Source of the DNA: an uncultured Bacillota bacterium | GTDB lineage: Bacteria; Bacillota_I; Bacilli_A; RF39; UBA660 | Direction: 5' to 3' | NCBI GenBank assembly: GCA_947303895.1 | Contig: CAMYZQ010000001.1 | Location: forward strand, 5,779 to 69,778 | DNA length: 64,000 nucleotides | Shown here: positions 1 to 64,000 of the stretch, one piece after another | How positions within the stretch are numbered: the stretch's first letter is position 1 | How the letters are laid out: each line of letters begins with the position of its first letter | Notes under the pieces: generated by a model | Told to the model about the DNA's origin: nothing | What the model saw: only the letters and a program-made list of their open reading frames with translations | The model's database searches: none | Made by a program: the position numbers and the translations under genes

Positions 1-6
1 AACATT

Positions 7-207
7 ATGAACTATATAGACTATGCTGCTCGTAATTATAATGATTATATGAGAAAAGTTGAATATGCTCTAAATGCTGGTTATTCTGAGGATTATAAAG
101 CTGCAGAGCTTGGCAGGATTGTTAGTAGAATAAAAAATGATGACTACATTAAACAGGTAGACAATTTAGGTTCACAAGTATTCTTATCAGAAATAGATTG
201 GGATTAA
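7..207 (+). CDS. hypothetical protein (66 aa)
   Basis: ORF with ATG start at window edge; the upstream context is outside the window; no recognisable motif. Confidence 0.35.
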   Translation: MNYIDYAARNYNDYMRKVEYALNAGYSEDYKAAELGRIVSRIKNDDYIKQVDNLGSQVFLSEIDWD

Positions 208-211
208 ACTA

Positions 212-541
212 ATGATAACAGTAACACAATTAAATGAATCTTTAAATAGATTATATGAAGAAAGAGTGTTCAATTATTTACAGCCTGATTTTGATATTAA
301 TAATGTAGAAGATGAATTAATTAAAAGATATGATTCATTAGAATATTTACTTAATAATAAGTATGATGTAGAAGATCATTATATTCATAGATTTAATTTT
401 GATTTAGCTATGATAAAAAAGATGCTTAAAGAAGACATTGAAAACTTAGATTTCACTGATGATGAAGCAGTAAAATCTTTCTTTGATGATTTAGATAGTC
501 GAATACATCATGCTGAAGGTTATATTGGATTACCGGGATAG
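212..541 (+). CDS. hypothetical protein (109 aa)
   Basis: Compact ORF with a 4-nt spacing to the previous gene; acidic; no motif. Confidence 0.4.
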   Translation: MITVTQLNESLNRLYEERVFNYLQPDFDINNVEDELIKRYDSLEYLLNNKYDVEDHYIHRFNFDLAMIKKMLKEDIENLDFTDDEAVKSFFDDLDSRIHHAEGYIGLPG

Positions 542-547
542 ATAATA

Positions 548-805
548 ATGAAATTAAATGAAATGATAGAAAGCATAAACAAGAAATATCTTGTAGAAGA
601 CTATAGTAGTAATGAAGCTGAACTTGAGCAATTTATGTTTGATACATTATCAAATGCATTAGATAATATTGCTATGGAAGCTGCAAGTAAATTTTCTTGG
701 TATAATCCTGAGTGGTGTGACGAAGATGGCTTTGAGTATTTTGAAACTCTTAAAAAAGCTTCTAAAGAGTTCACAAAAGGTTTATTAAAGAATTATTATA
801 TTTAA
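548..805 (+). CDS. hypothetical protein (85 aa)
   Basis: ORF in an operon-like array; no motif. Confidence 0.4.
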   Translation: MKLNEMIESINKKYLVEDYSSNEAELEQFMFDTLSNALDNIAMEAASKFSWYNPEWCDEDGFEYFETLKKASKEFTKGLLKNYYI

Positions 806-818
806 AAGGAAATAATTA

Positions 819-1322
819 ATGTTAGTATATGAAAAGAAAGTAGATAATACTAGACACCTTTTTGGTACAATGGGAACTATTCCTAGTGCTGGGGATAGTC
901 AGTTATCATATGTAGATAATAATGATGATCCAGTTACTGTTTCACTTTCTGGTTCTTACTTTGATGATGGTCATGGTGGAATTAAGGATGCTGATGGAAC
1001 ATCAATTAATGTTATGTTAGGTGATGTAGTTATTATTCCTAAGGGTGGAGAAGCTCCATTAAGTAATAAGTGTGAGATTACATCATTCAAGATTAGTGAT
1101 GCTACAGGTACTATTACTAATACAGCTATTGCCGTTACAGTCCCTAAAGATACAGATGTAACTTCATTAACTCCGACAATCGTTGTAAGTGAGGGAGCTA
1201 CAGTTTCTCCAGCTAGTGGAACAGCAAAAGATTTTACAAATGCAGTAACATACACAGTAACTGCAGAAAATGGTACTTCAACTAAAGCTTATACAGTTAC
1301 AGTTACTGTAGCTGCTGAATAA
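819..1322 (+). CDS. Ig-like (Big_2-type) domain protein, possible capsid/neck decoration or fibre protein
   Basis: The C-terminal ~80 aa (TGTITNTAIAVTVPKDTDVTSLTPTIVVSEGATVSPASGTAKDFTNAVTYTVTAENGTSTKAYTVTVTV) has the T/V/S-rich beta-sandwich pattern typical of bacterial Ig-like domains. Confidence 0.5.
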   Translation: MLVYEKKVDNTRHLFGTMGTIPSAGDSQLSYVDNNDDPVTVSLSGSYFDDGHGGIKDADGTSINVMLGDVVIIPKGGEAPLSNKCEITSFKISDATGTITNTAIAVTVPKDTDVTSLTPTIVVSEGATVSPASGTAKDFTNAVTYTVTAENGTSTKAYTVTVTVAAE

Positions 1323-1337
1323 TTTATAAAAAAGTAG

Positions 1338-2078
1338 GTGGAAATGACTAGTTTACAAGATGTAAGAGATGAAATTAAATTAAAATTAACTGGTGACCTA
1401 CTTGAATTCGAATTAGAAGATGAAACAATAGATAAAGTAATCGCAAGTGCTATAAGAGAATTGCAGAGGTATATAACAACTACAAGATTAATTACTATAC
1501 CATTTAAGCAGTGTATTGATTTATCAGACCCTGATTGTACAAATGGTGAGGAATTGAATGTAAATTATGTAGTTATGATATATAGAACAGATGAGCTTGG
1601 TGGTAATACAACTTCTAGTTCTTCATATGATCCTATGCAAGTAGCTCAATGGCAAATGTTATCAGGTATGGGAAATTTAAAATATTTCCAAGATGCAGTA
1701 TATAACTATTCCGCATGGACAACTTTACAACAAATTAGAAATACTACATCAACAGATTTAGCATTTAAGTTTGATAAAGTTACTAAAAAGTTGTATATTA
1801 ATACATCTACGGGTACACCTGATTACATAACTATCGAATATATACCAGTAATTAAAGATGTTGAAGAGATACAGTCTGAATACTGGGAAGATATTCTTGT
1901 GAGACTTTCTTTAGCCTTAACAAAAGTAACTATAGGTAGAATAAGATCTAGATATACTCAAAGTAATGCTTTGTGGCAAGGTGATGGAGAAACAATTCTT
2001 CAAGAAGGTCAAGAAGAACTTAAAGAATTAAGGGAAGCTCTAGTAAATAATTCAGAGCTTTATTTTCCTATAGATTAG
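1338..2078 (+). CDS. hypothetical structural protein (246 aa)
   Basis: ORF in the structural module; no motif. Confidence 0.4.
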   Translation: MEMTSLQDVRDEIKLKLTGDLLEFELEDETIDKVIASAIRELQRYITTTRLITIPFKQCIDLSDPDCTNGEELNVNYVVMIYRTDELGGNTTSSSSYDPMQVAQWQMLSGMGNLKYFQDAVYNYSAWTTLQQIRNTTSTDLAFKFDKVTKKLYINTSTGTPDYITIEYIPVIKDVEEIQSEYWEDILVRLSLALTKVTIGRIRSRYTQSNALWQGDGETILQEGQEELKELREALVNNSELYFPID

Positions 2079-2104
2079 TAAAAGTTTAACAAGGAGAATA
2101 TTAA

Positions 2105-3418
2105 ATGAGTAATTACATTACAGAGGCATTCAAGCAATTAAATCTCCTGGAATCAGAGGATATTTCTCTTGATGCTTCTGGAATAACTGAATTAAGATCA
2201 TTTTTAGATGATGCTGCAGTAGATCCAGATGAAGAAATGATGTATATCTATGATCTTAAAGCAGAAGCAGAAGAAGATTTAGCAAAATCCTATGAGGGTA
2301 AAGTAGTTCTTGAATGTACAGTATGCCATAGTCATATCTTTGAGGATAAAGAAAATATTTCTATGGACGAAGAAGGTGAAGCTTGCAAGGATATTGAGTG
2401 TCCATATTGTATGTCAAATGAAGGATATTTTATTCTTGGTGAGATAGCCCCATTTAATCAGGAAAAAGCTGATTCTTTCGAGGAAGAAGAAACAGAAGAA
2501 GAAGTTGATCTTCCAGATGTAGATATTGAAGATGCAGCTGAAGAAGTAGAAGAAGATGACTTAGAAGAATCATTAACAGAAGATATGAAGCTTGATGGTG
2601 TTGAAGAGCTTTACGATAATGATGAAATTCGTGGAGTAGAAGAACTTGAAGGTGTAGATGAACTTGAAGGTGTAGAAGAACTTCACGGAGATAAACACGA
2701 AGATCCTATTAATGAGGCTTGTGATAAAGAATCTATTAAAGAGGGTTGTGATAAAGAATTAAAAGAAGACATTGAAGATGTTTCTGTAACTACTGAGGAC
2801 GAAACAATGACAATGACTACCAAAGAAGATGGTGGAGTTGTTATTGAAACTATGCCTAAAGAAGAAGAATTTGAAGCTGAATCTGATGAAGAAATGATAG
2901 TTCCTATTTCTGATGAATCTTCTGAAGTAATTGATGCTTCCGTTGATGCTCTTGATTCTGAAGATGAAGAAGATTTTGAAGCTCTTAAAGATGAAATGGA
3001 AGAAGCTGAAGATGAGGCTGCTGAAGAAGAACCATTAGAAGATACAGAAGAAGAATTTGATGAATTCGATGAAGAATCATTTGATGGTCTTGGTGAGTCT
3101 TATCTAAGAAGCTGCTATGAAAATGTTACCAATTTTAAAACATCAAGTATAGCGTCTCAAGGTAATAAATTATTTATCGAAGGTATCATAGAGTTTGATT
3201 CTGGTAATGAAAAGAAAACAAACTTTGTTTTTGAATCAATCGGAAATAACAAATTTGAAGGCTACAATGAGCAGATTAGCAGGGGTAAGAAAACATTTAA
3301 GCTTTCTGGCTCTGTAAAAGATAATAAACTTGTATGTGAATCATTAAACTACAACTATAGAAGTAAAAATGAGCTTAATGAGTCTGTGAGAGTTTATGGT
3401 ACTGTAAAAAGGAAATAA
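2105..3418 (+). CDS. highly acidic protein with an N-terminal Cys4 zinc ribbon and a basic C-terminal domain (scaffold / internal head protein / DNA-mimic candidate)
   Basis: CTVCHSH...CPYCM zinc-ribbon motif; a ~230-aa stretch dominated by E/D with short repeats (GVEELEGVDELEGVEELHG; CDKESIKEGCDKELKED); a non-acidic ~110-aa C-terminus; SD AAGGAGAA upstream. Confidence 0.5.
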   Translation: MSNYITEAFKQLNLLESEDISLDASGITELRSFLDDAAVDPDEEMMYIYDLKAEAEEDLAKSYEGKVVLECTVCHSHIFEDKENISMDEEGEACKDIECPYCMSNEGYFILGEIAPFNQEKADSFEEEETEEEVDLPDVDIEDAAEEVEEDDLEESLTEDMKLDGVEELYDNDEIRGVEELEGVDELEGVEELHGDKHEDPINEACDKESIKEGCDKELKEDIEDVSVTTEDETMTMTTKEDGGVVIETMPKEEEFEAESDEEMIVPISDESSEVIDASVDALDSEDEEDFEALKDEMEEAEDEAAEEEPLEDTEEEFDEFDEESFDGLGESYLRSCYENVTNFKTSSIASQGNKLFIEGIIEFDSGNEKKTNFVFESIGNNKFEGYNEQISRGKKTFKLSGSVKDNKLVCESLNYNYRSKNELNESVRVYGTVKRK

Positions 3419-3421
3419 TTT

Positions 3422-4321
3422 ATGGCTATAAAGTTCGATGAACTATTAGAAGCTCTTGATCCGTCATTAGATAAATTTGAAGAAGATTTAGATAATATGT
3501 GGATTATTATACCAACTGAAAGAAGGTATGATGATTTAACTGCTGATGATTATTTCAAGTTTGCTAAAAAATATGGAACATTTAATAATCAAAAAGATTG
3601 TTTTGATAAAATTGAAGAATTAGCTCCTGATAGATGGGACGCTTTTATTCCTATGAAACTTGAAGGGATTAACGAATCTTTAAATGAATCTATGACTAAA
3701 GCAGAGCTGCAGACTAAAAAATATATTATATCATATTTAAATAGAGATTATCCTAAAGTAGCTTCTTCGTTAAATGATTTTGATTTTAAATTAACTGAGG
3801 ATCCTGATACAACAGGTTATATTGATTTAAATACAAAGCACGTTGTTTTAAATAGAAATTTATCTATGGATGATGCAATTAGGTGTATCTTAGATCCATT
3901 AAGAGAAAAAGAGTTTAAACAAGCTTTAAAAGACCCTGAATTTATTCAGCAAATGAGAGCTGAGAATAAAGAAATTGAAAAGCTTTTACGCGAAAAAGAT
4001 GAATCATTAAATGAATCTAAACTTAATGAGATTTTATCAGAAAGTAAATTTAAAGATCCAATTAGATTTAAAATTTCTATAATAGAAGGTCCGGTACTTA
4101 AACAAGAAAGTGATAAATATGCTTTAACACCTTCTTATATTAAGAAAGCTATGTCTGGTAGATTTAATGATTTAACAAATATTTTTATTAAACCAGAAGT
4201 TTTGATAGATAATCAGGATGGTACAGGTGAGATTTGTTTTCCAGGTAGAGAAGATTTAATTGATATTATAAGAGATTATTTTAGTAAAAAATATAAATAT
4301 CATGAAATAGAGATTTTATAA
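3422..4321 (+). CDS. hypothetical protein (299 aa)
   Basis: ORF with the repeated NESLNES motif; no family recognised. Confidence 0.4.
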   Translation: MAIKFDELLEALDPSLDKFEEDLDNMWIIIPTERRYDDLTADDYFKFAKKYGTFNNQKDCFDKIEELAPDRWDAFIPMKLEGINESLNESMTKAELQTKKYIISYLNRDYPKVASSLNDFDFKLTEDPDTTGYIDLNTKHVVLNRNLSMDDAIRCILDPLREKEFKQALKDPEFIQQMRAENKEIEKLLREKDESLNESKLNEILSESKFKDPIRFKISIIEGPVLKQESDKYALTPSYIKKAMSGRFNDLTNIFIKPEVLIDNQDGTGEICFPGREDLIDIIRDYFSKKYKYHEIEIL

Positions 4322-4340
4322 AATATAGTAGGAGATAATA

Positions 4341-4925
4341 ATGGAAACTAATAATCAAAAATATGGTATCCTATTAACTCCTGATATAAGACAGCATAGG
4401 CAATATTTCAGAGAAATGTGTAAACTTATAGGTATAAGAGTTATTTATAGATCTCCAAAACCTGGTAGAAAATACACTACATATGCAGAAATAGATGCTA
4501 ATTATAATCCACCCTTATTAGTTGGTTGTATATTTGATGAACACCCATCACAACAAACTTTAAGAAAAATGGGTTGGATGTCTGAACTAGATGAAAATTC
4601 TTCTTTTATCCATGTAGATTATGATTTACCTAATTTACAACAAGGAAGTATGTTTATAGTCCCAAGTGGGCTTGATGATGGAAATGGGAGATTATTCAGG
4701 GTAGTCAAAATGGCTACAAGCATGGTTTATCCAGCTTCAATAACTTGTGAAATAGTTCCAGAATATACTAATGCATTTGATGAAGCTAACTATGGTCTTG
4801 ATGTAAATGCTTTAATAGCAAGTGATGATTTAAATGTATTTGAATCTGAAGAAGTGAGACCTATGACAAATTATACTCGTGATGAAAATGAAATTGAAGA
4901 AGCTTTTGCTTTGTCTTCAGGATAG
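4341..4925 (+). CDS. hypothetical protein (head-tail joining region)
   Basis: ORF upstream of the sheath gene; SD GGAG upstream. Confidence 0.4.
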   Translation: METNNQKYGILLTPDIRQHRQYFREMCKLIGIRVIYRSPKPGRKYTTYAEIDANYNPPLLVGCIFDEHPSQQTLRKMGWMSELDENSSFIHVDYDLPNLQQGSMFIVPSGLDDGNGRLFRVVKMATSMVYPASITCEIVPEYTNAFDEANYGLDVNALIASDDLNVFESEEVRPMTNYTRDENEIEEAFALSSG

Positions 4926-4933
4926 GATATTAA

Positions 4934-5563
4934 ATGTCTACATATTTATATGATGAAGCATTAGTAAGAAAATTTAAATCATGGACACATAATTCACAAA
5001 TAGAAATATTTGGTCCAAATGAAACATCAAGAGTATTTGAAACGATAGCTGATAAAACAGGTGATAAACCTATAAAATTGCCACTCATATATATTGAAAG
5101 AGATAGAGGTTTTAATATCATAAATGATGGTACAACAAGAAGACCTTTATCTTATGATGGTAAAGACATTAATGTAGGTAGTAGGCAATCTGAAATATTA
5201 AATGCTATTCCTATATCTATATCATATCAAGTAAATGTTTATACAAGATTTGCTAAGGAAGCAGATGTACTTATAAGAAACTTGATATTTAATGTTATTA
5301 ATTATCCAGCATTAGAAGTTGTGGTACCTAAAGTTGGTATTTACAACAAAGAAACTGAAGAGTATGATGAATTTAAACATACTGCTAGAATAGAGCTGGG
5401 TAATACAGAAATACAAGACAATTCAAATGAAAAAGAAAGATTTATAGAGGGTAACTACACAAAACTTTCTTTTTTAATACTCATAAATGATGCTTATTTA
5501 TGGGATTTAAGAGAACACCGCAACGCGGAAATTGAAATATTAATGGAAGACATTACAGATTAA
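4934..5563 (+). CDS. hypothetical protein (possible tail terminator or neck protein, by position only)
   Basis: ORF immediately upstream of the tail sheath gene. Confidence 0.35.
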   Translation: MSTYLYDEALVRKFKSWTHNSQIEIFGPNETSRVFETIADKTGDKPIKLPLIYIERDRGFNIINDGTTRRPLSYDGKDINVGSRQSEILNAIPISISYQVNVYTRFAKEADVLIRNLIFNVINYPALEVVVPKVGIYNKETEEYDEFKHTARIELGNTEIQDNSNEKERFIEGNYTKLSFLILINDAYLWDLREHRNAEIEILMEDITD

Positions 5564-5598
5564 TGAAACTTAAAAAGTTTAATTATGGAGAAATATAA

Positions 5599-7632
5599 AT
5601 GCAAAGAATTATTATAACAGAAGTTGACAATACTTCTAATGTTGAAGCACTTTCTTCATACGATGTAGTATATGTTCCAGGTTTTAGTAATAATGGGGCT
5701 TCACCTACATTTACAGATGGTGCTACTCTGTTTAGAACTCCAACTTTAGTTACTTCTAAGTATGAATTCTTAAGATTATTTGGTAATGGTGGTGTAGACG
5801 ATTGTCCTACATTCCCTACAGATCAGCCATATCCAATAGCTACAGCTTCTTCTTATGGATTCCCTTCATACGCTATTCCGGGTTATATACCACCTGCAAC
5901 ACCTTCAATAGTTGCTGGTGTTAATAACATTACATATGACGCTCCAATAGCTTCACAAAGCACAATTGATGCAGTTACAGCTACTGGTTTTTATACTAAT
6001 GTGCCTGTTGATAGCGCATGGCAACCTGTAGAGGGTGTTGTTTATTACTTAGCTACTGCTGCTGCAGCTGAAAGTACTGTAACTGTTACTATGGCAGCTT
6101 TACCAGAGTTAGAAAGCTATGAGAATTTATTAGTATTTACATCATCAACAGTCCCTTCGGATAATGGCTGGATGGTTAAATATGGAGATCAATATATTTA
6201 TACTGATGATATGTACATTGATTTCCAAGCTTCTGGTAGTGCTTTAGGTGAAGTTAAAGAATATTATATATCAACTGTTCAACAAGCACTTATGTTCCAA
6301 GGCCCAACTAGCACATCAGCTGGAGACCCAGATCCTGGATATAGATATGCTTTATACTTATTATCATTAGGTATTCCAGTATATTATGAGCAGATGAACT
6401 CTTCATTTGAGCCAGTTGATATGAATGATCCTGCCAATATAGCTGCTAGCCCAGTAGCTGAAGATTGGTTCATTGAAGTTGAGGGTAACTATGTAAGAAC
6501 AGATGATGAGACTGTTCAGTCAGGTACTACATACTATAAAGGTGCTGATATTTCAGTTACTTCTATGTATAAAGGCTTAGAGGCTAGATTTAATGGTTAT
6601 GATGAAGCTACTGCAGTGAATGGTTCAGACTATTCATTCGATTCAATGGGCGACTATGCTGTTAAATATATCACATCTGGTGGTTATCCAACATTTGAAT
6701 ATGGCCCATTAGCTGATCCTGATGCTTCAGGTAATGTTTATGGTACATCGCCATTAGCAGAACAGATGATTAGATTAGCTGCTACAAGAGAAGATGCAGT
6801 TGCACTTATTGATCATACTAATAATCCAAATAGATCTATTTATGCTACTGATACATATTCAGTAATAACTAGAGTTAGAGATGAATTTTCAAATATAACA
6901 ACTGAAACTGGTTCTTATGGAACTATGTTTACACCTTGGTATACTTGCACACACGCAGCTGTATCTGGTGGTTCAGCAAATAACTATGGTATCAATGAAA
7001 ATATTAGTCAAATGCCTGGCTCATTAGCATTCTTAAGTGCTTTAGCACAACAGTTAAAGAACTACAATCCATGGTTAGCTGTATCTGGTGTAAGTAGAGG
7101 TCCAGTTCCATATTGTGCAGGATTACATACTAATTTCACATTAACAAATAATGTTGCAGATTCGTATCAGATTATTCCTGGTGATGTTGAAAACTTAGGT
7201 TCCGCTTCAATATCAATTAACCCAATTACATACATTAGAAATTATGGCTATTGCATTTGGGGAAATAGAACATTAAGAAATAACTCTAATGGTACTAAAG
7301 CTACTTCATTCCTTAACATTAGAGACACAGTTTCTGACATTAAGAAGAGATTATATGAAGCTTCACAGAGCTTGTTATTCGAGCAAAATACAGATGTATT
7401 ATGGTTAAGCTTTAAGAATTTAGTTACACCATTATTAGAAACTATGGTATCTAACTATATTCTTTCAGACTATAGTATTGTAAAATATAATGTAGACCCT
7501 GAAACAGGACAAACTGTACCTTCATACAAGATTCTTGCAGCTATTAGAATTGTACCAATCAATTCAGTTGAGGTATTTGAACTTCAAGTTCAATTAGAGA
7601 ATAGTGAAGTAACTGTTGCAGAGGTAGAGTAA
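5599..7632 (+). CDS. contractile tail sheath protein
   Basis: C-terminal INPITYIRNYGYCIWGNRTLRNN...FLNIRDTVSDIKKRLYEASQSLLFEQNTDVLWLSFKNLVTPLLETMVSNYIL matches the conserved sheath C-terminal domain (VNPI..G..vWGaRTL.. / FepN..W); 677 aa; followed by a tube gene; SD GGAGAAA upstream. Confidence 0.85.
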   Translation: MQRIIITEVDNTSNVEALSSYDVVYVPGFSNNGASPTFTDGATLFRTPTLVTSKYEFLRLFGNGGVDDCPTFPTDQPYPIATASSYGFPSYAIPGYIPPATPSIVAGVNNITYDAPIASQSTIDAVTATGFYTNVPVDSAWQPVEGVVYYLATAAAAESTVTVTMAALPELESYENLLVFTSSTVPSDNGWMVKYGDQYIYTDDMYIDFQASGSALGEVKEYYISTVQQALMFQGPTSTSAGDPDPGYRYALYLLSLGIPVYYEQMNSSFEPVDMNDPANIAASPVAEDWFIEVEGNYVRTDDETVQSGTTYYKGADISVTSMYKGLEARFNGYDEATAVNGSDYSFDSMGDYAVKYITSGGYPTFEYGPLADPDASGNVYGTSPLAEQMIRLAATREDAVALIDHTNNPNRSIYATDTYSVITRVRDEFSNITTETGSYGTMFTPWYTCTHAAVSGGSANNYGINENISQMPGSLAFLSALAQQLKNYNPWLAVSGVSRGPVPYCAGLHTNFTLTNNVADSYQIIPGDVENLGSASISINPITYIRNYGYCIWGNRTLRNNSNGTKATSFLNIRDTVSDIKKRLYEASQSLLFEQNTDVLWLSFKNLVTPLLETMVSNYILSDYSIVKYNVDPETGQTVPSYKILAAIRIVPINSVEVFELQVQLENSEVTVAEVE

Positions 7633-7643
7633 GGAGATAACAA

Positions 7644-8231
7644 ATGGCACAACAAGCAAGAGCAACTAGTGTAGGTGCTTATCATTTCTCTGACAATAAG
7701 GAATTATTTGAAATTCAAAGAGGTAATAACTTTGATTTTGTTATCAGTGATGCTTTAAATAATATTGCTGCATATGGTAATGAAACAAAGACATTCCCAA
7801 GAGCTAAAGAAATGATTAGGCTTTCTGTTTCTTCAGCATCAGTTCCTCATTTCAGCCAAAATGCTATCGAGGTTAGAAGAGGAAACACTGCAGTTAAATA
7901 TGCTGGTGTACTTTCTTGGTCATCAGGTAGTCTTGAATGCTATGACTTCATAGGTGCAGAAACTAAAGATATTCTTATGGCTTGGCAGGCTAGATCTGGC
8001 AATCCAATGTATCAAACAGTTGGTCAGCAAGCTGATTATAAAGTTACTGCTAACTTAATAGAATATACTCCTGATTACAATCAGATTGTAAGAACTTGGA
8101 GATTAGATGGCTGCTGGATTTCTAGTATTGATGAAGATGCTTTTTCTGTAGATGCTAATGGTGCTCGTAAGATTAGATGCACTATCGAATATGATAGAGC
8201 AGTAGTTGATTCTTATAGCGAAACAGTTTAA
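7644..8231 (+). CDS. tail tube protein
   Basis: A 195-aa ORF directly downstream of the sheath (the canonical sheath-tube order), with SD GGAGATAA upstream; no strong motif. Confidence 0.6.
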   Translation: MAQQARATSVGAYHFSDNKELFEIQRGNNFDFVISDALNNIAAYGNETKTFPRAKEMIRLSVSSASVPHFSQNAIEVRRGNTAVKYAGVLSWSSGSLECYDFIGAETKDILMAWQARSGNPMYQTVGQQADYKVTANLIEYTPDYNQIVRTWRLDGCWISSIDEDAFSVDANGARKIRCTIEYDRAVVDSYSETV

Positions 8232-8242
8232 TAAAAATGTAA

Positions 8243-9136
8243 ATGGCTAGCTGGCTTAATTGCTGGCTAGCCACTTGGTATTTAATAATGTCAAAAAATA
8301 TCCTTTTAGAAGATAGACGAAGTGCATTATTATCACAGTCTAAGAAAGGTGCTGATTATGCACCTCAAAACCAATATTATGGTGCAAATAGATATAAAAG
8401 AAGATTAAGATCAAGTATTGCACCTTCTATAAAGCATTTTAACAATATGGATATGGATAAATTCTTCAAAAAAGACACACTAGATGTTAGTGTTGATATT
8501 AGAGGAGAAACAAATATCTATAAGGTTAGAATGTCTTTTGTTGGTGCTTTAGATGAATTACATAAAGAAATAGCTAAAAATAATATTGAACAGGTTGATA
8601 GAAAAATTATATTAAAAGCTTTAATGAATGCTTTTAATAGAGACGATGTGTATATAAACTGCTCCTGCCCTGATTTTAGATATAGATTTAAATATTGGGC
8701 AACAAGAAAAGGTTTATTGATTGGAGAACCTGAAAACAGACCTGCAGATATTACCAATCCGATTGATAATAAAGGTCCTGGTTGTAAACATATTATTTTA
8801 TGCTTAAGTGATTCTTCCTGGTTGATAAAAATTGCTTCTGTGATTTTTAATTATATTAATTATATGGAATCACATGATGAAAGATTATATCAAAGATATA
8901 TTTATCCGGCTATTTATGATAAAGAATATGATAATAGACAGTTAAGTATATTTGATGATGAGGAAGAAGTTCTTGATTCTGATGAAGAAACTATCGAAAC
9001 TTCAAATATTGAAGCTAGAAAGAAAGGTCAGTTCAAGAAGTGTAATGAATACAGATTTAGAAAAGATAATAACGATCAGATTACTTTTGATGATTTAGAA
9101 AATGAATTTGAAGAGGAAGAGTCTGATGAAATTTAG
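8243..9136 (+). CDS. SWIM-type zinc-finger protein with an acidic C-terminal tail
   Basis: CSCPDFRYRFKYWATRKG...GCKHIILC fits the SWIM CxCx(n)CxH signature; the C-terminus is rich in D/E; the true start may be the ATG at 8288. Confidence 0.45.
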   Translation: MASWLNCWLATWYLIMSKNILLEDRRSALLSQSKKGADYAPQNQYYGANRYKRRLRSSIAPSIKHFNNMDMDKFFKKDTLDVSVDIRGETNIYKVRMSFVGALDELHKEIAKNNIEQVDRKIILKALMNAFNRDDVYINCSCPDFRYRFKYWATRKGLLIGEPENRPADITNPIDNKGPGCKHIILCLSDSSWLIKIASVIFNYINYMESHDERLYQRYIYPAIYDKEYDNRQLSIFDDEEEVLDSDEETIETSNIEARKKGQFKKCNEYRFRKDNNDQITFDDLENEFEEEESDEI

Positions 9137-9261
9137 CACAAAATAATGCTAAATTATTATATATGGAATCTCAAAAGATAACTAATTATTGAATTTATTA
9201 AAGAAAACTAACTATTAATTGTAATATAAATATGTAAGATTCCGTTGAAATTAGAATTATA

Positions 9262-9303
9262 AGTCAACATAGGGTCTTTATCTTATGTTGACTTTATTTT
9301 TTT
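9262..9303 (+). terminator. rho-independent terminator after the sheath/tube/SWIM genes
   Basis: 9-bp stem agtcaacat (9262-9270) / atgttgact (9285-9293), a 14-nt loop, then ttatttttttaac. Confidence 0.55.
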
Positions 9304-9327
9304 AACATAACTAACAAAGGAGAAAAA

Positions 9328-10083
9328 ATGTCAAGTAATACAAGAATTGCTGAGGTATTTACACTACCCTCAAAGGGTTTAATATATGAAGAGGAAGTTA
9401 ATCCAGAAGTAGTGTTAAGTAGTATGACTACAAGGCATGAAATGTTAAGACTGTCAACAACAGAAGATAGCCAAAAAATAATGGCACAAATTATTGATGA
9501 TTGTATAGAGTCTGATTTGGGTATTTCTGCATATGATTTATGCCTTGGTGATTTCCAGTATCTTATGTTTATGTTAAGAGTTGTAACTTTTGGTAATGAG
9601 TATGAACTTAGAGGAAGATGCCCATATTGTGGGTTTGAACAAGTTACAAAATTACATTTAGATGAATTAGAAGTAAAAGAATATGATGATTCATTAGTTG
9701 ATTTATTAGAGCTTGAATTACCAAAATCAGGTAACAAAGTAAGACTTACTTTACAAACTCCAAGAATGTTAGATAGAATATCAACTAAAGTAAAAGAATA
9801 TAGGCGTAGGCATAAAGACACTGATGAAAATCCAGTAATTCTTTATAATATAATAGCATCAATTGAAGAATTAGATGATGAAAAACCTAATGCATTTACA
9901 TTAGAAGAGTGGGTTAAAAACTTACCATTAGCTGATACTAATGCTATTATAAATAGAATAGACTTGATAAATAACAAAATTGGTATAGATTTAAGTGTTG
10001 AAGGAGAGTGTAAGATATGTAAAACTACATATCAAGTACCCTTTCGCATCAACCAAACATTTTTTAGACCTGGTAGTGAATGA
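9328..10083 (+). CDS. tail assembly chaperone (gpG-like) with zinc-ribbon cysteines
   Basis: It occupies the canonical slot between tube and TMP; SD AAAGGAGAAAAA upstream; CPYCG...CKICK; overlapped by an ORF in another frame that ends exactly at the TMP start. Confidence 0.5.
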   Translation: MSSNTRIAEVFTLPSKGLIYEEEVNPEVVLSSMTTRHEMLRLSTTEDSQKIMAQIIDDCIESDLGISAYDLCLGDFQYLMFMLRVVTFGNEYELRGRCPYCGFEQVTKLHLDELEVKEYDDSLVDLLELELPKSGNKVRLTLQTPRMLDRISTKVKEYRRRHKDTDENPVILYNIIASIEELDDEKPNAFTLEEWVKNLPLADTNAIINRIDLINNKIGIDLSVEGECKICKTTYQVPFRINQTFFRPGSE

Positions 10084-10279
10084 TCCTGAATTTAAATCAG
10101 TCACTATGAATAATATTATTCAGGAGAAATATCAAATTTCTAAAAGAATAAATACTTCTTTTACAGAATTAGATGATATAACTTCTGTAGAAAGAAAAGC
10201 TTTATTAAAACTTATATTAAAAGATTTAGAAGAGCAAAAACGAATTATGGATGCTGCTAAAAATAAAGGCAACAATTAA
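9995..10279 (+). CDS. putative frameshift extension of the tail chaperone (gpGT-like); the segment is +1 relative to 9328..10083
   Basis: Its frame opens immediately after a TAA at 9992-9994; there is no SD and no ATG until 10106; a T6 run lies at 10060-10065 in the overlap; the stop TAA overlaps the TMP ATG (taATGgct at 10277-10281). Confidence 0.4.
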   Translation: MLKESVRYVKLHIKYPFASTKHFLDLVVNDPEFKSVTMNNIIQEKYQISKRINTSFTELDDITSVERKALLKLILKDLEEQKRIMDAAKNKGNN

Positions 10280-12615
10280 TGGCTAATACGGACACAAAGT
10301 TCAATGCAAAAAGCCCTAATGGTGTATTAGGAAATAACAATCAAACCCCTCAATTCTATGAAAAATATACATTTATAGATAAAGGTATAGAAGCTCAAAC
10401 TAAATTAAATGATAGGTATGAACAACAAAAGCGTTTACTAAATGACATAAAGGAACTTGAATCTAGAAAAAATGATCTTAAAGATGAAGAGCTGCGTAAA
10501 CTTGATAGATATAAAGATAGATTAGAAGACATAAAATCAGAAATTAGTGAACAAGAAGAGTTATATAATAATATAAATGAAACATTAAAAAATACCTATG
10601 AAGTTAGTTTAGATAATGAACTTAAGCTAAGAAAAGCTCAGAAGGAAAGAAAAGAAGAAGAAGCATATTATGATAGAGAATTAGAAAGAATTGCAGAGGA
10701 AAGACTACGAGTTAAAACAAATTCTTCTATGACTTATGCTGGTAGACAAAATAGATTAGCTGAATTAGCTAATGAGGAGAAAGCTCAAAGGAATTTAAAG
10801 CGTAAACTAAGAGGGGAAAATTCTGAAGAATATGATAATTTCTTAAATGCTTTGGGAATGAATCCTGAAAATTCTTTTTCTGAAAATGATGCTTTAGCTG
10901 GCTTAAATACTATAGGTAATGCACTAGGTGTAGCAGTACCAGAAGTAGCAGTTATAAGAAAAGTTATGGAAAATGTTTCTTCAACTGTAAAACTCATTCA
11001 AGCTGGTCTTGGTGAACTTAGGAAAGATATGACTAAGTCAATAAACCAAGCTGCCAGTGCTATGGAGAGTTATTTTGGTAAGATACAAGCTAATTTGTCT
11101 GGTGCTGGAATAGATTATTATTCTATTCAAGATGATGTAGAAAATGCAATAGGATTTAGTAGGTTAGTAAAACAAACTGATTATTTAAATCAAATTGCAG
11201 ATTTAACCAATCAAGGTTTAGTTACAGATATAGAGCAAAGAGCTTTATTACAAACTATTAAGGATAGAACATTAACATCATTTGATGTAGCAAATGCTGG
11301 TTTAACTAGATTAGTAAGATTAGGTGAGCAAAATTCTGTAAATCAATTTGGTGTAGAATTACAATTAAGAAGATTATTAAATTCTCCAGTATTTGGAGAT
11401 GCAAGTTATCTTACAGGGTTATTTGATAGTGTTACCAATGCAGTATTAGATGCAAGTATTTCTACAGCTTCAGATCTTACAAACTTTAATTCAACAATTC
11501 AATCATATCTTGGTGCTATGTATGCATCTGGATTAAGTGATAATATTGTAAGTGCCATAGCGAGTGGTATAAATGCATTAGGTTCTGGTAATGTATCAGC
11601 TTTAGCTGGTGATGAAAGCATACAAAGACTATTCTTATTATCTATGGATAGAATAGGTATGGATTATGCCGATATACTACAACAAGGCTTAAGTTCTACT
11701 GATACTGCTAATTTATTAACTTCCATTATAGAATACTTAAATGAAATTGCTACAAATACAAGCGATAATTTAGTATTAAAATCATCATATTCAAGCTTAT
11801 TCAATATGAGTGTATCTGATATGGAAGCTATTCAAAATGTATATAGTAAAATAGGTTCTATATCTAGTTCTATTGTTAATGCAAATCAAGCTTCTACAAT
11901 TACTGCAAATGCAGTAACAGATATGGTAGCTGCTAATACATTAGCTTCTGAACAATTTGAAAACTTCTTTGCTAATTTTAGCTATGCGTTTGGATCTAAT
12001 GTTGCTGAAAATAATACTTTATACACTGTATATAGAATGGCTGATATATCTTATGATTTACTTGATGGTTTTAGTAAGGTTGGTGGCATTTTAGGTAAAA
12101 CATTAAATGTGGCTAAACTGGTGCCAGCTGCAGTGCAATATGCCATTGGTGGTGCTAGTTTTATAAATATGCTAACAGAAGCACAATCAGGTCTTGGTGA
12201 GAATAATTTAATAAATTTATTAGGCTCATCAGAATCAACTTCTATATTTACTACTGCGGATAGTTCTACATCTAACTTTAAAACATTTAAACAAACAAGT
12301 TTAACTAATGCTATTCAAACTGCTTATGCATCTGCATCTGATTGGGAAGCTGGTGCTGAAGATGAAACATTAGGTGTATTGAAAGAATTATCTAAGACAT
12401 TAATGAAATTAGAGAATGGCGATGGCTATGCTTTTGCTGTTTCTGTTGAAGGTATGAATAATGCTGTACTTAGATCCTTCGCAAGTATATTTGCTGATGA
12501 AGATGCTATGATGGCTACATTTACAGGTGATAATACAGTACTCAATGATGCTTTATTCAATTACTTTGATGATACAACATCTAACTCTACAACTGCTGAT
12601 AAAGTTAATGCATAA
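10279..12615 (+). CDS. tail tape measure protein
   Basis: 778 aa; an N-terminal charged coiled-coil region (E/K/R-rich) followed by long Ala/Gly/Ser/Leu-rich segments; located after the chaperone pair. Confidence 0.65.
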   Translation: MANTDTKFNAKSPNGVLGNNNQTPQFYEKYTFIDKGIEAQTKLNDRYEQQKRLLNDIKELESRKNDLKDEELRKLDRYKDRLEDIKSEISEQEELYNNINETLKNTYEVSLDNELKLRKAQKERKEEEAYYDRELERIAEERLRVKTNSSMTYAGRQNRLAELANEEKAQRNLKRKLRGENSEEYDNFLNALGMNPENSFSENDALAGLNTIGNALGVAVPEVAVIRKVMENVSSTVKLIQAGLGELRKDMTKSINQAASAMESYFGKIQANLSGAGIDYYSIQDDVENAIGFSRLVKQTDYLNQIADLTNQGLVTDIEQRALLQTIKDRTLTSFDVANAGLTRLVRLGEQNSVNQFGVELQLRRLLNSPVFGDASYLTGLFDSVTNAVLDASISTASDLTNFNSTIQSYLGAMYASGLSDNIVSAIASGINALGSGNVSALAGDESIQRLFLLSMDRIGMDYADILQQGLSSTDTANLLTSIIEYLNEIATNTSDNLVLKSSYSSLFNMSVSDMEAIQNVYSKIGSISSSIVNANQASTITANAVTDMVAANTLASEQFENFFANFSYAFGSNVAENNTLYTVYRMADISYDLLDGFSKVGGILGKTLNVAKLVPAAVQYAIGGASFINMLTEAQSGLGENNLINLLGSSESTSIFTTADSSTSNFKTFKQTSLTNAIQTAYASASDWEAGAEDETLGVLKELSKTLMKLENGDGYAFAVSVEGMNNAVLRSFASIFADEDAMMATFTGDNTVLNDALFNYFDDTTSNSTTADKVNA

Positions 12616-12622
12616 TTAATTA

Positions 12623-12922
12623 TTGGATAAAATAATGCAAGAATTTAACAAAGTTACTACAACATCAAACTTTATAAAAAATCTTTTAATTAGTACATAT
12701 TTACCACTAATAAGAACAGTAAGAGACTTTGATTATATAATTGAAGGTAGATTATATGTTTATAAATGCGAGATTATAAAATGTACTAAAAGTGGCTATA
12801 TTGTTACTGGATTTAAAAATGTAAAATTTGATGGTGATAGGGCTACTTACAGAGTTATAACTGAATATTATTTTGGTGATAAGAATGATAAGTTATGCAC
12901 CAATTCACGAGAGATTAGGTAA
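12623..12922 (+). CDS. hypothetical protein (99 aa)
   Basis: ORF overlapping the next gene by ~40-50 nt. Confidence 0.35.
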   Translation: MDKIMQEFNKVTTTSNFIKNLLISTYLPLIRTVRDFDYIIEGRLYVYKCEIIKCTKSGYIVTGFKNVKFDGDRATYRVITEYYFGDKNDKLCTNSREIR

Positions 12923-14945
12923 ATATCTCAGAAGTCTTAGAGATATGTATGACTTAAATCTTATGCCATTATATAATTGTTTTAGTAATAAGATATTACA
13001 AGTACATCATATATCTAATTCAGGTATAGAAAGAACGTCTGCAGATTATAATACAAAAGTATATAAAGTTCCGATTAGGTTTAATACGGATTATACTATA
13101 TGTATGGATAATTTAGGTGTTACTACATTCGCTCCAGCATTTATTAAGAATAATAATTTAATATTATTGAATAATACGCGCTTTGGAAATGGTGTAGATG
13201 CTACTAATAAGTATATTAAACTGCATAGAACAGATGTTATACAAAATAAATCTAATATGAGGTTTAAAGCCCCTATTGTTATTAGGTATAATAACATACC
13301 TGAAACTAAAAAGGTAACTTATTTTGAAAAATCTGTAGCTGTGCTTGATTATTTACATAATGATAATTATTATGTAGAACTATATGAAAATGCTTTACCA
13401 AGAGTATTTTACTATATTAGGAATGATGGTATTTATGATCTTGCACAAGACCTTACATATGAAGAATTTATAGCAAATAAAACTAAGTATTATTATTCAG
13501 ATAATGGTGTTATAAAAAGATGTACTGCAGATAGTGAGTTTGATAGTGATAAACACTATTATACATTAAAAACAAGTGCTACAGGCCATACATATTTAGT
13601 AACAAATTTAACTCCAGAAACAGCTGAAGATACTCAATTATATATAGGTGTAGAACCTGCAACAGGCAGAATAGATTCTACATTTAATATGAATAAAAGG
13701 TATTTCTGGAGAGAAGGTAAAACCATATATACTGATATTGAAACTTGGCAAATAGATGATACATTATATATGGACGAAGATGAATTATCTGCTTCTTATG
13801 ATGATGATAATAAAACTATAGAATTAGTTACTGATGCAACTAGATTGTATGACGCGCCAGATTTCCAAACAGTTTGTTTATGGGATAGATGTTCTAAATA
13901 TCACACATATAGTACATCAGAAGTATATTATACAAGAACTAATGGTGTATTTGAAGTTTGGAATTATGAATTAGGCGAAGAAACATTTAATAAAAATAAG
14001 ACTTTCTATTATATACAAAATGCAGATGGTCAGTATATACAATGTTCTGCTGGTGATACATATTCAAGTACTACACAATACTATGTGTATATGAATGAAG
14101 AATATATAACTGTTGCCGAGTACTATTTCATTATGAATACTACTGATTTCTATTTAGCAACAGGTTTTAGACAAAAGCCTGAAACATACTATATATTAAC
14201 AAATGGAGAATTTGTACAATTAACTGGTACTGCTGTATTTGATATGAATTCTACATATGCTATAAGACCTAGAAGAGAAACTTTCCCTTGGAGAGTTAAA
14301 GATGAATCTGGTAGCTTAGTACCTACTTCTGATACATATATGGTAGAAGGTACAGTATATTATTCAAGTTATGATCAAGAAATAGCTAAACAATATGTAT
14401 ATGACATAACTGAAGAAAATTGTGCTTTATATGATTACTTAGAAGATAATTTATATCTTTTAATACAAGTACCAAAATCATATGATGCTAGTATAGTAAT
14501 ATTAGAGGGTAATTATACTAATACTCAATCAGAAAAAATATTAGATGATTCTGAAGTTGAAATGCTACCAGCAACACTTGTTGATTATTTATATACATCA
14601 AGTTTAAAACTTATGGAAATGCCATATTCAACACAAGTTCCATTTTCAGATACATTGGTAGAATTCTTGCTATGGAATGCTATTAATAATCTTGATAGTA
14701 TAAATAATAATATGGATAGATTGTTATTAGCTATGAGTAAAGTATTAGATAATACATTTGGTGCTAATCATTTTGCTAATTATTGGTATCCACAATATAG
14801 AAAATTAGTAAGTGATATTGGTAGAAATTATAATAATATTGTAGTTACTGATAATTTAGGTTATGTAACTAAGAATCTTGAACAAGTCATTAATACTACT
14901 AGAAACAGTGATTCGTTTATAAATGATTATCCGTATGGGAATTAA
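12873..14945 (+). CDS. Tyr/Thr/Asn-rich tail or baseplate structural protein; the true start is probably the ATG at 12885
   Basis: The first large ORF after the TMP; the track start is TTG; ATG 12885 is preceded by GGTGA; the composition is rich in Y/T/N/D, as in distal tail or baseplate proteins. Confidence 0.4.
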   Translation: MVIRMISYAPIHERLGKYLRSLRDMYDLNLMPLYNCFSNKILQVHHISNSGIERTSADYNTKVYKVPIRFNTDYTICMDNLGVTTFAPAFIKNNNLILLNNTRFGNGVDATNKYIKLHRTDVIQNKSNMRFKAPIVIRYNNIPETKKVTYFEKSVAVLDYLHNDNYYVELYENALPRVFYYIRNDGIYDLAQDLTYEEFIANKTKYYYSDNGVIKRCTADSEFDSDKHYYTLKTSATGHTYLVTNLTPETAEDTQLYIGVEPATGRIDSTFNMNKRYFWREGKTIYTDIETWQIDDTLYMDEDELSASYDDDNKTIELVTDATRLYDAPDFQTVCLWDRCSKYHTYSTSEVYYTRTNGVFEVWNYELGEETFNKNKTFYYIQNADGQYIQCSAGDTYSSTTQYYVYMNEEYITVAEYYFIMNTTDFYLATGFRQKPETYYILTNGEFVQLTGTAVFDMNSTYAIRPRRETFPWRVKDESGSLVPTSDTYMVEGTVYYSSYDQEIAKQYVYDITEENCALYDYLEDNLYLLIQVPKSYDASIVILEGNYTNTQSEKILDDSEVEMLPATLVDYLYTSSLKLMEMPYSTQVPFSDTLVEFLLWNAINNLDSINNNMDRLLLAMSKVLDNTFGANHFANYWYPQYRKLVSDIGRNYNNIVVTDNLGYVTKNLEQVINTTRNSDSFINDYPYGN

Positions 14946-14948
14946 TAA

Positions 14949-15638
14949 ATGGCTATAAGTGTAAAAAGAAAATCAAATTTAGGAATACCAACCGAAAATT
15001 ATATAGTTTTACATCATTTGCCAGCAGACCACCCTGCTCACAAGCTCATAATACCTGTTGATCCAGACGCTATTTCTGATAGTATGGGGGCTTCGTTTGC
15101 TGAAAATACTCCTTTAAGTAGGAGTGCTCCTATCTATTCATATCAGCATTCTGGACCAAGAAGTGTGCAGGTAAGTTTTACACTGCATAGGGATTTATGT
15201 AGAGAGTATAATCCTGGTGTTGATGATATGGTAGATGCATTAGTAACAAATTTAGATGCTTTAGTGCTACCTGATTATGATTCTGCTAGTAAAATAGTAA
15301 ACCCACCTGTTGTTTCATTAAAAATAAGAGATGAAATTTACATAAAAGGTGTAGTTACAGGTAGTGTTGGTGTTACTTATAGTTTGCCAATAATAAATTA
15401 TGGTACAGCTGATAAAGCAATATATAAATATGCTGTTGTTTCTATATCGTTTGGTGTGAGCGAAATTACTCCATATAGTGCTAGTATTTTACCTGATGTT
15501 GGTGGTAAGTACAGAGCTACTGCAGGGTTCACAGCTACTCCAAGCAATAGTAGTAATACATCTTCATCTACAAATTATTCATCAGTGTCAAGTAATACTG
15601 GTGGCGGTGGTAGTGTTCTGAGAGGTATGTATGTATGA
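14949..15638 (+). CDS. hypothetical baseplate-region protein with a Ser/Thr-rich C-terminus
   Basis: ORF; C-terminal TATPSNSSNTSSSTNYSSVSSNTGGGGS. Confidence 0.4.
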   Translation: MAISVKRKSNLGIPTENYIVLHHLPADHPAHKLIIPVDPDAISDSMGASFAENTPLSRSAPIYSYQHSGPRSVQVSFTLHRDLCREYNPGVDDMVDALVTNLDALVLPDYDSASKIVNPPVVSLKIRDEIYIKGVVTGSVGVTYSLPIINYGTADKAIYKYAVVSISFGVSEITPYSASILPDVGGKYRATAGFTATPSNSSNTSSSTNYSSVSSNTGGGGSVLRGMYV

Positions 15639-15964
15639 ATGTATTAACAAATAGAGCAATTAAATCAAGTAAATATTATTCAAGATATAATGGATTATCT
15701 TACTATTATAATAATTTAGATGATAAATATCAGCTTGAAACAAGACATTGGTTAAAAGAATTTATAGATACATCTAAAATTCAAACATACATAGTTAAAG
15801 AAAAAGATACTTATGATACTATTGCATTAGAATTTTATAATAATCCTACTTATTATTGGGTGATATGCGACTATAATAGAATCATTGATCCGTTTACTTC
15901 TCCAAAAGTAGGTACAGTATTATATTTACCATCACTAAATGCTGGATTGGAATTTGAAAAATGA
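15635..15964 (+). CDS. LysM-like tail protein (P2 gpX / PBSX XkdP-like)
   Basis: YIVKEKDTYDTIALEFYNNPTYYWVICDYNRIIDPFTSPKVGTVLYLP matches the LysM pattern (Y.V..GDTL..IA..Y......I...N.I..P....G..L.iP); the position matches XkdP-type genes downstream of the TMP. Confidence 0.5.
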   Translation: MNVLTNRAIKSSKYYSRYNGLSYYYNNLDDKYQLETRHWLKEFIDTSKIQTYIVKEKDTYDTIALEFYNNPTYYWVICDYNRIIDPFTSPKVGTVLYLPSLNAGLEFEK

Positions 15965-16500
15965 GTTATGAACTAGATGATGATATGAGGGAATTTTTAA
16001 TAAGGCATAAAGCTGAACTACAAAGAAATGATTTAAATGCAGTTTATACTGATATTCTTGATGAGTTTGGTAATGTATATATGCCGGAATTTACTAAATT
16101 TTTCTTAAGTAAGTGTATAAACCCATTAAAATATTTTAGTAAAACAATTCCTCAGGCTTGTTTTTATGAAATACCTGATATTGGAGAAAGATTAGAAATA
16201 AAACCAGGTACAACTGATATAGGTTTTAGTGCTTTTTTAAAATGTAATTCTTTAAAAGAAGTTTCTTTTCCAAGTTCTTTAGAGTATATAGGTAATAAAG
16301 CTTTTTATAACTGTATGCATTTAGAAAAAGTTTATTTTAGGTCTGAACTAACAGGTATGGGTAGTAATGTATTTGGATATTGCCCAAGATTATCAGATAT
16401 TTATGTACCTTGGTCACAAGATAGTGATGCTGATATAGAATCATTAGCACTATTTGGTATATATCCAGATACAAAAATTCATTATAATTCACACAAGTAA
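15961..16500 (+). CDS. BspA-type leucine-rich-repeat protein
   Basis: IGFSAFLKCNSLKEVSFPSSLEYIGNKAFYNCMHLEKVYF fits the F..C..L..I.IP.S.IG..AF..C 'LRR_5' repeat. Confidence 0.45.
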   Translation: MSYELDDDMREFLIRHKAELQRNDLNAVYTDILDEFGNVYMPEFTKFFLSKCINPLKYFSKTIPQACFYEIPDIGERLEIKPGTTDIGFSAFLKCNSLKEVSFPSSLEYIGNKAFYNCMHLEKVYFRSELTGMGSNVFGYCPRLSDIYVPWSQDSDADIESLALFGIYPDTKIHYNSHK

Positions 16501-18980
16501 TGGCTTACACATTTTCTAAAAGAGAAGGTCCAACTAAATATAGTCAAGTAAAAAACTTAACTTATTATGCAGCGCAAGGCTCATTAAATCCATTTGAGAT
16601 TAACCCGAGTACAGGTGGCAACTGTACATGGTGGGCTTGGGGCCGCTTTCTTGAAGTAATGGCTGTAGCTGGCCGTAGCTTAAAATGGAAATATGGCAGT
16701 GGAAACGCTTGTTCATTCTATAAAATAATGACTAATGGGGGATTATCTGGTGGTATAATCCCAAAGCCAGGCGCCATTGCTTGTTGGGGATATAATGGGG
16801 CCCCTGATGGTCCAAAAGGTAATCCTGGTCACGTAGCTTTTGTAGAGAAGGTAAATGTAGCTAAAGGTGAGATTCAAAGCATAGAAATATCTCAATCAGG
16901 TTGGTCTTCAGGCCCATTAAAAAATCAAACTTTATATCCGGGCAATGGACAGCGTGGTACTGGTGCTTGGAAACTTGGTTATTTAAATTCATATTTTAAT
17001 GGGTTTATTTATAACCCTGTAGATTTTGGAAATCCTTCAGGAATTTTAGCTGGCGGCACAGCTGATACAACTACTAGATCTAAAGAATGGTATATTTCTA
17101 AATATGGTACAGGTGCTTTAGTATATTTTGAATTACAAAAATATGGCTATTCACATAAAGCGTGTTGTGCAGTATTAGGTAATATGCAACAAGAGTCTGG
17201 TATAAGAGTTTATACTGGTGGTTCTTATGATGGTAATGGTTCTGAAGGCTTATGCCAATGGACATTTGGCAGAAAAACTGCTATGCAAACATATGCAGCT
17301 GCACATTCGGCTAGTGGCTCTTGGAAAAGTGTAGATGGACAAGTTGCATATTTAGTTTATGAATTAGAACATTCTGAAAAAGCTGCAAATAATGTTTTAA
17401 AAAATGATTCTTTATCCCTTGATGAAATGACAAAGGGATTTGAAGAAAAATTTGAGCGTGCTGGTGTACCTAATATGGAAGCCAGAATTAAATACGCTCA
17501 CGAATGGGACGTGAAAATGTCTGGTGCTGATGAAACTCTTGAAATGGTTTCATCAGTCAATATGCAGCAGAGAATAAATAGATTATATTCATCTGATAAT
17601 TATAGATATATAAATCTTGGAGAATCTGAGTACAGTGCTGGCCTCGCACAAAGGTCTAACGAATTAACAACTAATTTAAAAAATTATATATCAAAAACAG
17701 CATTTTCTCCTATTAATGGAACAGCAGCTTTTCCTGAAGCTATTGTAGGCAGCGGTCCAGAGAAAACAGCGAAAGAAAAATTAATTACAACTAAAGCTTC
17801 ATTTAGTTTATCAGATGCTTTAGTACAAGCACCTTTTGTTGAAATAACATTAGGTGAATATGTAATTGGAAGCTATAAAGCTTCTACTGATGATTATCCT
17901 AATTATATATCTAGGTTAGATGTTAAAAAAATTAATGGAGAAATAAATCAATATACTATTGGTTTAGTATATCAAATAAGACCAGGTGAAGATCCAAATT
18001 TAATTGATAAATTATTATCAACTATAAGATATAATAAAATTTCAATTAGGTATGGAGATTGTGAAAGTGGTGCTTTATTTAAAGATTCAGAAGCAATCAT
18101 TACAAATGTAGTAAATAATAGGGATTATGCGGGGTCAAGAATTACATATACTATATATGCTACTTCTGCTTGCAATTATGTAACTAGTGCTACATTTGAT
18201 TTTAAGGCAACTGTTGATAAACCTTCTAATGTGATTAGGGATTTACTATATAATAATACTGAAACATCAGAATTATTATTATCTGCTTTCCCTGGTATGA
18301 GAAATCTTACAGAAGTTAATAGTAAAAATTGGTTACCAACTAATGATACAGTATTAAATATAGCTGCAAAAGATAATAAAAATGTATTATCATATATTAA
18401 CTATTTAGTTGGTTGTATGAGTAATGTAACTAATAGTATTGATGATGTAATAAGAAATTCTTCTTATTTCATTACATACGAAGATAGTACTAATGGTGCT
18501 TATTTTAAAATAAATGAATTAAGTAAAGCTAATAAAGCATCAGCACCTACTAATAATTTATTTGAAATAACAGTTGGATTTCCTGATGGGAATGATATTT
18601 ATGATTTCAAAATAAATAATAATGAAGCGTGGTCTATGCTTTACAAAACTGAGTCTGTTTCTAGTGAATACTTATATGGTATAAATAATGCAGGTCAAAG
18701 TACTTTACAATATTCACCTAATCTTGTAGGTTCATCAAATATATTAAATGAAATTCAAAAAAATTGGTGGACTCAAATGACTACATACCCAATATCTGCT
18801 CAATTAACAATGAGAGGATTATTAAAACCTATTTCGTTAATGGATTATGTTCAAGTAAATGTAGTATTTTATGGTCAAAAACATATTTCAAGTGGGTTAT
18901 ATGCAGTTACAGGTCAACAAGATGTATTATCTGGTAGTGGTTTCTTAACTAATTTAAGTTTACTAAGAGTTGGAGATTAA
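16500..18980 (+). CDS. tail-associated lysin paralog 1: CHAP peptidase + phage-tail-lysozyme-like domain + conserved ~460-aa C-terminal structural domain (possible hub/gpD-like)
   Basis: CHAP signature GGNCTWWAWGRF...GHVAFVEKV; a second domain CAVLGNMQQESG...GLCQWTFGRK resembling TMP/tail lysozyme domains; a C-terminal region starting LYSSDNYRYI and ending SGLYAVTGQQDVLSGSGF..LSLLRV that is shared with the next two ORFs. Confidence 0.7.
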   Translation: MAYTFSKREGPTKYSQVKNLTYYAAQGSLNPFEINPSTGGNCTWWAWGRFLEVMAVAGRSLKWKYGSGNACSFYKIMTNGGLSGGIIPKPGAIACWGYNGAPDGPKGNPGHVAFVEKVNVAKGEIQSIEISQSGWSSGPLKNQTLYPGNGQRGTGAWKLGYLNSYFNGFIYNPVDFGNPSGILAGGTADTTTRSKEWYISKYGTGALVYFELQKYGYSHKACCAVLGNMQQESGIRVYTGGSYDGNGSEGLCQWTFGRKTAMQTYAAAHSASGSWKSVDGQVAYLVYELEHSEKAANNVLKNDSLSLDEMTKGFEEKFERAGVPNMEARIKYAHEWDVKMSGADETLEMVSSVNMQQRINRLYSSDNYRYINLGESEYSAGLAQRSNELTTNLKNYISKTAFSPINGTAAFPEAIVGSGPEKTAKEKLITTKASFSLSDALVQAPFVEITLGEYVIGSYKASTDDYPNYISRLDVKKINGEINQYTIGLVYQIRPGEDPNLIDKLLSTIRYNKISIRYGDCESGALFKDSEAIITNVVNNRDYAGSRITYTIYATSACNYVTSATFDFKATVDKPSNVIRDLLYNNTETSELLLSAFPGMRNLTEVNSKNWLPTNDTVLNIAAKDNKNVLSYINYLVGCMSNVTNSIDDVIRNSSYFITYEDSTNGAYFKINELSKANKASAPTNNLFEITVGFPDGNDIYDFKINNNEAWSMLYKTESVSSEYLYGINNAGQSTLQYSPNLVGSSNILNEIQKNWWTQMTTYPISAQLTMRGLLKPISLMDYVQVNVVFYGQKHISSGLYAVTGQQDVLSGSGFLTNLSLLRVGD

Positions 18981-18982
18981 TT

Positions 18983-21685
18983 TTGGCGAATCCAGCATGG
19001 GTAGAAAATGCAAATAAGTGGGCTAGAAATATAGCTAGTGATAATACTTATCATTATAAAAAATGGACAAGTGATACAAAGACACATTATTGTCCAATAT
19101 GTAAAGGGTATCCAGTTACATCAACTGATAGAAGTACTTCTTCTAGTACTTCTATAAAAGGTTATCATGGTTGGAATTGTATTGGATTTGCTTCGGCAAT
19201 CTGGCATCATGGAGGAGGACTTAAAAATAAATGTAGTCCAAGTATGATATCTGATCAAGTTGGAAATAAACTGCTTCAATTTTCTGATGCTGAAGCGCTT
19301 AAAGTAGCTAAAGATAAAATTGGTTTAAGTGATATTCAAGTAATTAGAAATAAAAAGGGAATACCTAAGAGTCAGTGGCAAGCTGGAGACATTTGTTTAA
19401 AATTTAGAGGTGAAACATATGCACATATGTTTTACTATATGGGTAATAAAGAAATTGCCGATGCTACAGGTTCTAATGGTAATGTTTCTCCTAAAAATCA
19501 AATAGCTATAAGAAGTTGGGATAGTTATTCTGCAAAAATAATTATTAGATATACTGGTCAAGGTGGAAATAATTTAGTAACTACTACTAGTAATGGAAAT
19601 ACTAATTTATTTATTTTCTCTCAACCAGTTAAAAGAATATCTACTTGTGCTCAAGATGTAATAAATGGGGCTTGTGCTTGGGCTGAAGCCATAGCGAATG
19701 ATAATAGATTTCATTACGGCTATGGTAAACCAGCTCACCACAATGGCTGCTACTTTTGCGGTACAAATACACAGAAAGGTGGCAGAGCTAAAACGGGTAT
19801 AAAAAACTATGAGTTTACCTATTGTTGCAACCCGTTTGTACACGCTGCTTTCTCGCATGGTGGTGGTGAACCTACTATGCTTAAAATATGCCAAAAAGGT
19901 TCTTCATATGATTACCATAAAGGTAAGGGGTATGATAGTTCATCACTGTTTAGAAATTTAGGGCATCCTGCTAAGAGCACATTACAAAAGGGTGATGTAC
20001 TTTGTAAAGACAATCACGTAGCCCTTTACATTGGAAATGGTCAATTAGCTGAGGCTAGTGGAGGAGACGATAATGTACCAGGTTCAAGTAAATGGAATAA
20101 ATCTATTCACGTTGGTACATTAACAGATTCTAGATATAATGGATTTAAACGAGTACATAGATATATAGGTAATGGTGGTGGCGTCATGGATATTCCTGGT
20201 CAAGAAGGTATATCTGCAGATTCTGGCCTTGGTATTGATATGCGTCAAGCCATAACCACTCTGTACTCATCTGATAATTATAGATACATAGCACAACAAG
20301 AAGAAGATGAAGTAGCTAATAAAATTTCAAGGTTTAGAGATGATTTAAAATTAGCACTTGCTAAGACCAATTTTGAAACTGCTACAGTTACTACTGGTGC
20401 ATATAAGGAACCTTTAGTTACTCAGCAAGTTGAATTAGCTGAGTTTGAAAAAGATAAACCTAAGAAAATTTTAACTGGCAAAGCTACAAATTTATTATCT
20501 TACCCAACACTTGTAGAGGCACCAACAATAGTACTAGATTTTAATGGTATTAAAATAGGTGGTTATGGTAATGTAGGAGATAAATATCCAAATTACATAA
20601 CCTCAATGTCTGTTAAAAAAATTAATGGTAGAATAAATCAATACACAATTAATTTATCATATCAAGTAAGGTTTGGAGAAGATCCAAACTTTATAGATAA
20701 ATTAATATCAAGAACTGGATATACAAATCCTCTTAAAATATTATATGGTGATTCTAATTTCCCAAGTGGTTATTATAGGGAAGAATCAGCTGTAATAATG
20801 AACGCCACACATTCAGAAGATATTAGTGCTTATAGAATAAATTATTCTATAACTGCTATATCTTCTATTGGTGTATCAGCAACTTCATTAACTACATATC
20901 CAAGGCAGTATGCAAAACCTTCTACTGCAATATATAATTTATTATATAATTCAGGTGAAATAAGTAAAAGTTTGCTTTCAATATTTCCTGGAATGCACAA
21001 TAAAACATTAGTTGCTAGTAAAAATTTAATACCAACAAATGATAATATGGTTATTATAGGTGGTATGGAAAATGTAAGCCCATTAACCTATTTATCCTAT
21101 TTAGTTGCTTGTATGAATAATTCTATAAATAAATCATCTTATTATTTAAGCATAATAGATAATTCATATAGTGAGTTTAATGGCTCATACTTTAAAATAA
21201 ATGAAGTCATAAGCTATAATGATCAGAATAGTAACATAGAAATAAGTTCAAATTATTATGAATTAGATATTGGTTTTCCTTCAAATAATTATATAACAAA
21301 TTTTCAGATTTGTAATAATAACTATTGGTCTTTAGTATATGATTATACAGGAGATATACCAAAATTTGAATATGGTATAGATGATAATGGAGATTTAATA
21401 GAAAGAAAAACAAATATTTTATATAGAAGAAATAAGTTTGGAGAAACTAGTTTAATAAATTCTAATTGGTGGAAACAGGTAACTGAATTCCCAATATCTG
21501 CTAAGGTAACTATTAAGGGATTAATTAATCCAGCTATATTAATGTCATACATAAAAATAAATGCATTGTTTTATGGAGAAAGAGATATGGCTAGCGGATT
21601 ATATGTAGTTACTGCACAAGAAGATTCAATATCTGGGTCTGGATATACTACAGAATTGACATTATTAAGAGTAGCTGGAGAATAA
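18983..21685 (+). CDS. tail-associated lysin paralog 2: two tandem NlpC/P60-or-CHAP-like cysteine peptidase domains + shared C-terminal domain
   Basis: Two repeats of W(A)..IA.DN..HY ... (W/Y)xC..F..A..HGGG ... GD.(L/C)K..H(V/A).(A/M).Y.GN (Cys/His papain-like pattern); the C-terminal ~460 aa align with 16500..18980 and 21685..23907 (LYSSDNYRYI...YPNYI.S..VKKING.INQYTI.L.YQ...GEDPNFIDKL...NWW.QVTEFPISA...GLY.VT.Q.D..SGSG). Confidence 0.65.
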   Translation: MANPAWVENANKWARNIASDNTYHYKKWTSDTKTHYCPICKGYPVTSTDRSTSSSTSIKGYHGWNCIGFASAIWHHGGGLKNKCSPSMISDQVGNKLLQFSDAEALKVAKDKIGLSDIQVIRNKKGIPKSQWQAGDICLKFRGETYAHMFYYMGNKEIADATGSNGNVSPKNQIAIRSWDSYSAKIIIRYTGQGGNNLVTTTSNGNTNLFIFSQPVKRISTCAQDVINGACAWAEAIANDNRFHYGYGKPAHHNGCYFCGTNTQKGGRAKTGIKNYEFTYCCNPFVHAAFSHGGGEPTMLKICQKGSSYDYHKGKGYDSSSLFRNLGHPAKSTLQKGDVLCKDNHVALYIGNGQLAEASGGDDNVPGSSKWNKSIHVGTLTDSRYNGFKRVHRYIGNGGGVMDIPGQEGISADSGLGIDMRQAITTLYSSDNYRYIAQQEEDEVANKISRFRDDLKLALAKTNFETATVTTGAYKEPLVTQQVELAEFEKDKPKKILTGKATNLLSYPTLVEAPTIVLDFNGIKIGGYGNVGDKYPNYITSMSVKKINGRINQYTINLSYQVRFGEDPNFIDKLISRTGYTNPLKILYGDSNFPSGYYREESAVIMNATHSEDISAYRINYSITAISSIGVSATSLTTYPRQYAKPSTAIYNLLYNSGEISKSLLSIFPGMHNKTLVASKNLIPTNDNMVIIGGMENVSPLTYLSYLVACMNNSINKSSYYLSIIDNSYSEFNGSYFKINEVISYNDQNSNIEISSNYYELDIGFPSNNYITNFQICNNNYWSLVYDYTGDIPKFEYGIDDNGDLIERKTNILYRRNKFGETSLINSNWWKQVTEFPISAKVTIKGLINPAILMSYIKINALFYGERDMASGLYVVTAQEDSISGSGYTTELTLLRVAGE

Positions 21686-23907
21686 TGGCTGATAGAAAAC
21701 TTGAAAAACTTGAATATAGTAAAACAGTTAACTTACCTTCAGGTGATGGTTATACGCCACAATCTTTAGCTCTTGTTGATGCTAATAAGAGATATGTAAT
21801 ATGTTCAGGATCATCACCTAATATTGTATTGTTATGTAGTGCTAATTCATATTCAAGTTTGGGTAAGAAAATTGGGACTGGCCACGCTAATGGTGGAACA
21901 TATTGTAGTAAAAATGGCTGTATTTATACCACAGCTTATCATGGTAGCAGTAATAATAAAAAAATTGTAGTTACAAATGTATCAAATCTTAAAACAGCAT
22001 TTACAGTTAATTTAAAAACAAATGCTACAGGTATAGCGTATGATAGTGTAACTGATCAATTTTATGTTTCTGCTGGTTCAAAAATATATGTTTACCCATT
22101 TGATGCTTTATCAAAAGGTGGGGAAAGTGGCCCATATATTTCTTCATTTACAAAAAATTGGACGAGCGACAATAGAGATAATCAAGATGTTGGTGGCCAT
22201 AACGGCGTTGTTATGGTTTGTCGTTCTTTTGAAAAAACCAAAAAAGGTAAAGTTCAAAGAAGTTTTATTGATTGTTATAATGCAGCTAGTGGTGAATATT
22301 TAAAATCATATTATTCTGATTATGGAGAGTTAGAAAGTGTAGCTGTTGATGCTAGTGGAAATATGCATATCATATTTGCACAAGACAGAAAAATAGTTAA
22401 AACTACTAACATATTTAATCTTGTATGTGCTGAAGGTGCTGCAGCTACGGCTAATTCAATGGGGCTAGCTGTAAGCCCTGATAAACTATATAGTTCTGAT
22501 AATTATGAATATTTGACTCTGGATTTTAATGAAAGTGAATCTTCTATAAAATTCAGAAACGCTTTAAGAGATACTTTAAACAAATGGTCTGAAACAGGGT
22601 TTACACCTATACTTGATACAAAAGCTATTTCTGAAGCATTAACAACTTCTGGTGCCAATGATTCTTCAAGATTAAGAAAAACTAAAATTGAGGGTGAGGT
22701 ATTTGGTCCAGCTTTGCCTACTGCATTAAATCCAGTTGAAGCTCCATTTATAGAATTAACTATAGGTGAATATACATTTGGTGCATATGATAAATCTAAA
22801 AAATTTGATAGATATCCAAATTATATTGATAGTATGTCTATAGTTAAAACTAATGGTTCTATGAATGAATATACTATAAATTTGGTACATCAAGTAGCTC
22901 CTGGTAGCAACCCAAATTTTATAGATGAATTATTATCAAAAAATGGGTATGATAAAATCAGCATTAGATATGGAGATGCTAATAGTAATATAATTTTTAA
23001 TGATAATAATGCTCTTCTTATTGGAGTTAATGTTGGTTTTGATTTTGTAAATTGTAAAATAAATTATGTAATAAGGGCAACTAGCTCTGCTATTGCTATT
23101 GCTTCACATAAGAGAACATTTAGCAGTGTAGAAGATAAACCATCTAATATTATTAGAGATTTATTATATAATGATGCTAATGAGGACTTATTAAATGCAT
23201 TTCCTGCTATGCGTGATAGGAATTTTGTAGAGAAAAATAATTTAATTCCTAATGATGATATGGTAGTTAATGTAGAAGAATTTAAAAATGTAAATGTGGT
23301 TTCATATTTAAAAAATTTAGTTTCTATGATGAAGAGTATAACAAGTGATATTGTTGATTCTAACTACATATTAACTATAGAAGATGGTTATTTTAATATA
23401 AATGAAATTTCAACTAATTACATTTATGATTCTTCTTTATATGAAGTGAATATAAATTTCCCTGATGATAATCAAGTATTTAATTTTAATGTAAATACAA
23501 ATTATAGTTGGCCTATTGCCTATGAGTATGGTAGTGGTGTTTCAAATTATAATTATGAAATTACTAATCAGGGAGATTTAAAAAGGTTTAATACTAATTC
23601 TACTAATTTACTTGATTACTCCAGTCAAATGATGTCAAACATAAATTCTAACTGGTGGACTCAAGTAACAGAATTCCCAATTTCAGCTACCTTAACTTGC
23701 AGAGGTTTATTATCTCCGCTATTACTGTTGACATATATAAAAATTAATTGTATATATTATGGTAGTGATAGAATAAATAGTGGAATATATATTGTAACTG
23801 GACAAACAGATACTTTGAGTGGTTCAGGATTTCAAACAACATTGTCATTATTAAGAGTGGCAGGTGCAAAACAGCACTTAATAGTTGACGGGAGAGTAAG
23901 AACATGA
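21685..23907 (+). CDS. tail-associated paralog 3: N-terminal beta-rich (propeller-like?) domain + shared C-terminal domain
   Basis: The C-terminal ~460 aa are homologous to the two preceding ORFs; the N-terminal 250 aa are unrelated and rich in G/S/Y/V repeats; the ATG overlaps the upstream stop (TAATGG). Confidence 0.55.
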   Translation: MADRKLEKLEYSKTVNLPSGDGYTPQSLALVDANKRYVICSGSSPNIVLLCSANSYSSLGKKIGTGHANGGTYCSKNGCIYTTAYHGSSNNKKIVVTNVSNLKTAFTVNLKTNATGIAYDSVTDQFYVSAGSKIYVYPFDALSKGGESGPYISSFTKNWTSDNRDNQDVGGHNGVVMVCRSFEKTKKGKVQRSFIDCYNAASGEYLKSYYSDYGELESVAVDASGNMHIIFAQDRKIVKTTNIFNLVCAEGAAATANSMGLAVSPDKLYSSDNYEYLTLDFNESESSIKFRNALRDTLNKWSETGFTPILDTKAISEALTTSGANDSSRLRKTKIEGEVFGPALPTALNPVEAPFIELTIGEYTFGAYDKSKKFDRYPNYIDSMSIVKTNGSMNEYTINLVHQVAPGSNPNFIDELLSKNGYDKISIRYGDANSNIIFNDNNALLIGVNVGFDFVNCKINYVIRATSSAIAIASHKRTFSSVEDKPSNIIRDLLYNDANEDLLNAFPAMRDRNFVEKNNLIPNDDMVVNVEEFKNVNVVSYLKNLVSMMKSITSDIVDSNYILTIEDGYFNINEISTNYIYDSSLYEVNINFPDDNQVFNFNVNTNYSWPIAYEYGSGVSNYNYEITNQGDLKRFNTNSTNLLDYSSQMMSNINSNWWTQVTEFPISATLTCRGLLSPLLLLTYIKINCIYYGSDRINSGIYIVTGQTDTLSGSGFQTTLSLLRVAGAKQHLIVDGRVRT

Positions 23908-25055
23908 TACAAAAAGGTATAATTGAAGCTATTATATCTTCATATGAATATAAAGTAAGAATACCGAGGTATGATAAATTAATTACTACTCCTGGTGCTG
24001 TATCTACTGAAGATTTATCAAGTGCTATAGTATGTTCTATACCTAGTACTAAGGTTTCATTTGCAATAGGTGATATAGTTCTTATTGGATTTGAAAACGA
24101 AGAATTAAATAAACCAATAATATTAGGGCTTTTATATAGGCAAGGGCTCACAGATTCTGAACAATTTAGTGTTCCCTCTATACAAGAATTATTAGACAAA
24201 TTAGAGAATGAAATATCTGTATTAAGAGATAATAATTTATATACACATATAAAATATTCTAATGACAATGGTATAACATTTACATCTTTATATGAATATA
24301 CAGATGTAAATACAGTGTCAACCAGTCAAAATACATATAGAGGTGCTAGTGATATAATTATAGACCCAAACTCTACTGTGATATATTGGTCTGTTATTAA
24401 TTCTGAAGGTGTTGATGTTACTTCTACAATGAATATAACTACAATATTATCTACAGATGATAATTCAACATTAGTAGAAAGTTTTACAGAGCCTCTTATA
24501 AATATACCTTTAAAATTTAGAGGTTTAAATAATTTAAAATTGTCCTTTAGAATATTACAGGTAGTAGATTATGATAATTATCATATAGTTTTAACTACAG
24601 ATAAGAATACAATAGGCAGTGTATATGGAGATTATTTAGGTATTTGTGTTTCTACAGACCCAATTCCACCATTAACACCATCTTCCTACTCATGGTCATC
24701 ATTTTATAGAACAATTTATTATCTCGTAAATGAATTAGAAAATTCTTTATTACCTCGTATAGAGCGTAATGAAAAAGCTTTATATGGTTATACATACTCC
24801 GATGCCATTAGAGATACAGATAGTACTGGGTTGCTTGATGGAGTAAGGGTAGAAAAAGATGCCATTCACATACACGGATCGGAAAATAAGAGTGTTTATT
24901 TAAGTATTAACAATACTATGTTTATAGATAATAATGCTGATAATTTTACACTTAGAGATTTAGAATATACAAATGTATCTGCAGATTCTGTATTTTCAGA
25001 TTCATATAATGAAAAAGGACATTTAGCGTTGTCAAGAAGGAAAAGGGTTCGTTAA
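23904..25055 (+). CDS. baseplate spike protein (P2 gpV / VgrG-like OB-fold N-terminus with a C-terminal extension)
   Basis: YKVRIPRYD...SSAIVCSIPSTKVSFAIGDIVLIGFENEELNKPIILGLLY matches the gpV family pattern (..vrV.....s.W..v......G....P.vGdeVlv.F..Gd...P...G.ly). Confidence 0.55.
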   Translation: MIQKGIIEAIISSYEYKVRIPRYDKLITTPGAVSTEDLSSAIVCSIPSTKVSFAIGDIVLIGFENEELNKPIILGLLYRQGLTDSEQFSVPSIQELLDKLENEISVLRDNNLYTHIKYSNDNGITFTSLYEYTDVNTVSTSQNTYRGASDIIIDPNSTVIYWSVINSEGVDVTSTMNITTILSTDDNSTLVESFTEPLINIPLKFRGLNNLKLSFRILQVVDYDNYHIVLTTDKNTIGSVYGDYLGICVSTDPIPPLTPSSYSWSSFYRTIYYLVNELENSLLPRIERNEKALYGYTYSDAIRDTDSTGLLDGVRVEKDAIHIHGSENKSVYLSINNTMFIDNNADNFTLRDLEYTNVSADSVFSDSYNEKGHLALSRRKRVR

Positions 25056-25058
25056 TAA

Positions 25059-27191
25059 ATGGGTGCTTCCTTACATTTATCAGTATCAGAAAGTAATGTA
25101 GATTATAATGCTAATACTTCAGTAGTTACTGCTACATTGAAAATAACTGCTACAGGCTCAACTTGGAATGGCTATAAGCAAAGTGGTTATATTACAATAG
25201 ATGGCACTAAATATACTTTTTCAAGTTCTTTTGCTAAAGGTAAGACCACAACACTTGCTACAAAGTCTAAGACAGTAGCTCATAATGCTGATGGTACTAA
25301 AACAGTATCAGTAACTGGATATTATAAAACAGGTGTTTCTGCTGGTAATCTTTCCAAGAGCACAACTATAACATTAACTGCTATACCAAGATATTATTAT
25401 GTCTACTACAATACGAATGGTGGTGATGGTTATTTCCCAACACAGACAAAATACTATGGTAGTGGTTTAACTTTATACGGACACACACCTACTAGAACAG
25501 GCTATGATTTCTTATATTGGTCTGGCTATGGCGGGAATTATGCTCCTAGTGGTGTTTATCCATATGACACTTCCACTACCATGACAGCAGTTTGGGCTGA
25601 AAAGTCTGCTACATTAACATACTATAATAATGGTCATGGTACATTTCCTATACCAGGTAAAGGTACTACAAGTAGTGGCTCATCATATAGAGTAACCATG
25701 AGGTATTCAGCAGCTACTACGGCTATAAGTATGTCTGAAACAGGTTATACCTTCAATGGTTGGACTACTGGTCGTAGTGGTAGTGGTACACGATATAATG
25801 CTGGCGATGTTATTAAGCCAGTTAATCAAATACCTTCTGCACTCAGTTTATATGCACAATGGTCTGCAAATAAGTATACTATAGCATTTAATGGTAATGG
25901 TAATACAGAAGGTTCTCCACCTGAAGATATGGAAGCCACATATAATAGTGCATTTGTATTTCCTACAGCTCCACAAGATCTTAAAAAGACTGGATATGAG
26001 TTTAAAGGTTGGGCAACAACACCAGATGCTGGAGATCCTCAATATCTTGCAGGGGATTCTATAACTTGGAAAATTGCTTCAGGTATGACTTATTATGCCG
26101 TTTGGGGAGATATATTCATACCTATATACTATTATAGAAATACAGTAGAAAATGTTTTCGATAAAACAAATACATATTCTCTGTATTATTCTGATAGTGT
26201 ACATATTAATTATGATTATGAAATACCAAATATAGCATTACCAAATCTAGATAATTACACATTTTCAGGATATTGGTCATATGGAAAACCAAATGACATT
26301 ACATATACTGAATTTGGTATGACATTTCCTACTGGTGTAGTACCTCATAATTATGAAAAATATTTAGTAAATAAGGGGTTTTTAACAGCGGGGTCTACAA
26401 TAGAAAATGTAGAAGCTGATGTATATTTATATCCTATTTACATAGATAATACTCCAAGTGTTATATCAAAATTATATTCTTCATATGAATATGTACCAGA
26501 TGTAATTACACAGCAAGATTATTATTTATATCTTACCAACCAAGTTGCTTCTATACAAACATCAATTTCTGATGAAAATGTAGTTATGGCTACAAAATTT
26601 AGAACTTCTGCTGGTAATTATGGTGTAGCATTAGATGTTTCTAATATTTCTTATTCATTACAATCTGATGACACTACACCAATAGATATAAATTTAAATC
26701 CAGTATTATATAAATCAGATTATAATACTAATTTAAACACACAAGACTTTTATTTAATATTTAAAACAACAGGTCAGCCTGGTGGTATTCTTGTAGATTA
26801 CGCTACTACAAGTTATATATTAAATGTTTCTGGTATTAAAGATAGTTTTGGTAAAACCATAGAAGATGTACTATTAATTATATCACCACCTAAATTGGTA
26901 AGGGATATTAATTATAATGGAGATGCTATAGCTTTCTTTGATGAAGCACCAGATTATACAGATGAAGAAAAACTAATACATACAGAAGATGAATTATGGA
27001 TAAATGGTCTAGCTTTTTCTAATAATTTCTTACTACATGATGAACCAACAGATCCTGAAGAGACCTATGGTCCTTATGCTTTGCAATTATTAGATACTGG
27101 CAATATAACATCTGAAGAAATGGATAGTCTATATACAGTTGATAATATAGACCTTTCAAAATTGTTATTATTAATATTAAGCAAATTATAG
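25059..27191 (+). CDS. tail/baseplate protein with at least three Flg_new (Listeria-Bacteroides) repeats; candidate adhesin or receptor-binding protein
   Basis: Repeats PTRTGYDFLYWSG...MTAVWAEK / SETGYTFNGWTTG...LSLYAQWSANKYTI / KKTGYEFKGWATT...YYAVWGD fit t.tGY.F.GW.t.....y......i....tLYA.W. Confidence 0.6.
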   Translation: MGASLHLSVSESNVDYNANTSVVTATLKITATGSTWNGYKQSGYITIDGTKYTFSSSFAKGKTTTLATKSKTVAHNADGTKTVSVTGYYKTGVSAGNLSKSTTITLTAIPRYYYVYYNTNGGDGYFPTQTKYYGSGLTLYGHTPTRTGYDFLYWSGYGGNYAPSGVYPYDTSTTMTAVWAEKSATLTYYNNGHGTFPIPGKGTTSSGSSYRVTMRYSAATTAISMSETGYTFNGWTTGRSGSGTRYNAGDVIKPVNQIPSALSLYAQWSANKYTIAFNGNGNTEGSPPEDMEATYNSAFVFPTAPQDLKKTGYEFKGWATTPDAGDPQYLAGDSITWKIASGMTYYAVWGDIFIPIYYYRNTVENVFDKTNTYSLYYSDSVHINYDYEIPNIALPNLDNYTFSGYWSYGKPNDITYTEFGMTFPTGVVPHNYEKYLVNKGFLTAGSTIENVEADVYLYPIYIDNTPSVISKLYSSYEYVPDVITQQDYYLYLTNQVASIQTSISDENVVMATKFRTSAGNYGVALDVSNISYSLQSDDTTPIDINLNPVLYKSDYNTNLNTQDFYLIFKTTGQPGGILVDYATTSYILNVSGIKDSFGKTIEDVLLIISPPKLVRDINYNGDAIAFFDEAPDYTDEEKLIHTEDELWINGLAFSNNFLLHDEPTDPEETYGPYALQLLDTGNITSEEMDSLYTVDNIDLSKLLLLILSKL

Positions 27192-27280
27192 TACTAGCAG
27201 CATAGCTGCTTAACATATAAATACTTAATATTTATATATTTATTAGTATATATTTTATTATAATAAGATACAATGGGTTG

Positions 27281-27300
27281 AAATTCAATATATTGAATTT
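27281..27300. promoter_or_regulatory. 20-bp perfect palindrome aaattcaatatattgaattt (candidate operator / protein-binding site)
   Basis: Exact inverted repeat in the 135-bp gap between 25059..27191 and 27327..27701; preceded by a short hairpin tagcagc-ata-gctgct at 27195-27210. Confidence 0.3.
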
Positions 27301-27326
27301 TATCCCTTGTATTTAGGGGAAAATTA

Positions 27327-27701
27327 ATGTATTCACTTGCATTTCCAAATATGTTTAATGGTTCTACAGTAAATTTATATAAAGATTATGATGCTGTAAA
27401 AAGTAATCTAAGAAATTTATTGTATGCTAATAGGGGTGGATTATTTGGAGATCCACATTTTGGTACTAATATTAAACATATATTATTTGATCAAGCTGCT
27501 GATGATATTATGAAAGAGCTTGTAAAAGATGACATATATGAAGCTATATTATCTTATATGCCACAAACAACTATAGACAGAGACTATATAGACGTTTTTG
27601 TTCAAGATACTTTCGTGTCAGTTACAATTAAAGCTAAAAATGATTTAGGTGTTGTTTCTGATTTATTAAAGATAGAATTACTTAATACTGATGAAAATTA
27701 A
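27327..27701 (+). CDS. baseplate wedge protein gp25 / GPW family
   Basis: GGLFGDPHFGTNIKHILFDQAADDIMKELVKDDIYEAI matches the gp25/W signature (G.....P.FGs.l..l.F.p.......l...i..al); 124 aa; SD AGGGGAAA upstream. Confidence 0.65.
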   Translation: MYSLAFPNMFNGSTVNLYKDYDAVKSNLRNLLYANRGGLFGDPHFGTNIKHILFDQAADDIMKELVKDDIYEAILSYMPQTTIDRDYIDVFVQDTFVSVTIKAKNDLGVVSDLLKIELLNTDEN

Positions 27702-27713
27702 GGAATAAATTAA

Positions 27714-30700
27714 ATGGCACAAGACATTGTTAATGAAAATCAAAAAATTTCTTATACCAATTTAGATTTCTCTTCAATTTATACTGAAGTAATAGATTTA
27801 ATTAAGCAACTTACCTATAGATGGGATCCTTCCATATCAGATGAATCTGACCCAGGTGTTGTTTTAGTAAAACTATCTTCATTAATTGCAGATAAATGCA
27901 ACTATAATATTGATAAGAATATTTTAGAAACATTTCCACTTTCTGTTACTCAGAATGGTAATGCCAGACAACTGTATGATCAACTCGGTTACTATATGAA
28001 TTGGTATGAAAGTGCTTCTGTTCCAGTGTTATTGAGCTGGGTAGGAGAAACTAATGATAGTTCTGTATCTTATACTATACCTAAATTTACAGCAATAACA
28101 GATTCAGAATCAAGCCACATTTATTCTTTAATTGGTGCTGAAGGTACTGATGATGTAATAGTATCTGATACAATATTACCTGCTGATGGTAATGCAGTAA
28201 CAGTTATAGCAATGGAGGGTACTCCAGTTCAATATCAATTTGAAAATGAGACTGTTATTACTACTCAAATGGTAGATCCAATATCAAGAAGATTATATTT
28301 TCCACATTCTTATGTATCTCAAAATGGAGTATTTATAAAGAACACTAATCAGGAAAATTACGCTTCTTGGAAAAGAGTTAATAACTTATATGAAAATTCA
28401 TATAATGAATTAAGATATGTTTTTGGCTATGATAGTAATACTGATACTTGTTTTTTAGAATTTCCAGATAATTATTCAGAATTATTTGGAAGCGGCATTG
28501 AGATTACATATTTAGTAGTACCTCAAGAAACAACTAATATTCCAGCACAAGCATTAAATAGTTTCTTAGCACCTATTGCTGTAGGTGGAGATGCTGGCAT
28601 AGTTTTAGATTCAAGTAATGTTAAAATTGTTAATTATGTAGCTGCTTCAGGTCATAAAGATATTGAAAGTATAAATGATGCTTATATTAATTATAAGAGA
28701 ACAGTTGGTACTTTCAAGACATTAATTACATTAAGAGATTATTTAAATTATATTAGAAGCCAGGAGCTTGATATTTGTTCAAACGCCTTTGTATGTGATA
28801 GAACTAATGATATTCAGTCTACATACAAAATTATGAGCAGTAATCATGATTTGGACACAATAATTGTTAAAGTAGAACAATTATTAGATAAAACAACTTT
28901 AGAATCTACATTTGACTACAAGTTTGTAAAAACATCAGATATTAATATAAATCCTTCAAAGACATATTATACAATATCTAATAATAATACATTATCTGAA
29001 GTTACTACACCTGTGCTCAGTGATTTAAGTACTTACTATGAATTATCATCAGTAGAACCAAAATATGTAGATGCATTAAGTCCATTTTCTCTTAAGTTCT
29101 ATTTACTTAGAAAAGCTATAGCTTTAAATAGCAAAACAGCATATAATCAAACATTCTCTATGATGAAAACTTATCCAGAGTTTGATTCATTATTAGAGGG
29201 TACATCACATCTTGAGCATACATATGAAGATATTCTGCCTTTAGGTGAGAATACATATATTAAATCAAATGATGATATGTGGTATGATAACAAATCATAT
29301 TGGTTATATGATTCTGAAGAAGATATTTATGAGTTAATTTCTGATACTTCTGTATTTGATGGAACACCAGCTAGCCTATCAAATGTATATAATATTGATG
29401 TAGAGGCACTTCTCCCTCATACAGTAATGTTTAAAGGTGTATATCCAGTTACATTAAATATATCTACATATAATGTATTAGATGAAGATACACAAGCAGA
29501 TATTTCGAGTAATATTATTTCAAGCTTATATTCTAATGTGAATAGTTCACAAGTGGATTTTGGTTTACCAATTTCTATAGACTATTTAGTTGAAATTGCA
29601 AAAAATAGTGATGATAGAATTAAAAATGTTACTATAGATCCGATAGAATATTCTTTATTTGCTACATATTATGACAAGAATGAAGATATTTATGTAGATG
29701 TAGAACTTAACAGTGATACGGATTCATTAACTCCAGTATCGCAAAGAAGTATTTCAGATATTGTATCTGCATTAATGAAAAAAGACATCATATGTAAATC
29801 AATATTAGCTGGTACTACACAGTTATTAGTTCCAGATGATACCTTCATATATCATTTGAGCCAAAAATATTTAGATTACATTGATGGTATAAGTAATATT
29901 ACAGGTGAAGCTATAATAGATGTACAGAATGATTCTGTTACTTCATATTCATTAGATAATGAAGATTCATTTATAAGAAAAGCATATACATTAAAGGATA
30001 ATGAAGTAGTATCCATTTATAGACCAAAATTTAATGCTACAAAAACATTTCCAAATAATGTACATTTTGAATATGTATTATATAATGATATTACTGCTGA
30101 TTCTTCTTATAAATTAAATAGTAATGAATATTTCATATTATATAATCCAATAAAAGATGATGATGCTACAACTATTATTGGTTATACAGTTTATGCTTGT
30201 AGTGCTGGTGCAATAATTCACTCTACATTTGATATACCAAAACAAACATCTTTATCAGCATTATCTGGGTTTGCTAGAGCTAGAGTAGTAACTTATTTCT
30301 CAGTTAATCCTACAAAGAATTATTATGAATTATCCACTTATAATGAGAATTATAAGACGGAAATAAGAAATAGTTCTGCAATCATAAATAATGCAATATC
30401 TGGTACAAATGAGATTCAAATACAAGAAGTTTCAACTATAACACTTGATAGAGAAGATAAATATAAATTCTTCTGGATATTAAATGAACCAACATATTCA
30501 AACAATTCAAATTTAAAGTCATATACTTTATTTGATAATTTTGATAGTGTAAATGATAATAATTCTTCAGAAGTTATAAATACTTATACTTTAAGAAACG
30601 GTGAAGCATTGTTCTACACTAATGAGTCTGCTACAGATTTTGCTATGCTCGGCCCTGGTACAACACTTATCAGAAACTGTGGTGTTGAGTCTTCAATATA

Positions 30701-33700
30701 TACTGAGATTGAAAATTCAATCTATTATGTAGCTGTTGATGATATAGCACATATACTTATAGATGGTGAGTTCGAGTTCTTAACCGATGATAATAGTGAG
30801 ATAAGGCCTTTTGCTAATGGTTTATATGAAGTATCAAGTGCAGAATTACAAACATTAGAAAGTACTGATAATCCATTAGCGAAAAATTTATATGAACAAG
30901 TTGTTCATGATGATACAACCATATCATATATACCTACATTTAATACAGAACCAGAAGAGGGTGTAGATTATTACAAATTAACATTTATAAGAACTTTAGA
31001 CACATCATTAGTTTCTGGTAAATATTACTATGTACTAGTAATGAGAAAAGAGGCTGGATGGTATATAAAGAGTAGTGTAACTGATGATAATGGTATAGAT
31101 AGAGAAATCTATGTACCTGATGAGATTGAAACAGGTTGTTTTAAAGAAGTAAATCTATATGCAACTGCAGAATTACATAATCCTAAAGAGTTAGGTTTAT
31201 ATGAAATACTCACATCTAATAATAATAAATTTATAGATCAGTATGCTTTAAATAATAATGTTGCAGCTACAAAGCAAAATAGATATACTACTACAGAAGA
31301 TACATCAGTTATAAATAGAAATATTTTATCTGATACAAAATATTCTGGCATAAACTTAACTGATATAAGTACATATACTACAATAGATATGTCAGAAATG
31401 ATAACTTCAAGTCCTGAAACACTTGGGTTATTAACACCGGTGTATAAAAAATATTATACTACTGCTTCTCATACGGAGGAAGTGCCAGTAAGTTACTTAT
31501 CAAATCCTAATGCAGAAGGTTTATGGGCATATGAATATAATCCAATAACAGGAACTTATGAATATATGCTAACATCTGATACTACACCTAAAGTTGAATC
31601 TGTAAATAAATCACTTAGTGTAGAATTATTAAAAGAAAAAGATACACTGTTTACAAACAACTTAAATAATTCTGGCTATTATTATAAACCAAGCTCAATA
31701 AATTCTACATATTATTATAATAACAATTTAGGTTCAAAATTACCTACAACAGTATATAGTAATATATCAGGCTATAGCCCTTCATTCTTAGATGCTGGTA
31801 CAGTGTTAACAGAATATGAGGGTGCGTATAATAGATCACCATTATCATATTTATTCTATTGGTTTAGTAATACATCAGCACAGACAGAATCATCATTAGA
31901 TGAGTCTACTAAGAGATTAACACAAATTGCTGCAAATTGGGCAACAGCTATTTCCTACCAAAAACCATATATGGAAGTGCCTTTATGGGATTCTAATTCT
32001 GTATATAAATATGATGATGTTGTAGCTTACTCTCCGAGCAGTGAACAGGCAGCGCTATCATACAAATGCATTGTATCTCAGGCGTCAAGTACATGGAATT
32101 ATGATGAATGGGTTAGAGTTGATACCTCTTGGGCAACATTTAAGTTTAAGACACATACTGACCCACACACTATACCAAGTGATGATAATAATTCTTATCT
32201 CATAAGTAGTATAAGAGATGCTTCAGCTATACCAGAATGGAGTAGTGAAGAGACTTATGAATATGGTGATGTTGTACTATATACAATAGACACAGACACA
32301 AACGCTTATATGTGTATAGTTGATCAGGCATCAAGCACTTGGGATTCTGAAGAATGGAAAGAAATAGATACTTCTACTGATAATAAATATATCAAGGTAG
32401 CTGGTAACACTATAATTGATAAATCTATTATAGTAGGTAATATATATCCTATATTAGATGAGGGGCCAGATTCTACTGGAACTGGTGCATGGTTCTTTAT
32501 ACCAGCTGCTTATTTAACAAGTTATGCAGAAGCAGATTTAGTAGACCCAATAAATTACTATGTATTAGATGTTGATACTTCAGTAACTCCAAATGTACCT
32601 ATATTTACATATTTGGATAATGATCTAAAACTTTCAAGATTATTCCCTAATTCAAAAAATGATGTAAGTAATTATGGAACAGTACATATATTCTTTATAC
32701 CTAAGTTATATGAGTTTAATGATTTTGTAAGGTACACTTATAAAAATTATTATGAACCAAAAGTTTTGTATAACAGAAACTGCGGAGAGATAAAAGCTTG
32801 GACTTGTACAGCTTTAGATAATGATTATATTTATAAAGACCCAATTAAGAATATTGGAGATTTATGGACATCACTGCAGACAAATACTTCATTAACATTA
32901 ATAGAAAATGAAATTCAATCATTTTCTTCTGGAGATATGCTTATATTTGAAGCAGACGAAACTTCTGAAGCATATGTATCATGGCCAACATTTAGTAATA
33001 CTGAAACAATATTAGATTTAGATTCTTACAGAGTTTCATATCAAAGAGTTGGAGAAGATATTAAAGATATTGAAACTGTGGCTGTTGATGATTATAAATG
33101 GAGAGGCTATTCTTCATTAATGCTAAATACATCAAGTACAAGTGGCCAAAAATTAGAGTATAACCATACATTAAAACTATATGATAGTGATGTAGCTGAA
33201 GATCCTATAGCAACATTGGAGGGTAGTTCACACAATAACATAACTTTCCAATTAAAATACCCTGTTGAAAATAAAGTAGGTACATTTATAGATGTATCAA
33301 CAGTAGATATGCTAGGAGAGGATATTCTTAATAAACTATATGCATTTACTCCATTTGCAAATGGTTCATATTATGCATATGATACCAGTAATTACAAAAC
33401 ATATTTATATTTTAATCAAGATGAGAACGAGGGCAGTAATCCAACTACATATTCACCATCAACAATAGATTTACCTGTAGGTTTACCATCAGGAAATTAT
33501 TTACTTGGTATGAATATGAAAGATGACATAAACCTTACTGTAAATCTTATAAATATGCTTGAAGGTATTTCCTCAGGTGGTTCTGGTATTGGTTGTAATC
33601 TTGATGCGTCTGCAGTAGTTTCTAATATTGCATATGGTAATATGAAATACACATTTGATCCAAATTATAGTAATTATTTACATTCATATGTAGATACAAG

Positions 33701-34388
33701 CAGAACAGTGTTTACTGGAGATAAATATGATTATATTTACTTAAATGTAAGTAGTGAATATAATAAAATTAAATTACCTTCATTAGTATCATATTTATTT
33801 GGTAAGTCTCCATATGCACTTGGTTGGTATATCAAACTTGATAATGATTATATTAAATGTGATTCAAGTTATACTTCAGTAGGTTCAAGCTTACTTGAAG
33901 CAATACCATTTAATGAAGATACTAGATCATTATCACCAGTCGAAGAAGGTTGGTATGAATATATACTTGATAATGGTTATTGGTTCTATGAGTTATCTAC
34001 AGATGCTGTTATGGCAGACGCTAATACAAAAACATATTATAAAGAACCAGATTTATATGTGAGTATTTCAGATGTAAATTCATATTTAAGATTTACAATA
34101 GATGATAATAAAGCACCTAGAACCTATACAATTTTAGATGTATTCAAGTATAATCAAAATCCAGCATTTGGTAGTGAATTTGATACTGTGCTAGAAAAGA
34201 TTAAAGCTTTAGATACTGATGAGCAATTTAATTATATGTTTAAGCCATCAGCTAATGATTTAATTGAAAATCCATTAGATCCTAAATCATTCTGGAATTC
34301 AAATCATGTATATAACAGTTTCATTATACCACAATTAAATTTCGATGAACTTAATTGTAGATATATCACAACTAAAATGAATAGGTAA
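27714..34388 (+). CDS. giant (2224 aa) baseplate J (gp6/gpJ)-like protein fused to a long distal region carrying CBM5/12-like carbohydrate-binding repeats
   Basis: The N-terminus YTNLDFSSIYTEVIDLIKQLTYRWDPSISDESDPGVVLVKLSSLIADKCNYNIDKNILETFPLSVTQNGNARQLYDQLGY matches the Baseplate_J family; internal repeats YKYDDVVAYSPSS..YKCIVSQASSTWNYDEWVRV and YEYGDVVLYTIDTDTNAYMCIVDQASSTWDSEEWKEI fit W....Y..GD.V.Y.G..Y.C......W....W. Confidence 0.7.
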   Translation: MAQDIVNENQKISYTNLDFSSIYTEVIDLIKQLTYRWDPSISDESDPGVVLVKLSSLIADKCNYNIDKNILETFPLSVTQNGNARQLYDQLGYYMNWYESASVPVLLSWVGETNDSSVSYTIPKFTAITDSESSHIYSLIGAEGTDDVIVSDTILPADGNAVTVIAMEGTPVQYQFENETVITTQMVDPISRRLYFPHSYVSQNGVFIKNTNQENYASWKRVNNLYENSYNELRYVFGYDSNTDTCFLEFPDNYSELFGSGIEITYLVVPQETTNIPAQALNSFLAPIAVGGDAGIVLDSSNVKIVNYVAASGHKDIESINDAYINYKRTVGTFKTLITLRDYLNYIRSQELDICSNAFVCDRTNDIQSTYKIMSSNHDLDTIIVKVEQLLDKTTLESTFDYKFVKTSDININPSKTYYTISNNNTLSEVTTPVLSDLSTYYELSSVEPKYVDALSPFSLKFYLLRKAIALNSKTAYNQTFSMMKTYPEFDSLLEGTSHLEHTYEDILPLGENTYIKSNDDMWYDNKSYWLYDSEEDIYELISDTSVFDGTPASLSNVYNIDVEALLPHTVMFKGVYPVTLNISTYNVLDEDTQADISSNIISSLYSNVNSSQVDFGLPISIDYLVEIAKNSDDRIKNVTIDPIEYSLFATYYDKNEDIYVDVELNSDTDSLTPVSQRSISDIVSALMKKDIICKSILAGTTQLLVPDDTFIYHLSQKYLDYIDGISNITGEAIIDVQNDSVTSYSLDNEDSFIRKAYTLKDNEVVSIYRPKFNATKTFPNNVHFEYVLYNDITADSSYKLNSNEYFILYNPIKDDDATTIIGYTVYACSAGAIIHSTFDIPKQTSLSALSGFARARVVTYFSVNPTKNYYELSTYNENYKTEIRNSSAIINNAISGTNEIQIQEVSTITLDREDKYKFFWILNEPTYSNNSNLKSYTLFDNFDSVNDNNSSEVINTYTLRNGEALFYTNESATDFAMLGPGTTLIRNCGVESSIYTEIENSIYYVAVDDIAHILIDGEFEFLTDDNSEIRPFANGLYEVSSAELQTLESTDNPLAKNLYEQVVHDDTTISYIPTFNTEPEEGVDYYKLTFIRTLDTSLVSGKYYYVLVMRKEAGWYIKSSVTDDNGIDREIYVPDEIETGCFKEVNLYATAELHNPKELGLYEILTSNNNKFIDQYALNNNVAATKQNRYTTTEDTSVINRNILSDTKYSGINLTDISTYTTIDMSEMITSSPETLGLLTPVYKKYYTTASHTEEVPVSYLSNPNAEGLWAYEYNPITGTYEYMLTSDTTPKVESVNKSLSVELLKEKDTLFTNNLNNSGYYYKPSSINSTYYYNNNLGSKLPTTVYSNISGYSPSFLDAGTVLTEYEGAYNRSPLSYLFYWFSNTSAQTESSLDESTKRLTQIAANWATAISYQKPYMEVPLWDSNSVYKYDDVVAYSPSSEQAALSYKCIVSQASSTWNYDEWVRVDTSWATFKFKTHTDPHTIPSDDNNSYLISSIRDASAIPEWSSEETYEYGDVVLYTIDTDTNAYMCIVDQASSTWDSEEWKEIDTSTDNKYIKVAGNTIIDKSIIVGNIYPILDEGPDSTGTGAWFFIPAAYLTSYAEADLVDPINYYVLDVDTSVTPNVPIFTYLDNDLKLSRLFPNSKNDVSNYGTVHIFFIPKLYEFNDFVRYTYKNYYEPKVLYNRNCGEIKAWTCTALDNDYIYKDPIKNIGDLWTSLQTNTSLTLIENEIQSFSSGDMLIFEADETSEAYVSWPTFSNTETILDLDSYRVSYQRVGEDIKDIETVAVDDYKWRGYSSLMLNTSSTSGQKLEYNHTLKLYDSDVAEDPIATLEGSSHNNITFQLKYPVENKVGTFIDVSTVDMLGEDILNKLYAFTPFANGSYYAYDTSNYKTYLYFNQDENEGSNPTTYSPSTIDLPVGLPSGNYLLGMNMKDDINLTVNLINMLEGISSGGSGIGCNLDASAVVSNIAYGNMKYTFDPNYSNYLHSYVDTSRTVFTGDKYDYIYLNVSSEYNKIKLPSLVSYLFGKSPYALGWYIKLDNDYIKCDSSYTSVGSSLLEAIPFNEDTRSLSPVEEGWYEYILDNGYWFYELSTDAVMADANTKTYYKEPDLYVSISDVNSYLRFTIDDNKAPRTYTILDVFKYNQNPAFGSEFDTVLEKIKALDTDEQFNYMFKPSANDLIENPLDPKSFWNSNHVYNSFIIPQLNFDELNCRYITTKMNR

Positions 34389-34398
34389 GGACAAAATA

Positions 34399-35412
34399 AT
34401 GATTCGTTATCAAGAAATGGTGCCTGATTTTTACATAGAAGCTAGTAGAGATTTTCAAGTTCTATGCAGAATGTATGATTTTGCTATGAATAGCTTAAAA
34501 TACAATATAGATTCTATGCAAAATTTGACAGACACAAGAAACATAAAAGATACAGTTCTACCCCTATTAGGAGATAAACTTGGCATTTATGATAAAGAAG
34601 CTTATTCTAATAGGCAGTTATTAGAAGCTTTACCTATTGCATTAAAATACAAAGGGTCTTTAAAGAGTGTTAATATTTTATTAAATGCATTTTTAGATTC
34701 TATGGATGTCTTTGAAAACGCTGTGGCTCTTCATTCTAAAGATGAAGAGTCTGCAGCTGAGATATCTGCAATACTAAACAGACCAATTGGACCTTATTCA
34801 ATAGTTATAATTTTATCAACATTTCCAAGTTTAACAAATCTTCATACTTTAGATGAATACTTGGATATGGTTATACCATCAGGGTTAATTGTAGAGTATG
34901 CATTTGGTGTTCCAAAAGATTACTTTGATAGGTTTAAATATAAAGAATATACATTCTTATTTTATACACATAATAATTCATATAGTACAGGTATTTCAGC
35001 ACCTTATATTAGTATGGTAAAAGGCAATTCGGATAAATATAGTGCAGTATTTAATTATGCAGGCACAGATAATATTTCAACAAGAAAAGAATTTGTAGGT
35101 GATACACCAGGTACTGTGCCATATACATTAAAACATGATGTTGTTCCAATACCACCTTCTACAAATGTTGATGTATATCAAATAGATGTAGATTCTACCA
35201 CAGGTGTTGAAACAAGAGTTAAATTAGAGTATATGTCAAGTGGCATTTATAATATAACTATACCTGATAATTGTATTACATATGTAGAATATTCTTATAA
35301 TAAAACAAAAGAATTTATTGATAAAGTCATTTCAGATATTGATGTAAATGCAGTTAGCTTAGCTACTGTTATGAGTAGAGATCAGTTCCATGAGGTAAAT
35401 GTAAATGAATAA
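34399..35412 (+). CDS. baseplate protein, P2 gpI-like
   Basis: The N-terminal QEMVPDFY...TVLPLLGDKLGI resembles the tail protein I family (LP....LAe.LG); it sits in the W-J-I gene order. Confidence 0.5.
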   Translation: MIRYQEMVPDFYIEASRDFQVLCRMYDFAMNSLKYNIDSMQNLTDTRNIKDTVLPLLGDKLGIYDKEAYSNRQLLEALPIALKYKGSLKSVNILLNAFLDSMDVFENAVALHSKDEESAAEISAILNRPIGPYSIVIILSTFPSLTNLHTLDEYLDMVIPSGLIVEYAFGVPKDYFDRFKYKEYTFLFYTHNNSYSTGISAPYISMVKGNSDKYSAVFNYAGTDNISTRKEFVGDTPGTVPYTLKHDVVPIPPSTNVDVYQIDVDSTTGVETRVKLEYMSSGIYNITIPDNCITYVEYSYNKTKEFIDKVISDIDVNAVSLATVMSRDQFHEVNVNE

Positions 35413-35989
35413 AGATGTAAATGTTTACAGAGGTAAAGTAAAAATTGCTTTTAAAAAGGGTAAGAACATACTAAAACAAACCACACATAATACTGGTCTA
35501 TCAGATATGTCATTATTATTTGTTAAGGCTATTACAGGTAACTTGGATTATTCTGTGGATATACCTAGATTAATAGATATTGGATATATGGTGCCAAGTG
35601 CTACAAATGAAGATTATTCCTATAGCAATGGTATCTGGATGTCTATTTTAAATGAACCAGCTAATATTGGTGGTAGACAGTATAAATATGATACAGAGTT
35701 AGAAAATTGGCTAGGTGTGCTTGTATCAACTGTTTATTATTCTGATTTAAATGGTGGTATATTGGATAATGTTTTATCACAAGCTGATGAAGGTTATATA
35801 AATTTAAAAGTTAGGTTATGCTCATATGAACCTAAAAATAGAAAATATTTTGCTGAAATAGATATTACTCCAGCTGAAATAAGAGAAATACGCGATTCTA
35901 CTTCTGCAATATTTTCTTGGTATACAGAATTACTATATGCAGAAGAAGGTTCTTCAGATAGTGTTTCATCTAATATTGTTGTTCAGTAA
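35405..35989 (+). CDS. hypothetical tail fibre or baseplate accessory protein
   Basis: ORF; overlaps the previous gene by 8 nt. Confidence 0.4.
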   Translation: MNKDVNVYRGKVKIAFKKGKNILKQTTHNTGLSDMSLLFVKAITGNLDYSVDIPRLIDIGYMVPSATNEDYSYSNGIWMSILNEPANIGGRQYKYDTELENWLGVLVSTVYYSDLNGGILDNVLSQADEGYINLKVRLCSYEPKNRKYFAEIDITPAEIREIRDSTSAIFSWYTELLYAEEGSSDSVSSNIVVQ

Positions 35990-36001
35990 AGGAAAAAATA
36001 A

Positions 36002-36610
36002 ATGTCATATAGATTAAATACAGATAACATTAATAGTTTCCCATCTACTAAACGAGCTTCTGTTAATAAGTTAATGACAGAAAACAGTGTAACTAGATTA
36101 ATAAATCGTCTTGTAGATGTAGATGGATTTGTAATAACTACAGGTTTAACTGATGTAGATTTTACACAAGATCTCTCTATAGATGTTTGGCATAATAATC
36201 TTGCAGATTTTGAGTTTGTAATTAGAGGTTATTATTTCTCCATATCAAGAGGAAGTAGTATATCAGGCTTAGATTATCTTTTAACTACTACTCAGTTTAA
36301 TTTTTCCGATGAAGAAGAACATACATTATTTGCTGGCATTTTCATAGATAAGACATATCCAGAGTTTCCAGAGTTATATGGACAGGAAGATATACAAGGA
36401 GAATATCAAGCTATAATTTTCTACACCAGTGATGAAGAAAAACCTGACCCACCATCTGGATTAACAGAATATGATTTTTATGAGTTCCCTTTAGTTAAAT
36501 ATATGCAAAAAGATGATGGTTCTTGGGGTAGATTTGTACCTTTAGATTCATTATTTAAGTTCTCATCAATATCAATTTCTAATATAGATGGTGGAGAAAT
36601 TTCTCTATAA
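36002..36610 (+). CDS. hypothetical tail fibre or baseplate accessory protein
   Basis: The last ORF of the structural module before a strong terminator. Confidence 0.4.
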   Translation: MSYRLNTDNINSFPSTKRASVNKLMTENSVTRLINRLVDVDGFVITTGLTDVDFTQDLSIDVWHNNLADFEFVIRGYYFSISRGSSISGLDYLLTTTQFNFSDEEEHTLFAGIFIDKTYPEFPELYGQEDIQGEYQAIIFYTSDEEKPDPPSGLTEYDFYEFPLVKYMQKDDGSWGRFVPLDSLFKFSSISISNIDGGEISL

Positions 36611-36639
36611 TTTTACTTTTTAATAAAATATGTATATAA

Positions 36640-36678
36640 TAAGGTATATAACTATATGTTATATACCTTATTTTTATT
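36640..36678 (+). terminator. strong rho-independent terminator at the boundary between the structural and replication modules
   Basis: 13-bp perfect stem taaggtatataac (36640-36652) / gttatatacctta (36658-36670), a 5-nt loop, then tttttatt. Confidence 0.7.
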
Positions 36679-36696
36679 GAACAAAGGGAGTAATAA

Positions 36697-36999
36697 ATGT
36701 CAAGTAAACATATTATTAGATGTTGCCATTGTGGTGCAGAATATTTACCAGCAGAAATTTTTTATCCTAATGATTTCTTAGGTAAGCCAAGAAACATAGA
36801 AAAAGATTTTAATGGCAAATTAATAAATTATTTAGGCTTAAATATGAATACAACAGAAACATATTATTGTGATTATTGTGGTAAGAGATTTAAGGTTGAT
36901 GCTAATGTAAAGTTTTATGTAGATTCTAAAGTTAAAAATTATAAAAATGCATATAAAACCAAATTGTCAAAACCTAGCCTATTTATGAAAGAAGATTAA
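36697..36999 (+). CDS. small Cys4 zinc-ribbon protein
   Basis: CCHCG...(47 aa)...CDYCG; SD AAGGGAG upstream; the stop overlaps the SNF2 helicase start. Confidence 0.5.
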   Translation: MSSKHIIRCCHCGAEYLPAEIFYPNDFLGKPRNIEKDFNGKLINYLGLNMNTTETYYCDYCGKRFKVDANVKFYVDSKVKNYKNAYKTKLSKPSLFMKED

Positions 37000-38681
37000 T
37001 GATATATCTACAAGAACAAATACCATATAAATTACCTGGAGAAACTTCTTTTAAAGTATCATTTAATTATGATAAAAGAGTAGTAGATACTATAAAACAG
37101 GTACCAAATGCTATTTATCATAAAAAATTACAAAGTTGGGAAATACCTGCAACAAGTTTATCTAGAGCTATAACACTGTTATCAAATTTGGATAATTTGG
37201 ATATTTCCTTATTAGAATATATAGAAAAAGAATGTAATACTGATGAGGTTAAATTAAATAAAAACTACATTACATCTCCATTCGAGTACCAACTTGAAGG
37301 CATTAAGTTTGGCATAAGACATAATACCTGGTTACTTTTAGATGCACCAGGTTTAGGTAAAACTTTACAAATGATTTACCTTGCTCAAGAATTAAAAGAA
37401 AGAGGGGAAATAAATCATTGTTTAGTTATATGTGGAGTAAATGCCTTAAAACATAACTGGAAAGCTGAAATTGAAAAACATTCACACCTTTCTGTACATA
37501 TACTTGGAGAAAAGCTTAATAAAAAAGGTAAACTTAAAGTTGGTGGTATAAAGGAAAGATTAGATGATTTAAAGGTAGAAAGAGAAGAATTCTTTACTAT
37601 TACAAATATTGAAACTTTAAGAGATGATAAAATAGTTAAAGAAATTAATAGTGGTAAAACTAGTTTTGATATGATATTATTCGATGAATGTCATAAAGCA
37701 AAATCTGTATCAGCTCAACAGAGTAAAGGTTTACAGAAATTAACTGCAAAATATAAGGTTGCTATGACTGGTACTTTATTAACCAATAATCCACTTGATG
37801 CATATGTACCATTGAAATGGCTAGGTATTGAAAATAGTACTGCTACTAATTTTAAATATTACTATTGTGTATTTGGTGGCTATTTTGATAATGAAATTGT
37901 TGGTTATAAAAATACAGATGTTTTAAAAGACCAATTATCTAAATATTCATTGAGAAGGACAAAAGACCTATTAGATTTACCACCAAAAACTGTAATACAA
38001 GAATATGTTACTATGGAAGATAAACAATCAGCTTTTTATAGTAATATTGTAGATGGTATTGTTGATCAAGTTGATAAAGTACACTTAAATCCTGCTAACA
38101 TATTATCATTAACAACTAGGTTAAGACAAGCCACTGTTTCTCCTTGGGTATTATCTTCAGAAGAAATACCAAGCGCAAAAGTTGATCGAGCTATAGATTT
38201 AATAGAAGAAATTACAGACAATGGAGATAAAGTAATTGTTTTTTCTGTATTTAAAGATCCATTAAATCAATTATATGTAAAGCTAAAAAAGTTTAATCCC
38301 GTATTAGTTACAGGTGATGTATCCGATCAAGAAGTTGAAATTAATAAGAAAAAATTTCAAGATGATATAAATTGTAAAGTAATGTTGGCGACTTCACAGA
38401 AGGCAGGTACAGGTTTTACATTAACAGCTGCGTCGTACGCTATATTTCTAGATGTACCTTGGACAGCAGCAGAGTTTGAGCAAGCTCAAGATAGAATACA
38501 CAGAATTGGCGCAAATAAAGCTGTATTTATCTATGAGTTAATTACAAAAGATACCATTGATGAAAGAGTACACGAAATTGTAAAAACAAAAGAGGCTATA
38601 TCTGATTTTATTATTGATAATAAAATATCACAGAATTCATTGGAAAGTCTTAAAAAATATATTTTAGATTTAGGTAAATAA
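36999..38681 (+). CDS. SNF2/RAD54-family DEAD-like helicase
   Basis: Motif I DAPGLGKTLQ, motif II DECHKAK, motif III TGTLLTNNPLD, motif VI QAQDRIHRIG, in the expected order. Confidence 0.85.
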   Translation: MIYLQEQIPYKLPGETSFKVSFNYDKRVVDTIKQVPNAIYHKKLQSWEIPATSLSRAITLLSNLDNLDISLLEYIEKECNTDEVKLNKNYITSPFEYQLEGIKFGIRHNTWLLLDAPGLGKTLQMIYLAQELKERGEINHCLVICGVNALKHNWKAEIEKHSHLSVHILGEKLNKKGKLKVGGIKERLDDLKVEREEFFTITNIETLRDDKIVKEINSGKTSFDMILFDECHKAKSVSAQQSKGLQKLTAKYKVAMTGTLLTNNPLDAYVPLKWLGIENSTATNFKYYYCVFGGYFDNEIVGYKNTDVLKDQLSKYSLRRTKDLLDLPPKTVIQEYVTMEDKQSAFYSNIVDGIVDQVDKVHLNPANILSLTTRLRQATVSPWVLSSEEIPSAKVDRAIDLIEEITDNGDKVIVFSVFKDPLNQLYVKLKKFNPVLVTGDVSDQEVEINKKKFQDDINCKVMLATSQKAGTGFTLTAASYAIFLDVPWTAAEFEQAQDRIHRIGANKAVFIYELITKDTIDERVHEIVKTKEAISDFIIDNKISQNSLESLKKYILDLGK

Positions 38682-39734
38682 ATGGAACCGAATTTTGATT
38701 TTGATAAATGTGCTGAATTAACTAAAAATGGAAAATGGTTTTCACAATTATTGTATGATAGGGCTTATGATATAATAAAAGATGATTGTTTCCCTATAGT
38801 TATACCATCATATAATAGGCCAAAAAATAAGCTTTTAAGAATGTTTAAAAATAATAATATTGATAATTATAATTTTCAAGCTTATTATTTGGTTAGGGAA
38901 TCTCAGAAAGAAGAGTATGAAGCAGAAGTAGTTAATATAAAAAATGTACATATTATTACTGCACCTGATGATTTAATAAATGGTGCAGGTAAAGCTCGAA
39001 TAGAAATTATTAAAAGATTTAACGGAAATATATTTTTATTTGATGATGATATTCAGCAAGTTTGTTTTACTACACCTACATATACTCCAAAAGGTGGTTG
39101 CAGATTTGGTACTAAATATAATCCTACAGATTTATTTAAAATATTATCTATGTGGCAGCTAACTTATATGGTTGTAAAAGAAAAATATCCAGAAATAGTT
39201 GGTAGTAATCTACCTTGCACAGCTCATACTTGGCCAGTAACACCAAATCATCTACCACAATATTCAGTAGAGTTTAATAGGGGCCCATTTGCAGTATTAA
39301 CTATATGCGATGTAGATAAACTTAAAGAAAATAATTTAACATATAGAGATAATTCTTTTGGTCATGAGGATTTGGATTTACAATTCAGGTGCTTAATGGC
39401 AGGGTTAAAATTTATTAGAATTAATTTTATAGGTTATGTGGCAGATCCCCCTAATCCAGAGTTTAATGGGGATAAGTCTGCTTCTGCAATGGAACGATAT
39501 GAAAAGCAATATAATCAAATGCTACCATATTTCAAAGATGTGCCTTGGATAAAAACAAGAGAGCAAAAGGGATTAAAAATGCTAGCTGTTGATTACAGAA
39601 AATATTCTGAATGTATGGGTGCTGACCCTAAAATAAATCCTGTAAAATTATTGCAAGAAAAATATCCTATTTTCAATGATATAGAAACAGTTGAATTGTA
39701 TGGAAAAACTAAACATAAATTAGATCTTTTTTAA
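38682..39734 (+). CDS. GT-A-fold (family-2-like) glycosyltransferase-like protein, paralog of 50935..51795
   Basis: The N-terminal FPIVIPSYNRPKN (h-h-h-h-P-(S/T)-YNR motif) and FLFDDD (DxD-like); the same arrangement as in ORF 50935 (FAIFILSHGRPDE ... AEFEDDYL). Confidence 0.4.
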   Translation: MEPNFDFDKCAELTKNGKWFSQLLYDRAYDIIKDDCFPIVIPSYNRPKNKLLRMFKNNNIDNYNFQAYYLVRESQKEEYEAEVVNIKNVHIITAPDDLINGAGKARIEIIKRFNGNIFLFDDDIQQVCFTTPTYTPKGGCRFGTKYNPTDLFKILSMWQLTYMVVKEKYPEIVGSNLPCTAHTWPVTPNHLPQYSVEFNRGPFAVLTICDVDKLKENNLTYRDNSFGHEDLDLQFRCLMAGLKFIRINFIGYVADPPNPEFNGDKSASAMERYEKQYNQMLPYFKDVPWIKTREQKGLKMLAVDYRKYSECMGADPKINPVKLLQEKYPIFNDIETVELYGKTKHKLDLF

Positions 39735-39743
39735 ATTATTGTA

Positions 39744-39772
39744 TTTACTTTTAATGATTTATACATTATAAT
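39744..39772 (+). promoter_or_regulatory. sigma-70-like promoter TTTACT-N17-TATAAT
   Basis: -35 tttact 39744-39749, a 17-nt spacer, -10 tataat 39767-39772; ~45 nt upstream of the small ORF at 39817. Confidence 0.35.
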
Positions 39773-39816
39773 AATAATGTAATCAAGGGATATTAATATG
39801 TAAGGAGGGTACAATA

Positions 39817-39954
39817 ATGGCTAAGAGTAAGACTCGTGGGTGGTATGTATTTGAAGATGGATACACTTGCTGGTATCATGGTCTTTCCGCACAAGAGAAG
39901 AAGATAGAAATTCTCAAGCACGGAAAAATTGTAAAGTTTGCTCCTACAGATTGA
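39817..39954 (+). CDS. small protein (45 aa), GC-richer than its surroundings; not in the 60-aa-or-longer ORF track
   Basis: ATG preceded by the near-perfect SD AAGGAGGG at a 7-nt spacing; ~40% GC against ~28% locally; codons CGT, GGG, TCC, CTC and CAC are rare elsewhere in the window; sequence MAKSKTRGWYVFEDGYTCWYHGLSAQEKKIEILKHGKIVKFAPTD. Confidence 0.45.
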   Translation: MAKSKTRGWYVFEDGYTCWYHGLSAQEKKIEILKHGKIVKFAPTD

Positions 39955-40004
39955 TTAAAATTGTAAAGCTATAGTTAAACATACAATATAAAGGAGGATC
40001 TATT

Positions 40005-40583
40005 ATGTTTATCGGAGCTAATGTAAATCACAAAAATACAGCTAAATTCGGAACTGGTGTAATTACAGATCTTGAAATTAACCCAGAAGATCAGCTTAAA
40101 TCCAAAGTTTCAGTTCAGTTTAATAATGGTGCTTTTTCAAAATTTTCTATAAAAGCATTTGAAGAGAATGGTTTTTTCACTACAGACGATGAGGACATAA
40201 TACCATTTGTAGAAAAGTTGAAAGTTGAGTCCGAAGAAAAGCGCAAAGCTGAACTGAAAAGAAAAGCAGAATCAATCGTTTATGTACCAAGCTATGATAT
40301 TAATGAATACGATAAAGAGGTTACTAAAGAAGATTGGATAAAAGCTGCTGAAGTGGCTGGTAATCATAGATTTCCTAATGAGTCAAGAGCTGTGGTTATG
40401 GATTCTGATCTTATATTTATTAATGCATCTGCAGCTATGCGATATATGGGATCAAGAATTAAAGACTGTGATAAAATATATAAAGCTTGCGAAAATAATA
40501 ATAAATTCCAGGGACATAGTTGGAGCTATGCTTCAAGAGATGCAATAGATCATATAATAAGTTTGTTTGAAGAAGGACATTAA
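40005..40583 (+). CDS. hypothetical protein (192 aa)
   Basis: ATG preceded by SD AAAGGAGGA; no motif. Confidence 0.5.
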   Translation: MFIGANVNHKNTAKFGTGVITDLEINPEDQLKSKVSVQFNNGAFSKFSIKAFEENGFFTTDDEDIIPFVEKLKVESEEKRKAELKRKAESIVYVPSYDINEYDKEVTKEDWIKAAEVAGNHRFPNESRAVVMDSDLIFINASAAMRYMGSRIKDCDKIYKACENNNKFQGHSWSYASRDAIDHIISLFEEGH

Positions 40584-40825
40584 GTGAATTAAAAGAACCT
40601 TTTTATATTAATTATAAAATAAATAAAACAAAGCTAGATAAATATAGTTGTAATGAAGTTGCAGAGCTATATTTATCTAGTTCTTCTTTAGAAGATAAAA
40701 ATGCATATACAAGTTTTTTACTTTGTAATGCTTGGAATCTTTTACAAAGAATATATTATGTTGGTAATAATGCAAAGTTATCTTGTGAAGAATGCTATGA
40801 CATATTTATACAAACATTTCAATAT

Positions 40826-41380
40826 GTGATAGAAAATCATGTGTGGGATAATCCTAATAGTACCTTATATAAAGATGAAAATGCTTTTATGAAGGCTATG
40901 GCTGTTACTATACAGTGTAGAAAGAAAAACTATATAGAATCAAAGTTTAAACAAAAGAGAATTATAAATAATAATATAATTTCTTTAGATAGTTTATATG
41001 ATGATTATGTTGATGGTTACTTTACTCAAACAGAAGAACCAGAATATAGTATATCAGACTATATACTAGAAGAAAAGATACATTATTATTTTATTAATAA
41101 ATGTTATTTAACAGCATTTATACTTGATGGTATACTATATGATAATGTGTATGATGAGCATAATAATCTTGATTTAAGGAAATTAAGAAAGTATTTAAGA
41201 AATATTAATGATGATTTCTGTAAATATTTTTCATACAAATACAATTTAATTTTTGATGAGGTTAAAAATAGTTTGGTTACATTTGATAGTGATAATCAAG
41301 CATTATTTGATAAAAAGATTAATACTTCATTTATAACTTTAAAAAATGATGATACAATAAAACAAATATTAGATATATAG
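40826..41380 (+). CDS. hypothetical protein; the coding potential continues upstream to 40571 with no canonical start (possible sigma-factor region-2-like protein of >=270 aa)
   Basis: The track start is a GTG with no SD; the same frame is stop-free for 85 codons upstream (40571-40825) and translates into protein-like sequence (…CEECYDIFIQTFQYVIENHVWDNPNSTLYKDENAFMKAMAVTIQCRKK…). Confidence 0.4.
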   Translation: MIENHVWDNPNSTLYKDENAFMKAMAVTIQCRKKNYIESKFKQKRIINNNIISLDSLYDDYVDGYFTQTEEPEYSISDYILEEKIHYYFINKCYLTAFILDGILYDNVYDEHNNLDLRKLRKYLRNINDDFCKYFSYKYNLIFDEVKNSLVTFDSDNQALFDKKINTSFITLKNDDTIKQILDI

Positions 41381-41390
41381 GGGAAGTTTA

Positions 41391-42083
41391 ATGCTTGTAG
41401 AACTTTTAAGTCAGTCTAATTATCAATCGTTTAATATTAAATTAGCTCAACTGCTCGGATTGGAATCAGCAATATATCTTAGTGCTTTAATAGATATAAA
41501 TGAAAAAGCATTTAGAAAAAATAAGATTATAGATCATGGCTTTTTTATGGTTGATAGAGATTATATAAAAGCAAGAACTACATTAACTAAATCAAAACAA
41601 GAAAAAATAGAATGTGAATTAAACAAACTTGGTATACTAGAATTAAGTAATGATCATTTAAAAATTAATCTTGAAATTTTAACATCATTGGTGTTAGAAG
41701 AAAATGAAGAGATAAGAAGAGATTTGTCAAATTTCAGAAAAGCTGCTAATTCAAAGAATAAGGGTGATTATATTCTTGAAAATGTAAAAAAGAATATTGA
41801 TACTAAATTGCCAATGGAATTACAACAAGCTTATGCTAATTGGCTTGATTCTGTATATTCAAAGATTAATTTTGTTAATAAACAAACATTGTTTAATGCA
41901 CAGAAAGAGGTTGATGCTGCTTCAAATCATAATTTAGATGTAGCATTAGATATCATAAATATAGCTGCAGCTAGTGGCTGGAAAGATATGAAGTGGGCAG
42001 TAAAAGTTTACAAAGAAAGACACCCAAATTATAATGTAATAGATATGAAAGCTGTAGATGTAGATTGGAGTACAAGTTACTAA
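41391..42083 (+). CDS. DnaD-like replication initiation / replisome organiser protein
   Basis: The N-terminal IKLAQLLGLESAIYLSALIDINEK...GFFMVDRDYIKARTTLTKSKQEKIECELNKLGILEL resembles DnaD or phage replisome-organiser winged-helix N-domains; it is followed by DnaC- and DnaB-like genes. Confidence 0.45.
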   Translation: MLVELLSQSNYQSFNIKLAQLLGLESAIYLSALIDINEKAFRKNKIIDHGFFMVDRDYIKARTTLTKSKQEKIECELNKLGILELSNDHLKINLEILTSLVLEENEEIRRDLSNFRKAANSKNKGDYILENVKKNIDTKLPMELQQAYANWLDSVYSKINFVNKQTLFNAQKEVDAASNHNLDVALDIINIAAASGWKDMKWAVKVYKERHPNYNVIDMKAVDVDWSTSY

Positions 42084-42787
42084 TGGTAGATTGTTTTACA
42101 AAAGATACTTGTAAATTATATAATTCAGAAGAAGATACTTGTCCATATATGAATAGCGAGATAAAGATATGTATGAGACAATATAAAATTAATTATTTAT
42201 TGGATCAAGCATTATTATCTGAAGCTCAAAAAACAAGAAAAGCTCTTCTTCTTGATGTAAATAAAGTTGATTTACAAGCGTTTACAGAGTTAAATACAAT
42301 AAAAACTAATATTGTATCATTTGCTAAAAATGGCAATAATTTGTATATATACTCTAAAATTCCAGGTAATGGTAAAACAAGTTGGGCAATAAAGTTAATT
42401 CAATCTTATATTAATAAAATATGGGCAGAATCTCAATTAACTTGCAGAGTACTGTTTATAAATGTGCCTAAATTTTTATTAGCGTTGAAAGCAAGTATAT
42501 CAACTCATAGTGATTATATAGATCATATAAATACATTTGTAAATAGTGCTGATATTGTTGTTTGGGACGATATTGGTACTAAAGTAGCAACTGAGTTTGA
42601 ACACGAACATCTATTAAGTTTAATAGACTCAAGACTATTAGATAATAAATCCAATATATTTACAAGCAATATAGTACCTAATGAACTTAGTACTTTTGTT
42701 GGGGATAGATTAGCTAGTAGAATTATAAATACAGCAACAAATATAGAATTTTTAGGAATGGATAAGAGAGGTATAAGGCTGAAATGA
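42065..42787 (+). CDS. DnaC/IstB-like AAA+ helicase loader
   Basis: Walker A GNGKTSWA, Walker B IVVWDDIG, with helicase-loader-like spacing; located upstream of a DnaB-like gene. Confidence 0.65.
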   Translation: MEYKLLMVDCFTKDTCKLYNSEEDTCPYMNSEIKICMRQYKINYLLDQALLSEAQKTRKALLLDVNKVDLQAFTELNTIKTNIVSFAKNGNNLYIYSKIPGNGKTSWAIKLIQSYINKIWAESQLTCRVLFINVPKFLLALKASISTHSDYIDHINTFVNSADIVVWDDIGTKVATEFEHEHLLSLIDSRLLDNKSNIFTSNIVPNELSTFVGDRLASRIINTATNIEFLGMDKRGIRLK

Positions 42788-44049
42788 TACAACTTCAAGT
42801 TTTAAATCATTTGTTAGATACTAAAGACAGCTCTATGCTTCTTATGAATAATATTACAGATGAATTCTTTTCTGATTATAAAGAAGAATATGAGTTTATA
42901 TGTAATCATTTAAATGAGTATGGTAGTATACCTGATAAATTAACTTTTCTTGATAAGTTTCCTAATTTTGATATAGTTGAAGTTAATGAGTCTTCAGATT
43001 ATTTAATAGATAAATTATATGATGATCGTAATACTAGAAAATTAGCTGAAATATTTAATGGTATTCGTGAGCTTTTAACTAAGGGTGATATAGATGCAGC
43101 TATGCAATTATATACTTCTTCAAGTGAAGCAGTAGTAAAAGCTAAGCATATTGAAGCTGTAGATATATTAAGAAATACTGAACGATATGATGCTTATATT
43201 GAAAGGTGTGAGAATTTTGATAAGTATTATGTTAAAACAGGTTTCAAGGAATTAGATGAAATTATAGGTGGTTGGGATAGACAAGAAGAATTAGCAACTA
43301 TTGTAGCAAGATCAAATCAGGGAAAATCTTGGGTATTATTTAAATGTGCAGTTGCTGCAGTAGAGCAGGGACTGAATGTTGGTATTTATTCTGGAGAAAT
43401 GAGTGAAAGAAAAGTTGGTTATAGAATTGATACACTTATAGCTAATATTTCTAATACAGCACTAACTAAAGGAGATAGAACTGTTCAGAATGAATATAAA
43501 AGATATTTAGATAATTTACCTAATAAATATAAGGGGTTTTTAAAAGTTCTTACTCCAAATATGATAGATGGTCCAGCTGGAGTGTCAGCGCTAAGAGCAT
43601 TTATTGAAAAAGAAAATTTAGATATATTGTTTATAGACCAACATTCTTTGCTTGAAGATGATAGACACGCGAGATCACCTGTAGAAAAAGCTTCAAATAT
43701 TTCTAAAGATTTAAAAAATCTTCAAGTGCTTAAGAAAATTCCAATTATATCGGTTTCTCAGCAAAATAGGTCTTCAACAGAAAATGGTGTTGGACTTGAG
43801 CATATTGCACAAGCAGATAGAATTGGACAAGATAGCACTATTGTAATATTTTTTGAACAGAAAAATGGTTTGATGACTTTACATCTTATAAAGTCAAGAG
43901 ATTCTGCTAATATGAAAGATATAACATATCTTATTGATTTAAACAAAGGTATGTTTACATATGTTCCTGAAGAAGCAAACGCATTAGATGGAGAAGGTAC
44001 ACAAGAATTAAGGGCTGAGTTTAATGAAGAAGGAGAAGATATATTCTAA
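42784..44049 (+). CDS. DnaB-family replicative helicase
   Basis: GFKELDEIIGGW (H1), Walker A ARSNQGKSW, FIDQHSLL (Walker B-like), RecA-like C-terminal domain; 421 aa. Confidence 0.8.
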   Translation: MIQLQVLNHLLDTKDSSMLLMNNITDEFFSDYKEEYEFICNHLNEYGSIPDKLTFLDKFPNFDIVEVNESSDYLIDKLYDDRNTRKLAEIFNGIRELLTKGDIDAAMQLYTSSSEAVVKAKHIEAVDILRNTERYDAYIERCENFDKYYVKTGFKELDEIIGGWDRQEELATIVARSNQGKSWVLFKCAVAAVEQGLNVGIYSGEMSERKVGYRIDTLIANISNTALTKGDRTVQNEYKRYLDNLPNKYKGFLKVLTPNMIDGPAGVSALRAFIEKENLDILFIDQHSLLEDDRHARSPVEKASNISKDLKNLQVLKKIPIISVSQQNRSSTENGVGLEHIAQADRIGQDSTIVIFFEQKNGLMTLHLIKSRDSANMKDITYLIDLNKGMFTYVPEEANALDGEGTQELRAEFNEEGEDIF

Positions 44050-44237
44050 TGACTGAAATTTTTGATAATGAAGCAAGTTCATTAAGAGATTTTATTAGAT
44101 TTCACTTTATAGAAAGTATAAGGAATGATCCTGATGTTGATTCACTCTTGTATATTTGGAACATTTTAAGTTTTTATGAAAGAACGGGTGGATTTAATGA
44201 AGATGGGTATATAGATTATGAACCTCATAATAAATAA
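44049..44237 (+). CDS. hypothetical small protein (62 aa)
   Basis: ORF bridging the helicase and primase genes. Confidence 0.35.
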   Translation: MTEIFDNEASSLRDFIRFHFIESIRNDPDVDSLLYIWNILSFYERTGGFNEDGYIDYEPHNK

Positions 44238-45195
44238 TCATGTAATAGATAGTGATTTATATACTATATTAGATAAAATAAGAATAGAAACAAATAATAG
44301 ATATTTGGGGCGTATAGTAAATCATGGAGATAATATAGCTATATCTTGTCCATTTCATAAAGATGGTATGGAAAGACACCCTTCGTGTTTTGTATATGCA
44401 TTAAATGATAATGACAATGTACCATTTGGATTTTTTAGATGTTTTACTTGTGGTTCTCAAGGACAATTATATGAATTAGTAGCATATTGTCTTGGTTATG
44501 GTATTGAGGAAGCTAAAGAATGGTTAATAGATAATTTTTCAAAAACATTAACTGATTCTGTAATATCGTTACCTGAAATAACTTTAACTAAAGAAAAGAA
44601 AACATATTTAAATGAAGATATTCTTAATGAATATGCATATTTCCACCCATATATGTTTCAACGAGGACTAACTGAGAATATAATTAAAAAATTTAAAGTT
44701 GGTTGGGATCCAAATTTAGATACTATAACTTTTCCGGTTTGGGACGAAAATAGTAATTTATTAGGTATAACTAGAAGGAATGTAAAAAATAAATATTTTC
44801 ATATTCCAGAAAGTATTGGTAAGCCAGTTTATTTACTAAACTTTGTAAAAAGAGAAAATATAACAGAAGTAATAGTTTGTGAAAGTCAAATTGATGCTTT
44901 ATATTGTTGGAGTTTGGATATGCCAGCAGTAGCATTGTTAGGTACTGGCACTAAAAAGCAATATGACATATTGAAAAATTCTGGCATAAGAATATTTCAT
45001 TTAGCATTAGATGGTGATTTAGCAGGTAGGCATGGAATTTTAAGATTTATAGAAAATATGCCTGATAATATATTTATGGATATTATGCTAATACCTGATG
45101 GTAAAGACATCAATGATTTATCATATGAAGAAATACAAAATTTAAAAAGAGTTGATAAAAGAGATTATTTACAAGACATAAATATTAATGTATAA
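44218..45195 (+). CDS. DnaG-type DNA primase (CHC2 zinc finger + TOPRIM)
   Basis: CPFHKDGMERHPSC (CHC2); TOPRIM E in VIVCESQIDALYCW and DxD in LALDGDLAG. Confidence 0.8.
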   Translation: MNLIINNHVIDSDLYTILDKIRIETNNRYLGRIVNHGDNIAISCPFHKDGMERHPSCFVYALNDNDNVPFGFFRCFTCGSQGQLYELVAYCLGYGIEEAKEWLIDNFSKTLTDSVISLPEITLTKEKKTYLNEDILNEYAYFHPYMFQRGLTENIIKKFKVGWDPNLDTITFPVWDENSNLLGITRRNVKNKYFHIPESIGKPVYLLNFVKRENITEVIVCESQIDALYCWSLDMPAVALLGTGTKKQYDILKNSGIRIFHLALDGDLAGRHGILRFIENMPDNIFMDIMLIPDGKDINDLSYEEIQNLKRVDKRDYLQDININV

Positions 45196-45248
45196 TATAA
45201 AATATAAACTAATGCCAAAGAGATTAAATTAATTAAAAGGAGAATAAT

Positions 45249-46052
45249 ATGGCACAGATTAGTTATGATGAAGTTACTTCAAGAAATGATGCAGAATTTG
45301 ATGTTGGTTTTTTCTCACTTAAATCTGACGGAGATGAAGCTATTGTAAGAATTCTTTGTGATCAGGTATCTGACCTCGAAATTCTTACTGTACACCCTGT
45401 TACTGTAGGTAATAGTTCATTCCCTAACAGAAATGTTAACTGTATCAGAACACCGCATGATCCACTTGATAAGTGTCCATTCTGTAATTCTGGTGAAAAG
45501 GTAAAGCAGAGAGTATTTATTAAGATGCTACAGTATGATCCAAATACAAGGGAACCTATTGCTGTAGTGTGGGATAGACCTGCAGGAGTATTTGTACCAA
45601 AGCTTAAGAGTTATATTGATAACTATGGTCCACTTACAAATATTATGTGCAAGATTATCAGACATGGTTCAGGTCTTGATACAACATATGATATTATTCC
45701 AAACCTTAACCCACAGGTTTATACTACAGAAGCTTATAGAGTAGATACATCAGCATTTAATGATTTTTCAGTACTTGGTAGAATGGTACTTGATAAAACG
45801 GCTGATGAGATGATTACTTATATGAGAACAGGTAGTTTTCCAGAAAGAGTAAAGGAATCTTCTGCAGTACCTAATACTAATTGGGCACCACCTACTTCTG
45901 CTGGCAACCCAAATCAGTATCAGACATTTACTACAGCAGAAACTAACCCTAATATGGCACCAACGCCAATACCTAATGGGTATGAACAGCCATATGGTGG
46001 TCCAGCCCCAATGGATCAGGGAAGCTTGCAAAGGCCAACTAGATATTACTAA
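45249..46052 (+). CDS. single-stranded DNA-binding protein, T4 gp32-like
   Basis: AIVRILCDQ...H...CIRTPHDPLDKCPFCNSG resembles the gp32 zinc-binding subdomain; the C-terminus is a low-complexity P/Q/N/G-rich tail; SD AAAGGAGAA upstream; a terminator follows. Confidence 0.5.
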   Translation: MAQISYDEVTSRNDAEFDVGFFSLKSDGDEAIVRILCDQVSDLEILTVHPVTVGNSSFPNRNVNCIRTPHDPLDKCPFCNSGEKVKQRVFIKMLQYDPNTREPIAVVWDRPAGVFVPKLKSYIDNYGPLTNIMCKIIRHGSGLDTTYDIIPNLNPQVYTTEAYRVDTSAFNDFSVLGRMVLDKTADEMITYMRTGSFPERVKESSAVPNTNWAPPTSAGNPNQYQTFTTAETNPNMAPTPIPNGYEQPYGGPAPMDQGSLQRPTRYY

Positions 46053-46061
46053 TCATAGTTA

Positions 46062-46095
46062 AAGCCAGGGGCTAATAACTCCTGGCTTATTTTTA
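46062..46095 (+). terminator. rho-independent terminator after the SSB gene
   Basis: 8-bp GC-rich stem aagccagg (46062-46069) / cctggctt (46081-46088), an 11-nt loop, then atttttaag. Confidence 0.6.
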
Positions 46096-46106
46096 AGATT
46101 TACAAA

Positions 46107-46295
46107 ATGAGTATGAAATTATATAATGAAGCAAAAGAATTGTTCGGTGATATGGTTGATTTAACTGAAGAAGAATCCAAAGCATATGCTGAATATATCA
46201 ATAGTATTTCAGAGCCAGTTAATGGTAGAACATTTTGGGAGATATTAGATGAATTTGTGGGGAGAGGAGTTTGTTCTAGAGACAACTCAAAATAA
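46107..46295 (+). CDS. hypothetical small protein (62 aa) overlapping the polymerase start
   Basis: ORF; overlaps 46249..48684 by 47 nt in a different frame. Confidence 0.3.
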   Translation: MSMKLYNEAKELFGDMVDLTEEESKAYAEYINSISEPVNGRTFWEILDEFVGRGVCSRDNSK

Positions 46296-48684
46296 AGTAA
46301 ATAAACTTCTTGATAAAGTAAATAATCCTAAAAAATCACATCATAAAAAGAAAGAAAGTTTTTCTGTTGATGAAAGATTAGTTACAATAAAAGAATCAGT
46401 AAATAAAATTTTAGGTAAATATGCAGATTCAACTATTGTAATAAAGTCTAAAGAAGAATATGATGATTATATTAATAAGTGTATTGATATAGGTATTGTA
46501 GCTCTTGATACTGAAACTAATAATAGCTTAGATCCTTTAACTTGTATGTTAATGGGATTATGTTTATATGCACCTGGATTGCCAGCAGCGTATGTACCTG
46601 TTCATCATATAAATAGAGAAACAGGTGAGAGATTAAGTTGGCAGTTAGATGAGAAACAAATAAAAGAAGGCATAGAAAAACTTAAAAATATAAAAATATT
46701 AACTCATAATGGTAAATTTGATTATGAAGTAATTAAATGTACTTGTGATTGTGATTTCCCAATATATTGGGATTCCCAGATAGCTGCAAAGGTGCTTGAT
46801 GAAAATGAATTATCTGCAAGGTTAAAAGATCAATATGTAATGAAAATTGATCCTAATGAAGAAAAATATTCTATTGAGCATTTATTTGAAGGGTTAGATT
46901 ATGCAATAGTTGCACCCGAACTATTCGCTTTATATGCAGCTACAGATTCATTTAAAACATATAAATTATATGAATATCAATATAAACAGTTAAATAAACC
47001 TGAAAATAGTAGATTACTTGATTTATTATTTAATGTAGAGTTTCCTGTAATACCTGTAGTAGCTGAAATGGAATTAACAGGTGTTTGTATTGATTTAGAA
47101 TATTCTGACAGATTGAGAAAAAAATATGATGATAAATTAGCTAATTTACAATCAAGAGTAGATAAAGAATTATCTAAATATGATGATGTAATTGCAAAAT
47201 GGAGATTAACAGAAGAAGCTAATCATCACCCAATAAAATCTACAGGAAATGGGTTAGGTAAATCTAAATCTGAACAATTAGAAAATCCTGTAAATTTGGC
47301 TTCACCAACACAACTTGCAATATTACTGTATGATGTGTTAAAAGTTCCAGTAGTTGATAAGAAAAAACCAAGAGGTACAGGTGAAGATATATTACTAAAA
47401 ATAGATTTACCTCTGTGTAAATTAATTCTGGAATATAGAGGGTTAATGAAACTTGTTAATACCTATATTGAAAAATTACCAGAATGTATATCTGAGAGAG
47501 ATGGTAGATTACACGCAAGCTTCAATCAATATGGAGCAGCTACAGGTAGGTTTAGTTCAAGTGACCCAAATCTTCAAAACATACCTTCGCACGAAAATTC
47601 TATACGAATGCTATTTACAGCAAGTCCTGGTTATGTTATGTGTGGTGGAGACTTTTCACAGCAAGAGCCTCGTTTACTAGCACATTATTCAGATGATGAA
47701 AATATGATAAATGCATATAAAGATGGAAAAGATTTATATGCTACAATCGCATCAAGAGTTTATCATAATAAATATGAAGATAATCTAGAATTTAGACCTG
47801 ATGGTAGTATTAATCCAGATGGAAAGAAAAGAAGATCTGCTTGCAAGGTACTTTTGTTAGGAATTATGTACGGTATGTCAGTACCCGCTATTGCAGAGTC
47901 TTTGAACTGTTCTACAAAAGAGGCAAGTGATATAAGATCTAGTTTCTTTAATCAATTTCCAAAAGTTAATAAATGGATAAATGAAACACAGGTTTTCGCA
48001 AAAGAAAATGGCTATGTAGAAGATGCTTGGGGTAGAAGAAGAAGATTACCTGATATACAAAGGCCAAGATATGAAGTTAAATCTAAAAATAAATTTTCAA
48101 CATTTAATCCACTAATAGGTAGTTCTGGTGTAAATTATACTATTAACAATGTGTTAATTGAAAAATATTTATCAGAATTAGATAAATGTAAAAATGCTAA
48201 CGATTTTAATATTATAAAATCAAAAGCAGAAAAAGATAATTTAACAATATATAACAATACAGGTTTTGTATCACAAGCTGAAAGGCAGTGCGTAAATGCA
48301 AGAATTCAGGGTGGTGCTGCTTCTATGTCTAAGCGTGCTATGATAGATGTTTATAATAATAAAGAACTTAAGGATTTAGGTTTTAGATTATTAATAGCTG
48401 TACACGATGAATTGATAGGTGAATGTCCAGAAGAAAATAAAGAAAGATGTAAAGAATTATTGTCTAATATTATGATTAATTCTGCAAAACCTGAAGTAAA
48501 TGTACCTATGAAGTGTGATGCTGATTATTTTAAATCATGGTATGCAGATGTATATAGCTCAGAATTAGAAAAAGAATATAATAATTATTTATCAAAATAT
48601 GATAAAGAAAAAGCTTATGAGCTATTGAAAGATAATCATTCAGAAGTAACTGATGAGTTTATATCAAATATTATTTACAAATAA
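46249..48684 (+). CDS. family A DNA polymerase (Pol I-like) with a 3'-5' exonuclease domain
   Basis: Exo I IVALDTETN; motif A GDFSQQEPRLLAHYS; motif B RRSACKVLLLGIMYGMS; motif C VHDELIGE. Confidence 0.9.
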   Translation: MNLWGEEFVLETTQNKVNKLLDKVNNPKKSHHKKKESFSVDERLVTIKESVNKILGKYADSTIVIKSKEEYDDYINKCIDIGIVALDTETNNSLDPLTCMLMGLCLYAPGLPAAYVPVHHINRETGERLSWQLDEKQIKEGIEKLKNIKILTHNGKFDYEVIKCTCDCDFPIYWDSQIAAKVLDENELSARLKDQYVMKIDPNEEKYSIEHLFEGLDYAIVAPELFALYAATDSFKTYKLYEYQYKQLNKPENSRLLDLLFNVEFPVIPVVAEMELTGVCIDLEYSDRLRKKYDDKLANLQSRVDKELSKYDDVIAKWRLTEEANHHPIKSTGNGLGKSKSEQLENPVNLASPTQLAILLYDVLKVPVVDKKKPRGTGEDILLKIDLPLCKLILEYRGLMKLVNTYIEKLPECISERDGRLHASFNQYGAATGRFSSSDPNLQNIPSHENSIRMLFTASPGYVMCGGDFSQQEPRLLAHYSDDENMINAYKDGKDLYATIASRVYHNKYEDNLEFRPDGSINPDGKKRRSACKVLLLGIMYGMSVPAIAESLNCSTKEASDIRSSFFNQFPKVNKWINETQVFAKENGYVEDAWGRRRRLPDIQRPRYEVKSKNKFSTFNPLIGSSGVNYTINNVLIEKYLSELDKCKNANDFNIIKSKAEKDNLTIYNNTGFVSQAERQCVNARIQGGAASMSKRAMIDVYNNKELKDLGFRLLIAVHDELIGECPEENKERCKELLSNIMINSAKPEVNVPMKCDADYFKSWYADVYSSELEKEYNNYLSKYDKEKAYELLKDNHSEVTDEFISNIIYK

Positions 48685-48702
48685 ACCAAAATATAGTATA
48701 AT
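48674..48702 (+). promoter_or_regulatory. sigma-70-like promoter TTTACA-N17-TATAAT, possibly giving a leaderless mRNA
   Basis: -35 tttaca 48674-48679, a 17-nt spacer, -10 tataat 48697-48702; the ATG of the next gene is at 48710, with no SD. Confidence 0.35.
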
Positions 48703-48709
48703 ATAATAA

Positions 48710-49366
48710 ATGGAACATAATATAGTAGAAAAATTAAATTTAATTCCATATATTGGTGCTTCAGATTCTTGTCTTGCAGCTATGGAATTTGCAGAGCATA
48801 ATTTAGCCCATGTTTCTCGTGTAGCTAAAATGGCTTGCAAGATATTATCAGAATTAGGTTATAGTGAGCATACGATAGAGTTAACTGAAATTGCTGGGTA
48901 TATGCACGATATTGGTAATGTTGTGAACAGGCATGATCATGCTCATTCAAGCGCAATATTAGCATATAATATTCTCTTAAAGAATGGTTATGAATTAGAA
49001 GATATTTTAAAAATAATATCTGCTATTGGTAATCATGATGTAACTACAGGGTTTCCAGTTAGCCCTATTGCAGCTGCACTTATAATTGCAGATAAATCTG
49101 ATGTAAGAAGAAGCAGAGTTAGGAAACAAGATCTAAATACTTTTGATATTTATGATAAAGTACATTATTCTGTAGATTCTTCTATATTAACAGTTGATAA
49201 AGATAGTAGAGTAATAACACTTAAGTTAAAACTTAATACAAACTATAGTTCTGTACTCGATTACTATGATACATTCTATAGCAGAATGCAACTGTGTAAG
49301 AAAGCTGCAGAATATTTAGATATGAAATTTTGTTTACAAATTAATGATGTAAAACTAATGGATTAA
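48710..49366 (+). CDS. HD-domain (HDIG-type) metal-dependent phosphohydrolase
   Basis: H..RVAKMA (first His), YMHDIGN (HD), HDHAHSS, IIADKSD (Asp), with HD-domain spacing. Confidence 0.7.
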   Translation: MEHNIVEKLNLIPYIGASDSCLAAMEFAEHNLAHVSRVAKMACKILSELGYSEHTIELTEIAGYMHDIGNVVNRHDHAHSSAILAYNILLKNGYELEDILKIISAIGNHDVTTGFPVSPIAAALIIADKSDVRRSRVRKQDLNTFDIYDKVHYSVDSSILTVDKDSRVITLKLKLNTNYSSVLDYYDTFYSRMQLCKKAAEYLDMKFCLQINDVKLMD

Positions 49367-49377
49367 TGAGGTAATAT

Positions 49378-50496
49378 ATGTCAATAACACTAAAAACAGA
49401 AGAGTTAAATAATATTTGTTCTAAAATTCTTTTTGCTGTAGATTCTAATGGGTTGTCAGAGATAACAGAAACATTGGAGCTTGTACTGAATAATAATAAT
49501 TTGTATTTACAGGTTACCAATAGAGAATATTTTATTAAGATTAAACTGTCAACAAATATAGCTGAAGATTTTCACGCAACAGTAAATGCTGAGCTTTTCC
49601 TTAAACTAATTTCAAAGATAACTACTGAATTAGTTACTATGTATATATCAGATAATTGCTTGTTAATTACAGGTAATGGTAAATATAAGCTTCCACTTGT
49701 ATATGATGGTACTGAATTACTGAAACTTCCAGAAATAACTATAGATAATGTTACTAATTCATTTAGTATAAGTGGCGATGTTTTAGATAGTATTTTTACA
49801 TATAACAGTAAGCAGCTTATAGGTAAGGTTATTAATAATCCTGTACAGAGTCTATATTATGTAGATAATGAAGGTGCTATTACATTTACTTCTGGTGCGT
49901 GTGTAAATAAGTTTGAGCTTGATGAAGATGTTAAGCTGTTGCTTAATTCTAAATTGGTTAAACTGTTTAAGCTATTTAAATCTGATACTGTAGAGTTTTC
50001 TATTGGTCAGGATAAACTGTCAGAAGAACTTATTCAGACAAAAGCGAGGTTTAAAACTTCTGATATTGAATTAACAGCAGTATTGCCTACAAATGAAGCT
50101 TCTATTAAAAAGGTGCCAGTTAAGGTAATTAGAGATAGAGCATATAAAGATTATAAATATTCTGTAACTATTAATAGAGTAGAAATGCTTCAGGCAATTA
50201 ATAGACTGTTTATTTTCTCAGATAAAAGTTCAGCTATAGATAGAACTTATGGTGTATTTACTTTTGAGAAAAATAAAGTTATAATTAGTGATATGAATAG
50301 TGTAAATAAAGAAGAAATTGTTTATGCTAATGAGTCTATTATAAGCGATGAATATAAAGCAGTGCTTGATTTTACAGATATAAAATCTATTCTTGATTCT
50401 TCAACTGGAGAATTTATTACATTTAATTTTGGAGATAATCAGGCTATTGTTTGTGTTAAAGATAATATTTACAATATTGTTCCTGAGATTGTATAA
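49378..50496 (+). CDS. possible DNA polymerase sliding clamp (beta-clamp-like); weak assignment
   Basis: 372 aa (beta-clamp size); located in a replisome operon that encodes a DnaX-type clamp loader; no diagnostic motif. Confidence 0.3.
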   Translation: MSITLKTEELNNICSKILFAVDSNGLSEITETLELVLNNNNLYLQVTNREYFIKIKLSTNIAEDFHATVNAELFLKLISKITTELVTMYISDNCLLITGNGKYKLPLVYDGTELLKLPEITIDNVTNSFSISGDVLDSIFTYNSKQLIGKVINNPVQSLYYVDNEGAITFTSGACVNKFELDEDVKLLLNSKLVKLFKLFKSDTVEFSIGQDKLSEELIQTKARFKTSDIELTAVLPTNEASIKKVPVKVIRDRAYKDYKYSVTINRVEMLQAINRLFIFSDKSSAIDRTYGVFTFEKNKVIISDMNSVNKEEIVYANESIISDEYKAVLDFTDIKSILDSSTGEFITFNFGDNQAIVCVKDNIYNIVPEIV

Positions 50497-50510
50497 TAAT
50501 GGAGTAAATT

Positions 50511-50948
50511 ATGGATAAATTTGGGTTATTTGATATTGAAACAACAGAAGAAGATGCAAGATATACAGGCAAAGTTTCTATACCACAGTATCTACCTAAA
50601 GCTGAATGTCCAAGTGTACACGAATTAATTTCAACACGCAAGTATGATGAACTTGTAAACGAGATTAAAACAGCTTCGATTAGTGATGATCAGAAAGACT
50701 TTTTAATTAAAGCTGCTACTCGTCATATGGTATTTAATTATGGCAAGATAGCTGATTATTATGCTCATCAGGGTAAAGAAATGCAAGCGTTAATGGAAAA
50801 ATCAGCATTAGTTATCATAGATTTGAATGATGCTATTGCTAATGGTTATGTAACTTTGCAGAATAGAATTATGGATATAGCTAGAAAGCAGACTTCTGTG
50901 CAAGAGGCCATAGCTAAAGATTCGGAGACTAAAAATGGTAAGGGATAA
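50511..50948 (+). CDS. hypothetical protein (145 aa)
   Basis: ORF; no motif. Confidence 0.4.
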   Translation: MDKFGLFDIETTEEDARYTGKVSIPQYLPKAECPSVHELISTRKYDELVNEIKTASISDDQKDFLIKAATRHMVFNYGKIADYYAHQGKEMQALMEKSALVIIDLNDAIANGYVTLQNRIMDIARKQTSVQEAIAKDSETKNGKG

Positions 50949-51795
50949 TTTTGCAATATTCATTTTATCTCATGGTAGACCTGATGAGGTTTTTACTGTA
51001 AAAACTCTACAAAAAGTTGGGTATACTGGTAAATACTATTTCATTATTGATAATGAAGATGATACTGTAGACGGGTATAGAAAACTTTTTGGCGAAGATA
51101 GAGTTATTGTATTTGATAAGGCAGCTGTTGCTAAAAAGTTTGATGTTTATGATAATTTTGATGGCAGAAATGTAGTTGTATATGCTAGAAATGTATGCTT
51201 TGATATAGCAAGAGAACTTAAGCTTGACTATTTTGCAGAATTCGAAGACGATTATCTTGATTTTAGATATAGAGTACCTGAAGGTCAAGTACTAAGATCT
51301 ATAAATATAGAAGACTTTGATGCTGTTTGTGAAGCTATGCTTGATTTTCTTGATTCTACAGGTGTGAGAACTATTGCATTTGCACAAAATGGTGAAATGG
51401 CTGGTGGTGTAAATAGTAATGTTTGGAAAACACAGGTTAAGCGTAAAGCTATGAATACATTTTATTTTAAGGTTGGTAAGCCTGAAGATGATTTTTATTT
51501 CTTAGGTAGGTTTAACGACGATGTAAATGCATATACAGTTCTTGGTCAAAGGGGAGAAATATTTTTACAAACACCTATAGTTAATTTAGGTCAGGTAATT
51601 ACTCAATCAAGAAAAGGTGGTAATACAGAGGCTTATAAAGCTTATGGTACATATGTAAAATCATTTTATTCTATATTAGCTTGTCCTCATAGTGTGAAAA
51701 TTGCTATGGTTGGTGAGAGCCATCCACGATTACATCACACAATTAATTGGAAAACTTGTGTACCAAAAATTATTAGTGATAGGTTTAGAAATTGA
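50935..51795 (+). CDS. GT-A-fold glycosyltransferase-like protein, paralog of 38682..39734
   Basis: FAIFILSHGRPDEV ... YYFIIDNEDD ... AEFEDDYLDF, parallel to IVIPSYNRPKN ... YYLVRESQ ... FLFDDDIQ in ORF 38682. Confidence 0.4.
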   Translation: MVRDNFAIFILSHGRPDEVFTVKTLQKVGYTGKYYFIIDNEDDTVDGYRKLFGEDRVIVFDKAAVAKKFDVYDNFDGRNVVVYARNVCFDIARELKLDYFAEFEDDYLDFRYRVPEGQVLRSINIEDFDAVCEAMLDFLDSTGVRTIAFAQNGEMAGGVNSNVWKTQVKRKAMNTFYFKVGKPEDDFYFLGRFNDDVNAYTVLGQRGEIFLQTPIVNLGQVITQSRKGGNTEAYKAYGTYVKSFYSILACPHSVKIAMVGESHPRLHHTINWKTCVPKIISDRFRN

Positions 51796-52235
51796 GAGGT
51801 TATAATATGAAAATTGGTATATATCCTATGGTAGCAGATATTCTTCACCCAGGGCATTTAATAGCTATAGAAGAAGCTAAAAAATATTGTGATTATCTTA
51901 TTGTAGCATTACATTGTTGCCCAAATTATAAAGACCCTGTACAGACAATATATGAAAGATATATGCAGTTAAGGGCAGTAAAATGGGTAGATGAAGTAAT
52001 TCCATACTATGATAAATATGATGCTGCTACAATGCTAAAGAGTTTTAACTATGATGTGTACTTCTTGGGAGATGATCATAAGGGCAAAGATTGGGAAAAT
52101 AAAGACCTGCTGTCCACCCTTGGTAAAGAAGTTATTTATCTTCCAAGACAACATGATTTTAGTAGCACTAACCTTAAGATAAGAATTGTTGATAAGGAGA
52201 TGAATATAAATGAAGAAGTACATACTAACGCATAA
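51792..52235 (+). CDS. cytidylyltransferase-family nucleotidyltransferase (TagD / glycerol-3-phosphate cytidylyltransferase-like)
   Basis: GIYPMVADILHPGH ((H/T)xGH motif), WVDEVIP, LGDDH, YLPRQHDFSSTNLK, collinear with TagD TYGTFDLLHWGH / YVDEVIP / GDDW / YLPRTEGISTT. Confidence 0.75.
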   Translation: MRGYNMKIGIYPMVADILHPGHLIAIEEAKKYCDYLIVALHCCPNYKDPVQTIYERYMQLRAVKWVDEVIPYYDKYDAATMLKSFNYDVYFLGDDHKGKDWENKDLLSTLGKEVIYLPRQHDFSSTNLKIRIVDKEMNINEEVHTNA

Positions 52236-52407
52236 AGGTGCAATTAATACAAATATAACTGATAACCCTCATACAGAATGTTTTCATATTATAGATAATA
52301 TTCTTTATAAAGAAGATATTCTTGGTAATTTGTATGATTGTGGTGAAGTAATAGGTGAATATGATACTTTAGGAGAAATACTAGCTAATTCAAATGAAAA
52401 CAATTAA
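52210..52407 (+). CDS. hypothetical small protein (65 aa)
   Basis: ORF. Confidence 0.3.
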
Positions 52408-52822
52408 GATAAAATATTTTACAGACATAGAACCTATTGAGAAAATATCAAAAGGTGATTGGATAGATTTGAGAGCTGCAAAAGATGTTGAACTTGAAGC
52501 AGGTGAACATACTCTCATACCTCTTGGTGTTGGAATGATTTTACCAGAAGGTTATGAAGCACATATTGTACCAAGAAGTAGTACATTTAAAAAATATAGT
52601 GTTATTCAAGCTAACCATATGGGAATAATAGACAATTCTTATTCTGGAGAAGAAGATGAATGGAAATTTTCTGCTTATGCTGTAGAACATACATTTATTA
52701 AAAAGAATGATAGAATTTGTCAATTTAGAATTATGAAAAAACAACCTGAAATTTCTTTTGAAGAAGTAGAACATTTGAATGAAAAAAGCAGGGGTGGTTT
52801 TGGTAGTACAGGAACTAATTAA
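52394..52822 (+). CDS. dut: dUTP diphosphatase (trimeric dUTPase)
   Basis: All five dUTPase motifs are present in order: [39 protein letters not shown]. Confidence 0.85.
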
Positions 52823-53289
52823 TGGCAGTTAGTGGAAAAGCATTTGAAGAGCATTTTAAAGAGGGTTGGAAAAAGTCTTTTCCTGAAGGAGATATATTAA
52901 GACTTTATGATGTAACTAGTGGATATGTTAATATAAGTAATGTATCAGACTTTATATGCTATTCATATCCTAATATGTTCTATATAGAATGTAAAGTTCA
53001 TAAAGGTGCTAGTATTCCTTTTGATAAGATTTCTCAATATCCCAAATTGCTAGAAAAATCTAATATTTACGGAATAAGGGCGGGTGTGTTATTATATTTA
53101 TATGAAAAATTTAGAGTATTTTACATACCAGCAACTACTATTCAGCAATTAAAAGCTGATGGTAAAAAATCAGTAGGTATAAAAGCTTTTGATGAAGGTT
53201 ATAATATAATTGAAATACCATCAACAAAATTACGAGTTTTTATGGATTCTGATTATTCTGTATTGCAAAATTTAAACGAAGGAGATTAG
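52822..53289 (+). CDS. Hjc/RecU-like PD-(D/E)xK nuclease, putative Holliday junction resolvase
   Basis: GKAFEEHF...LYDVTSGYVNISNVSDFICYSYPNMFYIECKVHKG fits the Hjc pattern G..fE......G...SG...D......IE.K. Confidence 0.5.
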   Translation: MAVSGKAFEEHFKEGWKKSFPEGDILRLYDVTSGYVNISNVSDFICYSYPNMFYIECKVHKGASIPFDKISQYPKLLEKSNIYGIRAGVLLYLYEKFRVFYIPATTIQQLKADGKKSVGIKAFDEGYNIIEIPSTKLRVFMDSDYSVLQNLNEGD

Positions 53290-53291
53290 AT

Positions 53292-53852
53292 ATGGATATT
53301 GATAAGATTAACAATTCTCTTGATACCATTAGTGTTGATGTTAGCTATATAGAAAATATTATTAATGACATTGTTTCAGAATATAGTTCCGATTTAGATA
53401 AAATTATGGAAAATATTTATAATAATGTTATTAATGATGAATATCCAGCTATTAACACTATTGAAAAATATTTTATGGAGCTTTCAAATTGCTTATATTT
53501 TATGTGTGAAAAAAGTGAAAGACTTGGTATATTTGATTCCATTAGTAAATCAAAAGCACAGGAAACTTATAATACCAAATATCTTGAACATCAACACTCT
53601 ACAGATGGTAAGGTTGGAGCTAAAAAGCCTACTGTTGCAGAAAGTCAAGCAATTTCTGAAAATGCTTCTATATATGATAAAACAGTAAATGATCTTTATA
53701 ACAGAGCATATAAGATTATTAAAGCTAAAGTATCGGCTGCAGAAACAATGGTGAGTACATTGTCTAAAATTCTTAGCCATAGAATGCAGGAATCTCAACT
53801 TGTTTCAATGCAAACTGGGAGGAAAATATTAAATGAAGAAAATGTTTTCTAA
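53292..53852 (+). CDS. hypothetical protein (186 aa)
   Basis: ORF. Confidence 0.4.
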   Translation: MDIDKINNSLDTISVDVSYIENIINDIVSEYSSDLDKIMENIYNNVINDEYPAINTIEKYFMELSNCLYFMCEKSERLGIFDSISKSKAQETYNTKYLEHQHSTDGKVGAKKPTVAESQAISENASIYDKTVNDLYNRAYKIIKAKVSAAETMVSTLSKILSHRMQESQLVSMQTGRKILNEENVF

Positions 53853-54174
53853 AGAAGAATTTGTTGAAATTATAAATGCACTGTGTAAGGAGCGCGATGT
53901 ATTAAGTGAGCTATATCAAAAATATAATATAGATATTATTGATTGTAGGTGGCGTCAAAGTGATTATTATTTAGTAAAACTACTACAGTATGTATTTGAT
54001 GATGAAGCTTCTTGGATAGATTGGTGGTGTTGGGAAACTGATTTTGGTAGAGATTGGGATCTTTCAAGACTATATTATACAGAAAACGATAAAGAAGTAG
54101 AATTAATTTTAGATAGTGCAGAAAAATTATATGATTTTTTAGTTTCAAATGTGAAAGAGAAGATTGATGGCTGA
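53833..54174 (+). CDS. hypothetical protein (113 aa)
   Basis: ORF. Confidence 0.4.
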   Translation: MKKMFSKEEFVEIINALCKERDVLSELYQKYNIDIIDCRWRQSDYYLVKLLQYVFDDEASWIDWWCWETDFGRDWDLSRLYYTENDKEVELILDSAEKLYDFLVSNVKEKIDG

Positions 54175-55354
54175 ATTAACTTTAAATGGTGTATTAAAAG
54201 ATATCTCAAAGAAGTATGGAGATAATGTTGCAAAATTTGGTGCAGATAGCTTAGAGGTAGATGGTATTCTTTCTCTTGGATCTCCAATGCTTGATTATTG
54301 TCTGTATGGTGGAATACCTGAAGGTAGGATAATTGAATTAAGTGGTGCTGAAGGTTCAGGTAAAACTACTACAGCATTTATGATTGCTGCTTCTTATATA
54401 AAAGAAGAATTAAAGCGTAACCCAGAAGATCCGAGATGTATTATTTTTCTTGATAATGAAGGTACATTAGACCCAACTTGGGCAGCAGTATTTGGGTATG
54501 ATTTATCAGAAGAAGCACCTGTAAGAACTATAGTTATTAGGCCGGAAGGTCAAAATGCTGAAGAAATATTTGATATGGCATTAAATCTTCTGAGAACAGG
54601 TGAGGTTGGTTTACTGATATTTGATAGTATTGCTACACTCGTACCAGCACAGATTGCTGATGAGTCAATGGAAAAATATCAAATGGGCGGTATTGCTAAA
54701 TCTCTAACGAGATTTGCTAATACGGCATTAGGGTTACTTAGAAAATATCATGCTACATTGATAGCAATAAACCAGGTGCGTGAGAATATGTCAGGTTATG
54801 GAAACCCAATTACTACTCCTGGTGGTAGAGCTTGGAAACACGCTTGCTCTTCTAGGTTAATGTTTAAACGAGGTGAGTTTTTTGATGCTGATGGAAATAA
54901 ACTTTCAACTACAGCAGAATCACCTGCTGGCCATATTGTAAATGTGGCTGTATTAAAAACTAAAACTAATAAATGGGATAGAAAAGGTGGCTCATATAGG
55001 TTAAATTATACAAGGGGAGTTGATATTTTATCTGATACTATTGAAGCTGCTTTGCATTTTGGTTTAATAGATAATAGTACTCAAGGATCATATAAAATTA
55101 TAGACCCTGAAACTGGAGAAATTAAACTTGATTCTGAAGGTAAGGAAATTAAAATAAGAGGTAAGGCAAATGTAACTACTTATTTTAATGAACATTTAGA
55201 TGAATGGAAAGCATTATATGATGCTGTATATGATAGAATAAGAGAAAAAGAATCTCCTTATAACTATGCATTTGAGCAGATGCTTAATAGTGAAGTTGAT
55301 AAAGTATTTGGTGATAGTGTAGCTAGAGCAAGGGCTGAAGAAGAGGAATACTAA
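54164..55354 (+). CDS. RecA/UvsX-family recombinase
   Basis: Walker A GAEGSGKTT; IAINQVRENMSGYGNPITTPGGRAWKHACSSRLMFKRGEF aligns with RecA FINQIR...[24 protein letters not shown]. Confidence 0.85.
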   Translation: MMAELTLNGVLKDISKKYGDNVAKFGADSLEVDGILSLGSPMLDYCLYGGIPEGRIIELSGAEGSGKTTTAFMIAASYIKEELKRNPEDPRCIIFLDNEGTLDPTWAAVFGYDLSEEAPVRTIVIRPEGQNAEEIFDMALNLLRTGEVGLLIFDSIATLVPAQIADESMEKYQMGGIAKSLTRFANTALGLLRKYHATLIAINQVRENMSGYGNPITTPGGRAWKHACSSRLMFKRGEFFDADGNKLSTTAESPAGHIVNVAVLKTKTNKWDRKGGSYRLNYTRGVDILSDTIEAALHFGLIDNSTQGSYKIIDPETGEIKLDSEGKEIKIRGKANVTTYFNEHLDEWKALYDAVYDRIREKESPYNYAFEQMLNSEVDKVFGDSVARARAEEEEY

Positions 55355-55617
55355 TGGATAAAAAGTTTGAAACTATCGTACTTACAGAAGAAGATTTTGG
55401 AGAAGATTTATATAATGCAGTTGGCACTGTGTTGAAAATTCTATTTAAAGCCGGTTATATTTGTGTTGTTAAGGAAGAAATTGATGGCATTATTAGAATA
55501 GATTATAATTATGATGAATATAATAATTTTGGTAATGCTTTGCCAGTATGGCTTGACATAGATGAGGCTGAATTACTTTATTCATTAATAGATGATGAAG
55601 GGGAGTATATTGACTAA
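55354..55617 (+). CDS. hypothetical acidic protein (87 aa)
   Basis: ORF. Confidence 0.35.
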   Translation: MDKKFETIVLTEEDFGEDLYNAVGTVLKILFKAGYICVVKEEIDGIIRIDYNYDEYNNFGNALPVWLDIDEAELLYSLIDDEGEYID

Positions 55618-55969
55618 AAATAAAGATGCTACAAGATTTGCTTCTGGTATACAGGAGAATAGAATAGCTAAAAAATTTAATGGTAAGGTGTCTTCTAACT
55701 CAGGTGCTTCTGCTTTTTCAGGCGGGGATGTCTATGTAGAAGACGCCTCTTTATGTATTGAATGTAAAACTTGTATGAAACCTGCTAAATCTTTTTCTAT
55801 TAAAAAAGATTGGATAGAAAAAAATAAGCAAGAAGCTTTTGTACATAGGTTTGAAAATAACTGTATAGCCTTTAATTTTAATTATGAAGATAAAAAAGAC
55901 TATTATGTTATAGATGATAAATTAATGGGATTTCTTATTGAAAGTTTAGAGAAATATTATAACGAATAG
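55592..55969 (+). CDS. second PD-(D/E)xK-type nuclease (Hjc/VRR-NUC-like)
   Basis: GIQENRIAKKF...SNSGASAFSGGDVYVEDASLCIECKT has the same G..E...SG...D...IE.K arrangement. Confidence 0.4.
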   Translation: MMKGSILTKNKDATRFASGIQENRIAKKFNGKVSSNSGASAFSGGDVYVEDASLCIECKTCMKPAKSFSIKKDWIEKNKQEAFVHRFENNCIAFNFNYEDKKDYYVIDDKLMGFLIESLEKYYNE

Positions 55970-55971
55970 TG

Positions 55972-56000
55972 TTTACTTTGTGTATTAATTATTATATAAT
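55972..56000 (+). promoter_or_regulatory. sigma-70-like promoter TTTACT-N17-TATAAT
   Basis: -35 tttact 55972-55977, a 17-nt spacer, -10 tataat 55995-56000; followed by SD AAAGGAGG (56008-56015) and the ATG at 56025. Confidence 0.4.
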
Positions 56001-56024
56001 TAAATAAAAAGGAGGTTAGTTATT

Positions 56025-56672
56025 ATGTCGAAACTTGATCTATCTGCTGTAGAATTAAATTCTTTGGAAAATAAGATATGTTCTTTGCTAAGAAAAATAG
56101 ATAGACCTGGTGCTGATATTGAAGGCTTAATAAAAAAGCTTAAAGATGCAGATTATTTTACAGCACCAGCAAGTACAAAATTTCATAATTGTTTTATAGG
56201 TGGTTTAGCAGACCATTCACTTAATGTATATTATAATCTTAAAAGGTTAGTTGAAAATAAGCATCTTGAAGATGTAATACCTGAAGAGAGTATAATTATT
56301 TGTGGACTCTTACACGATATGTCAAAAATTAATTATTATGAAAAAGGTGTAAGAAATAAAAAGGTGTATTCAGAATCAGGTAGTAAATGGGACGAACTTG
56401 GAAGGTATGATTGGGTAAGTGAAGAAACTTGGAATGTTATACCAGATAATAAAAGGTTTATTTATGGTAATCATGAAGAGACTGCTGAATTTATGGTGAG
56501 ACAATTTATACCACTTAAAGTAGCTGAGTCTGCTGCTATTCTTAACCATCATGCTGGTAAAGGTTATGATTCTACTGGTATTAATATAAGTAGTATATTC
56601 CATAGATACCCATTAGCTAATTTACTTCACGTAGCAGATATGATTGCTACTTTTACTGATGAAACAGATTAA
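56025..56672 (+). CDS. HD-domain hydrolase with HD-GYP-like motifs (candidate nucleotide or cyclic-nucleotide phosphodiesterase)
   Basis: H..N (first His), LLHDMSKI (HDxxK), NHHAGKGYDS (resembles the HD-GYP HHE.xDGxGYP), D at VADM. Confidence 0.55.
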   Translation: MSKLDLSAVELNSLENKICSLLRKIDRPGADIEGLIKKLKDADYFTAPASTKFHNCFIGGLADHSLNVYYNLKRLVENKHLEDVIPEESIIICGLLHDMSKINYYEKGVRNKKVYSESGSKWDELGRYDWVSEETWNVIPDNKRFIYGNHEETAEFMVRQFIPLKVAESAAILNHHAGKGYDSTGINISSIFHRYPLANLLHVADMIATFTDETD

Positions 56673-57012
56673 TAAATTTACATTAAGAGAATTAGAAAAA
56701 GTACAACATTTATTACCTAATAATTGGAGAGAAACTACACACTTTACTGTTGGTTGTGTTGATAATATACCTAAAAGTAGTATAAATGTTGGTGATAAAT
56801 TTACTATAAAAATTGAAAATTATATAATAAATCAACCTGAAAATTTTTCTTTATCTGAAAATTGGAATCATGGTACAGTGCCGCCCGAAGAAATACTTGA
56901 TATAGAAATATTACAGCTTATGGGAAAAATGACAAAAGTTAAAGCTGTAGGTAAATGTACAAGAATAGCTTGGGAAGGGTGGCTACCAAATAAAAGTTTT
57001 AAAATTCAATAG
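56644..57012 (+). CDS. hypothetical protein; the likely true start is the ATG at 56659
   Basis: ORF overlapping the end of the HD gene. Confidence 0.35.
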   Translation: MLLLLMKQINKFTLRELEKVQHLLPNNWRETTHFTVGCVDNIPKSSINVGDKFTIKIENYIINQPENFSLSENWNHGTVPPEEILDIEILQLMGKMTKVKAVGKCTRIAWEGWLPNKSFKIQ

Positions 57013-57020
57013 GTAGTTAT

Positions 57021-58052
57021 ATGGAATCTTTATATACAAAATATAGACCAAATAAATTTGAAGAAGTTATAGGGCAAGAGTCTGTAGTTAGAATACTGAA
57101 ACAACAATTAGAAACTAATAGCATTTTTAATTGTATGATATTTTCAGGTGTTAGCGGTACAGGTAAAACTACACTGGCTAGAATATTTGCAAATGAATTA
57201 AATGAGCATTTAGGGTTACCAATAGAAATAGATGCAGCATCAAATAATGGTGTAGATAATGTAAAGCAAATTGTAGCTTCAGCATCTGAAAGATCTATAC
57301 ATAGTAATTATAAAGTTTATATTATAGACGAAGCTCATATGCTGTCGACACAGGCATGGAACGCATTTCTTAAAACAATAGAAGAGCCTCCAAAATATAC
57401 TATATTTATTTTTTGTACAACTGATCCGCATAAAATACCAGAAACGATACAAAATCGTTGTATGAGATTTAATTTTACTAGAGTGCCTTCTCAGCTAATT
57501 GAAGCAAAATTAGATTATATTTGTAAAGCTGAATGTGCAAATGGTATTAATATAAATAATTGGAGAGAGTCTATAAATTATATTAGTAGAATATGCGATG
57601 GTGAGGTACGAAAAGCTATAAGTATGCTTGAAACCTGTATTTCCTATGATAAAAATATGTCAATGGAAAAAACACTTATAGCATTGGGTAATTTATCATA
57701 TGATAGTTATTTTAATTTGATTAATAGTATTATAGATGGTAACATAAATCAAGTGCAACTCATCATAGAAAAATTATATAATTCTGGTGCTAATCTTAAA
57801 AAATTTGTAGATCTGTTTACAGAGTTTTGTCTTGATATACTAAAATATATTTTATCAGGTGATATTCAAGTTACAAAATTACCAGCACATTTAGAAGAAA
57901 ATGTTAAACAAGCTATAGGGTTTAATAATCCAGATAAGTATTATTTATATTTTGTAGATAAGTTGTTAGAGCTTAAAAATATGATTAAAGTAGATAATAA
58001 TGAGAAAGTTACTATTGAAATTGTATTTGCTCAAATGTGTAGATTTATATGA
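57021..58052 (+). CDS. clamp loader ATPase, DnaX (gamma/tau)-like
   Basis: KYRPNKFEEVIGQE, Walker A GVSGTGKTT, DEAHML (Walker B), SRC-like TIQNRC, as in DnaX/RFC AAA+ proteins. Confidence 0.8.
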   Translation: MESLYTKYRPNKFEEVIGQESVVRILKQQLETNSIFNCMIFSGVSGTGKTTLARIFANELNEHLGLPIEIDAASNNGVDNVKQIVASASERSIHSNYKVYIIDEAHMLSTQAWNAFLKTIEEPPKYTIFIFCTTDPHKIPETIQNRCMRFNFTRVPSQLIEAKLDYICKAECANGININNWRESINYISRICDGEVRKAISMLETCISYDKNMSMEKTLIALGNLSYDSYFNLINSIIDGNINQVQLIIEKLYNSGANLKKFVDLFTEFCLDILKYILSGDIQVTKLPAHLEENVKQAIGFNNPDKYYLYFVDKLLELKNMIKVDNNEKVTIEIVFAQMCRFI

Positions 58053-58870
58053 ATATAATTGGACAAACAAACATAATAGAAAATATAGATAAAATTACCT
58101 CTATAGATAAATTACCAAAATCTATAATTATATCAGGTAATTTTGGTAGTGGCAGACATACTATATATAATTATATATGTGATAAGTTTAAATTAGAAAA
58201 GACAATTATTGATTATGAATTAAACTCAGACATATTAAATGAAATGTATAATCTGTCATTACCAAAAATGTATTTGATAGATTTAGATGCTTTAAGTGAA
58301 AATAAGAGGTTGGAAAGATTTCAAAACACACTTTTGAAATTTATAGAAGAACCACCTGAGTATGCTTGGATAACAATTATTATTTATAATTTTAATATTT
58401 TGTTAGAAACTATAGCAAATAGATGCAGAATATTTTCTATGCAACCTTATTCTATAGAAGAACTATGTGATATTTCTAATGCATATAATAAATCTTGGTC
58501 AAAAGAAGAATTAACTTTATTAAACACACCTTATAATATTATTAATGTAGAACAAGATACATTAATAAAAATAAGAACTTTAGCTAAAAATATTGTTGAT
58601 AATATGCATAAAGCAAATATTTCTAATGCTTTATCAATTCGTAATAAATTATCAACAGACATTGATATACAATTATTTATAAATATTTTTATAGAATTGC
58701 TTTATAAATATTATATTACTAGTTATGATAATAAATATTATAAGGCATTAATACTAACTAAAAACTTGTGTAATAATTTGTATGTATTAAATGTAAATAA
58801 AACATATTTAATTGATAATTATCTATTAGAATTGAAACAAATATTAGATGATAGAATTAGCAACATTTAA
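58049..58870 (+). CDS. clamp loader accessory subunit (delta-prime-like, degenerate AAA+)
   Basis: IISGNFGSGRHT (degenerate P-loop), FIEEPPEYAWITII..ETIANRC parallel to the DnaX sensor region; adjacent to the DnaX-like gene. Confidence 0.45.
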   Translation: MNIIGQTNIIENIDKITSIDKLPKSIIISGNFGSGRHTIYNYICDKFKLEKTIIDYELNSDILNEMYNLSLPKMYLIDLDALSENKRLERFQNTLLKFIEEPPEYAWITIIIYNFNILLETIANRCRIFSMQPYSIEELCDISNAYNKSWSKEELTLLNTPYNIINVEQDTLIKIRTLAKNIVDNMHKANISNALSIRNKLSTDIDIQLFINIFIELLYKYYITSYDNKYYKALILTKNLCNNLYVLNVNKTYLIDNYLLELKQILDDRISNI

Positions 58871-59717
58871 AAATGAAATAGAAAATAATACACTATTGTT
58901 TGATGATAATCTATTTATATTTATTGGAAAAGATTTATCATCAGAATTTATATTTGATCAATATGCCCATATATTTATAAACAATAATTTTATTGAGTTA
59001 AATTTAGTAGATGGTTTATATGATAATATGGGGTTTTTTGATATTGATAATTCTAGTTTAGATGTGTTTAAAACTGACAAACTTGAATATATACCAAAAA
59101 CATTTAAAGGTTGGATATATTGTAAAAGCGTATCCAAAGATATTAGGGATAATTTTGATAAATCAATAATAGAATTACCAAAATTAGAGAAATGGCAAAT
59201 AGTAGATTATATATCATCTAAATGCCATATAACTATAGAGCAAGCTGAAAAACTATATGATGAATATGATAATATTTATAAATTAGATATAGAATCAAAT
59301 AAATTAAAAATATTTGATGATAATTATTTTGATATATTGTCAAATCAATTATTGTCTAAAGATGAATATGAAATTTTTGATATAACTAATGCACTTTTAC
59401 AGAGAGATAAAAATAAATTAAAATTAATTTATCAAAAAGACATTAAAGTAGATGCCTTTGCATTTATGGCATTGTTAATTAAAAATTTTAAACAGGTAAT
59501 AGATATACAACTTGCTCGAAATGCTTCTGCAGAAACACTCAGTATGAGTGGTAAGCAGTTTTGGGCTATACAAAAATATAATTGTAATAGATATTCAAGA
59601 GAAGAATTAATTTATATTTATAAATTATTAACATCGCTTGATTTACAAATAAAATCAGGTAAAATAAATACTGATATTATACAGAATTATATTGTGTTTA
59701 AAATACTAGCATTATAG
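58848..59717 (+). CDS. hypothetical protein, possible third clamp-loader subunit (delta-like), by position only
   Basis: A 289-aa ORF following the two clamp-loader genes. Confidence 0.25.
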   Translation: MIELATFKNEIENNTLLFDDNLFIFIGKDLSSEFIFDQYAHIFINNNFIELNLVDGLYDNMGFFDIDNSSLDVFKTDKLEYIPKTFKGWIYCKSVSKDIRDNFDKSIIELPKLEKWQIVDYISSKCHITIEQAEKLYDEYDNIYKLDIESNKLKIFDDNYFDILSNQLLSKDEYEIFDITNALLQRDKNKLKLIYQKDIKVDAFAFMALLIKNFKQVIDIQLARNASAETLSMSGKQFWAIQKYNCNRYSREELIYIYKLLTSLDLQIKSGKINTDIIQNYIVFKILAL

Positions 59718-59725
59718 GAGATATT

Positions 59726-60133
59726 ATGAGAACAACACAAATATTTACAGGTAAAAAATTTATTGATGTACAAGAGGGTTCATCATTTAGAATTGATGGA
59801 GTTTGGAATTTTGATATTGGAGCTACAGTTACTTTTAATGTAAAATCAGGCATAGATGTTGAGACTGTAGTTAGAATGAAGGACGGAACAGGTACTGAAT
59901 TTTTGGTAACACATATAAAAGCTGATGATGAATATGCAACTATGGAAGTGGAAGCTGAAGATGTAGCTGTTGAAGTATCTGAGTATTCAGAACTGCCTAA
60001 ATTTACTAAAACAAAATTTACTAAAAAAGAACTTGTTGATTTTATCAATGACAATAATATTGATATTGATATTAAGTCAAATATGAGTAAAGCAGATATT
60101 GTTAGTAGCCTTAAAGAGTTGGGTGTGATGTAA
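59726..60133 (+). CDS. hypothetical protein with a C-terminal SAP/HeH-like motif
   Basis: C-terminal KKELVDFINDNNIDIDIKSNMSKADIVSSLKELG; SD AGGAGAT upstream. Confidence 0.35.
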   Translation: MRTTQIFTGKKFIDVQEGSSFRIDGVWNFDIGATVTFNVKSGIDVETVVRMKDGTGTEFLVTHIKADDEYATMEVEAEDVAVEVSEYSELPKFTKTKFTKKELVDFINDNNIDIDIKSNMSKADIVSSLKELGVM

Positions 60134-60137
60134 TTAT

Positions 60138-61133
60138 ATGAAAATAGGCATTGTTGGAGATATACATTTTAGTGAATATTCTTCTATATTAAGAACAAGG
60201 GGTATTAAATATTCTACAAGGTTAGAAAACTGCATACAGTCAATTAACTGGGCAGAAACTATAACGGGTAATTGTGAGCAGGTAGTATATATTGGAGATT
60301 TCTTTGATAAACCAACTTTAAATGCTTCAGAAATTACTGCATTTTCTGAAATTAAATGGAATAACAAACCACATAAATTTTTAGTTGGTAATCATGAAAT
60401 GGGAATAAACAATTTAATATTTAGTTCAGCACACATTTTTAATAGTGGTATTAATACAGTAATAGATAAACCACAAACTGAAATTGTTGATAATGTTGAA
60501 TTGAGTTATTTACCATATATTCTTGAAATAGACAGAAAAGCCTCTATTAAGGATTATTTCCAAGTACAGCAGTCTTCAAGGCGAATTATATTTTCTCACA
60601 ATGATATATCTGGTGTACAGCTCGGTAAATTTATATCTAAAGATGGATTTTTAATTAATGATATAGAATCAAACTGTGATTTATTTATTAATGGTCATTT
60701 ACATAATGGTTCTAAACTTACAGATAAAATAATAAATGTAGGTAATCTTACTGGGCAAAATTTCTCAGAGAATGCTTTTTTATATGATCATGTAATTCTG
60801 ATACTTGATACAGATACTTTAAAATGTGAAGTTTATTCCAATCCTTATGCAATAAATTTTTACAAGTTGTCTGATATTTCTGATATTGATAAAGTTAAAA
60901 ATGCTGTAATAACTATAGCCACAACAGAAGATAAACTAAGTTATGTAAAGCAACTAATATCGGAAAATGAAAACATTTTAGCATCAAGAGTTATTGTAGA
61001 GTATAGTAAAAATAATAATGTTATAACTGAGACATTATCAATGGATCATATAAATGAGTTTAGAAAATTTGTTTTAAATGAGATTGGTAGTTCAGACTTA
61101 GTTCTAGAGGAATTAGATATTATAAATGGCTAA
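60138..61133 (+). CDS. sbcD: SbcD/Mre11-family nuclease
   Basis: Calcineurin-like phosphoesterase motifs GDIHF (I), GDFFD (II), GNHE (III), GHLHNG (V). Confidence 0.8.
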   Translation: MKIGIVGDIHFSEYSSILRTRGIKYSTRLENCIQSINWAETITGNCEQVVYIGDFFDKPTLNASEITAFSEIKWNNKPHKFLVGNHEMGINNLIFSSAHIFNSGINTVIDKPQTEIVDNVELSYLPYILEIDRKASIKDYFQVQQSSRRIIFSHNDISGVQLGKFISKDGFLINDIESNCDLFINGHLHNGSKLTDKIINVGNLTGQNFSENAFLYDHVILILDTDTLKCEVYSNPYAINFYKLSDISDIDKVKNAVITIATTEDKLSYVKQLISENENILASRVIVEYSKNNNVITETLSMDHINEFRKFVLNEIGSSDLVLEELDIING

Positions 61134-62979
61134 TATTTATTTTAAAAAATTATCACTTTCTAATTTTATGTCTTATGAAAAGGCGGAAGTATGCTTAAAT
61201 AAGCAAGGTAATATTCTAGTTGGTGGTATCAATAATAACCCAGATGATAATGCAAAATCAAATGGGTGTGGCAAGAGTAGTTTATTTTCTGCTTTATCTT
61301 GGTGTATAACTGGAGAAACAGTTAGTGGTGCTAAAGATGTGGCTAATATTTATATTAATGGTAAAACTGAAGTATCAGTCTCTTTTGATATAGATAATGT
61401 AAATTATGAAATAACACGAACTAAGAACCCGAGTAACTTATTCATATATATTAATGGAGAGAATAAGTCAGGTAAGGGAATTAGAGATACAGAAAAACTA
61501 CTAGTTGAGTATATACCACAACTCTCTTCTTCATTGTTGAATTCTGTAATTATTCTTGGTCAGGGGTTACCACAAAGATTTACTAATAATACACCAGCCG
61601 GCAGAAAAGAGGTTCTTGAGAAACTTTCTAATTCTGATTTCATGATTATGGATTTAAAAGAAAGATTGTCCACTAGAAAATCAGAATTATCAGCGCAACA
61701 ACGAACTCTGCAAGATGATAATTTATCATTAGAAACATCTATAAAAATTAATAATGACAGTGTTGATAAATTTAAATCAGAATTAACTTCTATTGACAAT
61801 AAAGATACACTGATTAAATTAAGAGATGATTTAGAATTAGAGCTTGAAGATTTAAATCTCAAATTAGATGAATATAAAGAATTTGATATTTCTTTACATG
61901 ACCTTTTAAATGAAAAACAGACAGAATTAAAGGATTTATCATTAGAATATGATACAAGTTTAAATAATGTAGAGCAAATAGATACTACTCTTAAAGAAAA
62001 AGAGCTAGTTGATATAAAAAGTGATTTTAAATCATTAAAAAATAAAATTAATGAATTAGAAAATATTGTAGATATTTGCCCTACTTGTGGACAAAAGTTA
62101 CCTAATGTATCAAAAATAGATACTACAAGTCTACATTTAGAATTAAATGAAAAATCAGCTACTATATCACAGCTTGAACAAGAAATTGCTGATATACAGC
62201 TTATAAATTCTAATAACATTAAAGAGTGTAAGGCTAAATTTGAAAATAAATTATCGGATTTACGACTAGATATAGACACAATTTCAGAGGATATTTCTTC
62301 TAATAGTGATAAACTATCACAGATTAATAGTAATATATCAAATGTTGATAAAAAACTTATTAATGTTACTAATCAAATTGATAATTTAGAAGAAAATATA
62401 AAATATAGACAATCAAAAATACAAGAATTGACTATATTAAATGAAAAACTATCTGATAAAGTGTATAATAACAATGAACAATTAGCTATAATTAACGATC
62501 GTATAAATATAAATTCTAAAATGCAAACACTTGTAAAGCGTGATTTTAGAGGATATTTATTAAATAATGTAATAACATTTATTGAAAAGAGAGCTAAAAT
62601 ATATTCAAGTGAAGTGTTTGGTACAGATAAACTTACATTTGAATTAGCTAATAATAATATAGATATTTCATATGATGGGAAAGATTATAGCGTACTAAGT
62701 GGTGGAGAAAAACAAAAATTAGATATAATTGTTCAATTTGCCATTAGAGATATGCTTTGTACATTTTTAAATTTTTCTTCGAATATTCTTGTACTTGATG
62801 AAATTACTGATTCTTTAGATAGTGTTGGTGTAAGTAAAGTATTTGAATTAATTAACAATTATTTAAATGATGTAGAAGCAGTGTATATTATTTCTCACCA
62901 CACAGATGAATTAGAAATACCCGCAGATGATGAAATAATTATCATAAAGGGAGATGATAAACTTAGTAGGATAGTTTAA
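61126..62979 (+). CDS. sbcC: SbcC/Rad50-family SMC-like ATPase
   Basis: N-terminal Walker A NGCGKSSL; a long coiled coil with a CPTCGQKL zinc hook; C-terminal signature LSGGEKQKLD and Walker B LVLDEITDSLD. Confidence 0.8.
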   Translation: MANIYFKKLSLSNFMSYEKAEVCLNKQGNILVGGINNNPDDNAKSNGCGKSSLFSALSWCITGETVSGAKDVANIYINGKTEVSVSFDIDNVNYEITRTKNPSNLFIYINGENKSGKGIRDTEKLLVEYIPQLSSSLLNSVIILGQGLPQRFTNNTPAGRKEVLEKLSNSDFMIMDLKERLSTRKSELSAQQRTLQDDNLSLETSIKINNDSVDKFKSELTSIDNKDTLIKLRDDLELELEDLNLKLDEYKEFDISLHDLLNEKQTELKDLSLEYDTSLNNVEQIDTTLKEKELVDIKSDFKSLKNKINELENIVDICPTCGQKLPNVSKIDTTSLHLELNEKSATISQLEQEIADIQLINSNNIKECKAKFENKLSDLRLDIDTISEDISSNSDKLSQINSNISNVDKKLINVTNQIDNLEENIKYRQSKIQELTILNEKLSDKVYNNNEQLAIINDRININSKMQTLVKRDFRGYLLNNVITFIEKRAKIYSSEVFGTDKLTFELANNNIDISYDGKDYSVLSGGEKQKLDIIVQFAIRDMLCTFLNFSSNILVLDEITDSLDSVGVSKVFELINNYLNDVEAVYIISHHTDELEIPADDEIIIIKGDDKLSRIV

Positions 62980-63830
62980 TGTTATTTTCAAAGCCAAACA
63001 TAAAATACACTGATATGTGTATATATGTAGATGATATAGTTAATAAAGATGAGCCAACTGAGCAAGAGCTGAATAAATGCTTTGAGTATATATACCATAT
63101 AGGATTTATGTTAGCTCACAAGCATAAATACTTCAATAAAAGCTATTATTATGAAGAATTTGCCATATTTTTAGCTACAGAAGTAATGTATAGGTTATTT
63201 TTTAACCCGAAATTAAATGAAGTAGATGAAAATGGTGAGCCATATTTAACTAGAATAAAGAGTGTTTTAAATTATATGAAAGCCGTTATATACGGCAGAA
63301 AAGTAGAATTTGAACAGCAAAATTATTCACAGCAATTATCAAAACACTCTGAGGAGAGTAATTTTTCATATGCGTATAATGAAGATTTATATAAATCATT
63401 AAAAGAGACAGATGTTACTCTTTATTTAAATAGTTTATCAACAACAGTTAAACATTTAGTGTACACAAATAATTTTTATAAGAATGATAAACTATTAATG
63501 AAAAATATTTATATAAGTTGCTTATTAACAGTACTAAATGGTCTCACATTTACAAAACAAGACACAGATAAACTACACAATACATATTCTTCAGTTGATT
63601 CTAAATATAGACTATTAGGTAGATTATACTCTAAAAATAGAGAAGAAGCATTAATACTATATCATTTAGATGATGAATTTAAAGACTATATTAAAATTCT
63701 ATCAAATAAAGTATATAAACAAATAAAAGATGATTTGTCAGAATTGTCTAGTCAAGGCTTTGCATTATCTGATGATGTTATTACTAATATGCTTTTCTTG
63801 GAGATAAGTGGAGAAGATTATAACGAATGA
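62979..63830 (+). CDS. hypothetical protein (283 aa); weak sigma region-2-like segment
   Basis: ORF; YHIGFMLAHKHKYFNKSYYYEEFAIFLATEVMYRL loosely fits sigma region 2.1-2.2 (G..gLmkAvekFd..kg.kFsTYA.wwIr.aI.R). Confidence 0.3.
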   Translation: MLFSKPNIKYTDMCIYVDDIVNKDEPTEQELNKCFEYIYHIGFMLAHKHKYFNKSYYYEEFAIFLATEVMYRLFFNPKLNEVDENGEPYLTRIKSVLNYMKAVIYGRKVEFEQQNYSQQLSKHSEESNFSYAYNEDLYKSLKETDVTLYLNSLSTTVKHLVYTNNFYKNDKLLMKNIYISCLLTVLNGLTFTKQDTDKLHNTYSSVDSKYRLLGRLYSKNREEALILYHLDDEFKDYIKILSNKVYKQIKDDLSELSSQGFALSDDVITNMLFLEISGEDYNE

Positions 63831-64000
63831 GTAATACACTTAGAAAAGAATTAGATAACTTAAAGATGACAGATACATTTTCTCTTATACTATTTGTTCT
63901 ATATAAGATAAGAGATGTAAAGGAGTATTCTACTTTAAGTGAACTTGCATATATACTTGATAAAGATACTTTATTAAATCTTTGTGAGTATTTTGGGGGA
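63828..64000 (+). CDS. hypothetical protein, 5' part only (it runs off the window)
   Basis: The ATG at 63828 overlaps the previous stop (aATGAgt); the frame is open to the window end. Confidence 0.35.

Follow-up and report, generated by a model that had tools for sequence, protein, structure and literature searches.

In the structures of phage 812, A-1(L), diffocin, phiCD508 and Goslar the baseplate hub is a homotrimer (C3 in Goslar) that sets the match between the three-fold and six-fold symmetries of the baseplate. Where the literature on Mysterious and A-1(L) speaks of a 'heterotrimer', the term refers to accessory or wedge proteins. Fusions of hub and lysin in a single gene are already known. 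The hub of Staphylococcus phage 812 / phage K (Kayvirus; PDB 9euf_E) is a homotrimer encoded by one gene and bears a C-terminal CHAP domain; the enzyme domains of diffocin are C-terminal as well, and both the diffocin hub-hydrolase CD1368 (PDB 8v3w_H) and the cyanophage A-1(L) hub gp15 (PDB 8kea_A) stack their activities on one homotrimeric subunit. Minimal hubs, namely those of Mu (gp44), P1 (gp6), pyocin R2 and phiCD508 (an XkdQ-related protein), are enzyme-free products of single genes with a length of ~310-335 aa. The T6SS VgrG proteins offer the likeness of several gp27-type paralogs that each carry a different effector domain, one of them peptidoglycan-targeting, such that mixing diversifies the payload of one spike. 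Heterotrimers of V. cholerae VgrG1/2/3 were reportedly described by Pukatzki et al. in 2007. Mixing is not universal, however, as Serratia VgrG1 and VgrG2 form no heterotrimers under native conditions (PMC4924876). Our literature searches for heterotrimeric hubs and hub paralogs turned up no phage case, and no description of a conserved hub made of three paralogs came to light.

Here, we analyzed a window of 64,000 nucleotides, the whole stretch of DNA under study, from an uncultured contractile-tailed phage of ~29% G+C. It encodes three consecutive paralogs, A, B and C:

16500..18980, + strand: hub paralog 1 (A, 826 aa), CHAP, Phage_lysozyme2, neck and hub domain (ORF, Pfam, position-1 clade 200/200)
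18983..21685, + strand: hub paralog 2 (B, 900 aa, starting at TTG), with a pair of NlpC/P60-like domains ahead of neck and hub domain (ORF, Pfam, BLASTP, position-2 clade 200/200)
21685..23907, + strand: hub paralog 3 (C, 740 aa), with a beta-propeller ahead of neck and hub domain and a private tail at the C-terminus (ORF, BLASTP, position-3 clade 200/200)

All three ORFs were found at exactly these coordinates, and GGAGA is present upstream of the TTG start of B. The first-pass annotation had described their spacing as free of gaps or with overlaps of only 1-4 nt. The junctions along the block read TAATG, a 2-nt gap (A ends at 18980, B begins at 18983), TAATG and ATGA. The colinear C-terminal region that had been noted in all three ORFs was recovered by pairwise BLASTP over ~470 aa with 39-43% identity and E values of the order of 1e-86 to 1e-115 (3e-86 for the pair without A), and every motif quoted for it earlier is found in the alignment. 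It begins at the LYSSDNY motif (A362, B427, C268) and is made up as follows:

17568..18977, + strand: shared region of A, a neck of ~80 aa (LYSSDNY motif, amphipathic helix, disordered linker) followed by a gp27/gp44-type hub core of ~385 aa
20246..21682, + strand: neck and hub domain of B (BLASTP to A E 5e-111; hmmsearch)
22471..23865, + strand: neck and hub domain of C (BLASTP to A E 6e-115; hmmsearch)

The neck was modeled at low confidence (pLDDT 40-60). Pairwise BLASTP of the N-terminal parts gave only E>1, and by this comparison of sequences the N-termini are unrelated to one another, as the first-pass annotation had held.

The shared domain is a baseplate hub of the gp27/gp44/XkdQ type, a relationship visible at the level of the fold only. 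Its fold is that of a multi-domain hub, two tube-like beta-barrels included, and agrees with the earlier proposal of a gp27/gpD-type hub. No sequence match to any hub family, including Phage_GPD, was obtained in Pfam, PHROG or PDB, the PDB profile search matched the CHAP part but not the hub part, and the phage 812 / phage K hub has no detectable sequence similarity to the shared region. The missing match to hub families in Pfam, PHROG and PDB would suit a fibre or receptor-binding domain instead of a hub. This reading, which the first-pass annotation had named as one that would refute its own, we regard as barely credible. The block lies in the slot of a hub, with tape-measure, tube-initiator and LysM genes before it and spike and gp25-like genes after it, and in single-copy relatives the hub gene occupies the same slot. 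The hub-type location originally proposed, between a LysM gene and the spike, therefore holds. The neighboring genes are:

14949..15638, + strand: 229-aa protein, possible tube initiator (weak, sub-threshold CIS_tube match, E 0.057; conserved position)
15635..15964, + strand: LysM / gp53-like small baseplate protein (Pfam LysM E 6.5e-5; PHROG baseplate wedge E 7.5e-9)
15961..16500, + strand: BspA-type LRR protein within the baseplate module (Pfam LRR_5 E 1.5e-19; also in relatives L001/L002)
23904..25055, + strand: 383-aa probable central spike, directly 3' of the hubs (weak Phage_base_V OB match, E 0.011; weak VgrG match, E 0.076)
27327..27701, + strand: gp25-like sheath initiator / wedge protein (PHROG baseplate wedge E 3.6e-11; weak GPW_gp25 match)

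Both the possible tube initiator and the probable spike were assigned from matches below threshold. In VgrG proteins gp27 and gp5 are fused, extensions are C-terminal and the copy number depends on the species. Here, in contrast, the shared domain stops where the hub core does, an ORF of its own encodes the OB-like spike, and the number of copies is fixed at three. The block also differs from the single homotrimeric hub gene of the phage 812 and diffocin type in that three ordered paralogous genes carry N-terminal modules with enzymes that differ per paralog, so that activities stacked on one subunit in diffocin and A-1(L) are here spread over three.

We then examined the N-terminal modules, each of which had been taken for a different cell-wall hydrolase, giving three peptidoglycan-degrading activities. 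For A and B this was confirmed, with hub core and hydrolase on one polypeptide:

16614..16886, + strand: CHAP domain of A, aa 39-129, Cys42/His111 (Pfam E 1.2e-10; residues kept in CHAP-type orthologs)
17133..17507, + strand: phage tail lysozyme domain of A, aa 212-336, QQESG with Glu233 (Pfam PF18013, Phage_lysozyme2, E 9.7e-28; QESG/QESN conserved in orthologs)
19001..19576, + strand: first NlpC/P60-like domain of B, aa ~7-198, Cys66, His148, Asp160 (internal repeat E 6e-13; phrog_329 match at aa 60-182)
19610..20245, + strand: second NlpC/P60-like domain of B, aa ~210-421, Cys281/282, His345, Glu357 (Pfam PF00877, 30.5 bits)

The CHAP domain (PF05257) scored 42.2 bits against a gathering cut-off of 26, and has the catalytic Cys/His pair; in third place stands Gln132 rather than the usual Glu. 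This domain and the lysozyme domain are those predicted for A at the outset. In B, the second domain exceeded its gathering cut-off of 23, and the first was recognized only through its internal repeat with the second. As the two halves are 27% identical, the N-terminus consists of two tandem papain-fold domains, in line with the original description, and both have Cys and His at aligned positions. The absence of catalytic Cys/His, which had been named as an argument against the hydrolase assignments, was thus not observed in A or B. The N-terminal modules are freely exchanged even among 97%-identical phages: the first NlpC/P60-like domain of B is missing in such a relative (L005/L016). Pattern scanning was done on the position-1 alignment, the 28-sequence hub alignment being too diverse.

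C carries no recognizable hydrolase, and for this paralog the claim of a hydrolase failed. Its N-terminus had also been called beta-rich and possibly propeller-like, and this part was upheld:

21685..22434, + strand: five-bladed beta-propeller domain of C, aa 1-250
23866..23904, + strand: position-3-specific 13-aa C-terminal tail, AKQHLIVDGRVRT, consensus xx[QE]x[LI]xxDGRVxT (10/10 position-3 orthologs, none at positions 1 and 2)

The module is all-beta and resembles glutaminyl cyclases and, from S. aureus phage phi11, the receptor-binding protein platform (PDB 5efv_A); it shares the five-bladed beta-propeller fold of the phi11 Gp45-like receptor-binding propeller. A word-indexed search returned two fragments only, and relatives were therefore taken from an exhaustive search of representatives; a BFVD fold search gave generic propeller matches only. 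In other proteins the domain co-occurs with CHAP plus PG_binding_1, M23, NlpC/P60 and lysozyme domains, a context that points to a cell-wall glycan-binding module as its most likely function.

Among related metagenomic phages, exactly three tandem hubs are present in 10 lineages and exactly one in 12; two or four were found in none. The copies at positions 1, 2 and 3 each form one clade (bootstrap 200/200). The triplication is ancient and ordered, as all ten multi-copy lineages have three genes in identical order with no later loss. A, B and C evolve at similar rates. Across all 30 hub sequences 69 columns are at least 90% conserved. At the 80% threshold no more than 6 columns distinguish the three paralogs by fixed differences, which leaves no obvious signature of three specialized interfaces.

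As relatives have either a single copy or exactly three, three different subunits probably make up the three-fold cap. We consider it likely that A, B and C, hub paralogs with N-terminal cell-wall modules, form one A:B:C heterotrimeric hub in this contractile-tailed phage, with 1:1:1 co-assembly as the presumed stoichiometry; the heterotrimer with three degrading activities that the first-pass annotation had suggested is thereby supported in part. Counting against this reading are the scarcity of paralog-specific columns, the failure of Serratia VgrG1 and VgrG2 to mix, the C-terminal placement of the enzyme domains in phage 812 and diffocin, the low-confidence neck, and the sub-threshold matches behind the spike and tube-initiator assignments. 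An unlikely but serious alternative is that each paralog is homotrimeric or that the three mix at random, yielding a virion population with different lysin sets as bet-hedging against varied cell walls, much as T6SS loads alternative VgrG spikes. The strict copy number is not predicted by such alternative hubs, as two or four genes would serve equally well, yet 10/10 multi-copy lineages have three. The complete hub fold in all three paralogs together with the 69 conserved columns implies that each may self-associate, and the few paralog-specific fixed differences, the module exchange among near-identical phages and the separate assembly of Serratia VgrG paralogs (PMC4924876) fit as well; the tail conserved at position 3 only does not, and translational coupling agrees better with a fixed stoichiometry than with alternative use.

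It is improbable, in our estimation, that a single paralog caps the tube and that the remaining two, derived from hubs, serve at another place in the baseplate or as soluble or ejected lysins. Hub/Tal-like folds are indeed reused in varied tail contexts (Tal, lambda J-type and VgrG proteins), and C stands most apart, with its extra tail and without a hydrolase. Nevertheless, the same core motifs are retained at full length in all three, in the barrel regions and at the C-terminus as well, their evolutionary rates are similar, and the solved baseplates covered by the literature that we compared show no second site for a gp27-like trimer.

With slightly more reserve, we favor extending the heterotrimer to a widespread clade of uncultured phages, in which the tube cap would be an obligate A:B:C assembly of ancient paralogs. 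Such a cap would break three-fold symmetry at the core of the baseplate and allow a single tail tip to display as many as four or five distinct cell-wall modules, and position 3 would have gained a single-copy C-terminal tail with a role of its own. The hub trimer would cap the tail tube and hold the central spike, each N-terminal module being tethered to the hub core by the LYSSDNY motif, the short amphipathic helix and the flexible linker. A would supply a CHAP amidase/endopeptidase and a lysozyme-like glycosidase, B two NlpC/P60-type endopeptidases and C a glycan-binding propeller. Upon sheath contraction the wedge ring would open and the spike depart, while the hub would remain on the tube tip and, at this presumed moment of exposure, press bond-complementary hydrolases and the binding module onto the thick wall of what is probably a Gram-positive host. 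The hydrolases could then drill the path of the tube through the wall.

If true, this would be the first known case of a phage hub assembled from three different subunits, and baseplate symmetry could be sacrificed to diversify tail-tip enzymes, a phage counterpart of mixed VgrG spikes. The block would be a natural scaffold with lysin and binding modules visibly swapped among close relatives, of use in directing engineered tailocins or phages at Gram-positive walls, and the rule of three or one is a clear prediction open to testing.

Finally, we searched for relatives elsewhere. Megablast of the block against phage records gave no match to cultured phages, and the sole tblastn match was an unannotated 6.9-kb faecal fragment. 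Scans of GTDB genomes recovered no relative and hence provided no prophage or host clue. The related uncultured phages are ~135-160 kb in size, and their contig names suggest rumen and gut samples.

The window has a G+C content of about 29%, carries long ORFs nearly all on the + strand, includes a contractile-tail module and has no tRNA genes within positions 1-64000. In the tail module, our ORF calls agreed exactly with the three consecutive genes listed in the first-pass annotation, here termed A, B and C:

A, 16500-18980, + strand, 826 aa
B, 18983-21685, + strand, 900 aa, TTG start with GGAGA ahead of it
C, 21685-23907, + strand, 740 aa

At each junction, neighbouring genes either overlap (TAATG or ATGA) or leave a gap of 2 nt. 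The proteins are colinear from the motif LYSSDNY (A362, B427, C268) through to the C-terminus. Pairwise BLASTP of this region gave 39-43% identity (E 5e-111, 6e-115 and 3e-86), whereas the N-terminal parts compared with one another gave a best E of only about 1, as expected from the proposed common C-terminal region with unrelated N-termini. Since the copies are only about 68-76% identical at the DNA level, and only in patches, the paralogy is old, and recent duplication and assembly artefact are ruled out.

The shared region had zero matches in Pfam, PHROG and PDB sequences. In the metagenome protein database, a profile search retrieved 288 relatives; among the 120 matches listed, the domain is C-terminal in nearly all full-length proteins, behind a range of N-terminal wall-hydrolase modules (CHAP, Peptidase_C39_2, Phage_lysozyme2, M23, glucosaminidase, ELLD). 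An AlphaFold2 model built on an alignment of 45 of the metagenomic relatives reached a mean pLDDT of 74 and a pTM of 0.66. Residues 85-470, the core, were well modelled; residues 1-79, the neck, were of low confidence and comprise the motif, a helix (13-43) and a disordered linker. The following matches were obtained.

Matches of the shared domain, with score
P1 gp6, 19.5
A-1(L) hub, 19.2
AlgoCIS hub, 18.9
Neisseria and MuSo2 43-kDa tail proteins, 18.7 and 17.7
Pyocin R2 hub, 18.4
Mu gp44, 17.9
phiCD508 XkdQ-related protein, 17.1
Diffocin hub-hydrolase CD1368, 16.6
80alpha Tal, 15.4
Phage 812 hub, 15.3
VgrG1, 10.6

Because about 250-295 residues are aligned in most of these matches, which is most of the length of minimal hubs, the model identifies the shared domain as a gp27/gp44/XkdQ-type baseplate hub. 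Structure prediction thus upheld the proposed hub identity, and the matches to baseplate hubs exclude a fibre or receptor-binding protein fold. Elsewhere in the tail module, neither Pfam nor PHROG assigned any ORF to a gp27/gpD-type hub family.

Gene order in the tail module
5599-7632, sheath
7644-8231, tube
9328-10083, T4_baseplate-family protein
10279-14945, two large proteins where the tape-measure slot is expected
14949-15638, 229-aa candidate tube initiator (weak, sub-threshold CIS_tube match, and position)
15635-15964, LysM/gp53-like protein
15961-16500, BspA-type LRR protein, 179 aa (LRR_5, E 1.5e-19)
16500-23907, hubs A, B and C
23904-25055, 383-aa candidate spike (weak, sub-threshold OB/VgrG-like matches, and position)
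25059-27191, DUF859/Flg_new tail protein, 710 aa
27327-27701, gp25-like protein
27714-34388, giant protein, 2224 aa

The block had been placed between a LysM gene and a spike gene; a LysM/gp53-like gene does lie upstream, and the spike is a candidate by position and sub-threshold matches. The LRR gene, which separates the LysM gene from hub A, is odd for a baseplate core module; it occurs in the related metagenomic loci L001/L002 and is missing from L003, L014 and L015. Directly after the candidate spike gene, the 710-aa protein combines a DUF859 N-terminus with Listeria-Bacteroides (Flg_new) repeats and is likely a fibre or receptor-binding protein. The 2224-aa ORF, without a match in Pfam or PHROG, occupies the slot of a gp6/J-type wedge protein directly downstream of the gp25-like gene; in L001 the counterpart is 2150 aa long, but single-hub relatives have a shorter one of about 1290-1304 aa.

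The N-terminal assignments for A and B were substantiated. A carries a CHAP domain (42 bits; Cys42, His111, with Gln132 where Glu is usual) and a Phage_lysozyme2 domain (97.5 bits; Glu233 within QQESG). B carries two tandem NlpC/P60-like domains with 27% mutual identity (E 6e-13) and Cys66/His148/Asp160 and Cys281-282/His345/Glu357 at equivalent positions. C was correctly described as beta-rich and propeller-like (confident all-beta model, pLDDT 90.9, pTM 0.88), but its N-terminal domain had no family match even at E=5, and the claim that each protein bears its own kind of hydrolase module fails for C in the window. Together the hubs carry one propeller and four hydrolase domains, which fall into three types. 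The non-catalytic partner of lysins is usually a cell-wall-binding module, and by this analogy we read the propeller as wall-binding; it may instead be an enzyme of some activity. Relatives of the domain numbered 99 in an exhaustive HMMER search; some of them are hub proteins at the third position, and the polar residues Q26, S27, N69, G70, Y119, D120, Q167, D168, D196, E215 and E217 are near-invariant. In L006, L007 and L011 a CHAP domain follows the propeller, and L009 has an N-region of similar length without Pfam match. The five-bladed propeller (21685-22434) is a mobile module without a Pfam family: in other relatives (P0136-P0160) it is internal or C-terminal, alongside CHAP + PG_binding_1, M23, NlpC/P60, Phage_lysozyme2, fn3 or Big_2.

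No cultured relatives of the phage clade were found; the best sheath matches had 23-27% identity spanning only the C-terminal 36-43% of the protein. INPHARED held only a 6.9-kb fragment, and GTDB genomes yielded no relatives. By hub-domain protein match, the window is 97% identical to IMGVR_UViG_3300028048_003204 (67 kb) and Ga0256405_10001255 (JGI, 71 kb); related contigs extend up to about 135-160 kb. Metagenomes in ENA/Logan, IMG/VR and JGI supplied 46 related loci, in which hub copies were counted by searching the hub profile against three forward-frame translations with stops masked, the loci being oriented with the match on +. Wherever flanking sequence sufficed, a locus had either a single hub domain or a tandem of exactly three; apparent one or two copies in L017, L018, L020 and L021 reflect short contigs cut at one end.

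Hub copies by lineage
Three copies, 10 lineages: window/L005/L016, L001/2, L006, L007/8/19, L009/10/20, L011/22, L012/24, L013, L015, L023
One copy, 12 lineages: L003/4, L014, L025, L028, L029, L030, L032, L034, L035, L037, L039, L040

None of these lineages had two or four copies. Single-copy relatives have one CHAP-hub gene in the same slot (LysM gene, hub, small spike-like gene, gp25-like gene). In L002 (9663-11899) the third gene is broken into ORFs of 284 and 424 aa and the DUF859 gene is also split, which could reflect assembly or frameshift errors, or decay.

Neighbour joining of 42 hub domains over 437 columns, with 200 bootstraps, placed the copies at positions 1, 2 and 3 each in a clade of their own and separated the triads as a whole from all single-copy hubs, every split at 200/200. 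The triplication was therefore a single ancient event, after which the order stayed the same, without loss or gain, while orthologs at the same position drifted apart to 47-51% identity; identity between paralogs is 36-38%. A 13-residue tail, xx[QE]x[LI]xxDGRVxT, is conserved at the end of all 10 position-3 proteins and absent from those at positions 1 and 2. In triad hubs the profile match begins at the first profile residues, LYSSDNY neck included; in single-copy hubs it begins only at profile position 27-86. On this fixed scaffold N-terminal modules are freely shuffled: by position, L012 and L013 carry CHAP / CHAP-or-C39 / lysozyme, and L015 glucosaminidase + M23 / lysozyme / M23. In L005/L016, 97% identical to the window in the position-1 hub domain, the second paralog, at only 685 aa (P0001), has no equivalent of B's first NlpC/P60 copy (window 18983-19600 against L005:11386-12033 and L016), a very recent gain or loss of a hub-borne enzyme module.

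Hub-lysin fusion is already established. The phage 812/phage K hub has a C-terminal, zymogram-active CHAP 'cleaver' (PMC13433997), diffocin CD1368 a C-terminal lytic transglycosylase plus endopeptidase (PMC13324602), and A-1(L) gp15 an endoglucanase plus peptidase (PMC10966104); the hub is a trimer in these solved structures and likewise in phiCD508 and Goslar. The three hub-lysins are each homotrimers from a single gene, whereas here there are three paralogous genes. We found no description in the full-text literature of a phage hub that is heterotrimeric or built of paralogs. The nearest functional analogue is the mixed VgrG trimer of V. cholerae, reportedly described by Pukatzki et al. in 2007.

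The first-pass annotation had proposed a heterotrimeric hub with three distinct peptidoglycan-degrading activities. One A, one B and one C probably do share a single hub: this best explains why the copy number is fixed at three, why the order is conserved and divergence congruent, why one paralog has a private tail, and why the genes are translationally coupled. As caveats, only six columns carry fixed differences that tell the three paralogs apart, and Serratia VgrG paralogs do not mix (PMC4924876). Alternative homotrimers or random mixing of subunits are rather unlikely, as they would not enforce 'three or one'; that one paralog is the true hub and the other two have been relocated seems improbable. 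A three-paralog hub is of solid interest for phage structural biology and offers a sharp, testable prediction. Phage 812 and diffocin suggest, by analogy, how an A:B:C hub would work: its enzymes would stay hidden in the extended baseplate until the baseplate opens and exposes them. With the hub riding on the tube tip, tethered CHAP and NlpC/P60 domains would cut peptide stems and the lysozyme glycan strands, while the propeller would hold the wall. Short amphipathic helices after LYSSDNY, suggested by sequence and the low-confidence helix, could bundle the three necks.

Two further observations concern the phages themselves. The single-copy hub gene of a 135-kb relative (L003:10001-12079, also L004) has nine in-frame TAG codons and a TAA end; since homologs have Gln opposite the TAGs, e.g. 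in YQV and NWWTQMTQFPI, TAG is apparently translated as glutamine in this phage. In the window, a 350-aa ORF adjoining a helicase gene (38682-39734) matches the PHROG beta-glucosyl-HMC-alpha-glucosyltransferase family (E 1.8e-10), which hints at glycosylated, hypermodified DNA.

Follow-up and report, generated by a model that had tools for sequence, protein, structure and literature searches.

The 64,000-nucleotide stretch of DNA analysed here (the window) contains, at 27714..34388 on the forward strand, a gene for a protein of 2224 amino acids (ORF list and translation; ATG start, followed by a stop codon), which we consider probably to be a wedge subunit of gp6/J type (BW2) in the baseplate of a contractile tail, one that would also form the periphery of the baseplate and bear accessory modules for glycan binding. 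Its N-terminus is of the gp6/J class. Residues 1 to about 1000 constitute a gp6-like core, followed by about 1200 mostly beta-rich, globular residues with two divergent CBM5/12 modules. Unusual as it is, the giant can be understood as a variant of a phage part already known and does not result from misassembly. It comes from an uncultured, low-GC phage of the gut or rumen whose tail is contractile.

A giant wedge gene in a tail operon

The sequence-only reading had described an ORF running uninterrupted through the whole gene, and this is what we found. A ribosome-binding site (AAGGA) lies 8 nt upstream of the start codon, and the gene is placed within a tight tail operon, in which 12 nt separate it from the stop codon of the gp25-like gene and 10 nt from the start of the next gene. 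The setting is that of a myovirus, with genes for a sheath protein, a LysM/gp53-like protein and a hub-like protein; between the giant gene and the replication module there is no further large fibre-like gene downstream. Since the tail genes of the window encode CHAP together with a tail lysozyme and NlpC/P60, a host with a thick wall is suggested. At 25059-27191 the window also encodes a separate candidate adhesin with DUF859 and Listeria-Bacteroides repeats (Flg_new).

Directly upstream of the giant gene (27327..27701, forward strand) lies the gene of a 124-aa gp25-like sheath initiator (BW1), which matched phrog_261 at E=3.6e-11 and Pfam GPW_gp25 at a sub-threshold E=0.002, and this synteny is kept among relatives. 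The gene on the other side (34399..35412, forward strand) encodes a conserved protein of 337 aa that is, by position only, a candidate third wedge subunit (BW3). It has 148 homologues, conserved in their N-terminal 215 aa; its gene always comes directly after that of the giant, and no similarity to Tail_P2_I, PDB or Pfam entries was detected. Two further conserved proteins of 194 and 202 aa (35405-35989 and 36002-36610, forward strand) gave no family matches, and their synteny holds down to about 27-30% identity.

Homologues of the giant number 517, full-length colinear ones (45-96% identity) included, and more than 100 are colinear, span 1233-2754 aa and lie on independent contigs. A 96%-identical orthologue of 2225 aa recurs, in identical gene order, in the samples ENA ERZ27252073 and SRR8442993, which are independent of each other, and other full-length colinear homologues share 84, 69, 62, 61, 49 and 45% identity. 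The suggestion that two genes might have been merged into one long ORF by misassembly or a frameshift error is refuted by these conservation data, and we give it practically no weight; GC content, too, is even along the whole ORF (0.28-0.30). An assembly join is excluded because of the ribosome-binding site, the tight operon and the more than 100 colinear homologues on independent contigs. That such a protein is out of the ordinary, as had also been claimed, is borne out by the cultured phages of our collection, among which none has a comparable J protein and the J proteins of the two detectable relatives measure 483 and 488 aa.

The N-terminal core and its proposed place in the wedge

The first 100 residues (27714..28013, forward strand) are the most conserved segment of the protein by sliding identity and invariant columns, with 88-100% identity even to homologues that are about 45% identical overall (~93% in the sliding-identity comparison). 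They are predicted to be helical and received low pLDDT when modelled as a monomer. By analogy with the baseplates of T4, Milano and 812 (PMC10811340, PMC13433997), we infer that these helices would form the (BW2)2-BW3 core-bundle interface. The region homologous to Baseplate_J proteins comprises residues 11-345 (27744..28748, forward strand): using hhalign, it matched gp082 of Bacillus phage HSE3 (98.7%, E=4.6e-16) over the first 320 residues of that J protein, which itself belongs to Pfam PF04865 (Baseplate_J) at E=1e-14, and tblastn supports the homology at E=8e-9. According to coverage map and Foldseek, the conserved core extends to about residue 1000 (27714..30713, forward strand) and is present in all family members, including short forms of 1233-1564 aa. 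When the model was compared with the PDB, T4 gp6 was matched at E=3.9e-8 across 977 alignment columns, and each of the 13 matches at E<1e-3 was a gp6/J-class wedge subunit (KP1, P1, T4 gp6, phi812, Streptomyces CIS and cyanophage A-1(L)), with AFP, Bas63, phiCD508, Mu and TssF following at weaker E-values; the N-terminal model is of moderate confidence (pLDDT 69), and the Foldseek TM-scores are low (0.17-0.35). Pfam searches with the whole protein (E<=0.1) and with residues 1-500 (E<=10) gave no match, and neither single-sequence nor family-profile searches of the N-terminus against PDB sequences did. The class assignment thus stands on profile-profile and fold comparison, and the N-terminus, which had been called an unmistakable gp6/gpJ domain, is correctly classified, but "unmistakable" is too strong for a domain in which Pfam finds nothing.

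N-terminal homology and a gp6-like fold are shared with the gp6/gpJ/BW2 proteins T4 gp6, P2 gpJ, Mu gp47, the phage 812 wedge protein and HSE3 gp082. The J gene of HSE3 directly follows a gp25-like gene, the same placement as that of the giant, and the N-terminal helices are conserved in gp6/J proteins. Size sets the giant apart: its 2224 aa compare with about 348 (812, Deep-Blue/Vp4), 483-488 (HSE3, GXN1) and 660 (T4), and beyond the ordinary ring protein of 350-660 residues it has an extension of roughly 1200 aa with CBM modules. Unlike ordinary gp6/J proteins, the giant also fails the Pfam Baseplate_J model and has a family-specific C-terminal module.

In principle, the giant could instead be the single-copy BW3 subunit (gp7/arm-scaffold), in which case its extension would be conventional, as in 812 gp117. 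N-terminal helices and a trifurcation domain are common to gp6 and gp7 (PMC13433997), known Gram-positive myophages have a long peripheral extension on BW3, and our search of the window for a third wedge subunit identified none. However, we regard this as very improbable, given sequence homology to a Pfam-verified Baseplate_J protein over its first 320 residues, Foldseek chain lengths (634-658 aa in the T4 entries and 347 aa in that of phi812) that fit gp6 and the phi812 wedge protein and not gp7 or the arm scaffold, and a position directly after gp25, the J position in HSE3.

The extension and the C-terminal module

The variable, beta-rich extension (residues about 1001-1650; 30714..32663, forward strand; identity map and model) is missing from short-form relatives, and residues 1250-1650 are the least conserved part of the protein (30-37% identity). 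In the model it is made up of consecutive globular, beta-rich domains (pLDDT of about 80-90 for residues 1041-1480), and comparison with known folds returned no fibre, beta-helix, coiled-coil or significant spike match. A distal beta-rich block follows (residues 1651-1950; 32664..33563, forward strand; 57-65% identity), which is kept in family forms longer than about 1700 aa and for which the fold search gave no significant match. The last ~85 residues (2139-2224; 34128..34385, forward strand) form a C-terminal module defined by the family alignment, with the consensus LD.D..YNYT..DLI.[DN]PL.P.SF..NH.YN.FTI.QLD. Of 120 homologues, 108 have this module, which ranks with the best-conserved parts of the protein. 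It has no relative in the PDB or in conventional J proteins, and received low pLDDT as a monomer.

The sequence-only reading had seen in this architecture a J wedge gene fused end to end with a formerly separate gene for a receptor-binding tail fibre. It is true that the J-class N-terminus leads into a long extension bearing lectin-type modules, that the downstream genes include no other large fibre-like gene before the replication module, and that one gene called with 684 aa (P0244) is homologous to the C-terminal 610 aa. However, P0244 starts 505 nt from a contig end and the sequence upstream is unrelated, and when 1.84 billion representative proteins were searched exhaustively, no clear stand-alone homologue of the extension emerged, the matches being only family members or colinear gene fragments. 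Even the shortest members (1233 aa) keep core and C-terminal module. In addition, gp6-type subunits pair and do not trimerise (PMC10811340), and the giant differs from classical receptor-binding proteins in that its extreme C-terminus is conserved, while its most variable part is internal. An end-to-end fusion with a fibre is therefore unlikely, since the extension is modelled as globular beta domains, has no clear stand-alone homologue among the proteins searched and ends in a conserved module. The giant might conceivably be cleaved into two proteins after translation.

CBM5/12-like modules and the proposed baseplate periphery

Both repeat peptides that had been singled out were located (residues 1431-1469, nt 32004-32120, and residues 1515-1551, nt 32256-32366), and they are genuine repeats: local alignment of the two copies scored 135, compared with 28.7 +/- 5.6 for shuffled sequences (z=19; 2000 shuffles, maximum 58). 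No tandem repeat is present at the DNA level in this region. From the repeat alignment and the family profile, copy 1 comprises residues 1425-1474 (31986..32135, forward strand) and copy 2 residues 1509-1556 (32238..32381, forward strand), modelled with pLDDT of about 93 and 64, respectively. Copy 1 has a loop insertion of 7-8 residues relative to most family copies. Copy 2 is confined to the window and its closest clade (P0001, P0002), its region being 97% gap across six other full-length homologues. As for their identity, Pfam CBM_5_12, the sole Pfam match of copy 1, was sub-threshold for both copies (E=0.064 and E=0.049; 14 bits against a cut-off of 26.2), and the window's own copies searched alone did not match solved CBMs. 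In contrast, a profile of 40 family copies matched the solved CBM12 structures 3wx7 (E=1e-9) and 1ed7 (E=1.3e-7), and 32 of the 40 copies matched PF02839 (best E=6.6e-7). At family-profile level, the repeats are thus divergent CBM5/12 superfamily modules, so that the earlier CBM5/12 identification holds for the family profile and not for the window copies taken alone.

The superfamily is the one to which the chitin-binding domain of B. circulans ChiA1 (1ED7) and that of a Vibrio chitin oligosaccharide deacetylase (3WX7) belong. The pattern Y..GD.V.Y.G..YKC...W and the core Tyr and Trp are common to CBM12 domains and the window modules, which lack the 'WW' pair of CBM5 and are closer to the CBM12 type; the window copies are part of a virion protein and not of a glycoside hydrolase. 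W1461 and W1543 align with what we take to be the chitin-contacting Trp of ChiA1, which is kept in both copies. Between relatives, module position and copy number shift (about 573, 816, 1066, 1430, 1510, 1650 and 1722), and other adhesin-type domains, Big_2 and DUF285, are inserted in some.

Because identity falls to 30-37% and the modules vary in copy number and position, we read residues 1250-1650 as a host-interacting region. With its movable modules, it would contact host cell-wall glycans, and low-affinity, multivalent adsorption might help to position the baseplate; the simplest guess for the ligand is a GlcNAc-containing polymer of the thick-walled host. The modules could also be structural in nature, because the profile also matches N-terminal tail-binding modules of spikes and fibres; they would then be adaptor or docking domains that hold other baseplate proteins (DUF859/Flg_new or the three downstream), with receptor binding located elsewhere. 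Weak profile matches (E=0.005-0.09) were obtained to residues 77-118 of Milano gp124 (8fqc), residues 27-65 of the 7-7-1 fibre and residues 47-96 of a long-tail-fibre proximal subunit, and 8fqc gp124, 9rkv and 9x3r were the phage spike or fibre structures among profile or Foldseek matches. The repeat region gave Foldseek matches of about 140 columns to 8fqc_P1 (prob 0.91) and 9rkv_O, so that profile and fold alike link the repeat pair, if weakly, to the small globular domains at the N-terminus of Milano gp124, which are described as tail-binding (PMC10811340). The candidate adhesin at 25059-27191 likewise fits receptor binding elsewhere. We nevertheless hold docking to be the less probable role, at perhaps one chance among several: the profile matches best those chitin-binding domains that have been characterised by experiment (E=1e-9 to 1e-7), the presumed chitin-contacting Trp is kept in both copies, and docking domains would be expected at fixed position and copy number, whereas this module moves, varies and lies where the protein is most variable.

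For the preferred BW2 subunit with glycan-binding modules, we propose by analogy that each wedge would contain two copies, making 12 in the baseplate, which would form the iris ring via the conserved N-terminal helices and core, and that the extension would project outward and build the periphery. The C-terminal module probably docks back on a conserved baseplate partner, perhaps one of the three proteins encoded downstream that are conserved along with the giant. In phages 812, A511 and Vp4, the periphery is made by the BW3/arm-scaffold subunit together with separate tripod and receptor-binding proteins; here, BW2 would itself build what BW3 or separate proteins build in characterised relatives. 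The closest functional analogues are Vp4 Gp119 (BW3), a wedge protein with CBM folds that was shown to bind cells (PMC11406892), and the 812 arm scaffold gp117, both of them wedge subunits of Gram-positive myophages with periphery-building C-terminal parts (PMC11406892, PMC13433997). We found no sequence or fold similarity between these two and the giant; they are gp7-like BW3 subunits present once per wedge, whereas the giant's extension is on BW2, by analogy twice per wedge, and their CBM folds are CBM16/22-type beta-sandwiches, not CBM5/12. In Milano, C-terminal domains of BW2 can serve receptor-binding-protein attachment (PMC10811340), but its BW2, gp29, is of normal size and separate trimeric receptor-binding proteins attach, whereas the giant carries extra domains in the BW2 chain itself. 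The 'evolved' Dit and long Tal proteins of Gram-positive siphophages, such as the 2170-aa Tal of Oenococcus phage Vinitor162 with five CBMs, follow the same strategy of enlarging an essential tail-tip protein by inserted CBMs (PMC8540738), although in non-contractile tails and with other protein and CBM families.

Reading frame and gene context of the giant wedge protein

The ORF at 27714-34388 on the + strand, which the sequence-only reading had presented as one uninterrupted wedge gene, was borne out: it starts with an ATG, comprises 2224 codons and has an AAGGA ribosome-binding site 8 nt upstream of the start. The stop of the upstream gene precedes it by 12 nt, its own stop is followed after 10 nt by the start of the next gene, and its GC content is even throughout (0.28-0.30). 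Searching 5.8 billion protein clusters, we obtained 517 homologues of this giant protein, and all of the best 120 are between 1233 and 2754 aa long. One of them, P0001 (2225 aa, 96% identity), was recovered from two independent samples with identical gene order, and further full-length colinear homologues share 84, 69, 62, 61, 49 and 45% identity with the giant protein. These colinear homologues, together with the occurrence of P0001 in two independent samples, rule out an assembly artefact. The long frame is therefore a conserved trait of a large family that is found in metagenomes only and, when clustered at 90% identity, comprises over 500 clusters, which come from samples of gut and rumen.

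The genome surroundings fit a contractile tail, with genes for a tail sheath protein (5599-7632), a LysM/gp53-like "glue" protein (15635-15964) and a weak hub/VgrG-like protein (23904-25055), and a gene for a gp25-like protein, the sheath-initiator class, directly upstream of the giant gene (27327-27701). Compared with the sheath proteins of cultured phages, this one reaches only ~25% identity. With few exceptions, ORFs of 100 aa or more in the window lie on the + strand; those on the - strand overlap genes of the + strand and appear spurious. The window has a positive GC skew along its whole length, a GC content of 23-35% and no tRNA genes.

The gene block consisting of the gp25-like gene, the giant gene and three downstream genes encoding conserved proteins of 337, 194 and 202 aa (p337, p194 and p202) is kept down to ~34% identity. 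By position, p337 is a candidate for the third wedge subunit (BW3, the gp7/gpI/arm-scaffold class). We had considered p337 as such a P2-gpI-type partner on the strength of an apparent motif, but all homology tests were negative and conserved adjacency alone remains: phmmer and profile searches against the PDB gave no match, neither did Pfam (21 members scanned) or NCBIfam, and hhalign was negative against both the Tail_P2_I protein of Bacillus phage vB_BceM-HSE3 (HSE3) and the N-terminus of the giant protein itself. The same gene block, with a 1468-aa short-form family member and a T4_baseplate (PF12322) gene nearby, occurs on a contig of 300,943 bp (ENA ERZ28653761 scaffold_50), which stems from a jumbo phage or else is misassembled.

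The N-terminal part belongs to the gp6/J class

The N-terminus had been called an unmistakable gp6/gpJ domain. The class is right, but "unmistakable" overstates the case, given that direct database searches were empty. Pfam gave no match to the whole protein at E<=0.1 or to aa 1-500 at E<=10, the gathering score of PF04865 (Baseplate_J) was not reached, NCBIfam was likewise without a match, and PDB sequence searches with the single sequence and with a full-length family profile returned nothing. Pfam-based annotation thus misses this J family entirely. Similarity to cultured phages emerged with tblastn, in matches confined to aa 7-343: one to the "baseplate J" of HSE3 (27% identity, E=8e-9) and a second to a Streptococcus phage wedge protein, with no matching record beyond aa 347 among 50,697 phage genomes. 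When a family profile of aa 11-345 was aligned by hhalign to aa 7-320 of the HSE3 protein (gp082), the probability was 98.7% (E=4.6e-16). HSE3 gp082 itself passes PF04865 at E=1e-14 and its gene comes after a gp25 gene, an order that the giant gene shares with HSE3 and seven related loci.

Structural comparison led to the same class. An AlphaFold2 model of aa 1-1050 (pLDDT 69) was compared with the PDB using Foldseek, and all 13 matches at E<1e-3 were gp6/J-class wedge subunits from solved baseplates (Klebsiella KP1, P1, T4 gp6, phi812, Streptomyces CIS and cyanophage A-1(L)); T4 gp6 was matched at E=3.9e-8 over 977 columns, and AFP, Bas63, phiCD508, Mu and TssF followed with weaker E-values. 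TM-scores were low (0.17-0.35), and the resemblance to the gp6 fold, which comprises N-terminal helices and wing, trifurcation and dimerisation domains, applies to the N-terminal part as a whole. Membership in the BW3 class (gp7, P2 gpI, arm scaffold) was not supported, as the significant Foldseek chains are gp6-class by chain length and the HSE3 homologue is the J protein, not the adjacent Tail_P2_I protein. From the homology to a verified member and the fold search, we conclude that the N-terminus is of the gp6/J class, which forms the ring subunit of the wedge (BW2).

To describe the layout of the protein, we mapped 120 homologues onto it and calculated sliding identity among eight colinear homologues. 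Residues 1 to ~1000 are kept in all members, including short forms of 1233-1564 aa, and within them aa 1-100 are extremely conserved, at 88-100% identity even in relatives that are ~45% identical overall. This segment is predicted to be helical with low monomer confidence, as would be expected if it contributed to the inter-subunit core bundle known from T4, Milano and phage 812 (PMC10811340, PMC13433997). The region from aa ~1000 to 1650 is variable, with identity falling to 30-37% at aa 1250-1650, aa 1651-1950 are conserved among long forms, and aa 2139-2224 form a C-terminal module conserved in 108 of the 120 homologues (consensus LD.D..YNYT..DLI.[DN]PL.P.SF..NH.YN.FTI.QLD).

The conserved J core contains two short variable islands, aa 101-150 and 401-450 (nt 28014-28163 and 28914-29063; 43-63% identity), and in short-form relatives a CBM module is inserted into the core at ~aa 573; the two islands and this insertion site may be surface loops of the wedge. 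A motif NP..G[LW]YE followed by K.YY recurs within aa 1036-1300 and 2037-2110. An internal duplication of aa 1020-1300 and 2020-2140, suggested by this motif, was rejected (z=1-4, under the maximum shuffle score), and the recurrence probably reflects the Tyr/Asn/Ser/Thr-rich composition of the protein (8.3% Tyr).

CBM5/12-like modules in the variable region

Both repeat peptides that had been read as CBM5/12-type carbohydrate-binding modules were found, at aa 1431-1469 (nt 32004-32120) and aa 1515-1551 (nt 32256-32366). They are clearly similar to each other (local score 135 versus 28.7 +/- 5.6 in 2000 shuffles, z=19), and no tandem repeat was found at the DNA level at the two copies. The only Pfam match of each copy is PF02839 (CBM_5_12), at 13.7 and 14.1 bits (E ~0.05-0.06) and hence below the gathering score of 26.2 bits, and the pair alone matched no solved CBM. 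In an iterated HMM search over the homologues, 44 of 121 proteins proved to carry the module, each once or twice and at differing positions (~573, 816, 1066, 1430, 1510, 1650 and 1722); in the homologue P0244 it falls between residues 1820 and 1821 of the giant protein, and copy 2 is limited to the window, P0001 and P0002.

A profile of 40 family copies (A1) matched 3wx7, in both CBM12 domains of a Vibrio chitin oligosaccharide deacetylase, at E=9.8e-10 and the chitin-binding domain of Bacillus circulans ChiA1 (1ed7) at E=1.3e-7, with weaker matches to other chitinase CBM5 domains (4tx8, E=0.002; 2rts, E=0.0037), and 32 of the 40 individual copies matched PF02839 at E<=1 (best E=6.6e-7). Sequence similarity thus supports placing the two copies in the CBM5/12 superfamily, transitively through the family profile since the pair alone matches no solved CBM. 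The assignment to the superfamily therefore stood, but the copies themselves are sub-threshold and lack the CBM5 "WW" pair, looking CBM12-type (...YKC...W...) instead. Judging from alignment offsets to the 1ED7 sequence, W1461 and W1543 probably align with W687 of ChiA1, presumably the Trp that is pivotal for chitin binding. In the A1 profile, Y10 and W45 do not vary and Y29 and C31 are conserved at >=90%; these positions would probably match the pair of core Tyr and Trp reported earlier (PMC8449059).

The main rival to a glycan-binding role is that the CBM-like modules are structural adaptors. This would agree with weak matches of the A1 profile to the N-terminal modules by which Milano gp124 and other fibres bind the tail, whereas a fixed docking role is made less likely by a module that differs in place and copy number between relatives. 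Other adhesin-type inserts were seen in the family as well: three homologues of 2721-2754 aa (P0064, P0072 and P0073) carry PF03382 (DUF285) inserts, and a fragment (P0257) carries Big_2 Ig-like domains. The extension appears to be a platform for exchanging surface-binding modules.

The extension and the baseplate periphery

Domain parsing with AlphaFold, proposed in the sequence-only reading, yielded the gp6-class N-terminal part followed by a globular, beta-rich extension. In the model of aa 1041-2224 (pLDDT 78), beta-rich globular domains follow one another, with short helices; no fibrous, beta-helical or coiled-coil trimeric architecture was seen in it, and it gave no significant match in the PDB. 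Its best match in BFVD, and the only significant one of high probability, was to a metagenomic "baseplate wedge protein", in the latter's second half (E=3e-10); the family is thus already present in UniProt, unrecognised. When 1.84 billion representative proteins were scanned exhaustively by HMMER with the same region, there were just 95 matches. The body of the extension was found only in family proteins of 1.7-2.7 thousand residues or in short pieces, there were no stand-alone homologues, and the scan provided no evidence for a separate fibre-gene ancestor.

The C-terminal module was also found at the C-terminus of proteins of 340-780 aa, and we considered whether it is the C-terminal domain of an ordinary J protein, with the giant protein being a J with an internal insertion. 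This was rejected: the small proteins are without Baseplate_J, most of them align colinearly to the giant protein at several points and are therefore truncated gene calls, and the module has no detectable relative in the PDB or in a conventional J protein, that of HSE3 included. P0244 was likewise dismissed as a stand-alone C-terminal gene, as its start lies 505 nt from the end of a contig. A homologue search run with just the C-terminal 665 aa yielded 4 proteins, a number held down by the candidate-word filter. Variation is concentrated in the interior of the protein, and 108 of 120 homologues keep the C-terminal 85 aa, a pattern different from the classical one, in which the N-terminal anchor is conserved and the C-terminal tip varies. 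The earlier observation is thus confirmed and its interpretation partly supported: a fusion of wedge and fibre holds loosely, as a J-class core with a long extension, but the extension has no fibre-like fold, no stand-alone homologues and no variable tip. The giant protein is best read as a BW2 wedge subunit decorated with CBM modules, from an uncultured lineage.

In solved contractile-tail baseplates the wedge core is conserved and the host-binding parts are separate proteins or BW3 extensions. In earlier-studied baseplates receptor-binding proteins attach to BW3, Milano being unusual in also using the BW2 C-terminal domain for them (PMC10811340). In phage 812 the arm-scaffold protein's remaining part forms an arm bearing tripods and receptor-binding proteins (PMC13433997), and in the Bacillus phages Deep-Blue and Vp4 BW2 has 348 aa and the wedge protein with CBM folds and cell binding is the BW3 protein Gp119 (PMC11406892). 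Unlike in these phages, the enlargement here is on BW2 itself. The J proteins of the two cultured phages with detectable similarity have 483 and 488 aa, compared with 2224 aa, and the ring subunit is enlarged three- to six-fold in this family. CBM-enlarged structural tail proteins are well known in phages of Gram-positive hosts; an enlargement of this size, borne by the subunit that forms the ring, is not known to have been described.

We propose that the giant protein would form the wedge ring, with two copies per wedge, and that its extension would build the baseplate periphery. The variable region and the CBM modules could then provide multivalent, low-affinity binding to the cell-wall glycan of a thick-walled host, while the conserved C-terminal module would dock onto a conserved partner. 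A CBM-decorated BW2 would be another route coupling host recognition to the contraction trigger, and the variable block at aa 1250-1650 and its CBM modules give a concrete starting point for predicting the host range of an abundant group of uncultured phages. A bolder version, which we consider rather unlikely, makes the BW2 ring the primary host-recognition device, with 12 giant arms carrying swappable glycan-binding modules and no separate fibre or tripod proteins. The C-terminal module would act as a latch folding onto the baseplate core or onto the co-conserved small proteins, and receptor engagement in the mid-region would be passed within one polypeptide to iris opening and so trigger sheath contraction.

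Further tail genes bear on the host and on adhesion. Two large tail proteins encoded on the + strand carry CHAP and Phage_lysozyme2 (tail lysozyme) domains (16500-18980) and an NlpC/P60 domain (18983-21685), and these three peptidoglycan-hydrolase domains point to a host with a thick peptidoglycan wall. Family contigs of phage size (117-151 kb) were binned into Acholeplasmatales, Lachnospiraceae and Methanobrevibacter MAGs and fragments into a Romboutsia MAG, the samples being yak rumen, goat ileum and faeces; we set aside host inference from these bins as weak evidence, since binning of low-GC phage genomes is probably driven by composition. Between the hub-like and gp25-like genes, a 710-aa protein (25059-27191, +) combines a DUF859 'siphovirus tail protein' N-terminus with Listeria-Bacteroides (Flg_new) repeats and has an orthologue of 92% identity in the P0001 phage; this protein is the baseplate's second candidate for an adhesin or receptor-binding protein. 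BspA-type leucine-rich repeats (LRR_5, E=1.5e-19) are present in a 179-aa protein (15961-16500, +), whose gene lies within the tail module and adjoins the LysM/gp53-like gene; it may be a further adhesion element. At the start of the structural module, a 167-aa protein (819-1322, +) in which a DUF5018 Ig-like domain was matched at E=3.8e-15 may decorate the capsid or tail. Downstream, a 350-aa protein (38682-39734, +) matches Pfam TAGT (TET-associated glycosyltransferase) above the cutoff (E=7.8e-9) and the PHROG 'beta-glucosyl-HMC-alpha-glucosyltransferase', which suggests that the phage glycosylates a hypermodified DNA base.

Follow-up and report, generated by a model that had tools for sequence, protein, structure and literature searches.

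A conserved, uncharacterised phage gene carrying AGG in place of its ATG start codon in an uncultured gut phage

A conserved gene of 268 codons, in which the ATG start codon is replaced by AGG, was identified in a 64,000-nucleotide stretch of DNA (the window) belonging to an uncultured gut phage of a low-GC Firmicute, a user of Shine-Dalgarno motifs. This identification is, in our judgement, almost certain. An 85-codon stretch with no canonical start (40571-40825), which had attracted attention as a protein-like open frame, is, on the evidence of its homologues, the native N-terminal coding sequence of a conserved 268-residue phage protein. On balance, we consider the allele to be probably real, an evolutionarily recent start-loss that leaves the gene essentially null, and not a case of programmed recoding. 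Related contigs are referred to below by L-numbers.

The open stretch and its homologues

The frame is closed upstream by a TGA at 40568-40570. It is followed by 85 sense codons at 40571-40825, with no stop and no ATG, GTG or TTG, and runs in frame into the ORF that opens with GTG at 40826 and ends with TAG at 41378-41380. The first-pass annotation had described these codons as stop-free, start-less, protein-like and in the frame of the downstream gene; this description was confirmed, and the two translations agree. It had also placed the frame at -1 relative to ORF 40005..40583 and overlapping its end, which is correct: the last 13 nt of that ORF are shared. The probability of 85 open codons at the local composition (A.40, T.34, G.17, C.10) is 1.7e-4, close to the earlier estimate of about 5e-4. 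The open stretch is real, non-random and correctly located. In real genes of this genome, ATG, GTG and TTG make up 2.5% of in-frame codons, and the probability of finding none in 84 codons is 0.12. The absence of an internal canonical start is therefore unremarkable, and the only anomaly left is a single missing ATG at 40574-40576.

The features of the locus, all on the forward strand, are as follows.

40005..40583, +, upstream gene; 189 aa in relatives, here longer by three codons (E-G-H) and ending at TAA 40581-40583
40572..40574, +, stop codon that the upstream gene has lost; relatives have TAA, overlapping the ATG by 1 nt (TAATG), and the window has GAA
40574..40576, +, start codon that has been lost; 24 other contigs have ATG, L021 has ATA and the window has AGG
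40574..41380, +, complete gene (268 codons) of an uncharacterised conserved phage protein family, based on homologues and the open frame; first codon AGG here and ATG in relatives, stop TAG at 41378-41380
40574..40966, +, N-terminal all-helical domain, approximately residues 1-131; AlphaFold2 domain model with pLDDT 92 and pTM 0.84
40604..40609, +, second patch of substitutions, with TATATT in place of the GAGAAT or GAAAAT of sequenced relatives
40826..41380, +, mechanically called 184-aa ORF from GTG; not a credible start, as it has no Shine-Dalgarno motif and removes five helices of the N-terminal domain
40955..41050, +, acidic disordered linker between the domains; pLDDT below 50, model residues 129-160
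41057..41377, +, C-terminal helical domain, from the structure model
41391..44049, +, conserved downstream block of a 230-aa protein, a DnaC/IstB-like loader (42083-42787) and a DnaB-like helicase (42784-44049), in the same order in close and distant relatives

The 269-residue conceptual protein was used as the query in the homologue search. Twenty-two homologues of 263-272 aa were found, which cover 99% of the query at 45-97% identity, and comparison of the orthologous loci showed that the stretch is coding in the relatives. All of these homologues have the N-terminus M-T-L-x-E-L-K-E-P. The window reads R-R-T-L-S-E-L-K-E-P, and this alignment puts AGG 40574-40576 at the start position. Fourteen further alleles from the 90% cluster all start MTLSELKEPF[E/D]NNYK. 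The wider family, defined by profile search, comprises 489 clusters at 50% identity, with most members at 255-285 aa, and in full-length members the profile match begins at positions 1-3. In the AlphaFold2 model of the whole protein (pLDDT 81), a disordered acidic linker connects two helical domains. The start-less stretch supplies approximately two thirds of the N-terminal domain, with 13 residues that are invariant in the family (L7, K8, S48, L50, W55, N66, L70, E73, C75, Y76, I78, Y85 and V86). The homologue coverage, the shared N-terminus and the domain model together identify the start-less stretch as the true 5' part of the 40574-41380 gene.

No close or distant homologues of the 268-residue protein were found in cultured phages, and no PHROG family was found for it. 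No paralogue was found in the window, and the neighbouring proteins of 267 aa (45249-46052) and 230 aa showed no sign of paralogy with it.

Distant family members on L033 (1-300), L034 (1-330) and L035 (1-165) come from stop-codon-recoded phages, and their proteins had been truncated by gene callers. Two in-frame TAG codons lie at conserved positions in L033 and L034, and in L035 an in-frame TGA coincides precisely with a column of conserved Trp (TGA read as Trp). Start loss was considered for these N-terminally truncated calls and was rejected in favour of stop-codon recoding.

Substitutions at the gene junction

At the junction with the upstream gene, 18 species-level contigs (95-97% identity to the window) read ...TTTGAATAATGACATTAAG..., in which the last A of the upstream TAA is the first base of the ATG (TAATG). 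The window reads ...TTTGAAGAAGGACATTAAG..., and its GAAGG differs from TAATG by two T-to-G substitutions, T40572G and T40575G. The second patch lies approximately 30 nt downstream of the junction, with changes at 40604, 40606 and 40608 that result in E11Y and N12I and create a new in-frame ATT at 40607. The E11 column is at least 90% conserved in the family.

The other mappable genes between 34.4 and 49.4 kb (18 of 18) have kept their start and stop codons and contain no internal stops, including those at three further junctions where stop and start likewise share 1 nt (36999, 42083 and 44049). The assembly is thus otherwise clean. A frameshift error or a pseudogene had been proposed for the locus at first pass. 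The option of a pseudogene or a sequence error stands, and that of a frameshift or indel falls, as the start codon has been altered by a base substitution.

The T-to-G changes also create a Shine-Dalgarno-like AAGGA (window 40573-40592) 6 nt upstream of a GTG at 40584. The frame that begins with this GTG is a mini-ORF of just two codons (GTG AAT TAA) and follows immediately on the displaced upstream stop.

Several origins for the substitution patches were considered and rejected. Template-switch (quasi-palindrome) mutagenesis was suggested by nearby inverted partners that fit all five derived bases. As a control, the observed changes were ranked among all alternative base changes, and their ranks of 9/9 and 6/27 indicate that the inverted-partner matches are due to chance. 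A new RNA hairpin between the patches was not supported, with -4.4 kcal/mol in the window and -5.9 kcal/mol in the ancestral sequence, neither of which differs from shuffled sequences. A scan of GTDB genomes (species representatives) gave no spacer-like match to the core of the junction, and a CRISPR-escape patch is unsupported. Copying from elsewhere in the window was rejected because no donor sequence was found there. TATATT was not called as a new promoter, and promoter-like sites occurred at the level of shuffled sequences.

Real allele or sequencing artefact

The principal alternative is that the patch is a sequencing or assembly artefact, a short miscalled stretch in a genome that truly reads TAATG and GAGAAT as in every relative. 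We regard this as possible, if rather unlikely. Within 37 nt, the window departs from its nearest relative at five positions; four of these differences are strictly private to the window, and four of the five are G/T transversions. Such transversions are otherwise rare in this lineage: over 7 kb they make up 13 of the 216 differences from L001, and they account for 8 of approximately 88 strictly private substitutions in 5.8 kb, of which 78% are transitions. The cluster is unusual for independent mutations and compatible with a patch of poor quality in an otherwise transition-dominated background. The positions affected are critical or highly conserved throughout (a stop, a start and the near-invariant E11). 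The AGG allele is moreover a singleton, known from one contig of 72,165 bp, with no copy found in IMG/VR, JGI metagenomes or GTDB genomes.

Against an artefact, the rest of the contig is clean, with those 18 other genes intact and one indel in 7 kb, and the private changes in the neighbouring genes are mostly silent (71 synonymous, 13 nonsynonymous). Dense private clusters also occur elsewhere in the window, for example at 42437-42469, and clustering alone is therefore not diagnostic of an artefact. At that site, six window-private substitutions lie in 33 nt inside the DnaC/IstB-like gene, in which eight of nine private changes are synonymous. This second cluster is probably a recombination tract from an unsampled lineage.

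The private changes in the 268-codon gene are of a different kind from those of its neighbours: six are nonsynonymous and one is synonymous (Fisher p=2.5e-4 against the 13/71 in the neighbours). The excess also extends outside the patch, as it persists when M1R, E11Y and N12I are left out (p=0.018). The three remaining nonsynonymous changes (N190D, V226I and R257K) are conservative, and R257K at least also occurs as a polymorphism elsewhere in the population, so the signal of relaxed constraint is modest. Such an excess would be the pattern expected after loss of constraint, and it favours a real, recent start-loss over an artefact.

A second natural variant of the same start codon also argues against an artefact. 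In L021 (ENA ERZ28653753, XIEF21-1 scaffold_7942; variant at L021:2184-2186), the ATG is changed to ATA by a transition, the upstream TAA is intact and all 268 codons are open. L021 is otherwise an ordinary lineage, in which the ATA is the only nonsynonymous private change in approximately 6 kb, and here too the gene caller gave a product of 179 aa. As a separate observation, the first ~470 nt of this contig (L021:1-470) show no homology to the SNF2 3' end that all other relatives carry, a mosaic boundary which results in an apparent fusion with the glycosyltransferase gene.

Translation of the gene

In this phage species, no Shine-Dalgarno motif precedes the ATG of the 268-codon gene; such a motif is present in 30 of the 52 genes of the window. 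Stop/start overlaps of -1 and -4 nt are a classic substrate for termination-reinitiation coupling (PMC6728339). Since the ATG lacks a Shine-Dalgarno motif, initiation at TAATG is most likely coupled to upstream termination, and in the normal allele the gene would be translated by ribosomes that have terminated on its upstream neighbour. In distant relatives, the family gene heads its block behind an intergenic region that contains GGAGG or AAGGAG.

In the GAAGG allele, the upstream ORF is extended by three codons and the ATG is changed to AGG, and little or no full-length protein would be expected, which would make the allele a knock-out or a strong knock-down and the gene an incipient pseudogene. 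A scan of 40571-40900 found no Shine-Dalgarno motif before any of the in-frame ATT 40607, ATA 40619, GTG 40826, GTG 40841, ATG 40889 and ATG 40898; for GTG 40826 this had already been noted in the first-pass annotation. Initiation from AUA, AUC, AUU and CUG in E. coli amounts to approximately 0.02-3% of that from AUG (Hecht et al., bioRxiv 10.1101/063800). The remaining codons, AGG among them, reach approximately 0.01-1% even behind a strong ribosome-binding site (bioRxiv 10.1101/063800). The allele is most likely null or a strong knock-down, since the alternative starts have no Shine-Dalgarno motif, AGG is a weak initiator and the product from GTG 40826 is truncated.

It is improbable, in our view, that a full- or near-full-length protein is still made, by reinitiation at AGG after the TAA at 40581-40583 or by initiation at ATT 40607, with expression tuned down rather than abolished. 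Some observations fit this idea. All 268 codons remain open in the window as well as in L021, the ATA of L021 is a recognised near-cognate initiator, and the second patch of the window makes an in-frame ATT. Two independent non-ATG alleles among approximately 20 sequenced species-level contigs (approximately 45 on record) are, moreover, more than would be expected if the start were indispensable. However, AGG lies outside the near-cognate class, with at most ~1% of AUG activity even with a strong ribosome-binding site, and neither it nor ATT 40607 nor ATA 40619 is preceded by a Shine-Dalgarno motif. Use of the ATT would remove the conserved M-T-L-x-E-L-K-E-P motif, and no relative conserves a non-ATG start. 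The earlier suggestion of initiation at ATT 40607 or at an ATA was consequently not upheld: these codons are unconserved, the ATT occurs in this contig alone and no Shine-Dalgarno motif lies upstream.

Much less probable still is that the true product is the 184-aa protein from GTG 40826 or the 179-aa protein from GTG 40841, with the upstream open frame a leftover. The 184-aa length comes from mechanical ORF calling and the 179-aa length from the public gene call for the source contig. Neither GTG has a Shine-Dalgarno motif, however, and both products would lack five helices of a confidently folded N-terminal domain together with its 13 invariant residues. Full-length family members align from the very first profile positions (1-3), and the shorter calls that were examined in distant relatives reflect stop-codon recoding and not truly short genes. 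A programmed -1 ribosomal frameshift joining the 192-aa upstream protein to the 268-aa frame, an option raised at first pass by the 13-nt overlap in -1 relation and agreeing with the downstream displacement of the upstream stop, can be dismissed with near certainty, as 40571-40583 (GAAGAAGGACATTAA) lacks a slippery heptamer of the form X XXY YYZ, the RNA downstream is predicted to form no stable structure (z = 0.67, like shuffled sequences), the relatives all keep two separate genes, each with its own ATG and overlapping at TAATG, and more distant relatives have different upstream genes or a Shine-Dalgarno-bearing intergenic region.

Relationship to sigma factors

The first-pass annotation had seen a likeness to sigma-70 region 2.1-2.2 in the start-less stretch and had raised the possibility of a phage sigma factor. 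This was not supported. The Pfam and NCBIfam sigma models (Sigma70_r2, TIGR02937 and Sigma70_r4) matched none of 110 diverse family members at E<=0.1. When a profile of the 110 sequences was aligned by hhalign with sigma-E (the sequence of which was verified to be identical to 1OR7) and with a small 3-sequence ECF profile, the probability was 0.1-0.2%. Profile searches of the PDB returned no sigma or other relevant match for the family. With Foldseek, the N-terminal domain, which holds the proposed region 2 motif, had no sigma factor among its top 50 PDB matches. With the whole model, ECF sigmas were recovered from the PDB (E 1.7-5.4) and phage sigma factors from BFVD (E 1.4-2.9), all of them sub-significant. 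A sigma identity for the 268-residue protein is thus not supported, and the resemblance in fold is a recurring but non-significant hint.

Gene neighbourhood

The order of the family gene, the ~230-aa protein, the IstB/DnaC-like loader and the DnaB-like helicase is kept in close and distant relatives. The earlier placement of the locus at the head of a replication-initiation operon is broadly right as a description of its context, and this conserved gene order suggests that the family protein has a role in replication initiation or early regulation. No origin-like iterons were found in the 268-codon gene or its neighbour.

All genes of the window lie on one strand and include a tail sheath, tail proteins, an SNF2-like helicase, a TAGT-type glycosyltransferase and a primase. 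The family A DNA polymerase is intact, and its nearest cultured relatives are those of Clostridium phages (43%), with 55% to a human faecal phage fragment. It is a single 811-aa gene in the window (46249-48684) and in L008. In L007 (15676-19394) and L010 (8902-11551), it is split into 525 and 326 aa by an inserted 325-aa ORF without a Pfam match, which looks like a mobile intron or homing-endonuclease insertion. L007 also has an ORF with a faint match to GIY-YIG (SegE-like) upstream of the SNF2-like helicase (L007:5571-6500), absent from the window and L008, and its SNF2-like helicase is 544 aa in length, compared with 559-560 aa.

The glycosyltransferase of the window (38682-39734) matches phrog_842 (beta-glucosyl-HMC alpha-glucosyltransferase-like), a DNA hypermodification gene, and in L003 (18084-20497) a thymidylate-synthase-like gene adjoins a T4-type glucosyltransferase. 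The phage DNA is probably glycosylated. A 2224-aa ORF without a PHROG match (window 27714-34388) directly follows the tail genes, and its counterparts in relatives have 2109-2225 aa and no precomputed Pfam match. Two extra small genes of 140 and 111 aa lie between the primase and the 267-aa gene in L008 (14665-15491), L009 (7883-8709) and L006; they are absent from the window (~45197), L001, L007, L010 and L013.

Significance of the start-codon variants

For annotation, the calls of 179 and 184 aa are start-finding artefacts, and the locus should be read as a gene of 268 codons whose start codon has mutated. Point mutation of a start codon is an ordinary event; the second independent variant and the size and obscurity of the family add slight interest. 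A widespread, uncharacterised phage protein heads a conserved DnaC/DnaB replication block, and natural start-codon variants of its gene occur. These variants are a small hint that the gene may be dispensable or dosage-sensitive.

A more far-reaching scenario, to which as a whole we give a low probability, starts from start-less alleles (AGG and ATA) that are real and recurrent. Loss or lowering of the protein might then be advantageous in some hosts, for example as an escape from a host defence that senses the protein, or reinitiation at the junction might tolerate non-AUG codons. With both readings, the family of 489 clusters could be a highly divergent regulator, sigma-like or initiator-like, that stands first in the replication block in uncultured gut Clostridia phages.

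Comparison with known systems

The junction resembles the systems of translational coupling by stop/start overlap (PMC6728339; PMC10666635), as the same TAATG without a Shine-Dalgarno motif is present in 18 of 18 species-level relatives. The window differs in that both halves of the overlap are destroyed (GAAGG), and the coupling itself is read from the sequence. The intact conserved ORF without a 5' ATG, GTG or TTG is reminiscent of conserved non-AUG initiation, as in infC and pcnB (AUU) of E. coli (bioRxiv 10.1101/063800). In contrast to those genes, the AGG of the window is unconserved (the relatives have ATG), is not near-cognate and has no ribosome-binding site, and there is no evidence of autoregulation.

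Programmed -1 fusions, such as those of the phage tail chaperone G/GT and dnaX, likewise consist of two overlapping frames in -1 relation, whereas the window has no slippery site, its overlap is unconserved and the relatives have separate genes. ECF-type (group IV) and phage sigma factors share with the family two helical domains, a flexible linker, a small size and a position in the early or replication module of phages, and they recur among the sub-significant Foldseek matches of the family model. The family differs from ECF sigmas in giving no sigma-2 or sigma-4 signal with Pfam, NCBIfam or hhalign and, at ~270 aa, in being longer than a typical ECF.

Start-codon-loss alleles in microbial and phage populations are alike in the single-base change of the ATG, the intact ORF, the private allele and the nonsynonymous excess. 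Compared with the usual alleles of this kind, the window adds a second, radical patch 30 nt further downstream and, linked to the lost start, the loss of the stop codon of the adjoining gene, and a second independent allele (ATA) of the same start codon exists.

Follow-up and report, generated by a model that had tools for sequence, protein, structure and literature searches.

A candidate cassette for sugar decoration of DNA among the replication genes of a large gut or rumen phage

The replication-gene array and its accessory genes

The window, a 64-kb stretch of DNA, belongs to a large gut or rumen phage, and the cassette described here sits among that phage's DNA-replication genes. The data analysed cover the phage genome incompletely, the window being part of it; related contigs reach 145-160 kb, and the genome continues past the window with NrdD and NT5C genes downstream. 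All ORFs listed in the initial annotation were recovered, all on the plus strand, and ORF coordinates, translations and Pfam matches confirmed that these genes and the motifs quoted for them are real. TAGT2 (38682-39734; 350 aa), a divergent PF20691 glycosyltransferase, begins immediately after the stop codon of an SNF2 helicase gene. Further along lie HD1 (48710-49366; 218 aa), an HD-domain phosphohydrolase (Pfam HD, 39 bits); the sliding clamp (49378-50496), which is outside the cassette; TAGT1 (50935-51795; 286 aa), a PF20691 GT-A glycosyltransferase; a cytidylyltransferase-like nucleotidyltransferase of the TagD/ECT/HldC type (51807-52235; 142 aa); a dUTPase (52394-52822; Pfam dUTPase, 62 bits); and HD2 (56025-56672; Pfam HD, 23.5 bits, cut-off 22). 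For the nucleotidyltransferase the most likely start codon is ATG 51807, which is preceded by a GAGAGG ribosome-binding site, and not TTG 51792.

Two genes in this interval had been overlooked, namely ParBC (50511-50948; 145 aa; plus strand), which overlaps the start of TAGT1 by 14 nt, and orf65 (52210-52407; 65 aa; plus strand), which overlaps two neighbours, the nucleotidyltransferase gene at its 3' end and the dUTPase gene at its 5' start.

Promoter-like elements precede two of the cassette genes, TTTACA-N17-TATAAT (48674-48702) lying 8 nt upstream of HD1 and TTTACA-N18-TATAAT (50468-50497) lying 13 nt upstream of ParBC. The window holds six exact matches to TTTACA-N17/18-TATAAT, where chance would give 0.55; every one is on the plus strand, inside 42.0-50.5 kb, and elements of this kind are also found with replication genes.

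Comparison with related phages separates the cassette from its surroundings. The sliding clamp, dUTPase and HD2 belong to the core gene set of the phage group, HD2 and the dUTPase being kept in all relatives with or without TAGTs, and cassette-free relatives retain every other gene of the array, while HD1 is missing from relatives without a TAGT. By gene content, we therefore redraw the cassette as HD1, ParBC, TAGT1, the nucleotidyltransferase and orf65; TAGT2 is likewise lineage-specific, being limited to lineages with the TAGT1 cassette and missing after SNF2 in one relative (L084), and the SNF2 gene itself is core, present also where TAGT2 is not. The DNA-modification module originally drawn thus survives insofar as the TAGTs and the nucleotidyltransferase are tied together, but loses HD2 and the dUTPase. 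In another relative, L131, the same five genes recur in a different order (PolA-orf217-HD1-NTase-orf66-ParBC-TAGT-clamp). TAGT genes lie between polymerase and clamp, far from the structural genes, in about 14 related lineages as well as here, with one to five TAGT copies at this slot. Other relatives fill the PolA/clamp slot with FolE-QueD-QueE-QueC and a DpdA-like TGT, with a DNA methyltransferase or with ThyX, which supports the view that it is a DNA-modification hot spot.

The glycosyltransferases, ParBC and the donor branch

Both GT-A-like ORFs had been read as glycosyltransferase-like, and both score above the PF20691 gathering threshold, TAGT1 at 99.3 bits (E 3.8e-28) and TAGT2 at 36.2 bits (cut-off 27.5). 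PF20691 is the TET-associated glycosyltransferase (TAGT) family, which we take to be a DNA-glycosylating GT-A family. The best PHROG match of TAGT1 is phrog_842 (E 8.7e-57), which bears the name of beta-glucosyl-HMC alpha-glucosyltransferase and which TAGT2 matches at E 1.8e-10. The motifs IFILSHGRP and IVIPSYNRP are seen in the translations of the two enzymes, and both show the R…DDD…ED signature that has been described in phage GT-A enzymes acting on DNA; the invariant residues are R15, D42 and D105-D106 in TAGT1 (20-24 homologs aligned) and R46, D121-D123 and H228-E229-D230 in the four-member TAGT2 family. An AlphaFold model of TAGT1 (pLDDT 74) matches PDB GT-A glycosyltransferases and viral TAGT-domain proteins at TM 0.8; the modelled fold is GT-A, and its nearest structures are the viral TAGT-domain proteins. 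The TAGT2 model was unusable (pLDDT 53). To call the pair paralogous goes too far: BLASTP finds no similarity between them (E 3.8), and a profile-profile comparison is weak (E 0.027), though it nonetheless aligns the R and DDD motifs. Judged by these alignments, TAGT1 and TAGT2 are only remote relatives. One TAGT2 homolog carries a fused cytidine/dCMP deaminase domain.

ParBC matches positions 150-215 of phrog_620 (E 1.9e-7) and is a homolog of the C-terminal domain of ParB_N-containing TAGT partners, the window protein itself having no ParB_N. It shares 35-53% identity with the TAGT partners encoded by phages phi jlb1, c5 and HHTV-2 and by a Vibrio phage, with 24 invariant columns. A ParBC homolog stands beside the TAGT1 homolog in 77 of 80 viral loci (IMG/VR), usually overlapping it, and one of the 80 encodes a 522-aa ParB-TAGT fusion. 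About 29% of complete E. coli genomes have a related ParB-TAGT pair in Rac-like prophages, and the position of the pair in temperate phages is immediately upstream of the terminase and structural genes.

The nucleotidyltransferase matches Pfam CTP_transf_like at 52.7 bits, carries the motifs HPGH, VDEVIP, GDD and YLPR, and finds 1coz (TagD; E 4e-13) and 3elb (ECT; E 3e-13) in the PDB; its best PHROG match, phrog_7878, is named heptose adenylyltransferase. The initial annotation had it activating glycerol-3-phosphate, or a related polyol or sugar phosphate, as a CDP conjugate in the manner of TagD. This is not upheld: since its scores fall far under the TagD and HldC equivalog cut-offs (TIGR01518, 61.7 against 165.4; TIGR02199, 54.2 against 181.5), its substrate is not assignable, and it has no RTxGISTT motif, the C-terminal motif of TagD. 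The enzyme is present in 25 of the 80 loci and is fused to a His_Phos_1 domain in 19 of those 25, the other 55 having ParB-TAGT without any nucleotidyltransferase or phosphatase. The nearest relatives of the fused His_Phos_1 domain are phosphoserine phosphatase and phosphoglycerate-mutase-type enzymes. Elsewhere the nucleotidyltransferase is fused to an HAD-like domain (L159) or lies directly downstream of HD1 (L131), and in L135 a His_Phos_1 gene stands in place of HD1, so that three unrelated phosphatase types, HD, His_Phos_1 and HAD-like, are linked or fused to it. These conserved, rearranged and fused gene orders support a functional tie between the nucleotidyltransferase and the TAGTs. 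The only PDB match of HD1 below E 0.01 is 2pq7, an uncharacterised HD hydrolase. Because HD1 is interchangeable with the His_Phos_1 and HAD-like domains attached to the nucleotidyltransferase, it is most likely a donor-pathway phosphatase rather than a sanitiser of the dNTP pool. No Pfam or PHROGs match was found for orf65, whose homologs adjoin the nucleotidyltransferase in L131, L137 and L144 in differing gene orders.

A model for sugar decoration of DNA and its alternatives

We propose, with a probability of roughly 0.6, that these genes form an accessory cassette, open to horizontal exchange, with which the phage decorates its own DNA with sugars after replication. The nucleotidyltransferase, orf65 and HD1 would convert a phosphorylated host metabolite, perhaps a sugar bisphosphate, sugar phosphate or polyol phosphate, into an NDP-activated donor, following the logic of GmhB and then HldC, which are steps of ADP-heptose synthesis. 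TAGT1, in a putative complex with ParBC as an adaptor, would then transfer onto DNA either this donor or a host UDP-sugar; in temperate phages a ParB/Srx-type DNA-binding protein has ParBC as its C-terminal domain. TAGT2, whose translation is coupled to that of the SNF2 translocase, may add a second sugar or serve a second sequence or linkage context, and the cassette genes would be driven by the replication-gene type of promoter. That DNA is the target we infer. In other phages a cytidylyltransferase, a phosphatase/kinase and a DNA glycosyltransferase yield heptosyl-5hmC (10.1101/2023.12.21.572611), and in the T-hypermodified phages Carin-5 and YerA41 sugar-nucleotide and glycosyltransferase genes adjoin the polymerase gene (PMC12686479). 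In the literature searched we found no experimentally tested member of the ParB-linked TAGT clade.

The characterised PF20691 members act on 5hmC or glucosyl-5hmC, and the initial annotation saw no hydroxymethylase in the window. That observation held when the search was widened: a thymidylate-synthase-like hydroxymethylase, a TET/JBP dioxygenase and a C5-methyltransferase were found neither in the 64-kb window or 5-16 kb downstream, nor within ±10 kb of the 80 TAGT loci, nor among 37 lineage-specific ORFs of TAGT-bearing relatives. A ThyA-like or gp42-like gene occurs in 0 of 217 loci, ThyX was found only in a relative without a TAGT, and no acceptor-base enzyme is annotated in the complete small ParB-TAGT genomes (phage c5 and a Rac-like prophage). 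As no enzyme making a 5-hydroxymethylpyrimidine was found, the usual acceptor is unaccounted for. One answer, that given originally, is a pre-replicative pathway in the T-even style, in which 5hm-dUMP or 5hm-dCMP comes from a hydroxymethylase whose gene lies beyond the window, HD1, HD2 and the dUTPase purge canonical dNTPs, and the TAGTs glycosylate. The known acceptors of the family, the extent of the genome beyond the window and the deaminase fusion of the TAGT2 homolog all favour such a pathway. However, we consider it unlikely given the distribution of the hydroxymethylase genes just described, including their absence from the small complete genomes, and the proposed sanitisers do not behave as such: HD2 and the dUTPase are present also in relatives without TAGTs, HD2 resembles YhaM nuclease-type HD proteins, and HD1 exchanges with phosphatases fused to the nucleotidyltransferase.

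The same missing enzyme lends weight to two readings in which DNA is not the acceptor, envelope modification and a soluble product. Cell-envelope glycan synthesis, too, typically employs GT-A and TagD-like enzymes, which counts against the DNA reading, and the nucleotidyltransferase, with TagD among its closest solved relatives, might make CDP-glycerol or a similar donor with which the GT-As glycosylate teichoic acid or a surface glycan, blocking superinfection or altering receptors as prophage TarP does. TarP structurally resembles phage GT-A DNA glycosyltransferases (10.1101/2023.12.21.572611). Yet the module also occurs in phages of E. coli, Salmonella, Vibrio, Nocardia and the haloarchaeon Haloarcula, whose envelopes are fundamentally different, it is nearly always coupled to a ParB-type protein, and here it lies in the replisome array behind replication-type promoters; together with the sub-threshold TagD scores, this makes the teichoic-acid alternative, already raised in the initial annotation, decidedly improbable. 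A soluble product has about as little to recommend it, and we rate it slightly lower. Phosphatase, nucleotidyltransferase and glycosyltransferase together make a typical small-molecule pathway, as exemplified by glucosyl-phosphoglycerate synthase with a His_Phos_1 phosphatase, and the affinities of the fused His_Phos_1 domain fit a cassette that makes or alters a nucleotide-linked compound, for example depleting or masking a host metabolite or immune signal, with no polymer modified; the ParB_N partnership and the position by the terminase or within the replisome array are hard to explain on these terms, and 55 of the 80 loci do without the first two enzymes. Glycosylation of virion proteins, as in mycobacteriophages and chloroviruses, would suit the temperate-phage position beside structural genes, but such late-operon positions are commonly held by DNA-acting enzymes, for example HNH endonucleases and ParB-methyltransferases. 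With the ParB coupling, and the distance from structural genes here and in the related lineages, we find it very hard to credit.

Comparison with known systems

If the cassette does decorate DNA, its closest counterparts are the phage GT-A DNA glycosyltransferases associated with 5mYOX/TET or ThyS, which share PF20691 membership, the R…DDD…ED signature and the GT-A fold, and which are likewise clustered with sugar-nucleotide enzymes and sometimes in tandem. ParB, clamp and polymerase genes have already been noted as GT-A neighbours, and about 65% of glycosyltransferase-bearing contigs have no nearby 5mYOX or ThyS gene (10.1101/2023.12.21.572611). In contrast to those systems, no C5-methyltransferase, 5mYOX or ThyS was found with the cassette, ParBC is an obligatory partner, and the donor branch consists of a TagD/HldC-like nucleotidyltransferase and an interchangeable phosphatase. 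The T2/T6 beta-glucosyl-HMC alpha-glucosyltransferase adds a second sugar to glucosylated DNA and so offers a model for a two-glycosyltransferase system; the T6 enzyme carries the TAGT Pfam domain (PMC13390438). T6 was absent from the TAGT1 tblastn matches at E below 1e-5, and no counterpart was seen here of the dCMP hydroxymethylase, dCTPase and first glycosyltransferase that T-even phages encode.

Base J of kinetoplastids, with its JBP1/JBP2 hydroxylases and JGT glucosyltransferase, can be compared through JGT and SNF2. JBP2 couples an SNF2 ATPase to base modification, a likeness to the translational coupling of TAGT2 to the SNF2 gene; here, however, no JBP-type dioxygenase was found and SNF2 is a core gene. 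Among cellular enzymes, JGT is structurally related to the phage GT-A DNA glycosyltransferases (10.1101/2023.12.21.572611). TagD is comparable in the sequence of the nucleotidyltransferase, which is most similar to TagD/ECT-type enzymes, and TarP as a prophage GT-A enzyme with a structural likeness to phage DNA glycosyltransferases, but the nucleotidyltransferase scores below the TagD equivalog threshold and lacks the C-terminal motif, and the module occurs in phages of hosts without teichoic acid.

In the heptosyl-5hmC pathway of metavirome 'contig 53' (an HAD/APH bifunctional enzyme, a cytidylyltransferase and a GT-B glycosyltransferase), the donor is provided by a PF01467-type nucleotidyltransferase together with a phosphatase, as we propose here, although its glycosyltransferase is GT-B, it has a kinase where the cassette has none, and its 5hmC is made by a methyltransferase and TET. 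Finally, in DpdA/DpdB 7-deazaguanine modification and in ParB-fused phage DNA methyltransferases, a ParB/Srx-family protein partners a DNA-modifying enzyme. Those systems exchange or methylate bases rather than transferring glycosyl groups, and the window protein keeps only the ParBC part of such a partner; in sister phages, a DpdA-like cluster fills the neighbouring slot.

A lineage-specific cassette in the replisome array

The window has a G+C content of about 29% and nearly all of its genes lie on the + strand. Contractile-tail virion genes (sheath, T4-type baseplate, tail lysozyme, CHAP/NlpC-P60 and LysM domains) occupy 1-36 kb, and at the end of the tail/baseplate region a 2,224-aa ORF (27714-34388) has no Pfam match whatsoever. 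The replisome array fills 36-64 kb, in the order SNF2 helicase, DnaC-like loader, DnaB, primase, SSB, family-A polymerase and beta clamp, followed by Holliday-junction resolvase, RecA, clamp-loader gamma, delta' and delta, and Mre11/Rad50-like proteins. A megablast search of GenBank phages with 12 kb of the region gave no close relative; the polymerase shares 43% identity with its counterpart in Clostridium phage phiCTP1 and 38-42% with those in the Streptococcus phages MS1 and Dp-1, and proteins identical to those of the window are found in human, bovine and other gut metagenome assemblies. Contigs from relatives measure 108-160 kb, with 145-160 kb at the upper end, so that the window holds no more than a portion of the phage genome, an estimated 30-80 kb of which lies outside the sequence examined.

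The initial annotation proposed that a nucleotidyltransferase, two glycosyltransferases, two HD hydrolases and a dUTPase form a candidate DNA hypermodification module. All six ORFs lie where they were called, their family assignments hold in Pfam and the motifs quoted for them are found in the translations. Relatives whose replisome proteins are 40-80% identical retain SSB, polymerase, clamp, dUTPase, resolvase, RecA, the HD protein HD2, the clamp loader, Mre11/Rad50 and the intervening unnamed ORFs; the HD protein HD1, the ParB-like ParBC, the glycosyltransferase TAGT1, the nucleotidyltransferase and the small orf65 are absent from these relatives. TAGT2, the second glycosyltransferase, occurs only in the two lineages with the TAGT1 cassette and is absent after SNF2 in L084 and more distant relatives. 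The dUTPase (52394-52822), which passes the PF00692 threshold in Pfam at 62 bits, is not co-inherited with the cassette: it occupies the same place in relatives without TAGT, and L131, a related locus, has the cassette without it. HD2 (56025-56672; Pfam HD domain, 23.5 bits) always lies beside the clamp loader and most closely resembles the YhaM 3'-5' exoribonuclease (E 0.003) and the PRK13480 model. Since both are kept in relatives without the cassette, we drop the dUTPase and HD2 from the module; the glycosyltransferases, the nucleotidyltransferase and HD1 stay in it, and ParBC and orf65, overlooked at first, are added. The original proposal is therefore supported in part, in a form redrawn with another membership, a new role for HD1 and two further components. 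One other ORF, orf230 (41391-42083), was considered as a member and rejected, its Stealth_CR2 match being weak and sub-threshold and the gene being core in relatives.

In this phage HD1 (48710-49366) sits between polymerase and clamp (49378-50496), and immediately after the clamp comes the glycosyltransferase cassette. Between the polymerase and clamp of two 145-kb IMG/VR contigs from sister phages (L071 and L072; L072:3540-7152) lie QueD, QueE, FolE, QueC, a HAD-like protein and a DpdA-like transglycosylase, which constitute a full 7-deazaguanine cluster. L070 has ThyX in the slot, L198 has ParBC-TAGT with a helicase and a DNA methyltransferase after it, and the clamp of L075 is followed (7270-8520) by a 416-aa protein that combines a GNAT acetyltransferase domain with a weak, sub-threshold P-loop match (AAA_18) and is a further candidate for an enzyme that modifies nucleic acids. 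The number of TAGT copies at the slot ranges from one to five; the 115-kb IMG/VR contig L137 (5431-10855) has a run of five TAGT genes along with ParBC, nucleotidyltransferase and an orf65 homologue, which implies multi-sugar or combinatorial decoration. Judged by gene content, the polymerase/clamp slot is a DNA-modification hot spot. The polymerase gene itself (46249-48684) is intact in the window and is present as two ORFs in the near-identical contigs L009, L011, L012, L014 and L130, with a NUMOD3 homing-endonuclease ORF between the halves in L130. The pattern suggests that a mobile intron or intein-like insertion is present in some members of the population and missing from others.

The window contains six exact TTTACA-N16-18-TATAAT elements where chance would give 0.55. 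All lie on the + strand at 42.0-50.5 kb (42007, 42095, 45168, 46099, 48674 and 50468; span 42007-50497), and most fall into gaps between genes of the replication array. They probably represent a class of phage promoters that serves the replication genes. As two of them lie directly upstream of HD1 and ParBC, the cassette is likely expressed with the replication genes. A strong terminator-like hairpin follows the SSB gene (46062-46088).

The glycosyltransferases and their ParB-type partner

TAGT1 (50935-51795) and TAGT2 (38682-39734) match PF20691, "TET-associated glycosyltransferase", at 99.3 and 36.2 bits, respectively (Pfam gathering threshold 27.5 bits), and homologues of both have precomputed PF20691 matches on record. 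The TAGT family was reportedly defined by Iyer et al. in 2013. TAGT1 also matches phrog_842, "beta-glucosyl-HMC-alpha-glucosyltransferase", with an E-value of 8.7e-57, and its homologues fill about 3,000 protein clusters, none of which bears a functional name. TAGT2 is rare, with four clusters among 5.8 billion proteins. In alignments of 20-24 homologues, R15, D42, D105-D106 and several further residues of TAGT1 are invariant, with E104/D104 ahead of D105-D106 and an N-D/E-D-V-N motif at 194-198; among the homologues of TAGT2, R46, D121-D123 and H228-E229-D230 are invariant. The signature R…DDD…ED(Y/F) characterises phage GT-A enzymes experimentally shown to glycosylate 5hmC in DNA (10.1101/2023.12.21.572611), and on these alignments both TAGT1 and TAGT2 carry it as their active-site signature. 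The AlphaFold model of TAGT1 (pLDDT 74) has a GT-A fold and in Foldseek resembles SpsA, ColGalT1 and GalS1 (E 3e-5 to 5e-4) and viral TAGT-domain proteins (TM 0.81-0.82); that of TAGT2 (pLDDT 53) is too poor for use, and the assignment of a GT-A fold covers TAGT1 only. The two glycosyltransferases had been described as paralogues. However, they share no recognisable BLASTP similarity and their profile-profile match is marginal (E 0.027), though the R and DDD motifs align. In one TAGT2 homologue (P0243, 499 aa) an N-terminal cytidine/dCMP deaminase domain (PF00383, HAE…PCxxC motif) is fused to the TAGT2-type glycosyltransferase, which links TAGT2 to pyrimidine or nucleic-acid chemistry.

ParBC (50511-50948; 145 aa) overlaps the start of TAGT1 by 14 nt and matches only the C-terminal part of the PHROG "ParB-like partition protein". 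An overlapping ParB-like gene always lies ahead of the TAGT1 homologue (37-44% identity) in Lactobacillus phages c5 and phi jlb1, haloarchaeal virus HHTV-2, Nocardia phage NTR1 and siphophages of E. coli and Salmonella, and 191-195-kb Vibrio phages encode a 139-aa protein in that place. Alignment of ParBC homologues from phages of bacteria and of a haloarchaeon gives a common domain of about 110 aa with 24 invariant columns, which is fused to ParB_N (ParB/Srx) in temperate phages and stands alone in large lytic phages. It adjoins TAGT in 77 of the 80 IMG/VR loci retrieved with the TAGT1 profile, one of the 80 encoding a single 522-aa ParB-TAGT protein. We define the ParB-TAGT two-gene module as a ParBC gene adjacent to, and usually overlapping, a PF20691 gene, and the ParBC-TAGT1 pair of the window is such a module. 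No paper on this module was found in the literature searched. Beside ParB-TAGT, and mostly directly downstream of TAGT, ten of the 80 loci (L169:10864-11823, L173, L177, L182, L183, L191, L192, L195, L196 and L199) encode a radical-SAM protein of about 319 aa with weak similarity to HydE and HydG; this protein could be an acceptor maker or a sugar modifier.

The E. coli homologues of the pair belong to Rac-like prophages, where they lie between trkG and the terminase genes; the TAGT is 44% identical to TAGT1 (L216/L217, ON470595.1 35487-37203) and the ParB gene is named ynaK by NCBI's pipeline. Of 5,426 complete E. coli genomes, 1,580 (about 29%) carry the pair, 889 of them at full length; L73 and CP53 are examples of strains in which ynaK-TAGT is intact. 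The gene ydaY, considered as the truncated E. coli TAGT, was rejected, as it maps elsewhere in the prophage.

The nucleotidyltransferase and the proposed donor branch

For the nucleotidyltransferase, called at 51792-52235, the most likely start codon is ATG 51807, which a GAGAGG ribosome-binding site precedes. It matches CTP_transf_like in Pfam (52.7 bits), TagD 1coz (E 4e-13) and ethanolamine-phosphate cytidylyltransferase 3elb (E 3e-13), also resembles HldC, and contains the HxGH motif as HPGH. It scores 61.7 bits against a cut-off of 165.4 for TIGR01518 (glycerol-3-phosphate cytidylyltransferase TagD), and in place of the C-terminal RTxGISTT motif (RTEGISTT in TagD) it has RQHDFSST. For TIGR02199 (heptose 1-phosphate adenylyltransferase HldC / RfaE domain II) the score is 54.2 bits against a cut-off of 181.5; phrog_7878, which bears the heptose 1-phosphate adenylyltransferase name, matches with an E-value of 1.7e-25. 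Comparing its motifs with those of TagD, ECT, CCT and HldC did not single out a substrate. Given scores far under the equivalog cut-offs and the substitution of RQHDFSST for RTEGISTT, we assign no substrate to the enzyme.

Its linkage to the glycosyltransferase is strong. The nucleotidyltransferase is present at 25 of the 80 IMG/VR loci, in 19 of them as the C-terminal half of a His_Phos_1 fusion between ParB and TAGT. In L131, whose polymerase is 60% identical, the gene order is PolA-orf217-HD1-NTase-orf66-ParBC-TAGT-clamp, and in L135 it is PolA-ParBC-TAGT-His_Phos_1-NTase-clamp; in L159 the fusion partner of the enzyme is a HAD-like domain that has a DxDG motif and matches PDB 2obb (E 2e-15). 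The 65-aa orf65 (52210-52407) is a recurrent neighbour of the nucleotidyltransferase gene. HD1 itself has an HD domain (Pfam, 39 bits) whose best PDB match is the uncharacterised 2pq7 (E 0.007), dGTPase-like chains reaching only E 0.2-0.3. That three unrelated phosphatase folds occur in the same place beside the nucleotidyltransferase argues for a phosphatase step coupled to nucleotidyl transfer, and HD1 is for this reason assigned to donor synthesis rather than to the control of the dNTP pool. The initial annotation had taken both HD hydrolases for dNTP-pool sanitisers, but neither HD1 nor HD2 has clear similarity to triphosphohydrolases of the dGTPase/SAMHD1/DatZ type. In ADP-heptose synthesis, the GmhB phosphatase step is coupled with nucleotidyl transfer by HldC, and by analogy the pairing seen here would fit this GmhB-then-HldC logic.

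Six Vibrio phages with ParBC-TAGT carry the same type of nucleotidyltransferase at a distant locus. The HD protein beside it in Vibrio phage SRILMA, considered as an HD1 counterpart, is not homologous to HD1. In Vibrio phages that have both ParBC-TAGT and the nucleotidyltransferase there is also a gene for a PurZ-like '2-aminooxy adenylosuccinate synthetase' (L133, SRILMA, PP083314.1 30102-48515), which suggests a diaminopurine genome besides possible glycosylation.

The acceptor and the target of the proposed glycosylation

To our knowledge, all characterised DNA glycosyltransferases need a hydroxylated pyrimidine, supplied by a hydroxymethylase, by a TET enzyme or, in cases such as the Mosigvirus 5-hydroxycytosine pathway, by a hydroxylating synthase. 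The acceptor is the weak point of the DNA-glycosylation reading. Pfam scans gave no match to Thymidylat_synt, Thy1, Tet_JBP or DNA-methylase in any window ORF of at least 80 aa, in the ORFs up to 10 kb downstream in one cassette-bearing relative or in 37 lineage-specific ORFs from eight loci of TAGT-bearing relatives. Neither a TET/JBP enzyme, alone or with a C5-methyltransferase, nor a ThyA-like hydroxymethylase, either of which could make a 5-hydroxymethylpyrimidine, turned up in the window, 5-16 kb downstream or within 10 kb on either side of the 80 homologue loci. Motif, tblastn and phmmer searches, which are weaker than profile searches, found no ThyA- or T4 gp42-like gene in 217 loci and no C5-methyltransferase gene in the loci examined. 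The sequenced part of the phage genome does not bring together the T-even set of dCMP hydroxymethylase, dCTPase and DNA glucosyltransferase, and no lineage-specific window gene is left over as a possible base hydroxylase. Among other carriers of the pair, no acceptor-making enzyme is annotated in the complete 31.8-kb genome of Lactobacillus phage c5, in which ParB and TAGT are the first two genes after cos, and no hydroxymethylase, dioxygenase or methyltransferase is annotated in an intact E. coli prophage example.

Given that the tested members of the family glycosylate DNA, that the partner is of the ParB type, that the genes occupy a hot-spot position in the replisome operon and that they come with a dedicated donor branch, a DNA-directed glycosylation cassette is the most economical reading of these sequences. 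The glycosyltransferases may instead act on an envelope glycan, a virion protein or a small molecule. Each of these targets fits less well than DNA, being harder to reconcile with the coupling to ParB, with a host range that takes in bacteria and haloarchaea and with the genomic position. If DNA is the target, the phage may follow the classical route, with an acceptor-making enzyme encoded in the unseen part of its genome, or enzymes of the ParB-linked clade may act on an acceptor that does not have to be hydroxymethylated, a chemistry that would be new. In its most novel form, the DNA-directed reading holds that ParB(C)-TAGT glycosylates DNA without a 5-hydroxymethylpyrimidine precursor, placing a sugar, sometimes from a phage-made NDP donor, on a canonical base or another unrecognised acceptor, and that it does so widely, in a large gut/rumen myovirus, in Lactobacillus, Vibrio and haloarchaeal viruses and in E. 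coli Rac-like prophages. We consider this a tentative proposal, with a probability of roughly one in five.

Decorating DNA with sugars is one of the principal ways in which phages counter restriction enzymes and CRISPR, and it also provides enzymes for epigenetic sequencing. The present analysis defines a large branch of the PF20691 family, of about 3,000 protein clusters, whose members have a constant ParB-type partner, often come with a donor-synthesis branch of their own and show no enzyme that would make the acceptor. If this branch modifies DNA, it would do so through new acceptor chemistry or by an unrecognised way to the acceptor. Close relatives in E. coli Rac-like prophages and in cultured Lactobacillus and Vibrio phages, among them c5, phi jlb1, Va1 and SRILMA, make the question testable in the laboratory, and this tractability, together with the wide distribution, makes it worth pursuing. 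For two features of the cassette there is precedent in known systems: the donor branch recalls the heptosyl-5hmC pathway (10.1101/2023.12.21.572611), and in T-hypermodified phages sugar-nucleotide and glycosyltransferase genes adjoin the polymerase gene (PMC12686479).
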